Assembly: GCA_030390025.1 (NCBI GenBank) | Contig: JASTWF010000811.1 | Span: 62,001-126,000, forward strand | Length of the DNA: 64,000 nucleotides | Reading direction: 5' to 3' | Origin: Squalus acanthias | Taxonomy: Eukaryota | Part shown: piece after piece, positions 1 to 64,000 of the stretch | Position numbering within the stretch: position 1 is the stretch's first letter | Layout of the letters: every line of letters starts with the position of its first letter | Program-made: the position numbers and the translations under genes | The notes under the pieces: model-generated | The model's input: the letters and a program-made list of their open reading frames with translations, nothing else | Told to the model about the DNA's origin: nothing | The model's database searches: none

Positions 1-1860
1 GACTTCCCAATCTTCTATCCTCCCACTAAGTTTGGCTACCTTATATGTCCTTGTTTTTAGTTGGATACTATCGTTAATTTCTTTACTTAGCCACGGATGG
101 CTGTCATTTCTTTTACACCCTTTTTTCCTCAGTGGAATATATATTTTTTGAAAGTTGTAAAATAACTCCTTAAATGAACACAACTGCTCATGTACCGTCT
201 TACCCTTTAATCTATTTTCCCAGTCCACTTTAATCATTTCCGCTCTCATACCATCATAGTCTCCTTTATTCAAGCTCAGTACGCTTGTCTGAGAACCAAC
301 CTTCTCACCCTCTAATTGGATATGGAATTCAACCATGTTACGGTCACTCATTCCAAGGGGATCCTTAACTAGGACATTATTAATTAATCCTGACTCATTA
401 CACAGGACCAGGTCCAAGGTTGCTTGCCCCCTTGTAGGATCAGTTACATACTGCTCAAGAAATCCATCCCTAATACACTCAATAAACTCTTCCTCAAGGC
501 TGCCCTGCCCAATTTGATTTGTCCAGTTAATATGATAGTTAAAATCCCCCATAATTATAGCTGTTCCCTTATTACATGCCCCAACTATTTCCTGATTAAT
601 ACTTCTTCCAGCAGAGTTGCAACTATTAGGAGGCCTATATACTACTCCCACTAGTGTTTTTTTCCCTTTATTATTCCTTATCTCCACCCAAACTGTTTCA
701 TTATCCTGATCCTTTGACACAATATCATTTCTCTGTAATACAGTGATTCCTTCCTTTATTAACATAGCTACCCCACCTCCTGTTCCTTCCTGTCTGTCCT
801 TCCTGATTGTTAAATACCCTGGCATATTTAATTCCCAGTCGTTGTCACCCTGCAGCCATGTTTCTGTAATGGCCACAAGATCATACCCATACGTAGTTAT
901 TTGTACCGTCAATTCGTCTATTTTGTTACGAATGCTGCATGCATTCAGATAAAGAACTTTTAAATATGTTTTGTGACAATTTATTCCTGCTTTTACCCCC
1001 TTTACTACTTTACCTTTATCTTTATATATTCTGTCCCTTCCTGACACGCTCTGGTTTTTAATTACCCCACTGCTACTTTGCTCTATTGCCTTCTCCGCTG
1101 ACATTTTTATTTTTTGCTCTCTTGAAACCTCCTCCCCCACTAATTAGTTTAAAGCCCTCTCTACAGCCCTAGTTATTCGATTCGCCAGGACTCTAGTCCC
1201 AGCACTGGCCAAGTGAAGTCCATCCCAACGGAACAGCTCTCTCCTGTCCCAGTACTGGTGCCAGTGTCCCAGGTAGCAAAACCTATTTCTCCGACACCAG
1301 TCTTTGAGCCACGCATTTAACCCTCTGATTTTATTTACCCTAGCCAAATTTGCTCGTGGCTCAGGTAGTAATCCAGAGATTACTACCCTAGAGGTTCTGT
1401 TTTTTAATTTGGCCCCTAGCTGCTCATACTCCCTCAGCAGAACCTCATTCCTTGTCCTATCTATGACATTGGTACCAACATGGACCACGACAACTGGATC
1501 TTCCCCCTCCCACTCCAAGTTTCTCTCCAGCCCAGAGGAGATATCCTTAACCCTGGCACCGGGCAGGCAACATAGCCTTCGGGACTCTCGCTCTCGGCTG
1601 CAAAGAACCCTATCTATCCCCTTAATGATACTATCCCCTACCACTACAACATTTCTTTTTACTCCCCCCACTTGAATGGCTCCCCGTACCACAGTGCTGT
1701 GGCCAGGTTGCTCATCCTCCCTGCAGTCTCTGCTCCCGTCCTCACAGGGAGAAAGAGCCTCAAACCTGTTGGACAAGAGCAAGGGCTGCGGCTCCTCCAA
1801 CACTACCTCGTAGATCCCCGTACCTGCCTCACTCGTAGTCACACCCTCCTGTCCCTGATC
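1..1860 (-). mobile_element. CR1-clade LINE, 5' portion (ORF1 esterase plus start of ORF2 endonuclease), running off the window edge
   Basis: ORF 1144-1842 has SGNH motifs (VVGDSII, CCLPGARV, VHVGTN, DGLHL) typical of CR1 ORF1. The reverse strand from about 950 reads LYLNACSIRNKIDEL, an APE endonuclease start. Confidence 0.9.
1144..1842 (-). CDS. CR1 ORF1 SGNH/GDSL-esterase domain (N-terminus missing)
   Basis: GDS, GxN and DxxH blocks are present in the 232-aa ORF. Confidence 0.85.
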   Translation of the reverse strand: MTTSEAGTGIYEVVLEEPQPLLLSNRFEALSPCEDGSRDCREDEQPGHSTVVRGAIQVGGVKRNVVVVGDSIIKGIDRVLCSRERESRRLCCLPGARVKDISSGLERNLEWEGEDPVVVVHVGTNVIDRTRNEVLLREYEQLGAKLKNRTSRVVISGLLPEPRANLARVNKIRGLNAWLKDWCRRNRFCYLGHWHQYWDRRELFRWDGLHLASAGTRVLANRITRAVERALN

Positions 1861-4800
1861 ATGGGTGGAGAGAGAGAGAGTGTGATCGGTGGGTGGAGAG
1901 AGAGAGTGTGTGATTGGTGGGTGGAGAGAGAGAGAGTGTGATCGGTGGGTGCAGAGAGAGAGAGTGTGATCGGTGGGTGGAGGGAGAGAGTGTGATCGGT
2001 GGGTGGAGAGAGAGAGTGTGTGATTGGTGGGTGGAGAGAGTGTGATCGGTGGGTGGAGAGAGAGAGAGAGTGTGATCGGTGGGTGGAGAGAGAGTGTGTG
2101 ATCGGTGGGTGGAGAGAGAGAGTGCGATTGGTGGGCGGAGAGAGAGAGAGTGTGATCGGTGGGTGAAGAGAGAGAGAGTGTGATCGGTGGGTGGAGAGAG
2201 AGAGAGTGTGATCGGTGGGCGGAGAGAGAGAGAGTGTGATCGGTGGGTGAAGAGAGAGAGAGAGTGTGATCGGTGGGTGGAGAGAGAGAGAGTGTGATCG
2301 GTGGGTGGAGAGAGAGAGAGTGTGATCGGTGGGTGGAGAGAGAGAGAGCGTGATCGGTGGGCGGAGAGAGAGAGAGTGTGATCGGTGGGCGGAGAGAGAG
2401 AGAGTGTGATCGGTGATGGAGAGAATGAGAGTGTGATCGGTGGGTGGAGAGAGAGAGAGTGTGATCGGTGGGCGGAGAGAGAGAGTGATCGGTGGGCGGA
2501 GAGAGAGAGTGTGTGATCGGTGGGCGGAGAGAGAAAGAGTGTGATCGGTGGGTGGAGAGAGAGAGTGTGATCGGTGGGGGGAGAGAGAGAGAGTGTGATC
2601 GGTGGGTGGAGAGAGAGAGAGTGAGATCGGTGGGTGGAGAGAGTGAGAGTGCGATCGGTGTGTGGAGAGAGAGTGTGTGATCGGTGGGTGGAGAGAGAGT
2701 GTGATCGGTGGGCGGAGAGAGAGAGTGTGATCGGTGGGTGGAGAGAGAGAGTGTGATCGGTGGGTGGAGAGAGAGAGAGTGTGATCGGTGGGTGGAGAGA
2801 GAGAGAGTGTGATCGGTGGGTGGAGAGAGAGAGAGTGTGATCGGTGGGTGGAGAGAGAGAGAGTGTGATCGGTGGGCAGAGAGAGAGAGAGAGTGTGATC
2901 GGTGGGTGGAGAGAGAGAGTGTGATCGGTGGGTGGAGAGAGAGAGTGTGATCGGTGGGTGGAGAGAGAGAGTGTGATCGGTGGGTGGAGAGAGAGAGAGT
3001 GTGATCGGTGGGTGGAGAGAGAGAGTGTGATCGGTGGGTGGAGAGAGAGAGAGTGTGATCGGTGGGCGGAGAGAGAGAGAGTGTGATCGGTGGGCGGAGA
3101 GAGAGAGTGTGATCGGTGCGTGGAGAGAGAGAGAGTGTGATCGGTGGGTGGAGAGAGGGAGAGTGTGATCGGTGGGTGGAGAGAGAGAGAGTGTGATCGG
3201 TGGGCGGAGAGAGAGAGAGTGTGATCGGTGGGCGGAGAGAGAGAGTGTGATCGGTGGGTGGAGAGAGAGAGAGTGTGATCGGTGGGCGGAGAGAGGGAGA
3301 GTGTGATCGGTGGGTGGAGAGTGAGAGACAGTGATCGGTGGGTGGAGAGAGAGAAAGTGTGATCGGTGGGTGGAGAGAGAGAGAGTGTGATCGGTGGGCG
3401 GAGAGAGAGAGAGTGTGATCGGTGGGTGGAGAGAGAGAGTGTGATCGGTGGGTGGAGAGAGAGAGAGTGTGATCGGTGCGCAGAGAGAGAGTGTGATCGG
3501 TGGGCGGAGAGAGAGAGAGTGTGATCGGTGGGTGGAGAGAGAGAGTGTGATCGGTGGGTGGAGAGAGAGAGAGTGTGATCGGTGGGTGGAGAGAGAGAGT
3601 GTGATCGGTGGGTGGAGAGAGAGAGTGTGATCGGTGGGCAGAGAGAGAGAGAGTGTGATCGGTGGGTGGAGAGAGAGAGAGTGTGATCGGAGGGCGGAGA
3701 GAGAGAGAGTGTGATCAGTGGGAAGAGAGAGAGAGAGTGTGATCGGTGGGTGGAGAGAGAGAGTGTGATCGGTGGGCGGAGAGAGGGAGAGTGTGATCGG
3801 TGGGCGGAGAGAGAGAGAGTGTGATCGGTGGGTGGTGAGAGAGAGAGTGATCGGTGGGCGGAGAGAGAGAGAGTGTGATCAGTGGGCGGAGAGAGAGAGA
3901 GTGTGATCGGTGGGTGGAGAGAGAGAGTGAGTGATCGGTGGGCGGAGAGAGAGAGAGTGTGATCGGTGGGCGGAGAGAGAGAGAGTGTGATCGGTGGGTA
4001 GAGAGAGAGAGAGTGTGATCGGTGGGTGGAGAGAGAGAGAGTGTGATCGGTGGGTGGAGAGAGAGAGTGTGATCGGTGGGTGGAGACAGTGAGAGTGCGA
4101 TCGGTGGGCAGAGAGAGAGAGAGTGTGATCGGTGGGCGGAGAGAGAGAGAGTGTGATCGGTGGGTGGAGAGAGAGAGAGTGTGATCGGTGGGTGGAGAGA
4201 GAGAGAGAGTGATCGGTGGGTGGAGAGAGAGAGAGTGTGATCGGTGGGTGGAGAGAGAGAGAGTGTGATCGGTGGGTGGAGAGAGAGTGTGATCAGTGGG
4301 TGGAGAGACAGAGTGTGATCGGTGGGCAGAGAGAGAGAGAGTGTGATCGGTGGGCGGAGAGAGAGAGAGTGTGATCGGTGGGTGGAGAGAGAGAGAGTGT
4401 GATCGGTGGGTGGAGAGAGAGAGAGAGTGTGATCGGTGGGTGGAGAGAGAGAGTGTGATCAGTGGGTGGAGAGAGAGAGTGTGATCGGTGGGTGGAGAGA
4501 GAGAGAGTGTGATCGGTGGGCGGAGAGAGAGAGAGTGTGATCGGTGGGTGGAGAGAGAGAGAGAGTGTCATCGGTGGGTGGAGAGAGAGAGTGTGATCGG
4601 TGGGTGGAGAGAGAGAGTGTGATCGGTGGGTGGAGAGAGAGAGAGTGTGATCGGTGGGTGGAGAGAGAGAGTGTGATCGGTGGGTGGAGAGAGGGAGAGT
4701 GTGATCGGTGGGTGGAGAGAGAGAGAGTGTGATCGGTGGGTGGAGAGAGAGAGAGAGTGTGATCGGTGGGTGGAGAGAGAGAGTGTGATCAGTGGGTGGA

Positions 4801-7800
4801 GAGAGAGAGTGTGATCGGTGGGCGGAGAGAGAGAGAGTGTGATCGGTGGGTGGAGAGAGAGAGTGTGATCGGTGGGTGGAGAGAGAGAGAGTGTGATCGG
4901 TGGGTGGAGAGAGAGAGTGTGATCGGTGGGTGGAGAGAGAGAGTGTGATCGGTGGGCAGAGAGAGAGAGAGTGTGATCGGTGGGTGGAGAGAGAGAGAGT
5001 GTGATCGGAGGGCGGAGAGAGAGAGAGTGTGATCAGTGGGAAGAGAGAGAGAGAGTGTGATCGGTGGGTGGAGAGAGAGAGTGTGATCGGTGGGCGGAGA
5101 GAGGGAGAGTGTGATCGGTGGGCGGAGAGAGAGAGAGTGTGATCGGTGGGTGGTGAGAGAGAGAGTGATCGGTGGGCGGAGAGAGAGAGAGTGTGATCAG
5201 TGGGCGGAGAGAGAGAGAGTGTGATCGGTGGGTGGAGAGAGAGAGTGAGTGATCGGTGGGCGGAGAGAGAGAGAGTGTGATCGGTGGGCGGAGAGAGAGA
5301 GAGTGTGATCGGTGGGTAGAGAGAGAGAGAGTGTGATCGGTGGGTGGAGAGAGAGAGAGTGTGATCGGTGGGTGGAGAGAGAGAGTGTGATCGGTGGGTG
5401 GAGACAGTGAGAGTGCGATCGGTGGGCAGAGAGAGAGAGAGTGTGATCGGTGGGCGGAGAGAGAGAGAGTGTGATCGGTGGGTGGAGAGAGAGAGAGTGT
5501 GATCGGTGGGTGGAGAGAGAGAGAGAGTGATCGGTGGGTGGAGAGAGAGAGAGTGTGATCGGTGGGTGGAGAGAGAGAGAGTGTGATCGGTGGGTGGAGA
5601 GAGAGTGTGATCAGTGGGTGGAGAGACAGAGTGTGATCGGTGGGCAGAGAGAGAGAGAGTGTGATCGGTGGGCGGAGAGAGAGAGAGTGTGATCGGTGGG
5701 TGGAGAGAGAGAGAGTGTGATCGGTGGGTGGAGAGAGAGAGAGAGTGTGATCGGTGGGTGGAGAGAGAGAGTGTGATCAGTGGGTGGAGAGAGAGAGTGT
5801 GATCGGTGGGTGGAGAGAGAGAGAGTGTGATCGGTGGGCGGAGAGAGAGAGAGTGTGATCGGTGGGTGGAGAGAGAGAGAGAGTGTCATCGGTGGGTGGA
5901 GAGAGAGAGTGTGATCGGTGGGTGGAGAGAGAGAATGTGATCGGTGGGTGGAGAGAGAGAGAGTGTGATCGGTGGGTGGAGAGAGAGAGTGTGATCGGTG
6001 GGTGGAGAGAGGGAGAGTGTGATCGGTGGGTGGAGAGAGAGAGAGTGTGATCGGTGGGTGGAGAGAGAGAGAGTGTGATCGGTGGGTGGAGAGAGAGAGT
6101 GTGATCGGTGGGTGGCGAGAGAGAGAGTGTGATCGGTGGGTGGAGAGAGAGTGTGATCGGTGGGTGGAGAGAGAGTGAGTGTGATCGGTGGGTGGAGAGA
6201 GAGAGAGTGTGATCGGTGGGTGGAGAGAGAGAGAGTGTGATCGGTGGAGAGAGAGAGAGAGTGTGATCGGTGGAGAGAGAGAGAGAGTGTGATCGGTGGG
6301 TGGAGAGAGAGAGAGTGATCGGTGGGTGGAGAGAGAGTGTGATCGGTGGGTGGAGAGAGAGAGAGTGTGATCGGTGGAGAGAGAGAGAGTGTGATCGGTG
6401 GGTGGAGAGAGAGAGAGTGATCGGTGGGTGGAGAGAGAGTGTGATCGGTGGGTGGAGAGAGAGAGAGTGTGATCGGTGGGTGGAGAGAGAGAGATTGTGA
6501 TCGGTGGGCGGAGAGAGAGAGAGTGTGATCGGTGGGTGGAGAGAGAGAGAGTGTGTGATCGGTGGGTGGAGAGAGAGAGTGTGTGATCGGTGGGTGGAGA
6601 GAGAGAGAGTGTGATCGGTGGGTGGAGAGAGAGAGTGTGATCGGTGGGTGGAGAGAGAGAGAGTGTGATCGGTGGGTGGAGAGAGAGAGAGTGTGATCGG
6701 TGGGTGGAGAGAGAGAGAGTGTGATCGGTGGAGAGAGAGAGAGTGTGATCGGTGGGTGGAGAGAGAGAGTGTGATCGGTGGGCGGAGAGAGAGAGTGTGA
6801 TCGGTGGGCGGAGAGAGAGAGTGTGATCGGTGGGTGGAGAGAGAGAGAGTGTGATCGGTGGGCTGAGAGAGAGAGTGTGATCGGTGGGCGGAGAGAGAGA
6901 GTGTGATCGGTGGGTGGAGAGAGAGAGAGTGTGATCGGTGGGCGGAGAGAGAGAGTGTGATCGGTGGGCGGAGAGAGAGAGTGTGATCGGTGGGCGGAGA
7001 GAGAGAGTGTGATCGGTGGGTGGAGAGAGAGAGAGTGTGATCGGTGGGTGGAGAGAGAGAGAGTGTGATCGGTGGGTGGAGAGAGAGAGAGTGTGATCGG
7101 TGGGTGGAGAGAGAGAGAGTGTGATCGGTGGGCGGAGAGAGAGAGTGTGATCGGTGGGTGGAGAGAGAGAGAGTGTGATCGGTGGGTGGAGAGAGAGAGT
7201 GTGATCGGTGGGTGGAGAGAGAGAGAGTGTGATCGGTGGGTGGAGAGAGAGAGAGTGTGATCGGTGGGTGGAGAGAGGGAGAGTGTGATCGGTGGGTGGA
7301 GAGAGAGAGAGTGTGATCGGTGGGTGGAGAGAGAGAGAGTGTGATCGGTGGTTGGAGAGAGAGAGAGTGTGATCGGTGGTTGGAGAGAGAGAGAGTGTGA
7401 TCGGTGGGCGGAGACAGAGTGTGATCGGTGGGTGGAGAGAGAGAGAGTGTGATCGGTGGGTGGAGAGAGAGAGAGTGTGATCGGTGGGTGGAGAGAGAGA
7501 GTGTGATCGGTGGGTGGAGAGAGAGAGTGTGATCGGTGGGCGGAGAGAGAGTGTGATCGGTGGGTGGAGAGAGAGAGTGTGATCGGTGGGTGGAGAGAGA
7601 GAGTGTGATCGGTGGGCGGAGACAGAGTGTGATCGGTGGGCGGAGAGAGAGTGTGATCGGTGGGCGGAGACAAAGTGTGATCGGTGGGCGGAGAGAGAGA
7701 GAGTGTGATCGGTGGGCGGAGAGAGAGAGAGTGTGATCGGTGGGTGGAGAGAGGGAGAGAGTGTGATCGGTGGGTGGAGAGAGAGAGTGTGATCGGTGGG

Positions 7801-9090
7801 CGGAGACAGAGTGTGATCGGTGGGTGGAGAGAGGGAGAGTGTGATCGGTGGGCGGAGACAGAGTGTGATCGGTGGAGAGAGAGACAGAGTGTGATCGGTG
7901 AAGAGAGAGACAGAGTGTGATCGGTGGAGAGAGAGACAGAGTGTGATCGGTGGAGAGAGAGACAGAGTGTGATCGGTGGAGAGAGAGACAGAGTGTGATC
8001 GGTGGAGAGAGAGACAGAGTGTGATCGGTGGAGAGAGAGACAGAGTGTGATCGGTGGAGAGAGAGACAGAGTGTGATCGGTGGAGAGAGAGACAGAGTGT
8101 GATCGGTGGAGAGAGAGACAGAGTGTGATCGGTGGAGAGAGAGACAGAGTGTGATCGGTGGAGAGAGAGACAGAGTGTGATCGGTGGAGAGAGAGACAGA
8201 GTGTGATCGGTGGAGAGAGAGACAGAGTGTGATCGGTGGGCGGAGAGAGAGACAGAGTGTGATCGGTGGGCGGAGAGAGAGAGTGTGATCGGTGGGCGGA
8301 GAGAGAGAGTGTGATCGGTGGGCGGAGAGGGAGAGTGTGATCGGTGGGCGGAGACAGAGTGTGATCGGTGGGCGGAGACAGAGTGTGATCGGTGGAGAGA
8401 GAGACAGAGTGTGATCGGTGGAGAGAGAGACAGAGTGTGATCGGTGGAGAGAGAGACAGAGTGTGATCGGTGGAGAGAGAGACAGAGTGTGATCGGTGGA
8501 GAGAGAGACAGAGTGTGATCGGTGGAGAGAGAGACAGAGTGTGATCGGTGGAGAGACAGAGTGTGATCGGTGGAGAGAGAGACAGAGTGTGATCGGTGGA
8601 GAGAGAGACAGAGTGTGATCGGTGGAGAGAGAGACAGAGTGTGATCGGTGGAGAGAGAGACAGAGTGTGATCGGTGGGCGGAGAGAGAGAGTGTGATCGG
8701 TGGGCGGAGAGGGAGAGTGTGATCGGTGGGCGGAGACAGAGTGTGATCGGTGGGTGGAGAGAGACAGAGTGATCGGTGAATGGAGAGAGAGAGAGTGTGA
8801 TCGGTGGGTGGAGAGAGAGAGAGTGATCGGTGGGCGGAGAGGGAGAGTGTGATCGGTGGGCGGAGACAGAGTGTGATCGGTGGGCGGAGACAGAGTGTGA
8901 TCGGTGGGCGGAGACAGAGTGTGATCGGTGGGCGGGTGCAGAGTGTGATCGGTGGGCGGGTGCAGAGTGTGATCGGTGGGCGGAGACAGAGTGTGATCGG
9001 TGGGCGGAGAGACAGAGTGTGATCGGTGGGCGGAGACAGAGTGTGATCGGTGGGCGGAGAGGGAGTGTGTGATCGGTGGGCGGGTGCAGT
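1861..9090. repeat. ~7.2-kb minisatellite, unit GTGATCGGTGGG(T/C)G(GA)nGT, about 24-30 bp
   Basis: Directly visible tandem array. A more homogeneous 26-bp variant (GTGATCGGTGGAGAGAGAGACAGAGT) dominates about 7860-8660. Confidence 0.98.
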
Positions 9091-9134
9091 CCTGGTTCTC
9101 CTGACTCAGAAGTTGTGCTGAAATACGCTCTTAC

Positions 9135-9561
9135 CCTGTGGAGCTCTCAGCTCCCGCCTCCCTTTCACTGCTGGGTTGCCCGGCTCGTGGGAAACTTGTG
9201 CAGCCTCAGACGTGCTTCATTCTCAGTTCAGATCTCGAGCGCCGCTCTTTTCCAAACCTCTCCCAAGTAGCCATTGTTCTCGCAATCCCAGACAGTGGGT
9301 GTTGTCAGGCTATTTGACTGTGTAGGCCTGATAGCCAAGCCTGATCCTGGGGTCCACACACATGCTCTTTCCGGCAGGGACCGTCGGATTGTCATCTAGT
9401 AGGGAACGATGGTCCCTTTTCCTTCCCCGGTGCAGAGTTGCTAAAGTCAACGTCAATGTGCCTCCTGCTGCCCTCGCTACCAGACACTCAGCACAGCTCA
9501 GCCCTGGCATTGCCCTCTTCTGATGAACAGATGCTTTCAGACTGGGGGCCACTGCTGGCTC
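9135..9561 (-). pseudogene. Candidate decayed Ig constant-like exon downstream of the VJ exon
   Basis: Acceptor ttttaaacag and donor CAGG|gtaaga. The phase-1 frame reads GASSGPQSESICSSEEGNARAELC*VSGSEGSRRHIDVDFSN (C1-like LxCxVSG...IxVx[W/F]). VSHE occurs near the 3' end. In-frame TGA at 9490-9488; the length (427) is not a multiple of 3. Confidence 0.35.
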
Positions 9562-9814
9562 CTGTTTAAAACCACATTAACAACAGACTTCCTTTCAGTT
9601 GGTTTGTTTTTGAATTCAGGCAGGAGCACTTTGGCTGTCCATGGAATTTTAATTTCTTATTGTTCTTATAAACCTACAACTTTTTTGTGAAAATAAAGCA
9701 CTTGCCATCTTGGACTGGGTTCATCCTCCCCCTGCCCTGCTGTGGGAAGGTTAAGCAGGTCCCGGTGCGATGCTGATCCTGTGAACATGCCAGTGATGGC
9801 TAATATTTACTTAC

Positions 9815-10162
9815 CGGTGACATTGAGCGGGGTTCCTGCTCCATCGATATGGCCCCACACACTGCAGGTATAGACAGCGGTGTCACTGAGCTGCACGCCT
9901 GTGATGGTCAGAATGAAGCTGTTACTGGTGACATCCCTGGCAGAGTTAAAATGGGCAGGAAAACTCTGGTACTTTTTCAATTTATTATTTATGTAATGAA
10001 TTAACATCTTCTCCTTCTTTGTACCAGGCAGCTGCCGGTACCAGTGAACATCCACTTCATTCACGTTGGCATTCTTCATGGAACACGGTAAGCTCACTGT
10101 CTGACCCTCTCTCACACTGTGGACTGTCGGAGACTGAACCAGCACTGGGGCCGTCGCTGCAC
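9815..10162 (-). CDS. Ig V-set domain exon with germline-joined J-like segment (exon 2 of an antigen-receptor-like gene)
   Basis: Acceptor ttccattcacag at 10163/4 and donor G|gtaagt at 9814, phase 1-1. Reads (G)AATAPVLVQSP...SLPC...VHWYRQLPG...LTITGVQLSDTAVYTCSVWGHIDGAGTPLNVT, with the canonical Cys, WYRQ, DxAxYxC and GxGTxLxV. Confidence 0.93.
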
Positions 10163-10202
10163 CTGTGAATGGAACCGGTGAGTAAATAAATATAACTTCA
10201 AA

Positions 10203-10640
10203 TAAGAAAGACTTGTATTTCTATCGTGCCTTTCACCACCTCAGGACATCCCAAAGCGCTTTACAGCCTGGTGTGTCGTCACTGTTGTAATGTAGGAAAC
10301 GAGGCAGCCAATAGCGCACAGCAAGCTCCCACAAACAGCAATGTGATAATGACCAGATTTTTTTTTTTTGTTATGTTGATTGAGGGATAAATATTGGCCA
10401 GGACACTGGGGATAACTCCCTGATCTTCTTCGAAATAGTTCCATGGGATCTTTTACATCGACCTGAGAGAACAGACGGGGCCTCGGTTTAATGTCTCATC
10501 TGAAAGACAGCACCTCCGACAAAGCAGCACTCCCTCAGCACTGCACTGGGAGAGTCAGCCTAGATTTTTGTGCTCAAGTCTTCGGAGTGGGACTTGAACC
10601 TTCTGACTCAGAGGTGGGAGTGCCACCCCTCGAGCCACAA
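10203..10640 (-). mobile_element. tRNA-derived SINE (DeuSINE/SacSINE-like) with L2-type 3' tail
   Basis: The reverse strand starts with a tRNA-like head (ggttcaagtcccac B box). It ends with ggctgtaaagcgctttgggatgtcctgagg...aaaggcacgatagaaatacaagtctttctt. Confidence 0.7.
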
Positions 10641-10906
10641 CGGACTCTCGATAAAGCAAGAACAATAAATAATCTCAGCATTTGCTACATGCTGCATTTA
10701 ATATGGTTCTTTGCAAGAGAATAAATCATTAGATTTTTACTCTTTAATATTTAACTGCGCTACCAAATAGTGCCGCACTGTAAATAGTCCATCCAAAGAA
10801 GGCGCCTTCTCATTGAGAAGCAGATTTCACCCTTTCACACCCCCTGCACTGCCCAATAATCCCACAGTACAAAGTATTCAGTCCAAATGATGTCCTTCTC
10901 CAAGAG

Positions 10907-12043
10907 TGTGAAGGAATAAGCCATATAACCTATTCAGAAAAATACACAATTCTATGAAAGAATTCTGGCCTTATTAAAACATGACAAACTGGGTTTGGAA
11001 ATCTAGAAACCTAACTATGGAAAAGCTGTGATAACATTCTGGCTATAGAGATAAGATAGTTGTTGACACTGAATCAATAACCTTATTGAAACAGAAGGTT
11101 AAAGGCTCCTGATAGACTGACATTTGGGAACAAGTCAATAGTTCACCCTGGTTAAGGTGTTCTAATTTACACTTCATAAAGAAGCACAAACAACTGCCTT
11201 CGTAAAAATGACATCAAGTAAAAAACGCACCTGCTGTTACACCATTTTTTATGGTAAACTTGGAACACCTAGAGATGAGACACGATTCTGTAATACTACC
11301 AGCTGAGGTGACTAAAAATTGCAGAAGTCAGCAGAAAAATGACTAGAGATAATTAGCTTACATCAGCAGAAAACCTTAAAGGCAATACCACTGGAAAAGG
11401 GTATAAATATTGAACTCTCAAATGGGATAGTAGACTCGCTGTAAAGGGGCAAAGCGATTCTCAGCTTCAGAGGCAGGCTCTGTAAGTCTTCAACTCTTTG
11501 TACCTCGGGGGTCAAAGGTACTGTATTTGATTTTGGTGGATATCCTGTAGAAAACTAAGAACTGTTAAACTGTAGCGAAGTTAAGATTTGAGAGTAAGGA
11601 TCTCTGATAATAAGATTGTAAAGGTTTCTCTTTTTGGAACTGTTAATGTTGCAATTGACTCACCAACTGTAAATTACATGTCGGTTCTTTAATAAATCTA
11701 TATATTTTTAGAATTGTCTCACATAATATTTCTGTATCAAACTCGCAAACTCAATCTCTGTACACTGTTTGGTGAGGAATTGCAGAATTCTGGGGGAGTT
11801 TTCCGGACCCTCATAATATCCGAAAGGTTACAGTCTAGCTAAACTTATTAAATGCGCTATCTGGAGGATGGTAACATTTTCAGGTTTTTCCTTTCCTTTA
11901 GGGAGAGATGGTCCAGACCTTCAGACCCAATTAAGCGTCTTTAGGATTCGGCTACCTCAAACTTTAGTTGAAAGTGAACGTCTGAGGAATACACCTGAAC
12001 TGGGCTAGCCCCAAAGGGGCGAGGACTAGTAAATATCCCTTCA
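10907..12043 (+). repeat. 5' LTR (1137 bp)
   Basis: TG...CA ends; TATAAA 11402-11407; GTAAGT 11482-11487; AATAAA 11691-11696; matches 15952-17077. Confidence 0.95.
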
Positions 12044-12045
12044 GT

Positions 12046-12063
12046 TGGCGCCCAACGTGTGTG
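12046..12063 (+). promoter_or_regulatory. Primer-binding site, tRNA-Lys1,2 type
   Basis: TGGCGCCCAACGTG lies 2 nt after the LTR CA. It matches the first 14 nt of the Lys1,2 PBS (TGGCGCCCAACGTGGGGC) used by foamy viruses. Confidence 0.9.
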
Positions 12064-12306
12064 TTAACGACTTGATACAGAACCTATACTTATATTTATA
12101 TCGATATCCATCTTGTAGGTTGTTAAGTATAGAAGGAGTGTTTTACTGACAGTGGTACTAAGACCCAGATTTAAGTCTCTAGAGATGACAAGTCCCTGAT
12201 CAGGCCTTGTAGAACTTAAATCAGAACTCCCTCAATATACCATTGAGGTCTAGAAATTTCTTATAAAGTTCATATTAAACCGTAACCGAGGTTAGGTCTT
12301 GACGAA

Positions 12307-15300
12307 ATGGCATACCCTGTCGGAATTGGCCAAGTCTTTTTATTAGGAAATTCAAACGATTGCTTTATTAGGGGAAATAATCCTATCCATGTACCTCCAC
12401 AAGACCAAGTAATTATTTTTGATGGATCATCAATGACGATTAAAAAAGGGACATCCCAACAATCCTCAGCTGGGAGGGACTTTGAGATTCCTTTGAGATA
12501 GTAGTAGGGACTTTGAGATTCCTATTTTTATCCAGAAGAATTACTGTCCATACCCCTTGGCCATAAGTCAGCGCAATATGCTGAAGCCGCAGCACTATGG
12601 TATGCTTTAGAAAAGGCAGACCCTATTAAACCCACACTAATCTGTACGGATAGTGACTACTGTAAAAGAGGATATAACCAAGATCTAGTTTTCTGGGAAC
12701 AAACACATTTTTACCAATCATAAGGGTAAACTCATAAAACATAAGTCATTGTGGGAAGACATTCTTCGTTCGAGAATGGAGAAACAGAATTGTCAGGTGA
12801 TTCATGTAAACGGGCATACCACTGGGACAGTACACTCAAAAGGAAACAGTCTTGCAGACGAACAAGCGAAACGTTCGGTCTGCATGACACCCCCTCGAGA
12901 GGGGCCTGCCAATATTAGTGTTATCACTAGGGCAGAACTGGCAGCTAATCAGGATAAGGAACTGATTCAGCTATTAGACCCAACAAAAGAGAATCCACCA
13001 GGATATCCACCAAAGTACTTTTACTCGGAAACCCCTACGGGCATTCTGCTAGTTAAGTTGCCCAAGGGAAACCGAGAAGTACCCCCGAGACACAAACGAG
13101 AACAGCTTGTAAAAGAATCTCACGAGGGCATAGGTCAAGCACATTGTGGTGCCAGAACAACATTCTGCAAATTGACTCCTTTATATTGGTGGCCAGGCAT
13201 GCTTAAGGCCTGTAAAACATATGTGGCAAATTGTGAGCCATGCAATTTAACCAATAAGTCATCACTAATTAAGCCACCACCATTGGCTCCTGTGAAAGCT
13301 GATGAGCCAATGGGAAAATTCATTATTGACTTTATTGGACCACTTCCCCCATCTTTGGGATACAGACATGTTCTCGTTTGTGTAGATGGATGCACTTCCT
13401 TCTGCTGGCTGGTCCCCACAAAAACTGTTTCGGAAAACGCACTCGCCAATGCTATTACTGACATAATTACTGTAGTCGGTGCACCCAAAATCTTACACAC
13501 CGATCAAGGCGGAGCCTTTGTATCCAAGGTCTTCAAAGACTACTGCGAACAAAGGGGGATTGGGTTAGAGCACAGCACGCCACGTCATCTGCAATCAGCG
13601 GGGCTGGTGGAACATAAAAACTAGGAAGTAAAAAAGCTATTGGTCAAACTGTTGAGAATCAGGGGAAATAAGTGGACCACCGTCATTCCGGAGGTGCAGC
13701 TATCACTTAATAATGTGCCCGCATCTGCATCAGGGACAGTGTCCCCTAAAACTCCATATTATCTGATGTATGGGGTTGAGATGCATACACCGCTTATCCA
13801 TAGTTCTTTAATTGAACATAAGAACATAAGAACATAAGAAATAGGAGCAGGAGTAGGCCAATCAGCCCCTCGAGCCTGCTCCGCCATTCAATAAGATCAT
13901 GGCTGATCTGATCCTAACCTCATATCTAAAGAACACAAGAAGTAGGAGCAGGACCCGGCCACTCAGCCCCTGGGCCCGCTCCGCCACCCACAGGGCCTCG
14001 ACCGATCCAAACTCAGCCTCATGTCCAATTTCCTGCCCGCTCCCCATAACCCCTAATTCCCTTTACTTCTAGGAAACTGTCTATTTCTGTTTTAAATTTA
14101 TTTAATGATGTAGCTTCCACAGCTTCCTGGGGCAGCAAATTCCACAGACCTACTACCCTGTGAGTGAAGAAGTTTCTCCTCATCTCAGTTTTGAAAGAGC
14201 AGCCCCTTATTCTAAGATTATGCCCCCTAGTTCTAGTTTCACCCATCCTTGGGAAGATCCTTACCGCATCCACCCGATCAAGCCCCTTCACAATCTTATT
14301 TGTTTCAGTAAGATCGCCTCTCATTCTTCTGAACTCCAATGAGTAGAGTCCCAATCTACTCAACCTCTCCTCATATGTCCACCCCCTCATCCCCGGGATT
14401 AACCGAGTGAACCTTCTTTGTACTGCCTCGAGAGCAAGTATGTCTTTTCTTAAGTATGGACACCAAAACTGTATGCAGTATTCCAGGTGCGGTCTCACCA
14501 ATACCTTATATAACTGCCTGTTTTTATAATCTATCCCCCTAGCAATAAAAGCCAACATTCCGTTGGCCTTCTTGCATACTAACTTTTTGATTTTCTTGCA
14601 CTAGGACCCCCAGATCCCTTTGTACTGCAGTACTTTCCAGTTTCTCGCCATTAAGATAATAACTTGCTCTCTGATTTTTCCTGCCAAAGTGCATAACCTC
14701 ACATTTTCCAATATTGTATTGCATCTGCCAAATCTCCGCCCACTCACCCAGCCTGTCTATATCCCCTTGTAGGTTTTTTATGTCCTCCTCACTTTCTACT
14801 TTCCCTCCCATCTTTGTATCATCTGCAAACTTTGATATGTTACACTCGGTCCCCTCCTCCAAATCGTTAATATAGATTGTAAAGAGTTGGGGACCCAGCA
14901 CCGACCCCTGCGGAACACCACTGGCTACCGGTTGCCATTCCGAGAATGAACCATTTATCCCAACTCTCTGCTTCCTGTTAGATAACCAATCCTCCACCCA
15001 TTGCCTCTACACTCTCTGATTCCTTGACCCAACAGCGACAGTTAGATTTAAAAAAAGAAGTAACAGAGGAGATCATCAAATTGATCAGAGGATAAGGGAG
15101 GCAAATAGGCAGAAAAAGTTGACAAACAAAGCATGGCAACCCCTAGCAGGAGAATTGGTACAGGAAAAGAAGTTCGAGCAAAAACCTGGTTTAAGATCTA
15201 AGTGGAAAAAACCTGTTCAAATACATTCTGTTATTAACGAAAGAACAGTTAAAATACATATTAATCAGCCGAATGGCAAGCATATTCTTAAAACTGTCTC

Positions 15301-15337
15301 CATAGACAATCTCAAAAGATGTCCTGCGGGATACTGA
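12307..15337 (+). pseudogene. pol: Foamy-like pol remnant: RNase H plus integrase, disrupted by stops, frameshifts and a CR1 insertion
   Basis: RNase H: IIFDGSS, IPLGHKSAQYAEAAA, ICTDSDY, GNSLADEQAK. Integrase: GYPPKY extension, HHCC (H..AH..YWWPGM..CEPC), KFIIDFIGPLPPS, HTDQGGAF, VEHKN, and a C-terminal WQPLAGELVQE...TVSIDNLK, all resembling prototype foamy virus IN. Confidence 0.93.
13815..14999 (-). mobile_element. 5'-truncated CR1 LINE inserted into the proviral integrase
   Basis: RT motifs GVPQGSVLGP and FADDTK, (TTCTTATG)n tail, TSD ATTG (13811-13814 / 15000-15003). Removing it restores the integrase frame (SSLIASTLSDSLTQQRQL). Confidence 0.93.
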
Positions 15338-15940
15338 AATGGAGGAACAATACAAGGTGCAGTCGTACACTGTCTTCCAAGACCCAGCTTGGAGCACGAC
15401 ACAGGAAATGGAGGCGATCGAACTACTGACGATGGTCAGCCAGACAGTGTCGCCGACACCTCAGGAATTGGATTCACAAAAAGTCACAACCGAAACAAGT
15501 AAAGATCAATGAGTTACTTCAACGAAGGAGGAAAACACTGCGGATGGAGAAGGAATCAACTGAGCTCCTGGCAAAGCCTTCACGAAAACAAGAATCTGTC
15601 CACACGCTGGATCAATGGAACAGCGTGTCAAGCTTCAGCTAGTTCCAAATGATGTCTCCTTGACTCGTATGAATAACTCACCTCTACGGAAAGTACATCT
15701 GGCAATTGGACATTCTAAGTACATGTTGTTTCGCTAATTGCATGACAATGTACCTATCATCCTTTTAATTTGTGTTCCATTTAAAATAAGGCAAAACTTT
15801 GTCCTGGGAAATACTTAAAAGGAATTTTCATGTAGCACATGATTAGGCTCTTGTGAATCTCGTGAATTTAATATGATATTGTAACCTTATTAGTAAAATT
15901 GACCAAACACTGCCCTGATGTTTTGATCTCATTTTTTGGT

Positions 15941-15949
15941 AAAGAGGGG
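15941..15949 (+). promoter_or_regulatory. Polypurine tract
   Basis: AAAGAGGGG immediately upstream (plus TG) of the 3' LTR. Confidence 0.85.
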
Positions 15950-15951
15950 TG

Positions 15952-17077
15952 TGTGAAGGAATAGGCCATACAACCTATTCAGAAAAATACACCATTCTAT
16001 GAAAGAATTCTGGCCTTATTGAAACATGACAAACTGGGTTTGGAAATCTAGAAACCTAACTATGGAAAAGCTGTGATAGCATTCTGGCTATAGAGATAAG
16101 ATAGTTGTTGAAACTGAATCAATAACCTTATTGAAACAGAAGGGTAAAGGCTCCTGACAGACTGACATTTGGGAACAAGTCAATAGTTCACCCTGGTTAA
16201 GGTGTTCTAATTAACACTTCATAAAGAAGCACAAACATCTGCCTTCGTAAAAATGACATCAAGTAAAAAACACACCTGCTGTTACACCGTTTTTTATGAT
16301 AAACTTAGAACACCTAGAGATGAGACACAATTCTGTAATACTACCAGCTGAGGTGACTAAGAATTGTAGAAGTCAGCGATAAATGACTAGAGATAATTAG
16401 CTTACATCAGCAGAAAACCTTAAAGGAAATACCACTGGAAAAGGGTATAACTATTGAACTCTCAAATGGGATAGTAGACTCGCTGTAAAGGGGCAAAGCA
16501 ATTCTCAGCTTCAGAGGCAGGCTCTGTAAGTCTACAACTCTTTGTACCTCGGGGATCAAAGGTACTGTATTTGATTTTGATGGATATCCTGTAGAAAACT
16601 AAGAACTGTAAAACTGTAGTGAAGTTAAGATTTGAGAGTTGGGGATCTCTGATAATAAGATTGTAAAGTTTTCTCTTTTTGGAACTGTTAATGTTGCGAA
16701 TGACTCACCAACTGTAAATTACATGTCGGTTCTTTAATAAATCTATATATTTTTAGAATTATCTCACATAATACTTCTGTATCAAACTCGCAAACTCAAT
16801 CTCTGTACACTCTTTGGCGAGGAGTTGCAGAATTCTGGAGGAGTTTTCCAAACCCTCATAATATCCGGAAGGTTACAGTCTAGCTAAACTTATTAAAAGT
16901 GCTATCTGGAGGATGGTAACATTTTCAGGTTGTTCCTTTCCTTTAGGGAGAGATGGTCCAGACCTTCAGACCCAATTAGGCGTCTTTAGGATTCGGCTAC
17001 CTCAAACTTTAGTTGAAAGTGAACGTCTGAGGAATACGCCTGATCCGGGGTAGACCTAAAGGGTAAATATCCCTTCA
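15952..17077 (+). repeat. 3' LTR (1126 bp)
   Basis: Direct repeat of 10907-12043, followed by TSD AGAG. Confidence 0.95.
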
Positions 17078-17229
17078 AGAGGACTCACACTTGCTAAACT
17101 CACACCCTCTCCTCCTGCCTGATCTGAATTATTGACCAGCTTGCTTTTGCTCACAAGCTGGCAGGTTACTCTGTATTTAATGATGTACAATAACAGTATT
17201 GAACAGGAAAGGGGGAAATTGTTTGTGGG

Positions 17230-17825
17230 AGTTTATTTTTTTATTCGTTCATGGGATTTGGATGTCGCTGGCAAGGCCAGCAGTTATTGCCCATCCCTAA
17301 TTGCCCTTGAGAAGGTGGTGGTGAGCCACCTTCTTGAACTGCTGCAGTCCGTGTGGTGAAGGTACTCCCACAGTACTGTTAGGAAGGGAGTTCCAGGAAT
17401 TTGACCCAGCGACGATGAACGATCGGCAATATACTTTCAAGTCAGGATGGTGTGTGATTTGGAGCGGAACTTGGAGGTGGTGGTGTTCCCATGCGCCTGC
17501 TCCCTTGTCCTTCTAGGTGGAAGAGGTCGCGGGTTTGGGAGGTGCTGCCGAAGGAGCCTTGGCGAGTTGCTGCAGTGCATCTTGTGGATGGTACACACTG
17601 CAGCCACGGTATGCCGGTGGTGGAGGGAGTGAATGTTTAATGTGGTGGATGGGGTACCAATCAAGCGGGCTGCTTTGTCCTGGATGGTGTCGAGCTTCTT
17701 GAGTGTTGTTGAAGCTGCACTCATCCAGGCAAGTGGAGAGTATTCCATCACACTCCTTACTTGTGCCTTGTAGAAGGTGGAAAGGCTTTGGGGAGTCAGG
17801 AGGTGAGACACTCGCCACAGAAATC
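17230..17825 (-). mobile_element. LINE 3' fragment (CR1/L2 group; probably the family of 37892-40133)
   Basis: ORF 17437-17811 YKAQVRSVMEYSPLAW...IQDKAARLI is a LINE ORF2 C-terminus; A-rich tail. Confidence 0.8.
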
Positions 17826-18392
17826 CTAGCTACCTAGTTATACCTGGAATATTCTGGGCCGTGACCTCAGTGCACGCTGGGGAATTTTGCAGCGGTACAT
17901 GCTCAGACAGCCATTACCAGAATGTGGTTGGAAACTGTCCAACTGTTGTGGAGAAGCTCCAGCTCTGGAGACAAGCCAAGGCTTTCAAGTATAGACTTTA
18001 TTCAAGACATTCAAAGACAATTCAATTGATAAATTTAATCATGTTATTGTGAGAGGGTGTTCATTTTTGAATTTTCTATTAAGCTTATAATTTTATTTTT
18101 GATATTAGAAATTTCAGTTACTGGGGAAAAAATGGCAATTATTATTGGCCAGTCAACAGTGAACGAACGGAGCTCACCATTCATTACACTAACACTTGCC
18201 CCAGACTTTCTGTGGGCTTTTGCACTGTAACTTGTGATAATTAGAGGGACAGCATGTATTTACAACACCAAAGTTCTGATTGGTCCACTTGGATGACAAG
18301 ACCAGATTTCTGATTGGTCCCCTTGGAGGACAAGACACACCCAATAATTTGTCTGGAATGTGCCATAAGATCCTGCCTGTCTGAGCAATCAA

Positions 18393-19146
18393 GGGACCAG
18401 AAATTCGGTTTTCAGGCTTCCTGCGGGTGTAAGCATCGCACACGTACTTACCTACCGCGCCTGCCGTTGTGTTTTGGGCCCACGAGAACTTCGGGTCCTG
18501 GGCCTCCTCCAGCTGCCGGCGCGCAGTGCTTGCGTGTCCCAGGGGCGCAGTTAGTTCGAAGCGTCCCCTGGGATCACGTGGGCCATGGAGAGCCAATGGC
18601 AGCAGACCATCTTTCATTCATAGATTTGACAGGAAGACCTGTCAAATCTATGAATTGAAATCGGCCCCAAAACCACACTTAAACTTCAAATAATTTACAT
18701 TTTTAAAATAACTATAAGTTAAATAAATTAACTACTTTAAACAAAAATCTAAATTTTTGAAAAAATTAATTATACTCTTTAACGGTGCTAAAAAGAAACT
18801 TACCTTTCTTTAAAGTATCTAAAAAAGATAAACCTGTAGAAATTTTTTTTAAATTGTAATTAATTAACCACTTACCTTGTTAAAAACAGGTCTTGCGCCT
18901 CCTTTTTAAAAGCGCAGCTTCTTCAATACTTACCCTCCCGGAGAAACCTGAAAAAAACCCGAAGTTTGCTGCGTGCGCGCAGCCTCTCCCACGTACGCGG
19001 TTCACCTCTGAACCCCTCCCTTCACCAGACCGGAAGTTCCGGTTTCCCGCGCATGCGCAGTGCATGCAGGAAACCGGCACTTCAAGTGGCCTTACGGGTG
19101 AGTACACAGCGCGTACTCACCCGACAAGTGCCGAATTTCTGGGCCA
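18393..19146. mobile_element. Non-autonomous PIF/Harbinger-type MITE
   Basis: TIRs GGGACCAGAAATTCGG / CCGAATTTCTGGGCCA, AT-rich core, homologous to 36227-36972. Absent at the paralogous site near 30000. Confidence 0.75.
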
Positions 19147-19769
19147 TAGTCTTTGCAATGCGTAATTTGATCCATTCACTGTGACAGACAAGCTCCAGAC
19201 AGAGATCACAGTGCTAGCACTACTGCATTCAAAGAACAAACAACACTCACCCTCCCGTGTTAGGACCTTCTTCCACCGCACGCCCCCCCCAAACTGCCTG
19301 ACCTTCTTTCCCCCTGCCCCGAGTTCCAGACCTCCTCACCCCGCCCAAGTTCCTGACCTTCTCACCCCCGCCCAACTTCTTGACCTTCTTCCCTCCACCC
19401 CCCAGCCCCCCCCCCCCTCTTAAATAGGGCATTGTGTGTGGATCACGGATTGTTAACAGATTCATTGGGTATAAAGCGAATAGTGAAAGCGTCATGACCT
19501 ACGGATTTCGTCCAGTCCAATAATGTCACTTTCCACACACGTGCTGGGCTTACTGAGAAATCAAGCAGGTCTAGGGGAGGGAGAGAGAACGTGGTGCGGG
19601 TGTAAAGGGGGTGGGGTTGGAAGAAAGTGATCTACGTCGAACAGGAAGGGTAAATATGATCCGTCTACCCATCTGGATCACATTCTCGCGATCATTCCCC
19701 CCACCCCCCTTTAGACCTGGATCGTGTTTATCCCCAATCCCCACTGTATCTCCGTGATTTCCCCAACCG

Positions 19770-20730
19770 CCCCACTCCCAAGCTCCTGACCCTCCCTCTC
19801 TCCCTGAGTTCCTGACCTTCCCTCTCTCCCCGAGCTCCTGACCCTCCCTCTCTCCCCGAGTTCCTGACCCTCCCTCTCTCCCCGAGTTCCTGACCTTCCC
19901 TCTCTCCCCGAGCTCCTGACCGTCCCTCTCTCCCCGAGTTCCTGACCCTCCCTCTCTCCCCAAGTTCCTGACCCTCCCTCTCTCCACGAGCTCCTGACCC
20001 TCCCTCTCTCCCCGAGTTCCTGACCCTCCCTCTCTCCCCGAGCTCCTGACCTTCCCTCTCTCCCCGAGTTCCTGACCATCCCTCTCTCCCCGAGCTCCTG
20101 ACCTTCCATCTCTCCCCGAGTTCCTGACCCTCCCTCTCTCCCCGAGCTCCTGACCTTCCCTCTCTCCCCGAGTTCCTGACCTTCCCTCTCTCCCCGAGGT
20201 TCTGACCTTCCCTCTCTCCCCGAGTTCTGACCTTCCCTCTCTCCCCGAGTTCCTGACCCTTCCCTCTCTCCCCGAGTTCCTGACCTTCCCTCTCTCCCCG
20301 AGTTCCTGACCTTCCCTCTCTCCCCGAGTTCCTGACCTTCCCTCTCTCCCCGAGTTCCTGACCCTCCCTCTCTCCACGAGCTCCTGACCTTCCATCTCTC
20401 CCCGAGCTACTGACCCTCCCTCTCTCCACGAGCTCCTGACCTTCCCTCTCTCCTCGAGCTCCTGACCTTCCCTCTCTCCGCGAGTTCCTGACCGAATTCC
20501 CTCTCTCCCCGAGTTCCTGACCTTCCCTCTCTCCCCGAGCTCCTGACCCTCCCTCTCTCCCCGAGTTCCTGACCTTCGCTCTCCCCGTGTTCCTGACCCT
20601 CCCTCTCTCCCCGAGTTCCTGACCTTCCCTCTCTCCCCGAGTTCCTGACCTTCCCTCTCTCCCCGAGTTCTTGACCTTCCTTCTCTCCCTGAGTTCCTGA
20701 CCCTCCCTCTCTCCCCGAGTTCCTGACCTT
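19770..20730. repeat. Minisatellite, ~29-bp unit GAG(T/C)TCCTGACC(T/C)TCCCTCTCTCCCC
   Basis: Visible tandem array. Confidence 0.95.
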
Positions 20731-20751
20731 GTCCCCAAACATGTGTAGCAC

Positions 20752-21492
20752 AAACAGGCTAATGGCACAGTTTTAAAGAGTGTGCAGGGACAGAGGGACC
20801 TGGGAGCTAATGTGCATAGGTCCCTGAAGGTGGCGGGACATATTGAGAGAGTGGTTAGCAAAGCATATGGGCTTCATAAATAGAGGTATTGAGTACAAAA
20901 GCAGAGAAGTTATGCTGAACCTTTATAAAGCGCTGGTTAGGCCACAACTGGAGTAGTGGATACATTTCTGGTCACCACACTTTAGGAAAGATGTGAAGGC
21001 CCTTGAGAGGGTGCAGAGGAGATTTACCAGAATGGTTCCGGGAATGGGGGATCTTAGCTACAAGGTCAGGTTGGAGAAGCTGGATTTGTTTTCATTAGAG
21101 CAAAGGAGGTTGCGATGCGATTTGATAGAGGTGTACAAGATTATGATGGGTTTGGATAGGCTAGACGGGGAAAGGCTGTTGCCACTAGTTGATGGCACAA
21201 GGACTAGGGGACACAGATTTAAGGTTTTGGGCATGACATACAGGGGGGATGTGAGGAAAAACCTTTTTATGCAGCGGGTGGTGAGGACATGGAACTCGCT
21301 GCCGATGGAAGTGGTGGAAGCGGAGACACTCAATGTTTTCAAGGGGAGACGGGATAGGCACTTGAGGGAAATAAACTTGCAGGGCTACGGGGATAGAGCT
21401 GGGGAATGGGACTGACTGGATTGCTCTACAGAGAGCTGGCACGGACTCGATGAGCTGAATGGCCTCCTTCTGTGCCGTTATGACTCTATGAT
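20752..21492 (+). mobile_element. CR1 LINE 3' fragment
   Basis: ALERVQRRFTRMVPG...RLEKLDLFSLEQRRLR; tail tatgactctatga. Confidence 0.9.
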
Positions 21493-21654
21493 TAACAAAT
21501 AATGAGAGTGAAATGTTAACTTCAGTATTTTCCGAAACAAAATGTTGACATGGGCCTTGAATTTTCTCGTGATCTTCAGCAATTACACCATTATTAAGCT
21601 AAAAAGATCGAGGAAATTTGTGTTTTAACACATTTATGTACTGTGGAAAAAATA

Positions 21655-22212
21655 TCCTTGGCACCCTCCTATTTCTCGTCTATATGCTGCCCCTTGGCAA
21701 ACTCATCCAAAAGCAGGTCAGGTTCCACACGTACGCTTATGACACCCAGCTTTACCTCACCACCACCTCTCTCCACCCCTCCACTGTCTCTAAATTGTTC
21801 GACTGATTGTCCGACATCCAGTACTGGATGAGCAGAAATTTCCACCAACTAATTATTGGGAAGACCGAAGTCATTGTCTTCGGTCCGCACCACAAACTCT
21901 GTTCCCTAGCCACCGAATCCATCCCTCTCCCTGGCAACTGTCTGAGGCTGAACCAGACCATTTGCTAACCTTGGTGATGGATTTGACCCTGAGATGAGCT
22001 TCTGACCACATATCCGCTCCATCACCCAGACCACCTACTTCAACCTCCGTAACATCATCCGACTCTGCCCCTGCCTCAACTCATCCACTGCTGAAAACCC
22101 CCATCCATGCCTTTGTTACCTCCAGACTTTACTATTCCAATTCCTCGCCGGACTCCCATCTTCCACCCTACATATACTTGAGCTCATCCAAAACTCTGCT
22201 GCCTGTATTCTA
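21655..22212 (+). mobile_element. L2 LINE, left part (continues at 29278)
   Basis: GTLLFLVYMLPLG...YAYDTQLY RT motif; breaks at aactctgctgcctgtattcta. Confidence 0.85.
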
Positions 22213-22689
22213 GAATGGGCTAGAAATTTGTTATAGCCAAGGAATGGCGATGTTAGGACAAACGATGTTGAATTAGTGCCAGGGGAAAATGCTCTACACT
22301 GCACGCAAAATTCGTCCTCACTGCTCAATAAATTACTTAGGGGGAGAAATTCATTTGGAGCGCAATTATCGGCCGGGCGCAAAGATTGGCGCCTGGTGCT
22401 AATTATCGCCTCTGATTGCAAACTTGACTTCTATCGCCCCTGGAGGTGATTGGAGCGCTAAATCAGGCGCTACACACCTGTCTTAAGGCGCAAAGGCCGA
22501 GGAGCAAGGCGCTAACTCAGAGCGCGGGCGCAGCGCAGGTGCTGTCAGTTAGCGATGGAACACAGACACACTGGCGCCCGACAGTTCTTAAAGGGGAGGG
22601 TCGATCTTGCACTCCAGCCACACCCTGCTCATTGGAGCCTTGAATCTCGGCCTGGAGAGACCTGTGCCTAAATCGTCCAGCCAAGGACT

Positions 22690-24563
22690 ATGGAGAGGGT
22701 GAGAGAACGAGCTCAGTGCTTCAGCGAGCGGGCCTTGGATGCTCTGGTTGGCACGGTGGAGCGCAGAAAATCTATACTCTTCCCTGAGAGTGGCAGGAGG
22801 CCTTTGCCGCGCGAGTACAGAAGAGTGTGGAGGGAGGTGGCTCAGAGCGTCTCCTTCAGGAGCATGGTGCCCAGGACCCATATACAATGTCGAAAAAAGT
22901 TCAACGACATCAGTCGGATCGTCAGGATGAGTGGCTTTTTTTCAATACCTCTCCATCCCTCCATCTCAACCTCACTCTATGGCCAGAGGGTCTTAAAACC
23001 CCAATGCCCAACACTCATCCAACACCTATGGCCCTCTTATGAAACACACACGCACATTCCACACTTTGCATACAGTAAGGGCTATTCACCTATGGGAGGC
23101 ACATCAGCCAAGACCATGGCTGCATACAGTAAGGGCTATTCACCTATGGGAGGCACATCAGGCAAGACCATGGCTGCATAAAGTAAGGGCTATTCACCTA
23201 TGGGAGGCACATCAGGCAAGACCATGGCTGTATATTTACTCAGACGCCGTCCTTTTTCTTGCAGGCCAAGCTATCTCATAATAGGAGACAGCAGCAACGG
23301 ACGGGTGGAGGGCGGCCTCAGCTGCAACCCCTCAGCGATCTTGAGGCGCGCGTCCACAGGATTGTGGCAAGCCGGGTGATCGGTCCCGTCGCCACTGGAG
23401 ACGTCGACCCCGTTCTGTACAGCAATGGTAAGGTCATCACCTTTTTGTCCTCTGTCCTTCCACTTGTCCCTCACAACACCAGCCTTTGACACTTTCAATC
23501 CAACTTACTAAATCGCTGCACTCATTCCTCCCTTACTGCCCCCCTGTCCTCATGCTAAAACCACTCTTGTACCTCCCTGCTTTCAGATGGTGATTCACCA
23601 GCTGAGGAGACGAGCCCTCAAGCTGCCAGTGGGAGTGAAGCTGCAGGCGAGGAGGAAGATGAAGGCGGAGCATCAGTGCCACCCTCTCCCGAGGAAGCCC
23701 ATGCCCACACTGGGAACACGCCTTCCCTGGAGGGGAGTAGGGGGGAAGGGTCTGATAAGGGTGAAGCTCCAGGACCCAGCGGGCTGCAGCAACGCCATGG
23801 GGGTAGGGAAGAACGGGGGCCTTCTCCCCGGAGGGAGAGTATGCCAGCGAGTCCTGCTGCACTGGACACAGAGGAGGAGCAGCTCATCGCTGAAATGAAC
23901 ACCCAGGCGGTGGACATGCACACTGAGCTCATGGGTGCAGTGGGAAGGGTGCCCGAATGCATTGAATCACTGGCAAGGAGTGTGGAGCGCTTTGCTGGAG
24001 CACAGGCGGATGCCACGCAAATGTTTAGCGCTGCTATTCAGTCACTGGCTGCCATGAACCCATCTCTGACTGCTCTCCTGCAGACTCAGATTGAGGCCAC
24101 GCGAGCACTGACTGCTGCCATCCTCGATGGTTCGTGCACATGTCCCCGGGGCTGTCACCGCGCCGCAGCAGGCCAGCAATCTGTGCTCCAGCAGATTGCT
24201 CCGGATGCTGAAGTGCTGCCCCGTGGGAGTGCCAGTGTGTCGGTCGAGCAGGGAGTTGCTGTCCTCTCTCAAGATGACAGCATTCCTGCTGCCACCACTG
24301 TCACTTCCCCATTGCACTTGCCACCGCCTGTAGCCCAGACTGCTGCCGCCCATGCAGAGTTGGTGCAGTCTGCAGCCGGGCCCTCCAGGCCCAGAGCTGG
24401 TCGAGGCCGTCCTTCAAGGGCATCTGCAGTCTCAGGTTCTGACAATCAGCAGCCTTCCAGCAGCCTTGCTGCAGCCACTGAGGTCCCATTACGGAGGAGC
24501 AGTAGGGTGGGAAGGGGGGAAGTGCGCAAGGGAAGGAGATCACCCTCGAAGAGCAAAAAGTAG
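22690..24563 (+). CDS. Harbinger Myb/SANT-like DNA-binding protein, 3 exons (22690-22926, 23265-23427, 23587-24563; about 458 aa)
   Basis: RAQCFSERALDALV...WREVA...RTHIQCRKKFND | AKLSHNRRQQQRTGGG | acidic/coiled-coil part. Exon phases 0 and 1 fit. The intron-1 donor reads ATGAGT rather than GTGAGT. Confidence 0.8.
23068..23230. repeat. 54-bp tandem repeat x3 in intron 1 of the Myb gene
   Basis: gcatacagtaagggctattcacctatgggaggcacatcag(c/g)caagaccatggct at 23068, 23122, 23176. Confidence 0.9.
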
Positions 24564-24862
24564 GAGGTGTGACAAAATGTTGGTCATTTTTTTATTAAAG
24601 GCCGAGGTTCGTGGTCAAACTTTTGAACATTATCTCCAGGTTATGAGAACCAGTTATGTTAATGACTGTTTTTTTGTGATTCTTTCTATTAGTTTGTCAT
24701 GAGGAAATGACACACACAGAGTTTGTAAAATAAATACGGTTTTGTATTCAAAATGTACATATTTGGTCTTTGGAATCATTGCTGCCTTGGCCGGCTTAGG
24801 GGTTGCGGGTTGGTTTCATTCATGTTGTTCTCAATGGCAGAAGCCATTTCCTCAGCAGGGGC

Positions 24863-26011
24863 CTAGAAGCGGCTTGCTATCAGCCGTTGACAGACGGCCC
24901 TTCCAGTTTCTACATTGTGGGCCTCCCTCCCGCCTTGGTGCTGCTGATGATCATCCTTCTCCTCTTCCTCCTCCTCCTCTGGTGGTGCTCCAAGGCCTGG
25001 TGGCATTGGCTGGGTCCTGAGGATTGGCAGGTTATACAGCATGCAGCACACAACTACGAAGTGGGAGACTCGCTCAGGCGAGTACTGCAGTGCTCCTCCA
25101 GAATGGTCCAGACAGCGGAACTGTTGCTTGAGCACGCCGATTGTGTGCTCAACGATGTTCCTGGTAGCGAGATGGCTCTCGTTGTACCGCAGCTCAGCAG
25201 GGGTGTTGGGCGTACGGAGCGGTGTCATCAGCCAGGTGCTCAGTGGATATCCCTTGTCCCTGAGAAGCCAACCAACTGGCTGATGTGGTGCCTGGAAAAG
25301 TTCTGCCACAGTAGTCTGGCGCAGGATGAATGCATCATGGCAGCTGCCAGGATAGTGGGCATTGACAGCGAGTATCAGCTGTCTGTGGTCACAGACCAAC
25401 TGAACGTTTAAGGAATGGAACCCCTTTCTGTTGCGGAAATCCTTGGCATTCTCATGCGGAGCACGCAAAGCCACATGCGTGCAGTCAATGGCACCCTGCA
25501 CCATGGGGAAGCCCGCTATCCTAGCAAAGCCCATTGCGCATTCTTGCTGCTTGTCCAGGGTCATGGGGAAAGAGATGTACTCTCGTTTCCTTTTAAAGTG
25601 GGCATTTGTGACCTGACGGATGCAGCAATGCACCGCGAACTGGGAGATATTGGCGATGTCCCCAGTAGCTGATTGAAATGAGCCAGTGGCATAAAAGTTC
25701 AGAGCCACTGTGATCTTCACTGCCACCGACAGAGACGTCCTGGACCTCAGTTGAGGCTGCAGATCTGGCTGCAGCAGGTGGCAGAGCTCAGTGACCACCT
25801 CCTTGCTGAAGCGCAGCCTTCGCAAACACTGCTCCTCAGTCATATTAATATATGTGAATTGTTGGCGATATACCCTGGGAGGGTAAGGTGTCCTGCACAG
25901 AGGCCTGTTGGCCCTCCTCCGTCTGGCCATGATTGCCACTCTCTCTCTGTGTCTCTGTGTCCTCTGATTCTGGTGGCGCAGGACGACGCACCCAATCAGT
26001 GCAGCCCCCAT
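24863..26011 (-). CDS. Harbinger (HARBI1-like, DDE_Tnp_4) transposase, uninterrupted ORF of 382 aa from the ATG at 26011
   Basis: GAIDCTH, NRKGFHSLNVQLVCD, PGSCHDAFIL, DKGYP, RNIVEHTIGVLK. Confidence 0.92.
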   Translation of the reverse strand: MGAALIGCVVLRHQNQRTQRHRERVAIMARRRRANRPLCRTPYPPRVYRQQFTYINMTEEQCLRRLRFSKEVVTELCHLLQPDLQPQLRSRTSLSVAVKITVALNFYATGSFQSATGDIANISQFAVHCCIRQVTNAHFKRKREYISFPMTLDKQQECAMGFARIAGFPMVQGAIDCTHVALRAPHENAKDFRNRKGFHSLNVQLVCDHRQLILAVNAHYPGSCHDAFILRQTTVAELFQAPHQPVGWLLRDKGYPLSTWLMTPLRTPNTPAELRYNESHLATRNIVEHTIGVLKQQFRCLDHSGGALQYSPERVSHFVVVCCMLYNLPILRTQPMPPGLGAPPEEEEEEEKDDHQQHQGGREAHNVETGRAVCQRLIASRF

Positions 26012-27802
26012 AGACTCTTGGCAATCAAAGTTATGAAGGTCAAAAACCAAAGTACCTGCAAAGTTATGATCAGTAGCCAAAACTACCTCACACAGCGTTG
26101 ACTCAATGCAGAAGTCTCTCTTTCTCTCTCTCCAAATCTCTCTCTCTCTCTCTCAGAACGAGTGGTGCAAAAATGTCAACCACAGAGAAAGACAGGAAGA
26201 GGCCCCCTTTAAATAACGCCCCCCCAGCCCCACAGCGACTGGGGAGCGTTCCAGTCTTCCGGTCGTTGGTTGCACCAGGCGGAAAGGATGGGGGCGCCAC
26301 TCAATTTCTGCTCCGGGGCGCCACAAGGGCGTTGCACCTTCGTATGACGTCAAGATCTGCTTGCGCAGGAGATCGCGGCGGTAAAGTTTAGCAACACCGC
26401 AAAATGTCTAGTTAATTTCGCGAGCGGCGCAAACATCGTTGCGCCCGGGCACCAGTTGCTTTGCGCTCCATTAGCACCCTCTTAAGGCGCTAACGGGAGG
26501 CGCAACCAACTGAATTTTTCCCCCTTAGAGTCTTAAATCAAGTCTAAAAACCCAAGCTCATTGGCGTTACACTTAAAGGCTGGACCAATATCGGAGGCAG
26601 TCTAATCGCAACTCATGATTGCCACAGGCTATTTTCACTACTTAAAGGGGAGGTTCATTGATGCTGCAGCACCTCATTCTCTGCATTGTTGTGTGTGTAG
26701 CTGCCTCAACAACCATAAGAAGAAAAACAAGGCGAAGGAGCACTTATTTACAAATCCTCATGGCAGATCGCCGCCCCACGGAGAGAGCCCGCAGGTTTGC
26801 CCATGAAGCTTTGGAGGCATTGGTTTTTAGCACTGGATAGAAGGCAGGCAGTCCTGTACCCACCAACTGGCAAGAGGCCCTCGCCACAAGTCTGCCGTAC
26901 TATGTGGAGGGAGGTTGCATACCACATCACGGACCACCCATCCAGAAACCAGATTGTTTGGCTACCACCTCCTTCCATCCTGTTCCTCATCTTCTTCATC
27001 CTCATCCTCTTCCTCCTCGTCCTATTCCTCCTCGTCCTCTTCCTCCTCGTCCTCTACCCCTCGTCCTCTTCCTCCTTACCCTCTTCCTCCTCACCCTCTT
27101 CCTCCTTGCCCTCTTCATCCTCATCCTCTTCCTCCTCATCCTCTCCTTCCTTGTCCTCTTCCTCCTCGTCCTCTACCCCTCACCCTCATCCTCCTCGCCC
27201 TCTTCCCTCTGCGCACATGTTCCTGTCTTTCTTGCTGCCTATGCTCCCTCCGCCATAGATCCTGGAGGGCGAGGTGGCATGCCAGTATAGCCCCTATTAA
27301 TCTTACCAAGTGTTGCAGTTTGAATCTTCGAAGAATAAATGTAGCTACTTTATACTTGCTACAAGACTCCTGCTGCAAAAGAACCTCGAAATTACTCAAT
27401 GAAACTGTTGCAGTAGCTGAAACTAACAAAAAGCCACTGAAACTGCACTAACCTGACAGGTGTAAGTGATTACTGATGATCACTTTAAATAACATCCCTG
27501 CAGCCAGCTTCCTGGTGCAGCACGCCAGCTCTCCCTGTCGGTGTTTACTCCAGGCGGTGAGGTAAGTGGGTAAAAGCAATTTGGGAAATCTGGCGTTCAG
27601 TGAGCATTACACACTCACTGACGTCATGATCTCCCTGGTGGTGAGGTCCCCGGCGATAGCTGTTACCGGCAGCACTATGGGGGGGGTCCCGATTTGGTGG
27701 GCGGTGCTGGATTCACATCGCCCTGTCGGTACTGGTTTCAATGCCACATAAGCGCCATCTACTGGCGCTAACAGGTGGCGCTCAGGGGATGAATTTTTCC
27801 CC

Positions 27803-29271
27803 ATAGAATGGTTACAGCACAGAAGGAGGCCATTCGGCCCATCAAGCCAATGCCGGCTCTCTGCAAGAGCACCTCAGCTAGTCCAACTCCCCCGCTCTTT
27901 CCCCATAGCCATGCCAATTTGTTTCCTACAGGTACTGATCCAATTCCCTATTGAAAGTAGTGATTGAGTTTGACTCCACCACCCTTTCAGGCAGTGTATT
28001 ACAGATCCTAACCACTCACTGCATAAAAAAGGTCTTCCTTATGTTGCCTTTGGATCTTCTGCCAATCACCTTAAATCTGTGTCCTCTGGTTCTCGACCCT
28101 TCCACCAATGGGAACAGTTTCTCTCTATCTACTCTGTCTTGACTCCTCATGATTTTGAACACCTCTATCAAATCTCCTCTCAACCTTCTCTGCTCCAAGG
28201 AGAACAACCCCAGCTTCTCCAGTCTATCCACGTAACTGAAGTCCCTCATCCCTGGAATCATTCTTGTAAATCTTTTCTGCACCCTCTCTAAGGCCTTCAC
28301 ATCCTTCCTAAAGTCCAGCGCCCAGAACTGGACACAATACTCCAGTTGAGGCCGAACCAGTGTTTTATAAAGGTTCATCATAACTTTATTTGCTTTTGTA
28401 CTCTATGCCTCTATTTATGAAGCCCAGTATCCCGTAGCTTTTTTAACCACTTTCTCAACCTGCCCTGCCACCTTCAACGATTTGTGCACATATACTCCCA
28501 GGTCTCTCTGTTCATGCACCCCCTTTAGAATTGCACCATTTAGTTTATATTGCCTCTCCTCGTTCTTCCTACCAAAATGTATCACTTTGCACTTTTCGGC
28601 GTTAAATTTCATCTGCCATGTGTCCGCCCATTCCACCAGCCTGTCTATCACTATCCTACTCACTGTTCACTATACTTCCAAGTTTTGTTGTCATCTGCAA
28701 ATTTTGAAATTGTGCCCTGTATACCCAAGTCCAAGTCAATAATATATATCAAGAAAAGCAGTGGTCCTTGTACTGACCCCTGGGGAACATCACTGGATAC
28801 CTTCCTCCAGTCTGATAAACAACCGTTCGCGACTACTCTCTGTTTCCTGTCACTTGGCCAATTTTGTATCCAGGCTGCCATTGCCCCTTTTATTCATGGT
28901 CTTCAACTTTGCTGGCAAGCCTATTATGTGGCACTTTATCAAACGCCTTTTGGAAGTCTATGTACACCACATCAACTGCATTGCCCTGATCAACCCTCTC
29001 TGTTACCTCATCAAAAAACTCAATCAAGTTAGTTAAATACAATTTACCTTTAACACATCTGTGCGGGCTTTCCTTAATTAATCCACACTTGTCCAAGTGA
29101 CTGTTAATTTTGTCCCGAATTATAATTTCTAAAAGCTTCAACACTACCGAGGTTAAACTGACTGGCCAGTAGCTGCTGGGTTTATCCTTACACCCTTGTG
29201 TGAACAAGGGTGTAACATTTGCAGTTCTCCAGTCCTCTGGCACCATCCCTGTATCTAAGGAGGATTGGAGG
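27803..29271 (-). mobile_element. CR1 LINE 3' part, inserted in the L2
   Basis: RT motifs in ORFs 28016-29306 (DFQKAFDKVPH, VPQGSV, FADD); flanked by ATTCTA / ATTCGA. Confidence 0.9.
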
Positions 29272-29277
29272 ATTCGA

Positions 29278-29732
29278 ACTCGCACCAAGTCCCGTTCATC
29301 CGACACCCCATGCTCTCTGACCTAAATTGGCTTCCATTCTAGCAATGCCTCAATTTTAAAATTCTCATCCTTGTTTTCAAATCCATCGCCCCTCCTTATG
29401 TCTGTAAGCTCCTCCAGCCCTACAACCCACCGAGATATCTGCATTCCTCCAATTCTGGCCTCTTGCACATCCCTGATTTCCTTCGCTCCACCATTGGCGG
29501 CCGTGCCTTCAGCTGCCTAAGCCCTAAGCTCTGGAATTCCCTCCCTAAACCTCTCAACTGCTCTACCTCTCTCCTCCTTTAAGACGCTCCTTAAAACCTA
29601 CCTCTTTGACCAAGCTTTTGGCCATCTCCCCAATATCTCCTTGTGTGGCTCGGTGTCAAATTTCTTTTGCTAATGCTTTTGTGAAGCGCCTTGGGACTGT
29701 TACTATGTTAAAGGTGCTATATAAATGCAAGT
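29278..29732 (+). mobile_element. L2 LINE, right part with 3' tail
   Basis: actcgcaccaagtcccgttca continues 22212; ends gtgaagcgccttggga...ggtgctatataaatgcaagttg. Confidence 0.85.
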
Positions 29733-30099
29733 TGTCACTATGGATGTGAATGGTGAATATTCTGAGAGAGTCAATGCCAGGGTTTGCTGTACTTGAAGTG
29801 AAGGCACAGTTTTCACACAACCGTTGTTTAATGGGAGAGTTTGGGGCAGTAAACAATGGACGTGTTTATTCGCAACACCTAAAGCTCTGATTGGTCCCCT
29901 TCCATGACAAGTCCTGATTGCTGATTGGTCCCCTTGGAGGACAAGACACACCCAACAGTTTCTCTGGAATGTGTAATTAGATCCTCCCTTCCTACGTAAT
30001 CAGTTACTTTGCAAAATGTAATTCGAGCCATTCTGACTGCGGACTCCAGACAGAACAGAGCTCACTTGGAACAGACAGGGTTCACCCTCGTGGGTTAAG

Positions 30100-31520
30100 A
30101 CCTTCTCCCGCCCTCTAACAAGTTCCTGCTCCCCCACCCAAGTTACTGACCTACTCCCCCCCACCCCCGCACAAGTTCCTGACCTACTCCCCCTGACCCC
30201 CACCCAAGTTCCTGACCTACACCCCCTGACCCCCACCCAAGTTCCTGACCTTCTCCCCCCCACCCCTGCACAAGTTCCTGACCTACACCCCCTGACCCCC
30301 ACCCAAGTTCCTGACCTTCTCCCCCCCACCCCTGCACAAGTTCCTGACCTACTCCCCCTGACCCCCACCCAAGTACCTGACCTACTCCCCCCCCACCCCC
30401 ACACAAGTTCTTGACCTACTCCCCCCACCTCACCCCCACCCAAGTTCCTGACCTACTCCCCCCCACCCATACCCAAGTTCCTGACCTACTCCCTCCGCCC
30501 CCGAACAAGTTCCTGACCTTCTCCCCCTGCTCCCCCACCCAAGTTACTGATCTACTCCCCCCCACCCCTGCACAAGTTCCTGACCTTCTCCCCCCCACCC
30601 CCGCACACAAGTTCCTGACCAACTCCCCCTGACCCCCGCACAAGTTCCTGACCTTCTCCCCCTGACCCCCACACAAGTTCCTGACCTTCTCCCCCCCACC
30701 CCCGCACAAGTTCCTGACCTACTGCCCCTGACCCCCGCACAAGTTCCTGACCTACTGCCCCTGACCCCCGCACAAGTTCCTGACCTTCTCCCCCAACCCC
30801 CGCACAAGTTCCTGACCTTCTCCCCCCAACCCCCGCACAAGTTCCTGACCTTCTCCCCCCCACCCCCGCACAAGTACTTGACCTACTCCCCCCTACCCCC
30901 GCACAAGTTCCTGACCTTCTCCCCCCCACCCCCGCACAAGTTCCTGACCTACTGCCCCTGACCCCCGCACAAGTTCCTGACCTTCTCCCCCCCACCCCCG
31001 CACAAGTTCCTGACCTACTCCCCCACCCCCGCACAAGTTCCTGACCTACTGCCCTTGACCCCCGCACAAGTTCCTGACCTTCTCCCCCCCACCCCCGCAC
31101 AAGTTCCTGACCTTCTCCCCCCCACCCCCGCACAAGTTCCTGACCTACTGCCCTTGACCCCCGCACAAGTTCCTGACCTTCTCCCCCCCACCCCCGCACA
31201 AGTTCCTGACCTACTCCCCCACCCCCGCACAAGTTCCTGACCTACTGCCCTTGACCCCCGCACAAGTTCTGACCTTCTCCCCCCACCCCCGCCCAAGTTC
31301 CTGACCTTCTCCCCCACCCCCGCACAAGTTCCTGACCTTCTCCCCCCACCCCCGCCCAAGTTCCTGACCTACGGCCCCAAGTTTCTGACATTCTCCCCAC
31401 ACCCAAGTGCCTTACTTTCCCTCCCACTCGGCCCGAGTTCCTGACCTACCCCCGGGTTCCTGACCAAATTCCCCTCCCCTGGTTTCATGACCTTCTCCCC
31501 CCAACAAGTTCCTGACCTTC
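30100..31520. repeat. C-rich minisatellite, ~36-bp unit CAAGTTCCTGACCT(T/A)CTCCCCCCCACCCCCGCA
   Basis: Visible tandem array. Confidence 0.93.
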
Positions 31521-31839
31521 CCCACCATGGATGGGGAATTGTGAGTGGTCACGGATTGTTAAAGGTTTATTGGGCATGAAGTGAATAGTGACAGTGTCAT
31601 GACATCCGGATTTCGTCCAGTCCAATGATGTCACTTGCAACACGCGCCCCGAACTTTCCGAGAAATCAACCAGGTCTAGAGGGAGGAGAGGGAGAAGGTG
31701 CTGCGGGTGTAAGGAGGGTGGGGTTGGAAGAACGTGACCAGTCTTACCATCTGGATCACATTCTCGCTCTCATTCCCCCCTGCCTTAGACCTGGTTCACG
31801 TTCTTCCCCCATCTCCACTGTGCTCTGGGCTCTTTACAA

Positions 31840-32820
31840 CCCCCCAGTTTCTGAACTGCTCTCCCCGTCGTGTTTCTGACCTTCTCCACCCCCAATTTCT
31901 GACTTCTCTCTCCACAGTTTATAACCTTCTCTTTCTCCCCAGTTCCTGACCCTCTCTCTCTCCCAGTTCCTGACCTTCTCTCTCTCAGTTTCTGACTTTC
32001 TCTTTCCCCCAGTTTCTGACCTTCTCTCTCTCCACAGTTTCTCACCTTCTCTCTCTTCCAGTTCCTGACCCTCTCTCTCTCCCAGTTCCTGACCTTCTCT
32101 CTCTCAGTTTCTGACTTTCTCTTTCCCCCAGTTTCTGACCTTCTCTCTCTCCACAGTTTCTCACCTTCTCTCTCTTCCAGTTCCTGACCTTCTCTCTCTC
32201 CCAGTTCCTGACCTTCTCTCTCCCCCCAGTTCTAGCCCTTCACTCTCCCCCAGTTCCTGACCTTCTCTCACCCCCTAGTTTCTGATGCTCTCTCTCCTCC
32301 AGTTCCCGACCTTCTCCCCCAGTGTCTGACCTTCTTTCTCCCCCAGTTCCTGACCTTCTCCCCCAGTTCCTGACCTTCTCTCCCCCCCCCCGCAGTTTCT
32401 GACCTTCTCTCTCTCCCAGTTTCTGACCTTCTCTCCCCCAGTTTCTGACATTCTCTCTCCCCCAGTTCCCAACCTTCTCCCCCCAGTTTCTGAGCTTCTC
32501 TCTCTCCCAGTTTCTGACCTTCTCTCTCTCCCAGTTCCTGACCTTCTCTCCCCCAGTTTCTGACATTCTCTCTCCCCCAGCTCCCGACCTTCTCCCCCCA
32601 GTTTCTGAGCTTCTCTCTCTCCCAGTTTCTGACCTTCTCTCTCCCCCCAGTTTCTGACTTTCTCTCTCCCAGTTCCTGACCTTCTCTCAACCCCAGTTTC
32701 TGATCTTCTCTCACCCCAGTTTCTGACCTTCTCTCTCCCCCAGTTTCTGACCTTCATTCTCCTCCAGTTTATGACCTTCTCTCTCCCCCAGTTCCTGCCC
32801 TTCTCTCCCCCCACGATTCC
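31840..32820. repeat. Degenerate minisatellite CAGTT(T/C)CTGACCTTCTCTCTCCCC
   Basis: Visible tandem array, related to 19770-20730. Confidence 0.9.
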
Positions 32821-32864
32821 CTCTTTCTCTCGCTCCATCCCATCCTCTCTTCTCCCGCCTGGCC

Positions 32865-33557
32865 AGCACGGATCCAGTGCCGGGTCTTCTCTCTCTCTCC
32901 CCCCGGGTAGCACGGATCCAGTGCCGTGTCTTCTCTCTCTCTCTCTTCACCCCCCCCACCCCCCCACCCCGGGTAACCAGGATCCAGTGCCGGGTCTTCT
33001 CTCTCTCTCTCTCTCCCCGGGTAGCCCAGTTCCAGTGCCAGGTCTTCTTTCTCTCTCTCTCTCTCTCCCCGGGTAGCCCAGATCCAGTGCCGGGTCTTCT
33101 CTCTCTCTCTCTCTCTCTCTCCGGGTAGCCCGGATCCAGTGCCGGGTCTTCTCTCTCTCTCTCTCTCCCCGGGTAGCCCAGTTCCAGTGCCGGGTCTTCT
33201 CTCTCTCGCTCTCTCTCTCTCTCTCCCCCGGGTAGCTCGGATCCAGTGCCGGGTCTTCTCTCTCTATCTCTCTCCCCGGGTAATCCGGATCCAGTGCCAG
33301 GTCTTCTCTCTCTCTCTCGCTCTCCCTCCCTGGGTAGCTCGGATCCAGTGCCGGGTCTTCTCTCTCTCTCTCGCTCTCTCTCTCCGGGTAGCCGGATCCA
33401 GTGCCGGGTCTTCTCTCTCTCTCTCTCTCTACCTGGGTAGCCCGGATCCAGTGCTGGGTCTTCTCTCTCTCTCTCTCTCTCTCTCTCCGGGTAGCCGGAT
33501 CCAGTGCCGGGTCTTCTCTCTTTCTCTCTCCCCGCGTAGCCCGGATCCAGTGCCGGG

Positions 33558-33588
<31 letters not shown>

Positions 33589-33723
33589 CCCGGGTAGCCC
33601 GGATCCAGTGCCCGGTCTTCTCTCTCTCTCTCTCTCTCTCCCCGGGTAGCCCGGATCCAGTGCCCGGTCTTCTCTCTCTCTCTCTCTCTCTCTCTCCCCG
33701 GGTAGCCCGGATCCAGTGCCGGG

Positions 33724-33754
<31 letters not shown>

Positions 33755-33836
33755 CCCGGGTATCCCGGATCAGTGCCGGGTCTTCTCTCTCTCTCTCTCT
33801 CTCTCTTCCCCCGGCTAGCCCGGATCCAGTGCCGGG

Positions 33837-33867
<31 letters not shown>

Positions 33868-33992
33868 CGGATAGCCGGATCCAGTGCCGGGTCTTCTCTC
33901 TCTCTCTCTCTCTCTCTCCGGGTAGCCGGATCCAGTGCCGGGTCTTCTCTCTCTCTCTCTCTCTCCCCGGGTAGCCCGGATCCAGTGCCGGG

Positions 33993-34023
<31 letters not shown>

Positions 34024-34316
34024 CGGGTAGCCGGATCCAGTGCCGGGTCTTCTCTCTTTCTCTCTGCCCGGGTAGCCGGATCCAGTGCCGGGTCTTCTCT
34101 CTCTCTCTCTCTCTCTCTCTCCCCGGGTAGCCCGGATCAGTGCCGGGTCTTCTCTCTCTCTCTCTCTCTCTCTCTCTTCCCCCGGCTAGCCCGGATCCAG
34201 TGCCGGGTCTTCTCTCTCTCTCTCTCTCTCTCTCTCCCCGGGTAGCCCGGATCAGTGCCGGGTCTTCTCTCTCTCTCTCTCTCTCTTCCCCCGGCTAGCC
34301 CGGATCCAGTGCCGGG

Positions 34317-34353
<37 letters not shown>

Positions 34354-34375
34354 GGTAGCCGGATCCAGTGCCGGG

Positions 34376-34406
<31 letters not shown>

Positions 34407-34577
34407 CGGGTAGCCGGATCCAGTGCCGGGTCTTCTTTCTCTCTCTCTGTCTCCCCGGGTAGCACGGATCCAGTGCCGGGTCTTCTCTCTCTCTCTCTCT
34501 CTCTCTCTGGTTAGCCGGATCCAGTGTCGGGTCTTCTCTCTTTCTCTCTCCCCGGGTAGCCCGGATCCAGTGCCGGG

Positions 34578-34612
<35 letters not shown>

Positions 34613-34732
34613 CGGGTAGCCCGGATCCAGTGCCCGGTCTTCTCTCTCTCTCTCTCTCTCTCTGGTTAGCCGGATCCAGTGCCGGGTCTTCTCTCTCTCT
34701 CTCTCCCCGGGTAGCCCGGATCCAGTGCCGGG

Positions 34733-34763
<31 letters not shown>

Positions 34764-34862
34764 CCCGGTAGCCTGGATCCAGTGCCGGGTCTTCTCTCTC
34801 TCTCCCCCCCCCGGGTAGCCCGGATCCAGTGCCCGGTCTTCTCTCTCTCTCTCTCTCTCTCT
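32865..34862. repeat. CpG-rich compound minisatellite CCCGGGTAGCCCGGATCCAGTGCCGGGTCTT(CT)n
   Basis: Visible tandem array with a GGATCC site in most units. Confidence 0.95.
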
Positions 34863-35477
34863 GAGAATCACTTTGCAGCAGAATGTCCAGTCAAGCCTTT
34901 GTTCCCCAGCCTCAGAGAAACACCTCAGGGATGTGAACACACAGTCACAGCAACATTTGCACTGCATGGTTAACGTTGCTGCAAAGCTAAACTTCCAGTG
35001 TAAATCCAGAGTCAGGGCTTAACTCCACTCTGGAGTGAGGTGCAGTGAGAGTCAAAGTCAGACTTGAAATATTTACATTTCCAAGGTCTGGGTGGGAGAG
35101 CGCCATCTGGTGTCTCCTGTTGAAGGTGCTATATAAATGCAGTGATTGTTGTTCCTCAGGCAGGTGCAGTGCTCTTTCCTAAACAGCCAGCCAGGAGTCA
35201 AGCCAGACTTAAAGCCCAACTCCAGCTCCCCGTCTCAGACCAGTAGTTAGTGTGAATGCAGGCTGAATGGGATCTGCCAATATAATCATGCTGCTTCCTC
35301 TTCTAAGGCACTCGCGTCGAAATTGGAAATGAATAAATTCAGCACGTTGCTGGATCACTGCAAAATCTGCCTGACTTGCAGGACACGGTTACACAGTCAG
35401 TAACAGAAAACATCAAAAGTCTAACACACTGAACCAAACACTCGCTGCTTCCTAACCAAACTGGAACAAGTACTTAC

Positions 35478-35529
35478 CCAGAGAAGAGCAGAGGGTCAGA
35501 GTGAAAACCAAGAACATTTTACAGATCAT
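35478..35529 (-). CDS. Signal-peptide (leader) exon of the V-domain gene: MICKMFLVFTLTLCSSL-G
   Basis: ATG at 35529, 17 codons plus G, donor gtaagt. Phase 1 joins the V exon in frame (...CSSLGAATAPVLVQSP). Hydrophobic core typical of a signal peptide. Confidence 0.75.
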
Positions 35530-35658
35530 TCCAACTGGAAAGTGTGTCCCTGCAGACACGATACCATCTGACACGACAATCTATCAGATAGCCATGTGTT
35601 GCTCTGTGATACTGCTCACTTGTGACAAATCATCGGCTCACACATAGAAGGAGGAGGG

Positions 35659-35668
35659 ACAGGAAGTG
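35659..35668. promoter_or_regulatory. ETS-consensus site in the putative promoter of the V gene
   Basis: ACAGGAAGTG about 130 bp upstream of the leader ATG, in unique sequence. Confidence 0.4.
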
Positions 35669-36226
35669 GGCCGTTCTTTCAGAGAAGCAGATATCATCAA
35701 AGCACACAGGCTGGCAACATTTCAGTGATACTAACTGAAAACAATAATGCAATAATTAGCTTGTGTGTAAGGCAGCTTGGAAACAGATTCTGAACACTCG
35801 TCTATCTCCTTCTCAATGGCAGTTATTTTCCCAGTTCCTGCTTCCACCCATTGTCAACAGAACCTGTCACATCTTCCAATGTTCAATATGTGGGTCCAGG
35901 GAAGACAAGCTGATGAAAGGAAAGTGATGCAAGGTTTACGAGCCAATATAACGAATGCAGGAAAGCTCCAAAAGGGGGAATAAAATGGCCACAAGAGAGT
36001 AAGAGAGCAAAGTAGCAAAAAAAAATAAAGGAAAGAAAAAGGCTTCTCTAAGGTAGTGAGAAGGGAGTCAGGGCTACTAAGAGATGGAGGAGGCAAAGAT
36101 AATAGTGGAGAAGGTGGAATGGAAGAGATATGAAATAAGGCCTTTGTTCAGCTTTCAGAGAGGAGGTGGCTATTGAGACGTAGAAACCTCCCTCCCAAAA
36201 TGGTGAGCTACTATATCAATACTTAT

Positions 36227-36972
36227 TGGCCCAGAAATTAAAGACTGAGTGTTGACGCGGAGGTAAGGCTTCCCCGCGATCTCTCACTCCGCGTTGGCTT
36301 TTTCAGATCCAGCTCGCACGAACTTGATGTTCTGGACATCAGCTGGGCAGTGCTTGCGTATCCCACCGGCGTAGTGAATTCGTGCGAGCTGTGGGATCAC
36401 GTGACTCAGTTAGAGCCAATGGCAGCACACCATCTTCCATTCATAAGTTTCACATACGTGCTGTGAAAGCTATGAATCTTACACCCCCCCAAAATAACAG
36501 CTAAACCTCAATTAATTTTTTTTTAAAAACCATCACATTAATAAAATAAGTATCGTTAAATAAATTAACCATTTTAAATAAAAAATTAAATTTTTGAAAA
36601 AATTTAAAATCTTTTAAAAAGTTATAAAAATAAACTTACCTGTCTTTAAAGTCTCTAAAAAAGATATACCTGTTAAAAAAAATTCAAAATAATACTTAAT
36701 TCACTACTTACCTTCTTAAAAGTGGGTCTTACTCCTCCTTTTTTCATTTCTAAAATCTTCCGTCCTTACCTGCGCGTCCAAAGCACTAAGTACACAGCGT
36801 GCGCGCAGCCTGTAGCACGCACGCGGTGCACCGAGGAACCGCCCCCTTTTCCAAAAACCAAGTGCCGGTTTTCAGCGCATGCGCAGGGCATGCAGAAAAC
36901 CGGCAATTGGTGAGAGAATACGCGAGAGTACGCAGTGCGTACTCTCGCGTCGCGGGATCAATTTCTGGGCCA
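36227..36972. mobile_element. Harbinger-type MITE (same family as 18393-19146)
   Basis: Perfect 13-bp TIR TGGCCCAGAAATT / AATTTCTGGGCCA; flanks TAT / TAA. Confidence 0.8.
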
Positions 36973-37044
36973 TAATGTGCCATCAGCTTGGTGTTTCCAT
37001 GTAAATGAGGCCTGACCATGCAAAGGCTTCTTACAGCCGACATC

Positions 37045-37780
37045 AGACCAACAGACGGACAGGTGAAGACGCTCTGGTCCATCCAGCCTGTCCCACACAA
37101 TTGCGATACCTTGTGTATCACAATATATACACTCTCCACCCCACCCCACCCGAAACCATGGGATCTCCTGGGAGAGGTGAAAAACCAGCTAAAAAACCCC
37201 AGGCCAAAAGGGGAAAAATCTGGGAAATTCCTCTCCGACGCCCCGAGGTGATTGAACCTAGTCCAGGAGCTCACTCTGGCCCTGAATTCCCTGCAGTACC
37301 CACCTTCTGTAAGAGGTGATCTCCGCCCCAGCCAGAAACTGGTCCAGCTCTCGCTTGAAGGAATTCAGCGAATCGCCGTCCACCACACGAGATGGCAGCC
37401 TGTTCCAGAGGTCCACCATTCTCTGGGAAACGAACCACCCACTGACATCTAACCTCGATCTGGCCTTGTACAACTTCAGATTGTGACCCCTGGTCCTCCC
37501 CAACCTATTGGAACAAACTGTCAACTGGAACACAATCTATCCCCTTCATTATCTTATAAATTTCCATTGGATCATCCCGAAGTCTACGCTTCTCTAAAGT
37601 GTAGAGGCCCAACTCTTTTACCCTATCTTGAAAACTAAGATGCTTCAGACTGGGAATTAGTCCAGTGGCTCCTCCTCTCCACCCTTTTCAAAGCCTCAAT
37701 ATCACCCACCATGTGAGGAGATCAAAACTGGATATAGTATTCCAAGTGCAGCCTGAGCAAGGCCTTGTACAAGGACAGAA
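37045..37780 (-). mobile_element. CR1-like LINE 3' fragment
   Basis: RTRGHNLKLYK...FVSQRMVDLWNRLP. Confidence 0.8.
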
Positions 37781-37891
37781 TCGTACACTAACTATTTTGG
37801 GATCCCTCCACCCATGACCTACCCGATGAATGCTCCACTTCAAGATTATCTCTGAGTCTCCAACTGTAGTACTAAATTTACTATGAAGCTT

Positions 37892-40133
37892 GGGAAAGGT
37901 AGCATAGCGGTAATGTCACTGGTCTAGTAATCCAGTAGGCCTGAACTAATGATCCAGAGACGTGAGTTCAAATCCCACCACAGCAGCTGGGGAATTTCAA
38001 TTCAGTTAATTAACTAAATCTGGAATAAAAAACTAGAATCAGTAATGGTGACCATGAAACTATCGGATTGTCGTAAAAACCCATCTGGTTCACTAATGTC
38101 CTTTAGGGAAGGAAATCTGCCGTCCTTACCTGGTCTGGCCTATATGTGACTCCAGACCCACAGCAAGGTGGATAACTCTTAACTGCCCTCTGAAATGGCC
38201 CAGCGAGACACTCGGTTGTAACAAACTGCTACAAAACACAATAATAAGAATGAAATCGGTCGGACAACCCGGCACTGGCTACGGACACGACAACGGCACA
38301 CCCAGCCCAGTCGACCCTGCAAAGTCATCCTCAGCAACATCTGGGGACTTGTGCCAATATTGGGAGAGCTGTCCCACAGACTAGTCAAGCAACAGCCTGA
38401 CATAGTCATACTCACAGAATCATACCTTTCATCCAATGTCCCAAACTCCTCCATCACCATCCCTGGGTATGTCCTGTCCCACTGGCAGGACAGACCCACC
38501 GGGGGGTATACAGTCGGGAAGGAGTGGCCCTGGGAGTTCTCAACATTAACTCTGGACCCCATGAAGTCTCAGAGCTTCAGGTCAAGAATGGGCAAGGAAT
38601 CATCCTGCTGATTACCACCTACTGCCCTCCCTCAGCTGATGAATCAGTACTCCTCCATGTTGGACACCACTTGGAAGAAGCACTGAGAGTAGCAAGGGCA
38701 CAGAATGTACTCTGGGTGGGGGACTTCAATGTCCATCAACAAGAGTGGCTCAGCAGCACCACTACTGACCGAGCTGGCCGAGTCCTGAAGGACATAGCTG
38801 CCAGTCTGGGCCTGCAACAGGTGGTGAGAGAACCAACACGAGGGAAAAACCTACTTCACCTCGTCCTCACCAATCTACCTGTCGCAGATGCATCTGTCCA
38901 TGACAGTATTGGTAGCAGTGACCACCGCACAGTCATTGTGGAGACAAAGTCCCGCCTTAAAACTGAGGACACCGTGCTAAATGGGATAGATTCAGAACAG
39001 ATCTAGCAGCTTAAAACTGGGCATCCATGAGGCGCTGTGGGCCATCAGCAGCAGCAGAATTGTATTCCACCACAATCTGTAACCTCATGGCCTGGCATAT
39101 CCCTCATTCTACCATTACCACCAAGCCAGGGGACCAACCCTGGTTCAATAAGGAGTGTAGAAGAGCATGCCAGGAGCAGCACCAGCACTAAGAATGAGCT
39201 GCCAACCTGGGGAAGCTGCAACACAGGACTACTTGCACGCTAAAAAGCAGAAGCAGCATGCTATAGACAGGGCTAAGCGATCCCACAATCAATGGATCAG
39301 ATCAAAGCTCTGCAGTCCTGCCACATCCAGTCGTGAATGGTGGTGGACCATTAAACAACTAATGGGAGGAGGAGGTGGTTCCATGAATATCCCCATCTTC
39401 AATGATGGTGGAGCCCAGCACATGAGTGCAAAAGACAAGGCGGAAGCGTTTTCAACCAGAAGTGCCGAGTGAATGATCCATATCGGCCTACTCCTGAGCT
39501 TCCCACCATCACAGAAGCCAGTCTTCAGCCAATTCGATTCACTCCAAGTGATATCAAGAAACGGCTGAACACACTGGATATAGCAAGCTATGGAACCCGA
39601 CAACATCCCGGCTATCGTGCTGAAGATTTGTGCTCCAGAACTAGCCGTGCCTCTAGCCAAGCTGTTCCAGTACAGCTACAACACTGGCATCTATCCGACA
39701 ATGTGGAAAATTGACCAGGTATGTCCTGTCCACAAAAAGCAGGACAAATCCAATCCGGCCAATTACCGCCCCATCAGTCTACTCTCAATCATCAGCAAAG
39801 TGATGGAAGGTGTCATCAACAGTGCTATCAAGCGGCACCTGCTCACTGATGCCCAGTTTGGGTTCGGCCAAGACCACTCAGCTCCCGACATCATTACAGC
39901 CTTGGTCCAAACATGGACAAAGGAGCTGAATTCCAGAGTGACTGCCCTTGACATCAAGGCAGCATTTGACCGAGTGTGGCATCAAGGAGCTCTAGTAAAA
40001 TTGAAGTCAATGGGAATCGGGGGGGGGGGGAAACTCTCCACTGGCTGGAGTCATACTTAGCATAAAGGAAAATGGTTGTGGTGGTTGAAGGTCAATCATC
40101 ACAGCCCCAGGAGATCGCTGCAGAAGTTCCTCA
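37892..40133 (+). mobile_element. LINE 5' part (APE plus RT start) with a tRNA-derived head, 3'-truncated
   Basis: A box TAGCATAGCGG (37900), B box GAGTTCAAATCC (37964). Then PDIVILTES, VGDFNVH, SDH endonuclease motifs and NYRPISLLS, LDIKAAFDRVWH RT motifs. Confidence 0.85.
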
Positions 40134-40545
40134 GGGAGGTAGAGAGAGGGAGAGATTTAGGGAGGGAATTCCAGAGCTGAAGGCATGGCCACCAATGCTG
40201 GGGCGATTAAAATCGGGGATGCTCAAGAGGCCAGAAGTGGTGCAGCGCAGAGTTCTCGGGGGGGTTGTAGGGCTGGAGCAGATCAGAGACAGGGAGTTAG
40301 GACACGGGCAACAGAGTTTGGATGAGCTCAAGTTTATGTAGGGTGCAAGATGGGAGGCTGGCCAGGAGAACATTGGAATAGTCAAGTCTAGAGGTAACAA
40401 AGACATGGATGTGGGTTTCTGCAGCAGATATGCTGAGGCAGGGGCGGAGTCAGACGATGTTACGGAGGTGGAAATAGGCGGTCTTAGTGATGGCGTGGAT
40501 CTGTGGTTGGAAGCTCATCTTGGGGTCAAACATAACGCCAAGGTT
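40134..40545 (-). mobile_element. L2 LINE fragments
   Basis: Similar to 41925-42645 (RSTIGGRAFS region). Confidence 0.75.
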
Positions 40546-41924
40546 GAAATGGGATTGAGAGATGTGAATTCTAGTCAGATCTGGGCTCCTTGCACATTGT
40601 TTCAAGCATTTTTTAAACTGAATTTAGGACAGTTCTTTCAATAGACATCAAACTGCAACCCTCCCCCACCCCCACCGCAATGTTTGAAGTGTCCCATCTC
40701 CATGGCAATCCATTTCTGAAGAGACATTGGGGCCACATTGAAACTATTCGACACCCTGAAATGGGCACAGGTGCGGTGCAATGGAATGCTAAATTAGACA
40801 TAAAGCCAGGGCCCATTTCAGGCCATGGTGGATCTTCCAGTTGGGTCTGGAGTGATCAGTGGATGCTCCTCTGAAATAAGGAGGGAGTTCATTTGGTAGC
40901 TAAAGTTAGAAAAGGGATGTCCTGCACGTGATTTGCCGGCAAGCTGAAAGGGTAATGGAGGGATCGAGAGACCTAGAAAAAAGCCTGGAAACCAAGGCAA
41001 AACACAAGAGCAAGAGTTCATTAAGTCGTTAAACCGTGAGAGGGCTGTCGGAGAAGAGGTGACATTATCAATGCAAATGGACTAGAAACAGAGGCTGTGC
41101 ACAGGCTAGAATGAAGGGTGATTGTGAGGAGGGCCCTGGGAGTGAGGAGTGTTTGTCTGAATCTTTCACTGCCTTGTGCTGCTCTACAGTCAGCCCACTG
41201 CCAGCACCAACATCAGACAAAGAACCCAGCACGCCATTCGCCTCATTAGCATATTGTAGGGCCGCCTCCCGCCCGGCAGCCGGCCAATTGGACAGCTTGG
41301 CCGGTGGGCAAGAGGGAACGTCAGCGGCAGGAGGTCACAGCCCCGCCCCCCGGGGACCCTTGGGGACAGCCCCCAGCACTGGAACAGGAGCGCCGGGAGG
41401 GGAGAGGTCGGGGGTCGTGGGGAGGTCGGGGGGGTGGAGCCTGTGGGGGAAAGGGGTTTCTTTGAACTATGCTGTGAGTGACAGTTTCATTCAATGGTCA
41501 AAGGCACCTTTCTGATATTTGATTAATGTCAGTCCGGGCTCCAAAGCGAAGGAGTGGGTATAACTGTTTTGTCAATTGCACCTCCCTCCTATTTTATTAT
41601 CGGAATAACACATGTTCATGGGAGTTGCACCAATCGCTGTATCAGCCTTCACATTTTGGCCTAATATGGTTCACAGAATCAAGTGTGGGCATGAGTTGAG
41701 GAAATAGGCTGACAAATGGCCAGTGGCCAAAGAAAAACTGTCAAGTCTGTGGTTTGTGTGACGAGCTCTTGATCTTAATCTTTATATCTTTGTGAACAAA
41801 TTTCTCACGACAGAAGCTTTCTATTTTTCATTTCACTGATTCAAGTAAATGTCAACAAAAAATCTAATTAAACTGAACAAAAACCTCAATATTTGATGTC
41901 GCAAAATTACTTAATGTAAGTTAA

Positions 41925-42645
41925 CAACAACAACAACAACTTGTATTTATATAGCGCCTTTAACGTAGTAAAACGTCCCAAGGTGCTTCACAGGAGTGTT
42001 ATAAAGCAAAATTTGACCCCGAGCCACATAAGGAGATATTAGGGCAGGTGACCAAAAGCTTGGTCAAAAAGGTAGGTTTTAAGGAGCGTCTTAAAGGAGG
42101 AAAGAGAGGTCGGGAGGCAGAGAGGTTTAGGCAGGGAATTCAAGAGCTTAGGGCCCAGGCAACAGAAGGCACGGCCACCAATGGTTGAGCGATTATAATC
42201 AGGGATGCTCAAGAGAGCAGAATTAGAGGAGCGCAGATATCTCGAGGGGTTGTGGGGCTGAAGGAGATTACAGAGATAGGGAGTGACGAGGCCATGGAGG
42301 GATTTGAAAAGGAGGATGAGAATTTTGAAATCGAGGCATTCCTTAACTGGGAGCCAATGTAGGTCAGCGAGCACAGGAGTGATAGGTAAATGAGTCTTGG
42401 TGCAAGTTAGAACACGGGCAGCTGAGTTTTGGATGACCTCAAGTTTACGTAGGATGGAATGTGGGAGGCCAACCAGGAGTGCATTGGAATAGTCAAGTCT
42501 AGAGGTCACAAAGGCATGGATGAGGATTTCAGCAGCAGATGAGGTGAGGCAGGGGCGGAGATGGGCAATGTTACGGAGGTGAAAATAGGCGGGCTTAGTT
42601 ATGCCGCGGATATGTGGTCGGAAGCTCATCTTGGGGTCAAATATG
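41925..42645 (-). mobile_element. L2 LINE 3' end
   Basis: LIHAFVTSRLDYSNALL...LHWLPV...FKTLLKTYLF; (TTG)n tail. Confidence 0.9.
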
Positions 42646-42956
42646 ATACTATGGTTCTTGGGTGGGCGGTAGAGAACGAGGATTTTAAATGAGAGGTGAG
42701 AGGGGTGTAACAAGGTGAGATGCTCAAAGGGTTGAAAGTGCCAGAGGAGATGAAAATAAGATTGGCAAAGAGAGAATATAAGAGTGCAATGGTGGTTAAC
42801 ATAAAAGGGAACACAAAAATATTCTACCGGCATGTAAACAGTAAGCGGGTAGTAAGAGGCAGGGTGGGGCCTATTAAAGACAAAGAAGGTGATATATGCT
42901 TAGAGGCACAGGGCAAGGCTAGAATACTCAATAAGTACTTTGTATCGATGTTTACT

Positions 42957-43901
42957 CTTCTTCTTCTTCTTAGACAGTCCCTCGGAACCGAGGATGACTT
43001 GCTTCCACACTAAAAATGAGTTCTCAGGTGACTGATGATTCCAATGCGGGACCTACAGTCTCTGTCACAGGTGGGGCAGACGGTGGTTGAAGGGGCGGGT
43101 GGGTGGAGTGCTTGGGTTTACGTGCACTCCTTCCGCTGTTTGCGCTTGGCTTCCGCTTGATCCCGGCGAAGAGAATCGAGGTTTTCGGCACCTTCCCGGA
43201 TGCTTCTCCTCGACTTTGAGCGGTCTTGGGCCAGAGATTCCCAGGTGTCGGTGGGGATGTAGCACTTTTTCAGGGAGGCTTTGAGGGTGCCCTTGAAGCA
43301 TTTCCTCTGCCCACCTGGGGCTCTCTTGCCGTGTCGGAGCTCCGAGTAGAGCGCTTGTTTTGGGAGTCTCGTATCGGGCATGCGGACGATGTGACCCATC
43401 CATCAGAGCTGATCGAGCGTGGTCAAAGCTTCGATGCTGGGAATGTTGGCCTGAGCAAGAACACTGACGTTGGTGCGCCTATCCTGCCAATGGATTTGCA
43501 GGATCTTGCGGAGGCAGCGTTGGTGTTACCTCTCCAGTGCTTTGAGGTGTCTGCTGTACAGGGTCCATGTCTCTGAAGCATGCAGGAGGGCAGGAATCAC
43601 TACTGCTCTGTAGACCATGAGCTTGGTGCCGGGTTTGAGGTCCTGGTCTTCAAACAAACTCTTCCACAGGTGACCGAATGCTGCACTGGCACACTGAAGG
43701 CGGTGTTGGACTTCACCATCGACGTCTGCCCTTGTTATCAGTAGGCTCCCGAGCTGTGGAAAGTGATCCACGTTGTCCAAGGCCTCATCGTGGATTTTGA
43801 TAATCGGGGGGCAGTACTGTGAGGTGGGAGCAGGTTGGTAGAGGACCTTTGTCTTGCGGATGTTCAGTGTAAGGCCCATGCTATCATTCACTTCGGTGAA
43901 G
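42957..43901 (-). mobile_element. RTE-clade LINE 3' fragment
   Basis: GLTLNIRKTKVL, GHIVRMPDTRLPKQALYSEL; (GAA)n tail; 7-bp TSD GTTTACT (42950-42956 / 43902-43908). Confidence 0.9.
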
Positions 43902-44418
43902 GTTTACTGAGGAGGTGGATGCTGACAAAATCTAAGGGAGTTGGGGGAAGAGATAGCGGAAGGGCTTGCCATAATTTTCCAATCTTCCCTCGATGCGGGG
44001 GAAGTGCCTGAGGCTTGGAAAGTGGCAAATGTGACACCATTGTTCAAGAAATGGTGTAAGGACAATCCTAGGAATTACAGGCCCGTCAGTTTCACATCAG
44101 TGGTGGGTAAAGTTTTAGAAACAATAATCAAGGAAATGATTTACGGGCACTTGGATGGGTTTAAGCTAATTAGGAGAGCCAACATGGGTTTGTAAAAGGC
44201 AGATCGTGTTTGGCAAATCTAATTGAATTTTTTGATGAAGTACCAGAGAGGATTGATGAAGGGAATGCAATGGATGTTGTCTGCATGGATTTTCAGAAGA
44301 CGTTAGATAAAGTACCACATAGAAGGCTGGTTAACAAAATTGAGGCTCAGTGGCAGCTTGGATAAGGAATTAGCTTAAGGACAGAAAACAGCGAGTTGTG
44401 GTAAATGGCTGTTTTTCA

Positions 44419-44700
44419 TAGAAACATAGAAACATAGAATCTAGGAGCAGGAGTAGGCCATTCGGCCCGTCGAGCCTGCTCCACCATTCAATACGATCAT
44501 GGCTGATCATCCAAATCCAGTACCCTGTCCCTGCTTTAATCCCCACAGTACACATATCCCACCCTACCCCCGTAACCCCACGTATTTAATTCCCCCTAAC
44601 ATATCCCATCCTATCCCCATAACCCCACATATTTAATCCCCCCCTAACACTAAGGGTCAATTTATCATAGCCAAATCAACCTAACCCGCACATTTTTGGA
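44419..44700 (-). mobile_element. 5'-truncated V-SINE (HE1-like) with CR1-type 3' tail
   Basis: aagggtcaatttatcatagccaaatcaacctaacccgcacatttttgga V-SINE-like segment, (TTTCTATG)n tail, TSD TTTTCA. Confidence 0.65.
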
Positions 44701-45731
44701 TTTTCAGACTGGAGGATGGTAGGCAGTGGTGTTCCCCAAGGGTCAGTGCTGGGGCCACTGCTTTTTTTGATATATATATAAATGACCTGGATATTGGAAT
44801 ACAAAGTAGAATTTCTAAATTTTCCGATGACACCAAACTTGGGAGTGTGGCAAACAGTGAGAATGATACCAATCGACAGCAACAGGACATAGAAAGACTA
44901 GCAGAATGGGCAGACAAGTGGCAGATGGAATTTAATAGAGAAGTGTGAGGTGATGCATTTTGGCAGAAGGAACAGGGAGAGGCAATATACACTTAATGGC
45001 ACAGTTTTAATGAGTGTGCAGGGACAGAGGGATCTGGGAGTTAATGTGAATAGGTCCCTGAAGGTGGCAGGACATATTGAGAGAGTGGTTAGCAAAGCAT
45101 ATGCGATCATGGGCTTCATAAATAGGGGTATTGAGTACAGAAGTAGAGAAGTTATGCTGAACCTTTATAAAGCTCTGGTTAGGCCACAACTGGAGTATTG
45201 CGTCCAGTTCTGGTCACCACACTTTAGGAAGAATGTGACAGCCCTTGAGAGGGTGCAGAGGAGACTTACCAGAATGGTTCCGGGGATGGGGGATCTTAGC
45301 TACAACGACAGGTTGGAGAAGCTGGATTTGTTTTCATTAGAGCAAAGGAGGTTGAGGGATGATTTGATAGAGGTGTACAAGATTATGAGAGGTTTGGATG
45401 GGCTAGACGGGGAAAGACTGGTCCCACTAGTTGATGGTACAAGAACTAGGGGACACAGATTTAAGGTTTTGGGCAAGAGATACAGGGGGGATGTGAGGAA
45501 AAACTTTGTTACGCTGCGAGTGGTGAGGACCTGGAATTCGCTGCGGACGGAAGTTGTGGAAGCAGAGACACTCAATGTTTTCAAGGAGAGACTGGATAGG
45601 CACTTGAGGGAAATAAACTTGCAGGGCTACGGGGATAGATCAGGGGAATGGGACTGTTTGGACAGCTCTACAGTGAGCTGGCACGGACTCGATGGGCCGA
45701 ATGGCCTCCTTCTGTGCCCTTATGACTCTAT

Positions 45732-46634
45732 GGGGGTGAAATTCAGTATCGCCCCGTTTGGGGCGCGATTATTGGCCGGGCGCAAAGTTTAGCGCCTGGC
45801 GCTAATTAGCGCCTCTGACTGCAAACTTGGCTTTTATCGCCCCTGGAGGTGATTGGGGCGCTAAATCAGGCGCTACACACCTGTCTTAAGGCGCAAAGGC
45901 CGAGGAGCGAGGCGCTACCTCAGAGCGCTGGCGAAGCTCATGCGATGTCAGTCAGCAATAGAACACAGACACACTGGCGGGGGACAGTTCTTAAAGTGGT
46001 GGGGGGGGGGGGGGTCGATCTTGCTCTCCATCCACACCCTGCTCATTGCAGGCTTGAATCTCGGCCTGGAGAGACCAGTACATCAATTCTGCTGGAAAGA
46101 ACAATGGAGAGGCCCAGGGAAAGAGCTCAGACTGCAGCCCCCATATTCTCTTCTAAATCGATGCAAGGAAGATCAAACCAGAAAGAACCTGCAAAGTGCT
46201 GCTCAGTACCCAAAACTCCTCAACACAGCTTTGAATATCTCCTGCAGTCTCTCTCTCTCACTCAGAATGCGTGGTGCAAAAATTTTGCTGACAAAAAAAG
46301 GCAGGAAGCGGTCGCCTTTAAATAGCGCTCCCCCAGTCCCTTCCAGACTGCAAAACGCTCCCCTCAACCTGTCGTTGCTAGCAGCAGGCGGTAAGACAGG
46401 GGGCGTCACTCAATATCCGGTCCGGGGCGCTACCGGGGCATTGCACTCTCGACTGACGTCACGATCGGCCGGCGCAGGAGAACGTGGCGGTAGTGTTTAG
46501 CACCGCCGCAAAATGTCTAGTTAATTTCGTGAGCGGCGCAAACATCGCCGCGCACGGGCGCTAGTTGTTTTGCGCCCCATTAGCGCCCTCTTAAGGCACT
46601 AACGGAAGGCGCAAACCAACCGAATTTTTCCCCC
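45732..46634. mobile_element. Non-autonomous deletion derivative related to the 22340-26524 Harbinger
   Basis: TIRs GGGGGTGAAATTC / GAATTTTTCCCCC, TSD TAT; subterminal sequence collinear with both ends of the large element. Confidence 0.9.
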
Positions 46635-46767
46635 TATGACTTCATCAGCAGTCTCCAGACTTTAAACAAGACCAAAAAAAATCATTCTTGCAAATGCTGG
46701 TGAGTAAAAATGGATTCTCAAATGGTTGGTGCAGCCTGTTAAATAGATACTGCAGTGCTATAATAAA

Positions 46768-46860
46768 TAAAAACAGAAAATGCTGGAAACACTCAGCAGG
46801 TCAGGCTGTGGAGAGAGAAACAGAGTTAATGTTTCAGGTCAATGACCCTTCGTCAGAACT
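46768..46860 (-). mobile_element. Penelope-like terminal-repeat fragment carrying a minimal hammerhead ribozyme
   Basis: Reverse strand AGTT-CTGACGA-AGGGTCATTGACCT-GAAA-CATT-AACT followed by ctgctgagtgtttccagcattttctg. Confidence 0.65.
46824..46860 (-). ncRNA. Minimal type I hammerhead ribozyme (probably degenerate)
   Basis: CUGAnGA and GAAA core, stem II GGUCA/UGACC, stem I AGUU/AACU; stem III reads GAAACAUU rather than the palindromic GAAACGUU. Confidence 0.6.
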
Positions 46861-47053
46861 GTAGTGCTATGTTGCAATCTTCATGTTATTGCAATCTTCA
46901 AACTGCTGTCAGCCTGGTTTAAAATGGCTGTTACTCAAATGATCAATTTCGAGCAATGGTTAAAGTGGGAAGATCATTTAGAATTCCCGGGTACGTGAAG
47001 ATGATTCATCAGCAAATAGCTAAATCACAACGGGTCACACGGCAGTAAAATAT

Positions 47054-47059
47054 TTTATT
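47054..47059 (-). terminator. Polyadenylation signal AATAAA of the upstream gene
   Basis: About 190 nt after the TGA at 47247, in unique sequence. Confidence 0.5.
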
Positions 47060-47246
47060 TAACTGCTGCACATCAAAGATAATACAGAATCATCAAAAAC
47101 AGAAGAATACATTTGATTCCACCATCACGGTGGGGCAGCCTTAGCTGGGTTCAGCCGAACACAGCACAAGTAGAAAACTCAATTAGCAAGATTACAGCGT
47201 GTGTTTGGAAAAGTTGCACTTTAGACAGCTCGCAACAAAGTAGCAA

Positions 47247-47344
47247 TCATGTGCTTCTGGGCTGTGGCTTGGGGGGCATCAGTCTTAAGACAATCCTCTG
47301 ATCAGATGGCAAATTACTGACGTACTGACACAATGTCCTTTCCT
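47247..47344 (-). CDS. Probable terminal coding exon of a receptor cytoplasmic tail: (Q)ERTLCQYVSNLPSDQRIVLRLMPPKPQPRST*
   Basis: Long polypyrimidine tract plus ctctcag acceptor; phase 1; stop followed by AATAAA. Confidence 0.5.
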
Positions 47345-47374
47345 CTGAGAGGGAGAGAGCCCTGAGAGCATTGA

Positions 47375-47479
47375 GCGAGAGAGAGAGAGAGCCAAGAGTA
47401 TCAAAAGGAGAAAGCAGCGAGCGAGGGAGGGAGAGAGAGCAGCGAGAGAGAGAGAGGGAGAGAGAGAGAGAGAGAGAGA

Positions 47480-47515
<36 letters not shown>

Positions 47516-47580
47516 AAGAGTATCAAAAGGAGAAAGCAGCGAGGGAGGGAGGGAGAGAGAGCAGCGAGGGAGAGAGAGGG
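47375..47580. repeat. (GA)n microsatellite with a duplicated gagccaagagtatcaaaaggagaaagcagcgag unit
   Basis: Visible directly. Confidence 0.9.
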
Positions 47581-47669
47581 GGAGCAGGGAGCTGTTCCAA
47601 GACTTTGAGATGGGTGGAGGGGAAGACAATGGTTTAACCCGACAATCAGGACGCCTGCATGTTATTACC

Positions 47670-48065
47670 TTTCAGAAACGATTATTCCCGGTGCCAGGAA
47701 TTTAAATGATGATGAAAAGTTAAGGAAGCTTAGATTGTTTCCTTTGCAAAACAGAAAACTGCAGCTTGATCGAATTGAACTTTATAAGATTCTGAAGGAA
47801 AGTGCCGAATCAAATTGTTCAAATACCAGGAGAAACAAGTTAGGAAGACAGGAGTAAAGGTTAAAGTCAGGCAGAACTTTATCACCCAAAGGGTCACAGA
47901 ATTGTGGAGTAAGGAACCGAAGAATGTTCCTGGTATGAACAGAATAAATGGGTTCAGGAGATAATCAGATGAGAAAAGGGATTGAGGGATCTGGTGAGCA
48001 GGTGGGGAGCAGGCTTGTTCGGTCTGATAACCTTTTCCTGATCGAATTGTCCATCATATGTTCTT
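47670..48065 (+). mobile_element. Old degenerate CR1 3' fragment
   Basis: IPGARNLNDDEKLRKLRLFPL...ELYKILK...RQNFITQRVTELW. Confidence 0.7.
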
Positions 48066-48086
48066 CCTCCCAGAATAGCATCTTAT

Positions 48087-48132
48087 GGACGGACTTCTTC
48101 TGTGCTTCAGCTGTCAGTTGTTTGTTTATTGC
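48087..48132 (-). CDS. Candidate 46-nt cytoplasmic-tail exon AINKQLTAEAQKKSV with mutated donor
   Basis: Strong acceptor ttttaattttgttcaaacag. Phase 0 to 1 bridges the flanking exons only if C|ATAAGA is a mutated C|GTAAGA. Confidence 0.4.
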
Positions 48133-48277
48133 CTGTTTGAACAAAATTAAAAATAAAGCAGTAATCTAAAGTAATCCAGTGTAAAATGTGACAATAAAAG
48201 ACAATTTCAGCCATTGTCCGAGTTTATCCCGGGTGTATCTGAGTCAAAGAGACTGGTAAGGTCTCAGGGTTGAGTGA

Positions 48278-51200
48278 ATCATAGAATGATAGACATTTAC
48301 AGCACAGAAGGAGGCCATTCGACCCATCGTGTCTGTGCCGGCCGAAAAAGAGCTATCCAGCCTAATCCTGTGAAGGAGTAAGACGTATAACCTATTCAGA
48401 AAAATACACTATCTTATGAAGGAGATCTGGCCTTATTAAAACATGACGAACTGGGTTTGGGAATTTAGAAACCTAACTATGAAATAGCTATGAAAGCATT
48501 CTGGCTATTGAGATAAGACAGTTGTTGACCCTGAATAAATAAACTTATTGAAACAGAATGTGCATGGCTCCGATAAGCTGACCTTTTGGGAACAAAACAA
48601 TGGTTCACCCTGGATAAGGTGTAATAATTTAAATTTCGTAAAGATGATATAAAATAAAGAACACCTGCCCATCACACTGTTTTTATATGGTGAACTTAGA
48701 ACACCTAGAGATAAGACAAGATTCTGGCTGATGTGGCAGTAAGAATGGCAGAGGTCGGCAGAAAGATGACTAGCGATAATTAACTTGCATCAGCAGAAAA
48801 CCTTAAAGGAAACACCACTGGAAAAGGGTATAAATATTGAACTCTCAAATGGAATTCAGACTCGCTTTAATCAGGCAAAGCGATTCTCGGCTTCAGAGGC
48901 GGCTCTGTAGTCTACCACTCTTTGTACCTCGGGGATCAAAGGTATTTGATATTGATGTATATCCTGTATAAGAAACCTTTAAGAACTGTAATACTGTGGT
49001 GAAGTTAAGATTTAAAAGTAAGATTCTCTGTTAAAAACATGTATTTTTTTTCATTTTAGAACTGTTAAAGTTGCAATTGACTGATTCACCAACTGTAGAT
49101 TGCATGTCGGTTCTTTAATAAATCTATATATTTTTAGAATTGTCGCACATAAGACTTCTGTATCAAAAACTCGCAAACTCAATCTCTGTACACTTTTTGG
49201 TGAAGAATTGCAGATTTCTGGGGAAGTTTTCCTGACCCTCTTAATATCTGAGACGTTACAGTCTAGCTAAACTTATTAAAAGTGCTATCTGGAGGACGGT
49301 AACATTCTCAGGTTGTTCCTTTCCTTTAGGGAGAGATAGCCCGGACCTTTGGACCCAATTAAGCATCTTTAGGATTCGGCTACCTCAAACTTTAGTTAAA
49401 AGTGAACATCTGAGAAATAGGCCTGATCCGGGGTAGCCCTAAAGGGGTTGGACTGGTAAATATCCCTTCAATCCCACATTCCAGCTCTTGGTCCATAGCC
49501 TTGCAAGTTACGGCACTTCAAGTCCATATCCAAGTACATTTTAAATGTAATGAGCGTTTCAGCGTCCCACCACCCTCTGGGCGAAAGAAGTTCTCCTCAC
49601 CTCCCCTCTAATCCTTCTACCAGTTACATTAAATCTATGACCCCCTGGTTATTGACCTCTCTTCTAGGGGAAATAGGTCCTCCCTATCCACTCTATCTCG
49701 GCCCCTCATAATTTTATACACCTCAATCAAGTTTCCCCTCAGCCTCCTCTGTTCCAAAGAAAACAATCCCAGCCTATCCAATCTTTCCCGCATGCCTTAA
49801 TCACCCTTTCTACCTGTCCTGCTACCTTCAGGGATCTGTGGACATGCACTCCAAGGTCCCTCTGTTCCTCTACTCTTCTCAGTATCCTACCATTTATTGT
49901 GTATTTCCTTACCTTGTTAGCCCTTCCCAAATGCATTACCTGACACTTCTCTGGATTGAATTCCATTTGCCACTTGTCTGCCCACTTGACCAGTCCATTG
50001 ATATCTTGTTGCAGTCTACACCTTTCTTCCTCATTATCAACCACACGGCCAATTTTTGTATCATCTGCAAACTTCTTAATCATGCCCCCTACATTGAAGT
50101 CTAAATCATTGATATGTACCACAAAAAGCTTAGTAAAATTGGCCTTTCCCCAATTGAGAACTTTTACTCCTGGTCTATCTTTGTCCTTTTCCATAACTAT
50201 GCAAAATCTAACTGAATTATGATCACTACCACCAAAATGTATTAGATATATTTCTACAGGCAAAAGGGGTTAAGGGTTACGGAGAGAAGGCGGGGACGGG
50301 ATACTGAATTGGAGGATCAGCCATGATCTCATTAAATGGCGGAGCAGGCTCGAAGGGCCGGATGGCCTACTCCTGCTCCTATCTTCTATGTATCAATGTA
50401 TCTATGTAAAATGCTCTCCCACTGATACCCCTTCCTCCTGCCCTGCTTCATTCCCTAAAACTAAGTCCAGAACCGTCCCCTCTCTTGTTGGACTTGCTCT
50501 GTACTGGCTAAAAAAGTTCTCCTGAATGCATTTTAAGAATTCTGCACACTCTTTTACACAGATTCTATCCTAGTTAATGTTAGGGACATTGAAATCCCCT
50601 ACTATTACTGCCCTATTGTTTTGCACTTCTCAGAAATGTGCCTAAATATTGGCTCTTCTATCTCCCTCTGATTATTTGGGGGTCTATAGTACACTCTCAG
50701 CAGTGTAATTGTCCCATTTTTGTCCTTCAGTTCAACCCATAGGGCCTCATTTGATGAGTCATAGAGTCATATCGAGCCCATCGAGTCTGTGCCGGCTCTC
50801 TGCAGAGCAACCCAGTCAGTCCCATTCCCCCGCTCTATCCCCGTAGCCCTGCAAGTTTATTTCCCGCAAGGGCGTATCCAGTCTTCCCTTGAAAACATTG
50901 AGTGTGTCCGCTCCCACCACTTCCGCGGCAGCGAGTTCCAGGTCATCACCACTCGCTGTGTAAAAAGGTTTTTCCTCACATCCTTCCTGTATCTCTTGCC
51001 CAAAACTTTAAATCTGTTTCCCCTAGTCCTTGTACCATGATCCTTCCAACATATCTTCCCTGCTCACAGCTGTCATTGTTTCTTCAACCAATATTGCGAC
51101 CCCCCTCCTTTTTTATCCCCCTCGATCTCGTCTGAAAACCCTGTAACCAGGAATGTTGAGCTGCCATTCCTGCCCTTCTTTCAGCCGTGTTTCAGTAATC
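48278..51200 (-). mobile_element. Cluster of CR1 fragments (mostly minus strand; plus-strand 3' piece 50240-50407 with TSD AAAATG), split by the solo LTR
   Basis: CR1 tails, FADDTK and SDHN motifs. Confidence 0.8.
48369..49470 (+). mobile_element. Solo LTR of the foamy-like ERV family (1102 bp)
   Basis: TGTGAAGG...CCCTTCA, collinear with the proviral LTRs; 4-bp TSD ATCC (48365-48368 / 49471-49474). Confidence 0.95.
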
Positions 51201-51279
51201 GTGTCTGTGTTGACTCCAACAGTGGCGGTTGGGGACCCGCAGGCTGAACAGGGGTAAAATGACTGGTCAGCATTCCCGC

Positions 51280-54200
51280 TCCTGATCACTGTCCCGGGAA
51301 TGCTGCTGGAACTGTTTCACTCCTGATCACTGTCCAGGGACTGCTGGAACTGTTTCACTCCTGATCACTGTCCCGGGAATGCTGCTGGAACTGTTTCACT
51401 CCTGATCACTGTCCAGGGAATGCTGGAACTGTTTCACTCCTGATCACTGTCCAGGGACTGCTGCTGGAACTGTTTCACTCCTGATCACTGTCCCGGGAAT
51501 GCTGGAACTGTTTCACTCCTGATCACTGTCCAGGGAATGCTGGAACTGTTTCACTCCTGATCACTGTCCCGGGAATGCTGGAACTGTTTCACTCCTGATC
51601 ACTGTCCCGGGAATGCTGCTGGAACTGTTTCACTCCTGATCACTGTCCAGGGAATGCTGCTGGAACTGTTTCACTCCTGATCACTGTCCAGGGACTGCTG
51701 CTGGAACTGTTTCACTCCTGATCACTGTCCAGGGAATGCTGGAACTGTTTCACTCCTGATCACTGTCCCGGGAATGCTGCTGGAACTGTTTCACTCCTGA
51801 TCACTGTCCAGGGAATGCTGCTGGAACTGTTTCACTCCTGATCACTGTCCAGGGAATGCTGGAACTGTTTCACTCCTGATCACTGTCCCGGGAATGCTGC
51901 TGGAACTGTTTCACTCCTGATCACTGTCCAGGGAATGCTGCTGGAACTGTTTCACTCCTGATCACTGTCCAGGGAATGCTGCTGGAACTGTTTCACTCCT
52001 GATCACTGTCCAGGGAATGCTGGAACTGTTTCACTCCTGATCACTGTCCAGGGAATGCTGCTGGAACTGTTTCACTCCTGATCACTGTCCAGGGACTGCT
52101 GGAACTGTTTCACTCCTGATCACTGTCCCGGGAATGCTGCTGGAACTGTTTCACTCCTGATCACTGTCCAGGGAATTCTGCTGGAACTGTTTCACTCCTG
52201 ATCACTGTCCAGGGACTGCTGGAACTGTTTCACTCCTGATCACTGTCCAGGGAATGCTGGAACTGTTTCACTCCTGATCACTGTCCAGGGACTGCTGGAA
52301 CTGTTTCACTCCTGATCACTGTCCAGGGAATGCTGGAACTGTTTCACTCCTGATCACTGTCCAGGGAATGCTGGAACTGTTTCACTCCTGATCACTGTCC
52401 AGGGAATGCTGCTGGAACTGTTTCACTCCTGATCACTGTCCAGGGAATGCTGCTGGAACTGTTTCACTCCTGATCACTGTCCAGGGAATGCTGCTGGAAC
52501 TATTTCACTCCTGATCACTGTCCAGGGAATGCTGGAACTGTTTCACTCCTGATCACTGTCCAGGGAATGCTGCTGGAACTGTTTCACTCCTGATCACTGT
52601 CCCGGGAATGCTGCTGGAACTGTTTCACTCCTGATCACTGTCCAGGGAATGCTGCTGGAACTGTTTCACTCCTGATCACTGTCCAGGGACTGCTGCTGGA
52701 ACTGTTTCACTCCTGATCACTGTCCAGGGAATGCTGGAACTGTTTCACTCCTGATCACTGTCCCGGGAATGCTGCTGGAACTGTTTCACTCCTGATCACT
52801 GTCCAGGGAATGCTGCTGGAACTGTTTCACTCCTGATCACTGTCCAGGGAATGCTGCTGGAACTGTTTCACTCCTGATCACTGTCCAGGGAATGCTGGAA
52901 CTGTTTCACTCCTGATCACTGTCCAGGGAATGCTGCTGGAACTGTTTCACTCCTGATCACTGTCCAGGGAATGCTGCTGGAACTGTTTCACTCCTGATCA
53001 CTGTCCCGGGACTGCTGCTGGAACTGTTTCACTCCTGATCACTGTCCCGGGAATGCTGGAACTGTTTCACTCCTGATCACTGTCCAGGGAATGCTGCTGG
53101 AACTGTTTCACTCCTGATCACTGTCCAGGGACTGCTGGAACTGTTTCACTCCTGATCACTGTCCAGGGAATGCTGCTGGAACTGTTTCACTCCTGATCAC
53201 TGTCCAGGGACTGCTGCTGGAACTGTTTCACTCCTGATCACTGTCCCGGGAATGCTGGAACTGTTTCACTCCTGATCACTGTCCCGGGAATGCTGGAACT
53301 GTTTCACTCCTGATCACTGTCCAGGGAATGCTGCTGGAACTGTTTCACTCCTGATCACTGTCCAGGGAATGCTGCTGGAACTGTTTCACTCCTGATCACT
53401 GTCCAGGGAATGCTGCTGGAACTGTTTCACTCCTGATCACTGTCCCGGGAATGCTGCTGGAACTGTTTCACTCCTGATCACTGTCCCGGGAATGCTGGAA
53501 CTGTTTCACTCCTGATCACTGTCCAGGGAATGCTGGAACTGTTTCACTCCTGATCACTGTCCAGGGAATGCTGCTGGAACTGTTTCACTCCTGATCACTG
53601 TCCCGGGAATGCTGCTGGAACTGTTTCACTCCTGATCACTGTCCAGGGACTGCTGGAACTGTTTCACTCCTGATCACTGTCCAGGGAATGCTGCTGGAAC
53701 TGTTTCACTCCTGATCAGTCTCCAGGGAATGCTGGAACTGTTTCACTCCTGATCACTGTCCAGGGAATGCTGCTGGAACTGTTTCACTCCTGATCACTGT
53801 CCAGGGAATGCTGCTGGAACTGTTTCACTCCTGATCACTGTCCAGGGAATGCTGCTGGAACTGTTTCACTCCTGATCACTGTCCAGGGAATGCTGCTGGA
53901 ACTGTTTCACTCCTGATCACTGTCCAGGGAATGCTGGAACTGTTTCACTCCTGATCACTGTCCAGGGAATGCTGCTGGAACTGTTTCACTCCTGATTACT
54001 GTCCAGGGAATGCTGCTGGAACTGTTTCACTCCTGATCACTGTCCCGGGAATGCTGGAACTGTTTCACTCCTGATCACTGTCCAGGGAATGCTGGAACTG
54101 TTTCACTCCTGATCACTGTCCAGGGAATGCTGGAACTGTTTCACTCCTGATCACTGTCCCGGGAATGCTGCTGGAACTGTTTCACTCCTGATCACTGTCC

Positions 54201-57200
54201 CGGGAATGCTGCTGGAACTGTTTCACTCCTGATCACTGTCCAGGGAATGCTGCTGGAACTGTTTCACTCCTGATCACTGTCCAGGGACTGCTGGAACTGT
54301 TTCACTCCTGATCACTGTCCAGGGAATGCTGGAACTGTTTCACTCCTGATCACTGTCCAGGGACTGCTGCTGGAACTGTTTCACTCCTGATCACTGTCCC
54401 GGGAATGCTGCTGGAACTGTTTCACTCCTGATCACTGTCCAGGGAATGCTGCTGGAACTGTTTCACTCCTGATCACTGTCCAGGGAATGCTGCTGGAACT
54501 GTTTCACTCCTGATCACTGTCCAGGGAATGCTGCTGGAACTGTTTCACTCCTGATCACTGTCCAGGGAATGCTGCTGGAACTGTTTCACTCCTGATCACT
54601 GTCCAGGGAATGCTGGAACTGTTTCACTCCTGATCACTGTCCAGGGAATGCTGGAACTGTTTCACTCCTGATCACTGTCCAGGGAATGCTGGAACTGTTT
54701 CACTCCTGATCACTGTCCAGGGAATGCTGGAACTGTTTCACTCCTGATCACTGTCCAGGGAATGCTGCTGGAACTGTTTCACTCCTGATCACTGTCCCGG
54801 GAATGCTGCTGGAACTGTTTCACTCCTGATCACTGTCCAGGGAATGCTGGAACTGTTTCACTCCTGATCACTGTCCCGGGAATGCTGGAACTGTTTCACT
54901 CCTGATCACTGTCCCGGGAATGCTGCTGGAACTGTTTCACTCCTGATCACTGTCCCGGGAATGCTGGAACTGTTTCACTCCTGATCACTGTCCAGGGAAT
55001 GCTGGAACTGTTTCACTCCTGATCACTGTCCAGGGAATGCTGGAACTGTTTCACTCCTGATCACTGTCCCGGGAATGCTGCTGGAACTGTTTCACTCCTG
55101 ATCACTGTCCAGGGAATGCTGGAACTGTTTCACTCCTGATCACTGTCCCGGGAATGCTGCTGGAACTGTTTCACTCCTGATCACTGTCCCGGGAATGCTG
55201 GAACTGTTTCACTCCTGATCACTGTCCAGGGAATGCTGCTGGAACTGTTTCACTCCTGATCACTGTCCAGGGAATGCTGCTGGAACTGTTTCACTCCTGA
55301 TCACTGTCCAGGGAATGCTGCTGGAACTGTTTCACTCCTGATCACTGTCCAGGGAATGCTGCTGGAACTGTTTCACTCCTGATCACTGTCCAGGGAATGC
55401 TGGAACTGTTTCACTCCTGATCACTGTCCAGGGAATGCTGGAACTGTTTCACTCCTGATCACTGTCCTGGGAATGCTGCTGGAACTGTTTCACTCCTGAT
55501 CACTGTCCAGGGAATGCTGCTGGAACTGTTTCACTCCTGATCACTGTCCAGGGAATGCTGCTGGAACTGTTTCACTCCTGATCACTGTCCAGGGACTGCT
55601 GCTGGAACTGTTTCACTCCTGATCACTGTCCAGGGAATGCTGCTGGAACTGTTTCACTCCTGATCACTGTCCCGGGAATGCTGGAACTGTTTCACTCCTG
55701 ATCACTGTCCCGGGAATGCTGCTGGAACTGTTTCACTCCTGATCACTGTCCAGGGAATGCTGCTGGAACTGTTTCACTCCTGATCACTGTCCACGGACTG
55801 CTGGAACTGTTTCACTCCTGATCACTGTCCCGGGAATGCTGGAACTGTTTCACTCCTGATCACTGTCCCGGGAATGCTGCTGGAACTGTTTCACTCCTGA
55901 TCACTGTCCACGGACTGCTGGAACTGTTTCACTCCTGATCACTGTCCAGGGAATGCTGCTGGAACTGTTTCACTCCTGATCACTGTCCAGGGAATGCTGG
56001 AACTGTTTCACTCCTGATGACTGTCCAGGGAATGCTGGAACTGTTTCACTCCTGATCACTGTCCCGGGATTGCTGCTGGAACTGTTTCACTCCTGATCAC
56101 TGTCCAGGGAATGCTGGAACTGTTTCACTCCTGATCACTGTCCCGGGAATGCTGCTGGAACTGTTTCACTCCTGATCACTGTCCAGGGAATGCTGCTGGA
56201 ACTGTGTCACTCCTGATCACTGTCCAGGGAATGCTGGAACTGTTTCACTCCTGATCACTGTCCCGGGAATGCTGCTGGAACTGTTTCACTCCTGATCACT
56301 GTCCCGGGAATGCTGGAACTGTTTCACTCCTGATCACTGTCCAGGGACTGCTGCTGGAACTGTTTCACTCCTGATCACTGTCCCGGGAATGCTGGAACTG
56401 TTTCACTCCTGATCACTGTCCAGGGAATGCTGCTGGAACTGTTTCACTCTTGATCACTGTCCAGGGAATGCTGCTGGAACTGTTTCACTCCTGATCACTG
56501 TCCAGGGAATGCTGGAACTGTTTCACTCCTGATCACTGTCCAGGAAATGCTGCTGGAACTGTTTCACTCCTGATCACTGTCCAGGGAATGATGCTGGAAC
56601 TGTTTCACTCCTGATCACTGTCCCGGGAATGCTGCTGGAACTGTTTCACTCCTGATCACTGTCCAGGGAATGCTGGAACTGTTTCACTCCTGATCACTGT
56701 CCAGGGACTGCTGCTGGAACTGTTTCACTCCTGATCACTGTCCCGGGAATGCTGCTGGAACTGTTTCACTCCTGATCACTGTCCCGGGAATGCTGCTGGA
56801 ACTATTTCACTCCTGATCACTGTGCAGGGAATGCTGCTGGAACTATTTCACTCCTGATCACTGTCCAGGGAATGCTGCTGGAACTGTTTCACTCCTGATC
56901 ACTGTCCCGGGAATGCTGCTGGAACTGTTTCACTCCTGATCACTGTCCCGGGAATGCTGCTGGAACTGTTTCACTCCTGATCACTGTCCAGGGAATGCTG
57001 CTGGAACTGTTTCACTCCTGATCACTGTCCAGGGAATGCTGCTGGAACTGTTTCACTCCTGATCACTGTCCCGGGAATGCTGCTGGAACTGTTTCACTCC
57101 TGATCACTGTCCAGGGACTGCTGGAACTGTTTCACTCCTGATCACTGTCCCGGGAATGCTGCTGGAACTGTTTCACTCCTGATCACTGTCCCGGGAATGC

Positions 57201-60200
57201 TGCTGGAACTGTTTCACTCCTGATCACTGTCCAGGGAATGCTGGAACTGTTTCACTCCTGATCACTGTCCAGGGAATGCTGGAACTGTTTCTCTCCTGAT
57301 CACTGTCCAGGGAATGCTGCTGGAACTGTTTCACTCCTGATCACTGTCCAGGGACTGCTGCTGGAACTGTTTCACTCCTGATCACTGTCCAGGGAATGCT
57401 GGAACTGTTTCACTCCTGATCACTGTCCCGGGAATGCTGCTGGAACTGTTTCACTCCTGATCACTGTCCAGGGGCTGCTGGAACTGTTTCACTCCTGATC
57501 ACTGTCCAGGGAATGCTGGAACTGTTTCACTCCTGATCACTGTCCAGGGACTGCTGGAACTGTTTCACTCCTGATCACTGTCCAGGGAATGCTGGAACTG
57601 TTTCACTCCTGATCACTGTCCAGGGAATGCTGCTGGAACTGTTTCACTCCTGATCACTGTCCAGGGAATGCTGGAACTGTTTCACTCCTGATCACTGTCC
57701 AGGGAATGCTGCTGGAACTGTTTCACTCCTGATCACTGTCCAGGGAATGCTGCTGGAACTGTTTCACTCCTGATCACTGTCCAGGGACTGCTGGAACTGT
57801 TTCACTCCTGATCACTGTCCCGGGAATGCTGCTGGAACTGTTTCACTCCTGATCACTGTCCCGGGAATGCTGCTGGAACTGTTTCACTCCTGATCACTGT
57901 CCAGGGACTGCTGCTGGAACTGTTTCACTCCTGATCACTGTCCCGGGAATGCTGCTGGAACTGTTTCACTCCTGATCACTGTCCAGGGACTGCTGGAACT
58001 GTTTCACTCCTGATCACTGTCCAGGGACTGCTGCTGGAACTGTTTCACTCCTGATCACTGTCCCGGGAATGCTGCTGGAACTGTTTCACTCCTGATCACT
58101 GTCCAGGGAATGCTGCTGGAACTGTTTCACTCCTGATCACTGTCCGGGGACTGCTGGAACTGTTTCACTCCTGATCACTGTCCAGGGACTGCTGCTGGAA
58201 CTGTTTCACTCCTGATCACTGTCCCGGGAATGCTGCTGGAACTGTTTCACTCCTGATCACTGTCCAGGGAATGCTGCTGGAACTGTTTCACTCCTGATCA
58301 CTGTCCAGGGAATGCTGCTGGAACTGTTTCACTCCTGATCACTGTCCAGGGAATGCTGCTGGAACTGTTTCACTCCTGATCACTGTCCAGGGAATGCTGC
58401 TGGAACTGTTTCACTCCTGATCACTGTCCCGGGAATGCTGCTGGAACTGTTTCACTCCTGATCACTGTCCAGGGAATGCTGGAACTGTTTCACTCCTGAT
58501 CACTGTCCCGGGAATGCTGGAACTGTTTCACTCCTGATCACTGTCCCGGGAATGCTGCTGGAACTGTTTCACTCCTGATCACTGTCCCGGGAATGCTGGA
58601 ACTGTTTCACTCCTGATCACTGTCCAGGGAATGCTGGAACTGTTTCACTCCTGATCACTGTCCAGGGAATGCTGGAACTGTTTCACTCCTGATCACTGTC
58701 CCGGGAATGCTGCTGGAACTGTTTCACTCCTGATCACTGTCCCGGGAATGCTGCTGGAACTGTTTCACTCCTGATCACTGTCCCGGGAATGCTGGAACTG
58801 TTTCACTCCTGATCACTGTCCAGGGAATGCTGCTGGAACTGTTTCACTCCTGATCACTGTCCAGGGAATGCTGCTGGAACTGTTTCACTCCTGATCACTG
58901 TCCAGGGAATGCTGGAACTGTTTCACTCCTGATCACTGTCCCGGGAATGCTGGAACTGTTTCACTCCTGATCACTGTCCCGGGAATGCTGCTGGAACTGT
59001 TTCACTCCTGATCACTGTCCAGGGAATGCTGCTGGAACTGTTTCACTCCTGATCACTGTCCACGGACTGCTGGAACTGTTTCACTCCTGATCACTGTCCA
59101 GGGAATGCTGGAACTGTTTCACTCCTGATGACTGTCCAGGGAATGCTGGAACTGTTTCACTCCTGATCACTGTCCCGGGATTGCTGCTGGAACTGTTTCA
59201 CTCCTGATCACTGTCCAGGGAATGCTGGAACTGTTTCACTCCTGATCACTGTCCCGGGAATGCTGCTGGAACTGTGTCACTCCTGATCACTGTCCAGGGA
59301 ATGCTGCTGGAACTGTTTCACTCCTGATCACTGTCCCGGGAATGCTGCTGGAACTGTTTCACTCCTGATCACTGTCCCGGGAATGCTGCTGGAACTGTTT
59401 CACTCCTGATCACTGTCCCGGGAATGCTGCTGGAACTGTTTCACTCCTGATCACTGTCCCGGGAATGCTGCTGGAACTGTTTCACTCCTGATCACTGTCC
59501 AGGGAATGCTGGAACTGTTTCACTCCTGATCACTGTCCAGGGACTGCTGCTGGAACTGTTTCACTCCTGATCACTGTCCAGGGAATGCTGGAACTGTTTC
59601 ACTCCTGATCACTGTCCAGGGAATGCTGGAACTGTTTCACTCCTGATCACTGTCCAGGGAATGCTGCTGGAACTGTTTCACTCCTGATCACTGTCCAGGG
59701 AATGCTGGAACTGTTTCACTCCTGATCACTGTCCAGGAAATGCTGCTGGAACTGTTTCACTCCTGATCACTGTCCAGGGAATGCTGCTGGAACTGTTTCA
59801 CTCCTGATCACTGTCCCGGGAATGCTGCTGGAACTGTTTCACTCCTGATCACTGTCCAGGGAATGCTGGAACTGTTTCACTCCTGATCACTGTCCAGGGA
59901 CTGCTGCTGGAACTGTTTCACTCCTGATCACTGTCCAGGGAATGCTGCTGGAACTGTTTCACTCCTGATCACTGTCCCGGGAATGCTGCTGGAACTGTTT
60001 CACTCCTGATCACTGTCCCGGGAATGCTGCTGGAACTGTTTCACTCCTGATCACTGTCCAGGGAATGCTGGAACTGTTTCACTCCTGATCACTGTCCAGG
60101 GAATGCTGGAACTGTTTCTCTCCTGATCACTGTCCAGGGAATGCTGCTGGAACTGTTTCACTCCTGATCACTGTCCAGGGACTGCTGCTGGAACTGTTTC

Positions 60201-61270
60201 ACTCCTGATCACTGTCCCGGGAATGCTGCTGGAACTGTTTCACTCCTGATCACTGTCCAGGGGCTGCTGGAACTGTTTCACTCCTGATCACTGTCCAGGG
60301 AATGCTGGAACTGTTTCACTCCTGATCACTGTCCAGGGACTGCTGGAACTGTTTCACTCCTGATCACTGTCCAGGGAATGCTGGAACTGTTTCACTCCTG
60401 ATCACTGTCCAGGGAATGCTGCTGGAACTGTTTCACTCCTGATCACTGTCCAGGGAATGCTGGAACTGTTTCACTCCTGATCACTGTCCAGGGAATGCTG
60501 CTGGAACTGTTTCACTCCTGATCACTGTCCAGGGAATGCTGCTGGAACTGTTTCACTCCTGATCACTGTCCAGGGACTGCTGGAACTGTTTCACTCCTGA
60601 TCACTGTCCCGGGAATGCTGCTGGAACTGTTTCACTCCTGATCACTGTCCCGGGAATGCTGCTGGAACTGTTTCACTCCTGATCACTGTCCAGGGACTGC
60701 TGCTGGAACTGTTTCACTCCTGATCACTGTCCCGGGAATGCTGCTGGAACTGTTTCACTCCTGATCACTGTCCCGGGAATGCTGCTGGAACTGTTTCACT
60801 CCTGATCACTGTCCCGGGAATGCTGCTGGAACTGTTTCACTCCTGATCACTGTCCAGGGAATGCTGCTGGAACTGTTTCACTCCTGATCACTGTCCAGGG
60901 AATGCTGCTGGAACTGTTTCACTCCTGATCACTGTCCTGGGAATGCTGCTGGAACTGTTTCACTCCTGATCACTGTCCAGGGAATGCTGCTGGAACTGAT
61001 TCACTCCTGTTCACTGTCCAGGGACTGCTGCTGGAACTGTTTCACTCCTGATCACTGTCCCGGGAATGCTGCTGGAACTGTTTCACTCCTGATCACTGTC
61101 CAGGGAATGCTGGAACTGTTTCACTCTTGATCACTGTCCAGGGAATGCTGGAACTGTTTCACTCCTGATCACTGTCCAGGGACTGCTGGAACTGTTTCAC
61201 TCCAGATCACTGTCCAGGGACTGCTGCTGGAACTGTTTCACTCCTGATCACTGTCCAGGGACTGCTGGAA
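51280..61270. repeat. ~10-kb minisatellite, 38/41-bp unit CTGTTTCACTCCTGATCACTGTCC(A/C)GGGA(A/C)TGCTG(CTG)GAA
   Basis: Highly homogeneous head-to-tail array, about 250 units. Confidence 0.98.
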
Positions 61271-61715
61271 GAGAGAATGAATGAAAGTGGAAGTGAGACA
61301 AAGATAATGGGTGGCAGTTAGAGGGAGGAGGACAATGGATAGAAGCAGGAAGTTGAGGAGGGCAATGGATAGCAGTGGAGGGAGGTGGGGAGTGGATGGT
61401 AGTGGGAAGGACAGTAGCAGGAATGGATGGTGGTGGGGGAAGGATGGCCGAATGCATGGCAGTGAAGCAGGAGTGAGTGCCTGGCACTGAAAGATGGGAT
61501 GGAGTGTATGGCTGTGGAAGGGGGAAGACAGAGAAGATTGAAGGGAATTCCAAAGAGTCGGGCCCATGCGGCAGAAAGATTTATTACCAATGGTGGGGCA
61601 ATGGGAAGGAGGTGCACCACAGACCAGAGCCAGGAGAATGGAGTAATGAGGTGGAGGATTGTAGAGCTGGGGGAGATTGTAGAGTTAGGGTTCGGCGATG
61701 GGAATTCAGCACATT
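61271..61715 (-). mobile_element. Degenerate L2-like LINE fragment
   Basis: Pyrimidine-rich reverse strand with L2-like endonuclease-region wording. Confidence 0.5.
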
Positions 61716-62045
61716 TGCTGATTAAAGGTATGACAAGCTACTGCCCACTAAGCTATCGCTCATTCAAACTTGGGAGTCTATGGCCACACATCTCATCATC
61801 TGCCGGAGTGCGATAAGTGTCTCAGAGTCCAGGAACAGATGCAGCAAAGTACATTCTGTACAGAGCAAGGACAATCATCTTAACTGCCAATATTCAGATG
61901 GTCTACAGTGCCACGAGGGAAAATAAGTGCAGAAATAACTGGACAAAGTGGTGTAGAAAGACACAAACACATCATCAGATCTGTCCCATCACACAGATCC
62001 TTCTCATTACAGAAAGCAACATCCTCGAAAACCAACTGAACTCAC

Positions 62046-62119
62046 CTGTGTGTCTCCTGCAGAAAAAACATTTTCATAATCAGCAGTTGTGTTCTGATCA
62101 TCAGCTGTTCCCGATGGTG
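62046..62119 (-). CDS. Cytoplasmic-tail exon PSGTADDQNTTADYENVFSAGDTQ
   Basis: Acceptor ttttatcatttatttcccag, donor CAG|gtgagt; 74 nt, phase 1 to 0; contains YENV. Confidence 0.6.
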
Positions 62120-62254
62120 CTGGGAAATAAATGATAAAATCTCACCAACATTAACTGCAATGATATTAATCATACTTTGCTGCCAACAATAACATTTTAT
62201 ATATTATCAAAACAGGTTCTTTAACAATTAGTTCAGGCCTTTTATTTTTTTTAG

Positions 62255-63760
62255 AAATAGGAGCAGGAGTCGGCCATTCGGCCCTTCGAGCCAGCTCCGC
62301 CATTCAATGAGATCATGGCTGATCTTCTGCCTCAACTCCATTCACCGGCCCTATCGCCATATCCCTTGATGCCTTTACTAGTCAGAAATCTATCGACTTC
62401 TGTTTTGAATATACCCAATGACTGAGCCTCCACAGCCCTCTGGGATAGAGAATTCCAAAGATTCACCACCCTCTGTGTGAAGAAATTTCTTCTCATCTCA
62501 GTCCTGAATGGCCTACCCTTTATCCTGAGGCTGTGGCCCCTGGTTCTAGACTCCCCAGCCAAGGGAAACATTCTCCCAGCATCCATCCTATCAAGCCCTG
62601 TAATAATTTTGTATGCTTCAATGAAATCCCCTCTCATTCTTCTGAATTCAAGAGAATACAGGCCTAGTTTACTCAATCTCTTCTCATACGACAGTCCCGC
62701 CATCCCAGGAATCAATCTCGTGAACCTTCATTGCACTCCCTCTATGGCATGTATACCCTTCGTTAGGTAAGGAGACCAAAATTGTACACAGTACTCCAGG
62801 TGTGGTCTCACCAAGGCCCTATATAATTGGAGTAAGACTTCTTTACTCCTGTACTCAAATCCTCTTGTAATGAAGGCTAGCATACCATTTGCCTTCCTAA
62901 TGGCTTGCTGCACCTGCACATTCACTTTCAGTGACTCATGTACAAGGACACCCAGGACCCTTTGAGCATCTGCATTCCCCAATCTTTCACCATTTAGGAA
63001 ATACTCTGCCTTTCTGTTTTTTCTACCAAAGTGAATAACTTCACATTTATCCACATTATATTCCATCTGCCATGTTCTCGCCCACTCACTGAGCCTGTCG
63101 AGATCAACTTGAAGCCTCTTCACATCCTCTTCACAACTGACACTGCCACCTAGCTTTGTATCATTGGAAATGTTACATTTAGTCCCCTCATCCAAATCAT
63201 TGATATAGATTGTGAATAGCTGAGGCCCAAGCACCGATCCTTGCGGTACCCCACTAGTCACAGCCTGCCATCCTGAAAAAGACCTGTTTATCCCTACTCT
63301 TTGTTTTCTGGCTGTTAACCATTTCTCAATCCATGCTAGTATATTACCCCCAATTCCATGTGCCCCAATTTTGTTCACCAATCTCTTGTGCCTTCTGAAA
63401 ATCCAGATACACCACATCTACCAGTTCCCCTTTGTCTACTCCAATAATTACATCCTCAAAGAACTCCAATAGGTTTGTCAAACAGGATTTCCCTTTCATA
63501 AATCCATGTTGACTCTGCCCAATCTTACTATTAGTTTCTAATGCCCAGTTATTGCATCCTTTATAATAGATTCCAGCATTTTCCCAACTACTGATGTGAG
63601 GCTAACAGGTCTGTAGTTCCCCGTTTTCTCTCTCCCTCCTTTCTTAAATAGCGAGGTTACATTTGCTATCCTCCAATCTGCAGGAACTATTCCAGAATCT
63701 ATAGAATTTTGGAAGATGACAACCAATGCGTCCACTATCCCAATGGCCACCTCTTTCAAA
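62255..63760 (-). mobile_element. CR1 LINE 3' portion
   Basis: NYRPVSLTS, GVPQGSVLGP, RPHLEYCVQFW, RTRGH. Confidence 0.92.
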
Positions 63761-64000
63761 AACCCTTTCTACCAAACGTCCCCCGGAGTTACTGCAGGAA
63801 CGTGCCGGAAGGGATGCAGATTTTCAGCTCAGTTGAGAGGATTTCTCAAATGTTCCATTTCTGGTGAAATATTAAGAACATTTGAAAATTCTGGAGAGGA
63901 ATAGACCCACAGGTCCATCCAGCCTGTCCCAGACAGTGCTTCTCGACTCGAGTGGGAAACATTGCATTCAGGAGAGATGGGTACAAACTAGTTTGGCTGC

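Follow-up and report, generated by a model that had tools for sequence, protein, structure and literature searches.

A gutted foamy-virus relative in the Squalus acanthias genome and the largely env-less family to which it belongs

Introduction

The classic distinguishing trait of foamy viruses is that Pol is expressed on its own, through splicing. The 64,000-nucleotide stretch of Squalus acanthias contig JASTWF010000811.1 analysed here (the window) contains a provirus with long LTRs and a foamy-like integrase, and the locus raises the question of whether it descends from the foamy-virus clade and how a copy without most of its genes came to be there. Endogenisation is considered difficult for foamy viruses (PMC10581153, in part), and the initial annotation of the locus regarded endogenous examples as rare, a view contradicted by the hundreds of copies in this genome and by ERV-Spuma.0-Sca of the small-spotted catshark, a family of 293 elements with insertions up to ~36 Myr (PMC10699275, in part). 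The observation underlying that annotation, namely the cis signals, LTRs and integrase motifs, is confirmed; its interpretation as a whole is partly supported.

Results

Architecture of the provirus

The claimed LTRs of ~1.13 kb, AGAG duplication on both sides and polypurine tract adjoining the 3′ LTR are all present (Table 1). The N-terminal extension of integrase is real, aligning to PFV IN from residue 10, and the two motifs singled out earlier lie at 13319 (FIIDFIGPLPPS) and 15293 (TVSIDNLK). The primer-binding site is of Lys type as described, with a match to the published human foamy virus PBS limited to the first 14 nt; across the family a longer foamy-type ending occurs in 1 of 32 copies and the 14-nt match in most. 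Among the fetched loci, a loose pattern gave 128 matches to the TATA-like motif, 71 of them exact, and 134 to ATTAAA, 87 of them exact; some of these matches are due to chance.

Table 1. Features of the provirus and the neighbouring exon (positions in the window)
Feature	Position	Strand	Basis
Germline-joined V-set exon, shark multi-V immune-type receptor	9816..10160	-	homology search
Left target-site duplication AGAG	10903..10906	+	sequence read
5′ LTR, 1137 nt, TG...CA ends	10907..12043	+	LTR comparison
TATA-like motif at 11699, ATTAAA at 11847	inside 5′ LTR	+	roles inferred
PBS, tRNA-Lys1,2 type, 14-nt match, 2-nt spacer before	12046..12059	+	compared with published PBS (PMC3386198, in part)
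Leader; with R-U5 and gag start, CAS-I counterpart	12060..12306	+	position only
gag codons 1-33, ATG at 12307	12307..12405	+	
In-frame deletion junction, 17-nt microhomology of gag start and RNase H start	12406..12422	+	
RNase H, broken: short duplication and frameshift 12475-12523, frameshift near 12689	12423..12946	+	
Integrase: N-terminal extension, HHCC zinc domain, core with D, D, E	12947..13814	+	
CR1-type LINE, 5′-truncated, short-repeat tail	13815..14999	-	RVT_1 hit; empty site in sister L042
Integrase core end and C-terminal SH3 domain (SH3_11)	15000..15337	+	domain search
Env N-terminal piece (leader peptide), ATG at 15339, broken by stops	15339..15590	+	
35-nt env TM-start relic between two deletions (SU and TM gone)	15591..15625	+	
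Post-env region, no accessory frame recognised	15626..15940	+	
3′ polypurine tract (15941-15949) plus TG	15941..15951	+	
3′ LTR, 1126 nt, TG...CA ends	15952..17077	+	
Right target-site duplication AGAG	17078..17081	+	

The initial annotation omitted that this copy is a gutted, non-autonomous derivative. About 3.3 kb comprising most of gag, PR and RT is missing at the junction at 12406-12422, as is ~3 kb of env around 15591-15625, and a CR1 piece is present; none of these three points figured in the first reading. The CR1-type LINE fragment measures 1185 nt, splits the integrase and is flanked by an ATTG duplication (13811-13814, 15000-15003); since sister copy L042 has an empty site, the LINE entered after the provirus had integrated. 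The integrase also has an in-frame stop at 13622-13624. A Pfam search of six frames of 15300-17077 matched no family; sister copies were needed to identify the env relic, and the stretch from 15339 to 15590 is 83% identical to the beginning of the frame that encodes Env in the env-bearing copy L062. The internal region of the window copy has no perfect central copy of the polypurine tract, only an 11-nt purine run at 15162 in the 3′ part of integrase, which is presumably the equivalent of the PFV central PPT site. The copy is dead and non-autonomous, a foamy-virus relative with internal deletions.

The provirus is antisense to a V exon, as annotated; its description as lying in an intron of an Ig gene needs revision, the exon being a germline-joined V exon of a multi-V receptor. 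A scan of the window for recombination signals (RSS) found no convincing heptamer-nonamer near the V exon, and on this ground the exon is not taken to belong to a rearranging Ig or TCR gene. Placement of the provirus in an intron rests on a candidate leader exon at 35529-35478, which has identical matches only on C262 and C131. The 11 matches of the V exon among longer proteins all come from two sharks, in agreement with the shark origin proposed at the outset.

Placement in the foamy-virus clade

In trees that do not include coelacanth, reptile, bird or published shark sequences, RT (37 rows) places the family with mammalian and newt foamy sequences (support 98/96) and with a Scyliorhinus torazame protein and one further protein (99/98), and the window integrase (30 rows) groups with foamy viruses (98/97). 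Pairwise comparison of the window integrase gives E 2.7e-53 against PFV IN and 1.5e-8 against Ty3, a named Gypsy element; the rows called gypsy in the trees are labelled by inference. In sister copies, Gag_FV_central (PF20672) matches four of five gag-region frames (E 2e-15 to 2.6e-9) and Foamy_virus_ENV (PF03408) gives 11 matches at 6 loci; the Pfam search of these gag-region frames listed no zinc-knuckle (Cys-His box) family. These Gag and Env domains argue against a lokiretrovirus identity. The foamy-type Gag domain is absent from the window copy, where the body of gag is deleted. A Spuma_A9PTase match (E 9.3e-6) covers profile positions 92-156 only, the active-site part matching RVP weakly. 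Between the end of env and the LTR, the env-bearing copies examined have ~0.5 kb with broken frames and no Pfam match.

The ends of the element point the same way. Foamy integrase makes 4-bp duplications, and exact 4-bp duplications flank most of the complete solo LTRs (16 of 20) and most of the proviruses (14 of 17). The 5′ LTR of the window falls within the foamy-type length of 950-1700 nt (PMC6955096). An identity as a Ty3/Gypsy retrotransposon, or as some other retrovirus that happens to carry foamy-like motifs, is hardly credible. The window copy lacks env, and an in-frame gag-pol arrangement is common in Ty3/Gypsy elements and non-foamy retroviruses; however, RT and IN do not group with Gypsy, the domain matches place the family with foamy viruses, and it has a tether together with the retroviral second RNase H that a Gypsy element would lack. 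The earlier preference for a foamy-like over a Gypsy identity is thus upheld by both trees and by the Gag and Env domains of the sister copies. Judged by its sequence, the family is a member of the foamy-virus clade, filed outside strict Spumaretrovirinae because, by layout, its Pol appears to have no separate start of its own. A weak search of longer proteins with the window IN frame returned no homologue at E 1e-20 among 1890 candidates, and a scan of IMG/VR with the family Pol gave no relative.

Loss of env and expansion of the family

The second env-deletion junction of the window copy has 194 exact matches in the genome, compared with 10 matches undeleted at the same point. Seven of these ten were fetched, and six of the seven are not env-bearing copies but env-deleted variants that also lack most of env. 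Every sampled copy whose 3′ end could be seen has the deletion (15 of 15 and 6 of 6), and about 6-7 env-bearing loci remain. Env-less copies are ~95% of what is a large, extinct family in this genome. Two env-bearing copies, L059 and L108, share a PR-RT deletion.

Because foamy capsids cannot bud without Env, the env-less copies would have multiplied by retrotransposition inside germ cells. Reinfection by env-less and short genomes, with Env supplied by co-resident proviruses or by a circulating virus, is a quite improbable alternative. The LTR ages of env-bearing copies (K2P 0.029-0.053 in four) overlap those of env-less copies, so that pseudotyped reinfection could explain the spread; moreover, env appears to be under purifying selection (pairwise pN/pS 0.48 over 15 pairs), and L059 and L108 could have been Env donors. 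Against this, the few env-bearing loci face at least 194 env-deleted ones, the env-less copies form a star of their own in the tree with the env-bearing copies outside it, and primate foamy genomes can retrotranspose within cells (PMC3705263, in part). Intracellular spread is thus the reading we retain.

Short copies lacking gag to RNase H

The gag-to-RNase H junction of the window copy has 39 exact genome matches, and a second, different short-form junction has 37, with gag intact at that point in 128. Both of these major junctions preserve the reading frame and rejoin the element at the start of RNase H, while two further shared junctions (two copies each) retain less of RNase H. Among the 12 short copies visible at both ends, 11 are flanked by an exact 4-bp duplication; since the short copies have duplications of their own, env-less helpers most probably copied them in trans. 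The short copies do not form one clade in the RNase H-IN tree (eight label changes, at least two of them forced, the bootstrap not settling the matter), and this scatter does not support a single origin of the junction. The window RNase H-IN sits with long copies (96/88), which is what recombination with a helper predicts.

The retained stretch begins at about residue 594 of the 1143 of PFV Pol, and foamy CAS-II comprises ~1.8 kb of 3′ pol (PMC5035957, in part). By position, therefore, the short copies appear to keep counterparts of both the CAS-I and CAS-II packaging regions. A protein role for the same stretch, in which a Gag-leader/RNase H/IN product was made and used or the open frame shielded the RNA from nonsense-mediated decay, seems somewhat unlikely, though it is compatible with the RNA-signal reading and both may hold together. 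The two major junctions would both be in frame with a chance of 1 in 9 if frame were random, and catalytic residues are present. However, the stretch matches the position of CAS-II, and neither class of change in short copies gives evidence of purifying selection: private changes number 250 replacement to 72 silent against an expected ratio of 1334:379, a neutral outcome that is expected in any star-like burst, and the 28:10 common to short copies are too few to judge. Long copies show 78:45, in a set chosen for IN similarity or long frames and so biased towards a lower ratio.

Layout of gag and pol

In fuller copies gag and pro-pol lie in one frame split by TGA. The codon at the split is TGA in 79, TGG in 16, TGC in 4 and TAA in 1 of the 100 listed among 143 matches, and TGA is also found in the single env-bearing copy that covers the site. 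In 9 of the 11 copies folded, no in-frame Met occurs until after the DTG motif; this motif is damaged in the other two. The shared frame, the TGA and the lack of an ATG before the protease site favour readthrough over a spliced pol mRNA, and in helpers UGA readthrough most likely yielded Pol as part of a Gag-Pol fusion. A hairpin 3′ of the UGA was considered as a readthrough signal and rejected: it is present but weak (z -0.2 to -1.7), not above shuffled sequences.

That Pol was instead made apart from Gag, from a spliced mRNA or a non-AUG start, the shared frame being accidental, is unlikely. Foamy viruses as a rule express Pol separately (PMC5035957, PMC3705263, both in part), the prior chance that the two frames coincide is 1 in 3, and a phase-0 CAG located 18 nt past the start of the stop codon could act as a poor splice acceptor. 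Yet no in-frame ATG precedes the protease site, none of the AGs in the gag-pro junction region has more than 9 pyrimidines in the 15 upstream bases, and the sister protein P0015 is a continuous Gag-Pro-Pol frame without any stop. An LTR exon ending in ATG, which could provide the Pol start by splicing, was rejected for lack of conservation, as only 15 of 88 LTRs have the ATG.

Age of the insertions

The window LTRs differ at 50 of 1125 aligned columns (32 by transition, 18 by transversion), giving p 4.4% and K2P 0.046 +/- 0.007; the estimate made by eye of about 15 substitutions in the first ~380 nt matches the count of exactly 15, and the ~4% divergence of an old, datable insertion holds over the full alignment. 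With a rate of 0.5e-9 per site per year this corresponds to 46 Myr, and with 2.2e-10 to 105 Myr. Values range over 0.023-0.048 in 12 short copies and 0.027-0.049 in four long copies, with one further long copy at 0.072; the LTR pair of L070 (K2P 0.080, no duplication) is excluded from these ranges as a probable recombinant. Contigs from four sequencing runs compared with 9700-13800 contain the family at high depth in organisms A-D, and none of the pieces listed bridges the flank-LTR junction of the window provirus.

Discussion

Taken as a whole, a scenario of env-less spread, short forms copied in trans and Pol made by UGA readthrough in a member of the foamy clade resident in a shark genome is quite probable on the sequences compared. 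A virus of structure LTR-gag-pro-pol-env-LTR entered the germ line and then lost env, leaving an N-terminal piece and the 35-nt relic, and its env-less descendants came to predominate. At least two separate deletions took out the gag body, PR and RT, as the junctions show, probably through template switching during reverse transcription. The resulting RNAs of ~5 kb would have been packaged and copied in trans by helper proteins, including a readthrough Gag-Pol, and would have recombined with helper genomes, the RNase H-integrase stretch presumably being retained mainly as RNA and less for protein. The window copy appears to have integrated tens of millions of years ago, decayed neutrally and later received its LINE.

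Several known systems are relevant. Wang, Chen and Cui (2023) reportedly described an endogenous foamy virus of cartilaginous fish, in a shark host, with a Pol basal to tetrapod foamy viruses. The present family is probably of the same lineage, a comparison made by description and through the S. torazame protein as an indirect proxy; shark endogenous foamy viruses are thus already published, and the family may overlap a published shark lineage. ERV-Spuma.0-Sca is likewise a shark foamy-like family with many elements; compared by description, it is reported to group with ray-finned elements (PMC10699275, in part), whereas the present family lies outside the ray-finned clade. CmiFLERV and the ray-finned FLERVs have a foamy-like Pol and a 'gggtg' PPT-LTR boundary, and trans complementation was suggested for the proliferation of AciFLERV and AliFLERV (PMC5512871, PMC5210030, both in part). 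The family shares this Pol type and boundary, but C. milii and ray-finned proteins branch outside its group in the RT tree, and teleost gag and env are described in the relevant portions of these papers as lacking the foamy homology found here.

Relative to PFV/SFV, EFV and FFV, the family is 40-44% identical over the RT region and shares the YVDD motif, an IN with N-terminal extension and SH3 domain, the foamy domains of Gag and Env, long LTRs and a Lys-type PBS. It differs from exogenous mammalian foamy viruses in its single gag/pro-pol frame split by TGA with no Pol ATG, the lack of a recognisable accessory gene and of a perfect central PPT, a PBS match of 14 nt in most copies, and its hundreds of env-less endogenous copies. 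Magiorkinis et al. (2012) are said to have described env-less "superspreader" ERVs; IAP and MusD/ETn are env-less ERVs with non-autonomous partners, of orthoretrovirus type. Loss of env followed by high copy number, with deleted derivatives copied in trans, is common to superspreaders and the present family, which in contrast to them belongs to the foamy clade. The literature searched contained no foamy example of an env-less superspreader with non-autonomous partners.

Taken alone, the window locus is an ordinary dead copy, and the interest lies in the family as a whole. It is possible, and we propose it tentatively, that a shark foamy branch made Gag-Pol by UGA readthrough, became an env-less retrotransposon and left natural vectors that map CAS-I/CAS-II-like signals. 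If so, separate Pol expression would not be universal in the foamy clade, and an in-frame gag-UGA-pol together with env loss and hundreds of copies would mean that the separate expression of Pol and the difficulty of endogenisation are both changeable. The deletion series would then constitute a natural map of the RNA regions that, tens of millions of years ago, were required in cis.

Results

The window provirus (10907–17077) is a real, old and gutted member of a large family of shark foamy-clade ERVs. The cis signals claimed in the initial annotation are all present: both LTRs, AGAG on both sides of the provirus, a Lys1,2-type PBS after a 2-nt spacer directly 3′ of the 5′ LTR and, just ahead of the 3′ LTR, a purine tract with TG. 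Over 1125 aligned sites the two LTRs show 50 differences (K2P 0.046 ± 0.007), and the roughly 15 substitutions first estimated for their first ~380 nt are counted as 15 in the first 380 nt of the alignment. The integrase frame, whose N-terminal extension was noted earlier, matches that of the mammalian foamy virus PFV from this extension on (E 2.7e-53; E 1.5e-8 against Ty3), and integrase phylogeny, the check suggested earlier, places it inside the foamy clade (branch supports 98/97; two rows omitted). In the RT tree (37 rows; three without RT omitted) the family groups at 99/98 with two proteins, one from S. torazame and one an unnamed Gag-Pol, and this group forms a clade with newt sequences and mammalian foamy viruses (98/96), outside which fall the proteins of C. 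milii and of ray-finned fish, together with other retroviruses and the rows taken for Gypsy; coelacanth, reptile, bird and published shark sequences lie outside the sampling of both trees. In its RT region a sister copy shares 40–44% identity with mammalian foamy Pol, and sister copies bear Gag_FV_central and Foamy_virus_ENV domains.

P0014, a Logan protein, is a full Pol within the mammalian foamy radiation, apart from named viruses; the sister protein P0015, also from Logan, runs unbroken through Gag-Pro-Pol for 1687 aa and lies on a contig of 11 kb; and P0016 (Scyliorhinus torazame scyTo_0007882) is a gene model in which a PR/SET domain is joined to foamy-like RT sequence, which is probably an annotation artefact and possibly a real fusion.

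Comparison with sister copies shows gag codon 33 fused in frame to the RNase H start across a 17-nt microhomology at 12406–12422, where ~3.3 kb comprising the gag body, protease and RT is missing. The first ~85 env codons stand 3′ of pol (83% identical to an env-bearing copy), followed by a 35-nt TM-start relic and the post-env region, with ~3 kb of env lost. The integrase is split by a 1185-nt LINE piece, presumably CR1-type, with its own ATTG duplication. RNase H carries frameshifts and integrase an in-frame stop; the provirus is a dead copy.

Features of the window
Feature	Position	Strand	Remark
5′ LTR	10907–12043	+	TG...CA ends
Open frame	12689–13621		RNase H end, integrase zinc domain and core
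3′ LTR	15952–17077	+	TG...CA ends
V exon	9816–10160	−	germline-joined; provirus antisense to exon
Receptor-tail match	62114–62046	−	70% over 23 aa, a short match, to cytoplasmic tail of the multi-V receptor family; probably the end of a further gene of the cluster
429-aa frame	24863–26152	−	taken to be Harbinger/PIF transposase
Adjoining frame	22672–24563	+	taken to be Myb/SANT-like
Similar ends seen with these two frames	about 26100–26390 and 46200–46500		
Long tandem arrays	about 2000–9100 and 51000–61000		strong, steady base skew

Querying the 3.71-Gb genome with the LTR listed 40 matches at or above 94% from 5051 first-look candidates, 22 of the 30 fetched being solo LTRs, and all 150 scored integrase-core matches reached at least 88%. 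Exact patterns found the window env junction in 194 copies and 10 copies undeleted at that point; six of the seven fetched from these 10 also lack most of env. The Pfam foamy Env model gave 11 matches at 6 loci, every one adjoining family sequence. On the gag side, 128 copies are intact at the junction site, 39 carry the window junction and 37 a second one. Since exact 25-mers are expected to catch roughly 60% of copies, given end branches near 0.022, we estimate 300–400 internal-bearing copies. The family occurs at high depth in run contigs from four organisms, suggesting that it is older than their split.

Several variants recur. In nearly all copies the PBS agrees with the foamy one over 14 nt and then departs from it in the same way (window 12046–12063); plus-strand copying of the tRNA is expected to restore the PBS, and the divergent ending persists nonetheless, the longer foamy-type ending occurring in one of 32 copies (L061, env-bearing). 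L059 and L108, both with a long env region, lack in common everything between late gag and the start of integrase, and so a PR-RT-less, env-carrying form was copied too. L043 and L047, at different loci, have a 717–747 nt insertion at one point of the integrase tail (window position 15260), and L080, L081 and L086 break at one common point near window 13520.

Discussion

Mammalian foamy viruses express Pol from a spliced mRNA, and artificial Gag-Pol fusions can work, according to passages of PMC5035957; in the shark family, by contrast, fuller copies hold gag, pro and pol in one frame split by a single recurrent stop. That stop is TGA in 10 of 12 fetched copies and in the sole env-bearing copy covering the site; among 100 listed of 143 genome matches the codon is TGA in 79, TGG in 16, TGC in 4 and TAA in 1. 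Because the frame is single, the TGA recurrent, no Met precedes the protease DTG motif 29 codons past the stop, and P0015 runs through Gag-Pro-Pol without a stop, the best reading of these sequences is UGA readthrough, by which helper Pol would arise as a Gag-Pol fusion. A hairpin 3′ of the gag stop did not exceed shuffled sequences. A weak in-frame splice acceptor past the stop would suit Pol made apart from Gag by spliced mRNA, which we regard as unlikely. A subfamily with a ~990-nt deletion inside gag keeps the pro junction (e.g., C5:19056648, C5:19057119; L033); seven of its 16 pairs matched by eye lack the stop (6 TGG, 1 TGC), against 20 of 100 overall.

The 20 short-junction copies fetched (of 39) all lie at separate loci, with exact 4-bp duplications in 11 of 12 with both ends in view and the common env deletion in all 14 whose 3′ end is visible. 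Since these separate integrations code for no Gag, PR or RT, the 5-kb form must have integrated many times with help in trans. LTR distances overlap among short (0.023–0.048), long env-less (0.027–0.049, one more at 0.072) and env-bearing copies (0.029–0.053), with none below 0.02 among copies measured. In the DNA tree, which has the shape of a star with the env-bearing copies outside it, the window RNase H-IN sits among long copies (96/88, bootstrap not settled), a placement that fits recombination with helper RNA. Among env-bearing copies, an env pN/pS of 0.48 is a sign of an infectious phase. Spread of env-less and short genomes by pseudotyped reinfection seems to us unlikely; because foamy viruses depend on Env to bud and primate foamy genomes are able to retrotranspose (portions of PMC3705263), env-less copies would likeliest have multiplied by intracellular copying.

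Two elements are required in foamy vectors, as set out in part of PMC5035957: CAS-I, which runs from R-U5 through the first 200 nt of gag, and CAS-II, some 1.8 kb of 3′ pol. The short form retains the leader, 50–100 nt of gag and the part of pol that begins at the counterpart of PFV residue ~594 (of 1143), sequence that would correspond by position to these packaging elements. RNase H-IN would have been kept chiefly as RNA. Changes private to short copies are neutral (replacement:silent 250:72 vs 1334:379 sites, p 0.94); long copies, a set chosen with bias, give 78:45 (p 0.0005). Two points weigh against a pure RNA reading: both major short-form junctions are in frame, and neutral tips are expected of any burst. 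Retention of RNase H-IN for an in-frame protein or open frame appears somewhat unlikely. Two rarer common junctions retain less RNase H.

The LTR divergence corresponds to 46 Myr at 0.5e-9 or 105 Myr at 2.2e-10, both assumed rates (from sections of PMC10699275 and PMC4422223, respectively). On contig C262 the locus recurs at 99.5% (13 mismatches over 9403 columns), either as a second haplotype or through very recent duplication. An intronic position of the provirus would depend on a candidate leader exon 25 kb upstream. The neighboring V exon, at which the RSS scan of the window found no RSS, lies in a cluster of dozens (79 matches), and its best protein matches are multi-V membrane proteins from two sharks (50–55%). 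Such germline-joined single-exon V domains in large clusters, seen also on C262, C3676 and C3553, probably belong to multi-V immune-type receptors whose tails carry tyrosine motifs; the shark annotations examined give them no name.

A cartilaginous-fish endogenous foamy virus was reportedly the subject of a 2023 paper. Foamy-like ERVs are described for elephant shark (in part of PMC5512871) and catshark (in part of PMC10699275), and for amphibians at 18–131 copies per genome (in part of bioRxiv 2020.12.18.423569). In the literature searched, which leaves out most subscription papers, no env-less superspreader is described among foamy viruses, nor any readthrough of a gag stop in the foamy clade. 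The window locus by itself is ordinary; the interest sits in the family, which amplified in env-less form, gave rise to vector-like derivatives and has a gag-UGA-pol layout.

Follow-up and report, generated by a model that had tools for sequence, protein, structure and literature searches.

A probably dead, headless tail copy beside clustered germline VJ receptors with putative activating and inhibitory tails in Squalus acanthias

Little is known about variable paired receptors of the natural-killer or myeloid type in cartilaginous fish. Among the systems with which a candidate can be compared, NKp30 has one domain, a charged transmembrane (TM) segment and a short tail, the NITRs are V-I receptors of teleosts, and SIRP has a V domain followed by C1 domains; in an ITAM, an acidic residue stands three places before the first tyrosine. 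In the CEACAM pairs, as described in PMC2110893, CEACAM1 carries ITIM/ITSM motifs, and CEACAM3, CEACAM4 and dog CEACAM23-29 carry an ITAM; the same text calls an intron of phase 0 that splits the motif typical of ITAMs. The motif itself is defined as YxxL/I-x6-9-YxxL/I in a cytoplasmic tail (PMC4034164). The domains of the fish MDIR and NILT receptors are CD300/TREM-like, with a YWCR motif and a second disulfide, according to PMC3031540.

The window analyzed here is a stretch of 64,000 nucleotides from S. acanthias (contig JASTWF010000811.1, here C3676, positions 62,001 to 126,000); positions are those of the window unless a contig is named. The original prediction placed the 3' part of a gene for a transmembrane immune receptor, perhaps a paralog of the VJ gene downstream, on the minus strand between 62119 and 47054. 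A receptor of the VJ type is borne out by intact paralogs, which splice VJ, TM and YENV exons together in RNA. We are fairly confident that this part of the window is a likely dead, headless tail copy devoid of its ITAM, and that its intact sisters, composed of VJ, anchor, YENV and a two-exon ITAM, are likely activating partners of inhibitory sisters with near-identical outer domains.

The first cytoplasmic exon, encoding DYENV (62046..62119, minus strand; 74 nt, bounded by AG and GT, phase 1 to 0), is a genuine exon of the receptor family: it is present in eight genomic copies, it matches the sawshark models P0015/P0017, and on the paralogous contig C131 it is joined by splicing to TM and ITAM exons in four of four runs. 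These runs, four of nine listed, stem from three studies, two organism codes and other individuals, and were used as assembled contigs; no run is recorded as RNA, and the four were taken as such owing to their GT..AG joints. Two further exons, 48132-48087 and 47344-47247, had been chained to the first. The three pieces, when joined, do give the predicted peptide, AATAAA is present at 47059-47054, and the RNA contigs confirm the acceptor at 48132; the 3' border at 48087, the reading frame and the status of 47344-47247 as an exon did not hold. In all four runs contigs enter at this acceptor and continue unspliced across the supposed intron to 47070-47199, their sole gap, near 47400-47521, falling in a GA microsatellite (about 47400-47576; TRF), the end of which is the supposed acceptor of the third exon. 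At 48087 there is no GT donor in the window or in any of the eight genomic copies inspected, the letters being ATAAGA instead, and the two pieces thus form one terminal exon. The upstream exon that reaches the acceptor ends in phase 1 in the RNA contigs, so the frame differs from the predicted one: the coding part (48107..48132, minus strand), translated from the loose ends of the RNA contigs after the second ITAM exon, starts in phase 1 and encodes about eight residues, the last of them NKQTTDS, before a TGA at 48109-48107. Since the exon is unspliced and its frame is phase 1, 47344-47247 with its PxPxPR motif is 3'UTR, which by contig cover and TRF extends over 47054..48106 (minus strand) and also holds the microsatellite and AATAAA. 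The CIN85/CD2AP-type ligand, and with it a CD2-type tail, is thereby set aside, the motif lying outside the translated tail and its occurrence being within chance (six-frame counts over the window: PxPxPR 5, YxN[VILM] 19, YENV 1). YENV is credible because RNA and conservation back it, unlike the proline motif. The predicted 55-aa frame of the terminal exon has no Pfam family and, as a protein query, gave two candidates, none at E<=1.

In the intact copy covered by RNA contigs, the transcript runs from the VJ domain through the TM exon, the YENV exon and two ITAM exons to the terminal exon. In each of the four runs a single contig shows the GT..AG joints TM to YENV, YENV to ITAM-A and ITAM-A to ITAM-B and runs on into the terminal exon, and in two of the four this contig begins in the end of a VJ exon; in length and depth these contigs equal those seen across the terminal exon. 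A family of VJ(-C)-TM-YENV receptors signaling through tails of their own is thus upheld as to the tails, whose function is predicted, and not as to the C domain: VJ is spliced straight to TM in RNA and the family proteins are VJ-only. The ITAM escaped the original prediction because it is deleted in the window copy. In intact copies it reads TYMAL-x7-SIYSEL (YxxL-x7-YxxL), and its first YxxL is interrupted by an intron of phase 0, exon A ending in TYM followed by GT and exon B beginning with AL. Seven database proteins keep the motif; they belong to a sawshark, to carpet sharks of three genera and to a stingray. Position -3 relative to the first tyrosine is occupied by N in the S. acanthias genome and in the sawshark, and by E in Stegostoma P0024. 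YxN is found in five of these seven ITAM-type proteins (YETV in two), so that not all of them have the Grb2 site. The TM segment of the family is without a charged residue. Judged by their motifs, the ITAM-tailed sisters are likely activating receptors: binding of a ligand by the outermost domain would cluster the receptor, Src-family kinases would phosphorylate the ITAM, Syk/ZAP-70 would dock on it, and Grb2-family adaptors would dock on YENV. The sisters with ITIM/ITSM tails are likely inhibitory and would recruit SHP phosphatases.

The intact copies are clustered receptors built from germline VJ domains only, one to six in number. Near-identical ectodomains are combined with tails of three types (ITAM, ITIM/ITSM, double YxN); the genome holds nine TM exons of the ITAM type, three of the ITIM type and two diverged ones of the YxN type. 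Between an ITAM-type gene, whose second ITAM exon contains a stop, and an ITIM-type gene on C3676, of which the TM and first tail exon are present and the ITIM exon was seen in the C262:396k paralog, domains V1-V4 are 92, 99, 97 and 96% identical, a likeness that lies in a 17-kb block of 97% DNA identity. In V1, pN is 0.074 against a pS of 0.018 (pN/pS about 4; pN<=pS in 0/5000 codon bootstraps), counted pairwise on seven related copies, some of them perhaps alleles; V2 and V3 show no excess (1775/5000 and 3479/5000). Diversifying selection acts on the outermost domain. These features of paired receptors are present: gene clusters, near-identical ectodomains with opposing tail motifs, and a diversifying membrane-distal domain. 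The family is present in both sharks and rays, and V-domain relatives occur in a chimaera; the cluster in S. acanthias sits on unplaced contigs. We found no description of the family in the literature searched, in which key literature was partly covered and some queries were swamped by unrelated terms.

A second member of the family lies downstream in the window on the minus strand, with the double-YxN tail type. Its germline VJ exon (9815..10162; V-set E 3.8e-20) falls inside the family clade, and a split-leader exon of phase 1 (35478..35529), the only hydrophobic ATG..GT exon in a scan of 10166-47050, presumably joins it. The paralogous tail looked for beyond position 1 is there: further V, TM and YxN exons lie on the same strand at C3676:43224-39029, the tail reading DYENI, which supports the predicted paralogy between the window tail and this VJ gene. 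A looser C1-exon regex, which recovered the C1 exons of sigma-2 light chains, found none after the window V exon; a strict one found nothing, even at sigma-2 loci.

The window tail is broken on both sides of its first exon. Homology to intact copies ends at 62253, in the intron between TM and YENV, at a LINE fragment (62253..63764, minus strand), which we take to be CR1-like and which contains RT-like ORFs at 62332-63417; the TM exon of intact copies is missing here. It lies directly upstream of the YENV exon in six of eight copies, the exceptions being the window and C262:971475, and no near-identical TM exon occurs on C3676. On the other side, a 41-bp satellite of about 250 copies (51279..61267, ~10 kb, no strand assigned; TRF) occupies the place of about 2.3 kb that hold both ITAM exons in intact copies; homology to C131 stops at 61268, and neither the window nor the rest of C3676 holds a match to the ITAM exons. 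As assembled, the window copy has lost its TM and ITAM exons and, both being missing, is probably a pseudogene fragment. Its head had been expected beyond position 64000; the leader closest by (C3676:126595) and five V exons there point away from the tail and belong to a different, inhibitory-type gene; the 60 kb of contig upstream of the window contain no minus-strand V or TM match, and a scan of that strand for hydrophobic segments upstream gave stop-ridden repeat frames only. The cassette of tail, LINE and leader recurs at C262:971k and in part at C262:441-453k, and the LINE junction is present in one low-depth contig of run X1. An inversion with its breakpoint at the LINE would have cut the window copy from its head, the ITAM exons would have been lost afterwards, and events of the same kind would also swap ectodomains between tails. 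The window copy is of little weight in itself, except as a footprint of such reshuffling.

The breaks could also belong to the assembly rather than the genome: the contig is unplaced and carries a 10-kb satellite, 9084-44551 is 99% identical to C262 and arranged differently, and the ITAM loss at the satellite is without the second witness that the LINE junction has. This junction was seen again on C262 and, independently, in a run. We consider it improbable that the headless layout or the ITAM loss arose from misassembly of a segmental duplication. Continued use of the copy is improbable as well. Transcription, for example from a LINE or bidirectional promoter, would then yield a non-coding RNA or a short YENV peptide of the cytosol. 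The intact splice sites and polyA signal, a promoter 2.5 kb away head to head, and the X1 contig running across the LINE junction into the YENV exon might speak for this; that contig is, however, unspliced at a depth of 2.4, and the four spliced contigs contain the TM and ITAM exons absent from the window and the terminal-exon letters of other copies, although, as contigs assembled from other individuals, they are uninformative on whether the window copy is silent.

Two readings concern the tail as such. A genuine three-exon tail with a CIN85/CD2AP-type PxPxPR is hardly credible: its joined frame does stay open, and in the sawshark model P0015, where ITAM-B is skipped, the terminal exon opens in the predicted frame, but this frame shifts between species, and it faces the missing donor, the unspliced RNA and the chance-level motif count described above. 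The most serious alternative, though still an unlikely one, is that the two-tyrosine tail of intact copies is inhibitory or switchable, in which case the family would comprise brakes and co-receptors instead of on/off pairs. SIYSEL, the second ITAM half, also fits the ITIM pattern (S/I/V/L)xYxx(I/L/V), as does STYSEL, and both the charged TM residue and, in the S. acanthias genome, the acidic residue at -3 are absent; against this, the x7 spacing and a first YxxL interrupted in phase 0 mark an ITAM, and a separate sister type already has LYYADI and TEYAAI.

For the V domains, sigma-2 light chains are, with moderate support, the closest relatives among the sampled groups. Identity to them averages 38.6%, against 25-32% for other groups, and a second tree (LG+G4; 22 rows dropped as long branches or near-duplicates; NKp30 left out) joins the family and sigma-2 as sister groups at 94/79. 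In a first tree (76 rows, quick method) the deep forks are open and the family has a support of 78, and none of four alternative placements was rejected by AU tests, which used fast constrained trees (p-AU 0.08-0.49). A PDB sequence search returned antibodies, pIgR and JAML, and no family member. Germline-joined sigma-2 VJ-C clusters are present in the S. acanthias genome, but their octamer (2/2 leaders) is found in none of nine family leaders, and the VH/VL contact residues are degenerate in the family, unlike in sigma-2: Pro at L44 (Kabat numbering, as for L38) occurs in 0/23 family domains against 5/6, and Gln at L38 in 7/23 against 6/6. We tentatively consider it possible, while giving it less than even weight, that a sigma-2-type germline VJ, its CDR3-J loop seven residues long, became detached from C domain, octamer promoter and heavy-chain partner, was duplicated many times in tandem and came to be joined to tails with an ITAM, an ITIM/ITSM or a double YxN, and that inversions mediated by LINEs continue to reshuffle heads and tails. 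The closeness to sigma-2 bears on the question whether fixed VJ receptors are pre-RAG relics or later recruits from antibody genes.

Compared with known systems, the family shares a split leader with sigma-2 (type I, NS5, sigma-cart), as described in PMC5985310, and departs from it by lacking a C domain and by its tandem domains, TM segment and signaling tail. With PRARP/VJC1 and UrIg/UrIg2 it has in common a single-exon VJ, a split leader, the absence of rearrangement and an elasmobranch host; these have C1 domains (PMC10751288, PMC12227049), whereas the family has none and forms a many-copy cluster with tyrosine-motif tails. NKp30/NCR3 is likewise a germline VJ receptor in sharks and the second-ranked look-alike by language-model features (0.95), but the family differs in its one to six domains, uncharged TM and long tails. 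An identity with SIRP was rejected for want of C1, the 'SIRP-like' name on P0003/P0004 being automatic. Skate MDIR and teleost NITR and NILT are also multigene fish families of activating and inhibitory Ig receptors (PMC3031540); a Cys after the core Trp, as in YWCR with its second disulfide, occurs in 0/23 family domains. In organization the family resembles the CEACAMs, clustered Ig-superfamily genes in which outer V domains that are nearly identical stand on either an ITAM or an ITIM tail, with an ITAM in their own tail split by a phase-0 intron, and with TM and tail exons that travel together; this is an analogy only, as the family ectodomains are all light-chain-like VJ without C domains and there is a third, double-YxN tail. 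The family supplies concrete candidates, since it combines putative activating tails that have RNA support with sisters of the inhibitory type and an outer domain that diversifies, and ligand screens and reporter assays are therefore feasible. If true, recruitment from sigma-2 would reverse the usual innate-to-adaptive story and make the family the sharks' equivalent of KIR/LILR/CEACAM-type systems, assembled from parts of adaptive immunity.

Of the tail that the original prediction built from three minus-strand exons, the first cytoplasmic exon stands: it runs from 62119 to 62046, has AG/GT ends and codes DYENV. Joining it to the other two pieces (48132-48087 and 47344-47247) does yield the predicted peptide, but the second piece is followed by ATAAGA where a GT donor would be needed, in the window as in all eight copies inspected. 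Contigs assembled from sequencing runs of other individuals (four of nine runs, treated as RNA because of their GT..AG joints) cover the region; in each of the four, a single contig enters at the 48132 acceptor, continues unspliced across the supposed intron and ends at 47070-47199, its sole gap being a GA microsatellite. The second and third pieces are therefore one terminal exon, with the polyA signal AATAAA (47059-47054) just beyond the contig ends, and the PxPxPR proposed as an SH3 ligand, one of five in the six frames of the window, falls in the 3'UTR. The observation is thus partly confirmed.

The true continuation of the tail is seen in two sawshark gene models (P0015 and P0017), where the same TM-YENV sequence leads into exons absent from the predicted chain; other genomic copies have these additional exons between the YENV and terminal exons. 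Compared with the paralog on contig C131, the same four runs each show three GT..AG joints, from the TM to the YENV exon, from there to ITAM exon A, and from exon A to exon B; after exon B the loose contig end is the terminal exon in all four, and in runs X3 and X9 the contig starts within the final codons of a VJ exon. Since the lengths and depths of these contigs equal those on the window, each represents one type of molecule, which begins in VJ or TM sequence and reaches the 3'UTR. Together, exons A and B code TYMAL-x7-SIYSEL, which fits the definition of an ITAM in PMC4034164, and a phase-0 intron lies inside the first YxxL, a split typical of ITAMs according to PMC2110893. Exon B ends in phase 1; the terminal exon thus codes about eight residues, with the stop at 48107. 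The motif pair is conserved in seven database proteins, from a sawshark, Stegostoma, Rhincodon, two Chiloscyllium species and the stingray Hemitrygon, and the YENV tyrosine and first ITAM tyrosine are invariant in all 11 aligned proteins, two of which carry YETV.

In the genes of this family, a split leader precedes VJ domains in tandem, each on a single exon (one to six domains per database model), then an uncharged TM segment and one of three tails: YENV with the ITAM; an ITIM with an ITSM (LYYADI, TEYAAI); or two YxN motifs (DYENI, IYENV or IYMNV). All three tails are present in this genome, with nine ITAM-type, three ITIM-type and two diverged YxN-type TM exons, alongside 11 leaders of the commonest kind. 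Three of the nine ITAM-type TM exons belong to a second subfamily (C262:321023-335454, C1469 and C3786), with near-identical TM and second ITAM exons and a different first tail exon, containing DYDNL, to which the TM exon is spliced in run X1. Ectodomains are shared across tails, an ITAM-type and an ITIM-type gene being 92, 99, 97 and 96% identical in V1 (the outermost domain) to V4. The VJ gene downstream of the tail, suspected to be its relative, is indeed a family member, of the YxN type, with its leader at 35529, a V exon at 10162-9815, and additional exons for V, TM and tail at C3676:43224-39029, on the contig of the window (itself C3676:62001-126000); its splicing is predicted. A near-identical counterpart of its VJ exon at C262:1056454-1056797 (L035, L069) is frameshifted; the window exon is open. 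Large G-rich or C-rich tandem arrays (1862-9080, 19777-20730 and 30131-34900) occupy introns of this gene. A diverged branch of the family, which has a V-V-TM layout and a very short tail lacking tyrosine motifs, is found at C515:293619-293963 (L111) and in P0048 and P0055. Named protein relatives come from cartilaginous fish only, with members in at least 10 shark and ray genera and V-domain relatives in Callorhinchus; the bony-vertebrate matches among 30 that were named, out of the best 150 from 1.84 billion representatives, fall outside the family. The members' database names are automatic and unrelated.

The window copy itself is broken on both sides. The analysis covered its whole 186-kb contig and parts of eight others from a 3.7-Gb genome, which holds at least eight YENV exons; in six of these eight a TM exon precedes the YENV exon by about 180 nt, the exceptions being the window and C262:971475. 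Similarity to intact copies ends at 62253, the start of a LINE fragment, and 2.5 kb further on a leader and five V exons on the opposite strand lead into an ITIM-type TM exon; the V exons upstream, expected to be the tail's own, thus face the other way. Downstream, similarity ends at 61268, the start of a 10-kb satellite, and ITAM exons A and B have no match anywhere on C3676, with seven full and three partial matches on other contigs. As the cassette of tail, LINE and leader recurs on C262, and one X1 contig (depth 2.4) contains the LINE junction, the TM-side break is probably real; the ITAM exons are lost as assembled, with the window assembly as the single witness. Otherwise, window 9084-62253 is up to 99% identical to C262:1005000-1057533 taken in the opposite direction, and an inversion that broke at the LINE would have separated the tail from its head. 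The window feature is likely a pseudogene fragment. The interpretation of the tail in the original prediction is partly supported. Lesion-free TM, YENV-type, A, B and terminal exons are found in four copies (C131, C262:794k, C262:866k and C3771); damaged copies show a stop in exon B (C262:1010k), a dead acceptor (C262:454k) or a Tyr-to-Cys change (C1626). Elsewhere in the window, a minus-strand ORF at 24863-26152 (429 aa between stops), presumably a Harbinger/PIF-like transposase, faces 22672-24563 on the plus strand, which we take to be its Myb/SANT-like partner; a plus-strand ORF at 12689-13624, presumably RNase H and integrase-like, would belong to an LTR or retrovirus-like element.

Selection is evident on the outermost domain: across seven distinct copies, V1 has a pN of 0.074 against a pS of 0.018 (a pairwise count over related copies, some perhaps alleles), none of 5000 codon bootstraps gives a pN at or below pS, and the changes cluster near CDR1, the C-C' strands, CDR2 and CDR3. 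No comparable pN excess is found in V2 (12 copies) or V3 (5 copies). By established ITAM, ITIM and YxN biology, ligand would bind at V1 and Src-family kinases would phosphorylate the tail, whose ITAM would dock Syk/ZAP-70 and whose YENV would dock Grb2-family adaptors; the sister ITIM/ITSM tails would recruit SHP phosphatases. On the ITAM reading the tail would be activating; SIYSEL by itself also fits an ITIM.

Beyond the cluster, the closest V domains of this genome sit on C3553 and C24 (L103-L108, L121-L122), in dozens of VJ exons joined in the germline. A light-chain C exon lies downstream in three of the five checked for it, and the C3553 loci checked resemble P0188, the sigma-2 chain of the horn shark, matching it at 68-72% in the V part and 75-84% in the C part. 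The mean identity of family domains is 38.6% with sigma-2, 32% with VJ-C1 proteins that do not rearrange and 25-29% with other groups. In a tree of 54 rows (22 of 76 dropped; NKp30 and UrIg absent), the family is a single clade (100/96) with sigma-2 as its sister (94/79, below the starred level), and AU tests against four alternative placements rejected none (p 0.08-0.49). The stretch from the second Cys to GxG is fixed at seven residues in all 23 family domains, a sign of descent from a single germline VJ. Judged by their sequences, these domains have lost light-chain habits: VH/VL contact positions are degenerate, and the octamer, present in both sigma-2 promoters checked, which also have a TATA box, was found upstream of none of nine family leaders. 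A GGAAGT core about 100 nt before the ATG, which we take to be Ets-like, is conserved in these nine leaders (e.g. C3676:126475-126595). The family may have been recruited from a joined sigma-2 exon or may descend from a never-split VJ. Sigma-2 genes joined in the germline are reported for gar, turtle and coelacanth (PMC5985310), and Ig genes that have rejoined are proposed to be able to turn into new receptors (PMC2193156).

Full-text literature searches, some dominated by unrelated terms, returned no description of the family, and supplementary listings may exist. The family behind the window fragment is real, a variant on the paired Ig-receptor design that apparently has no name yet.
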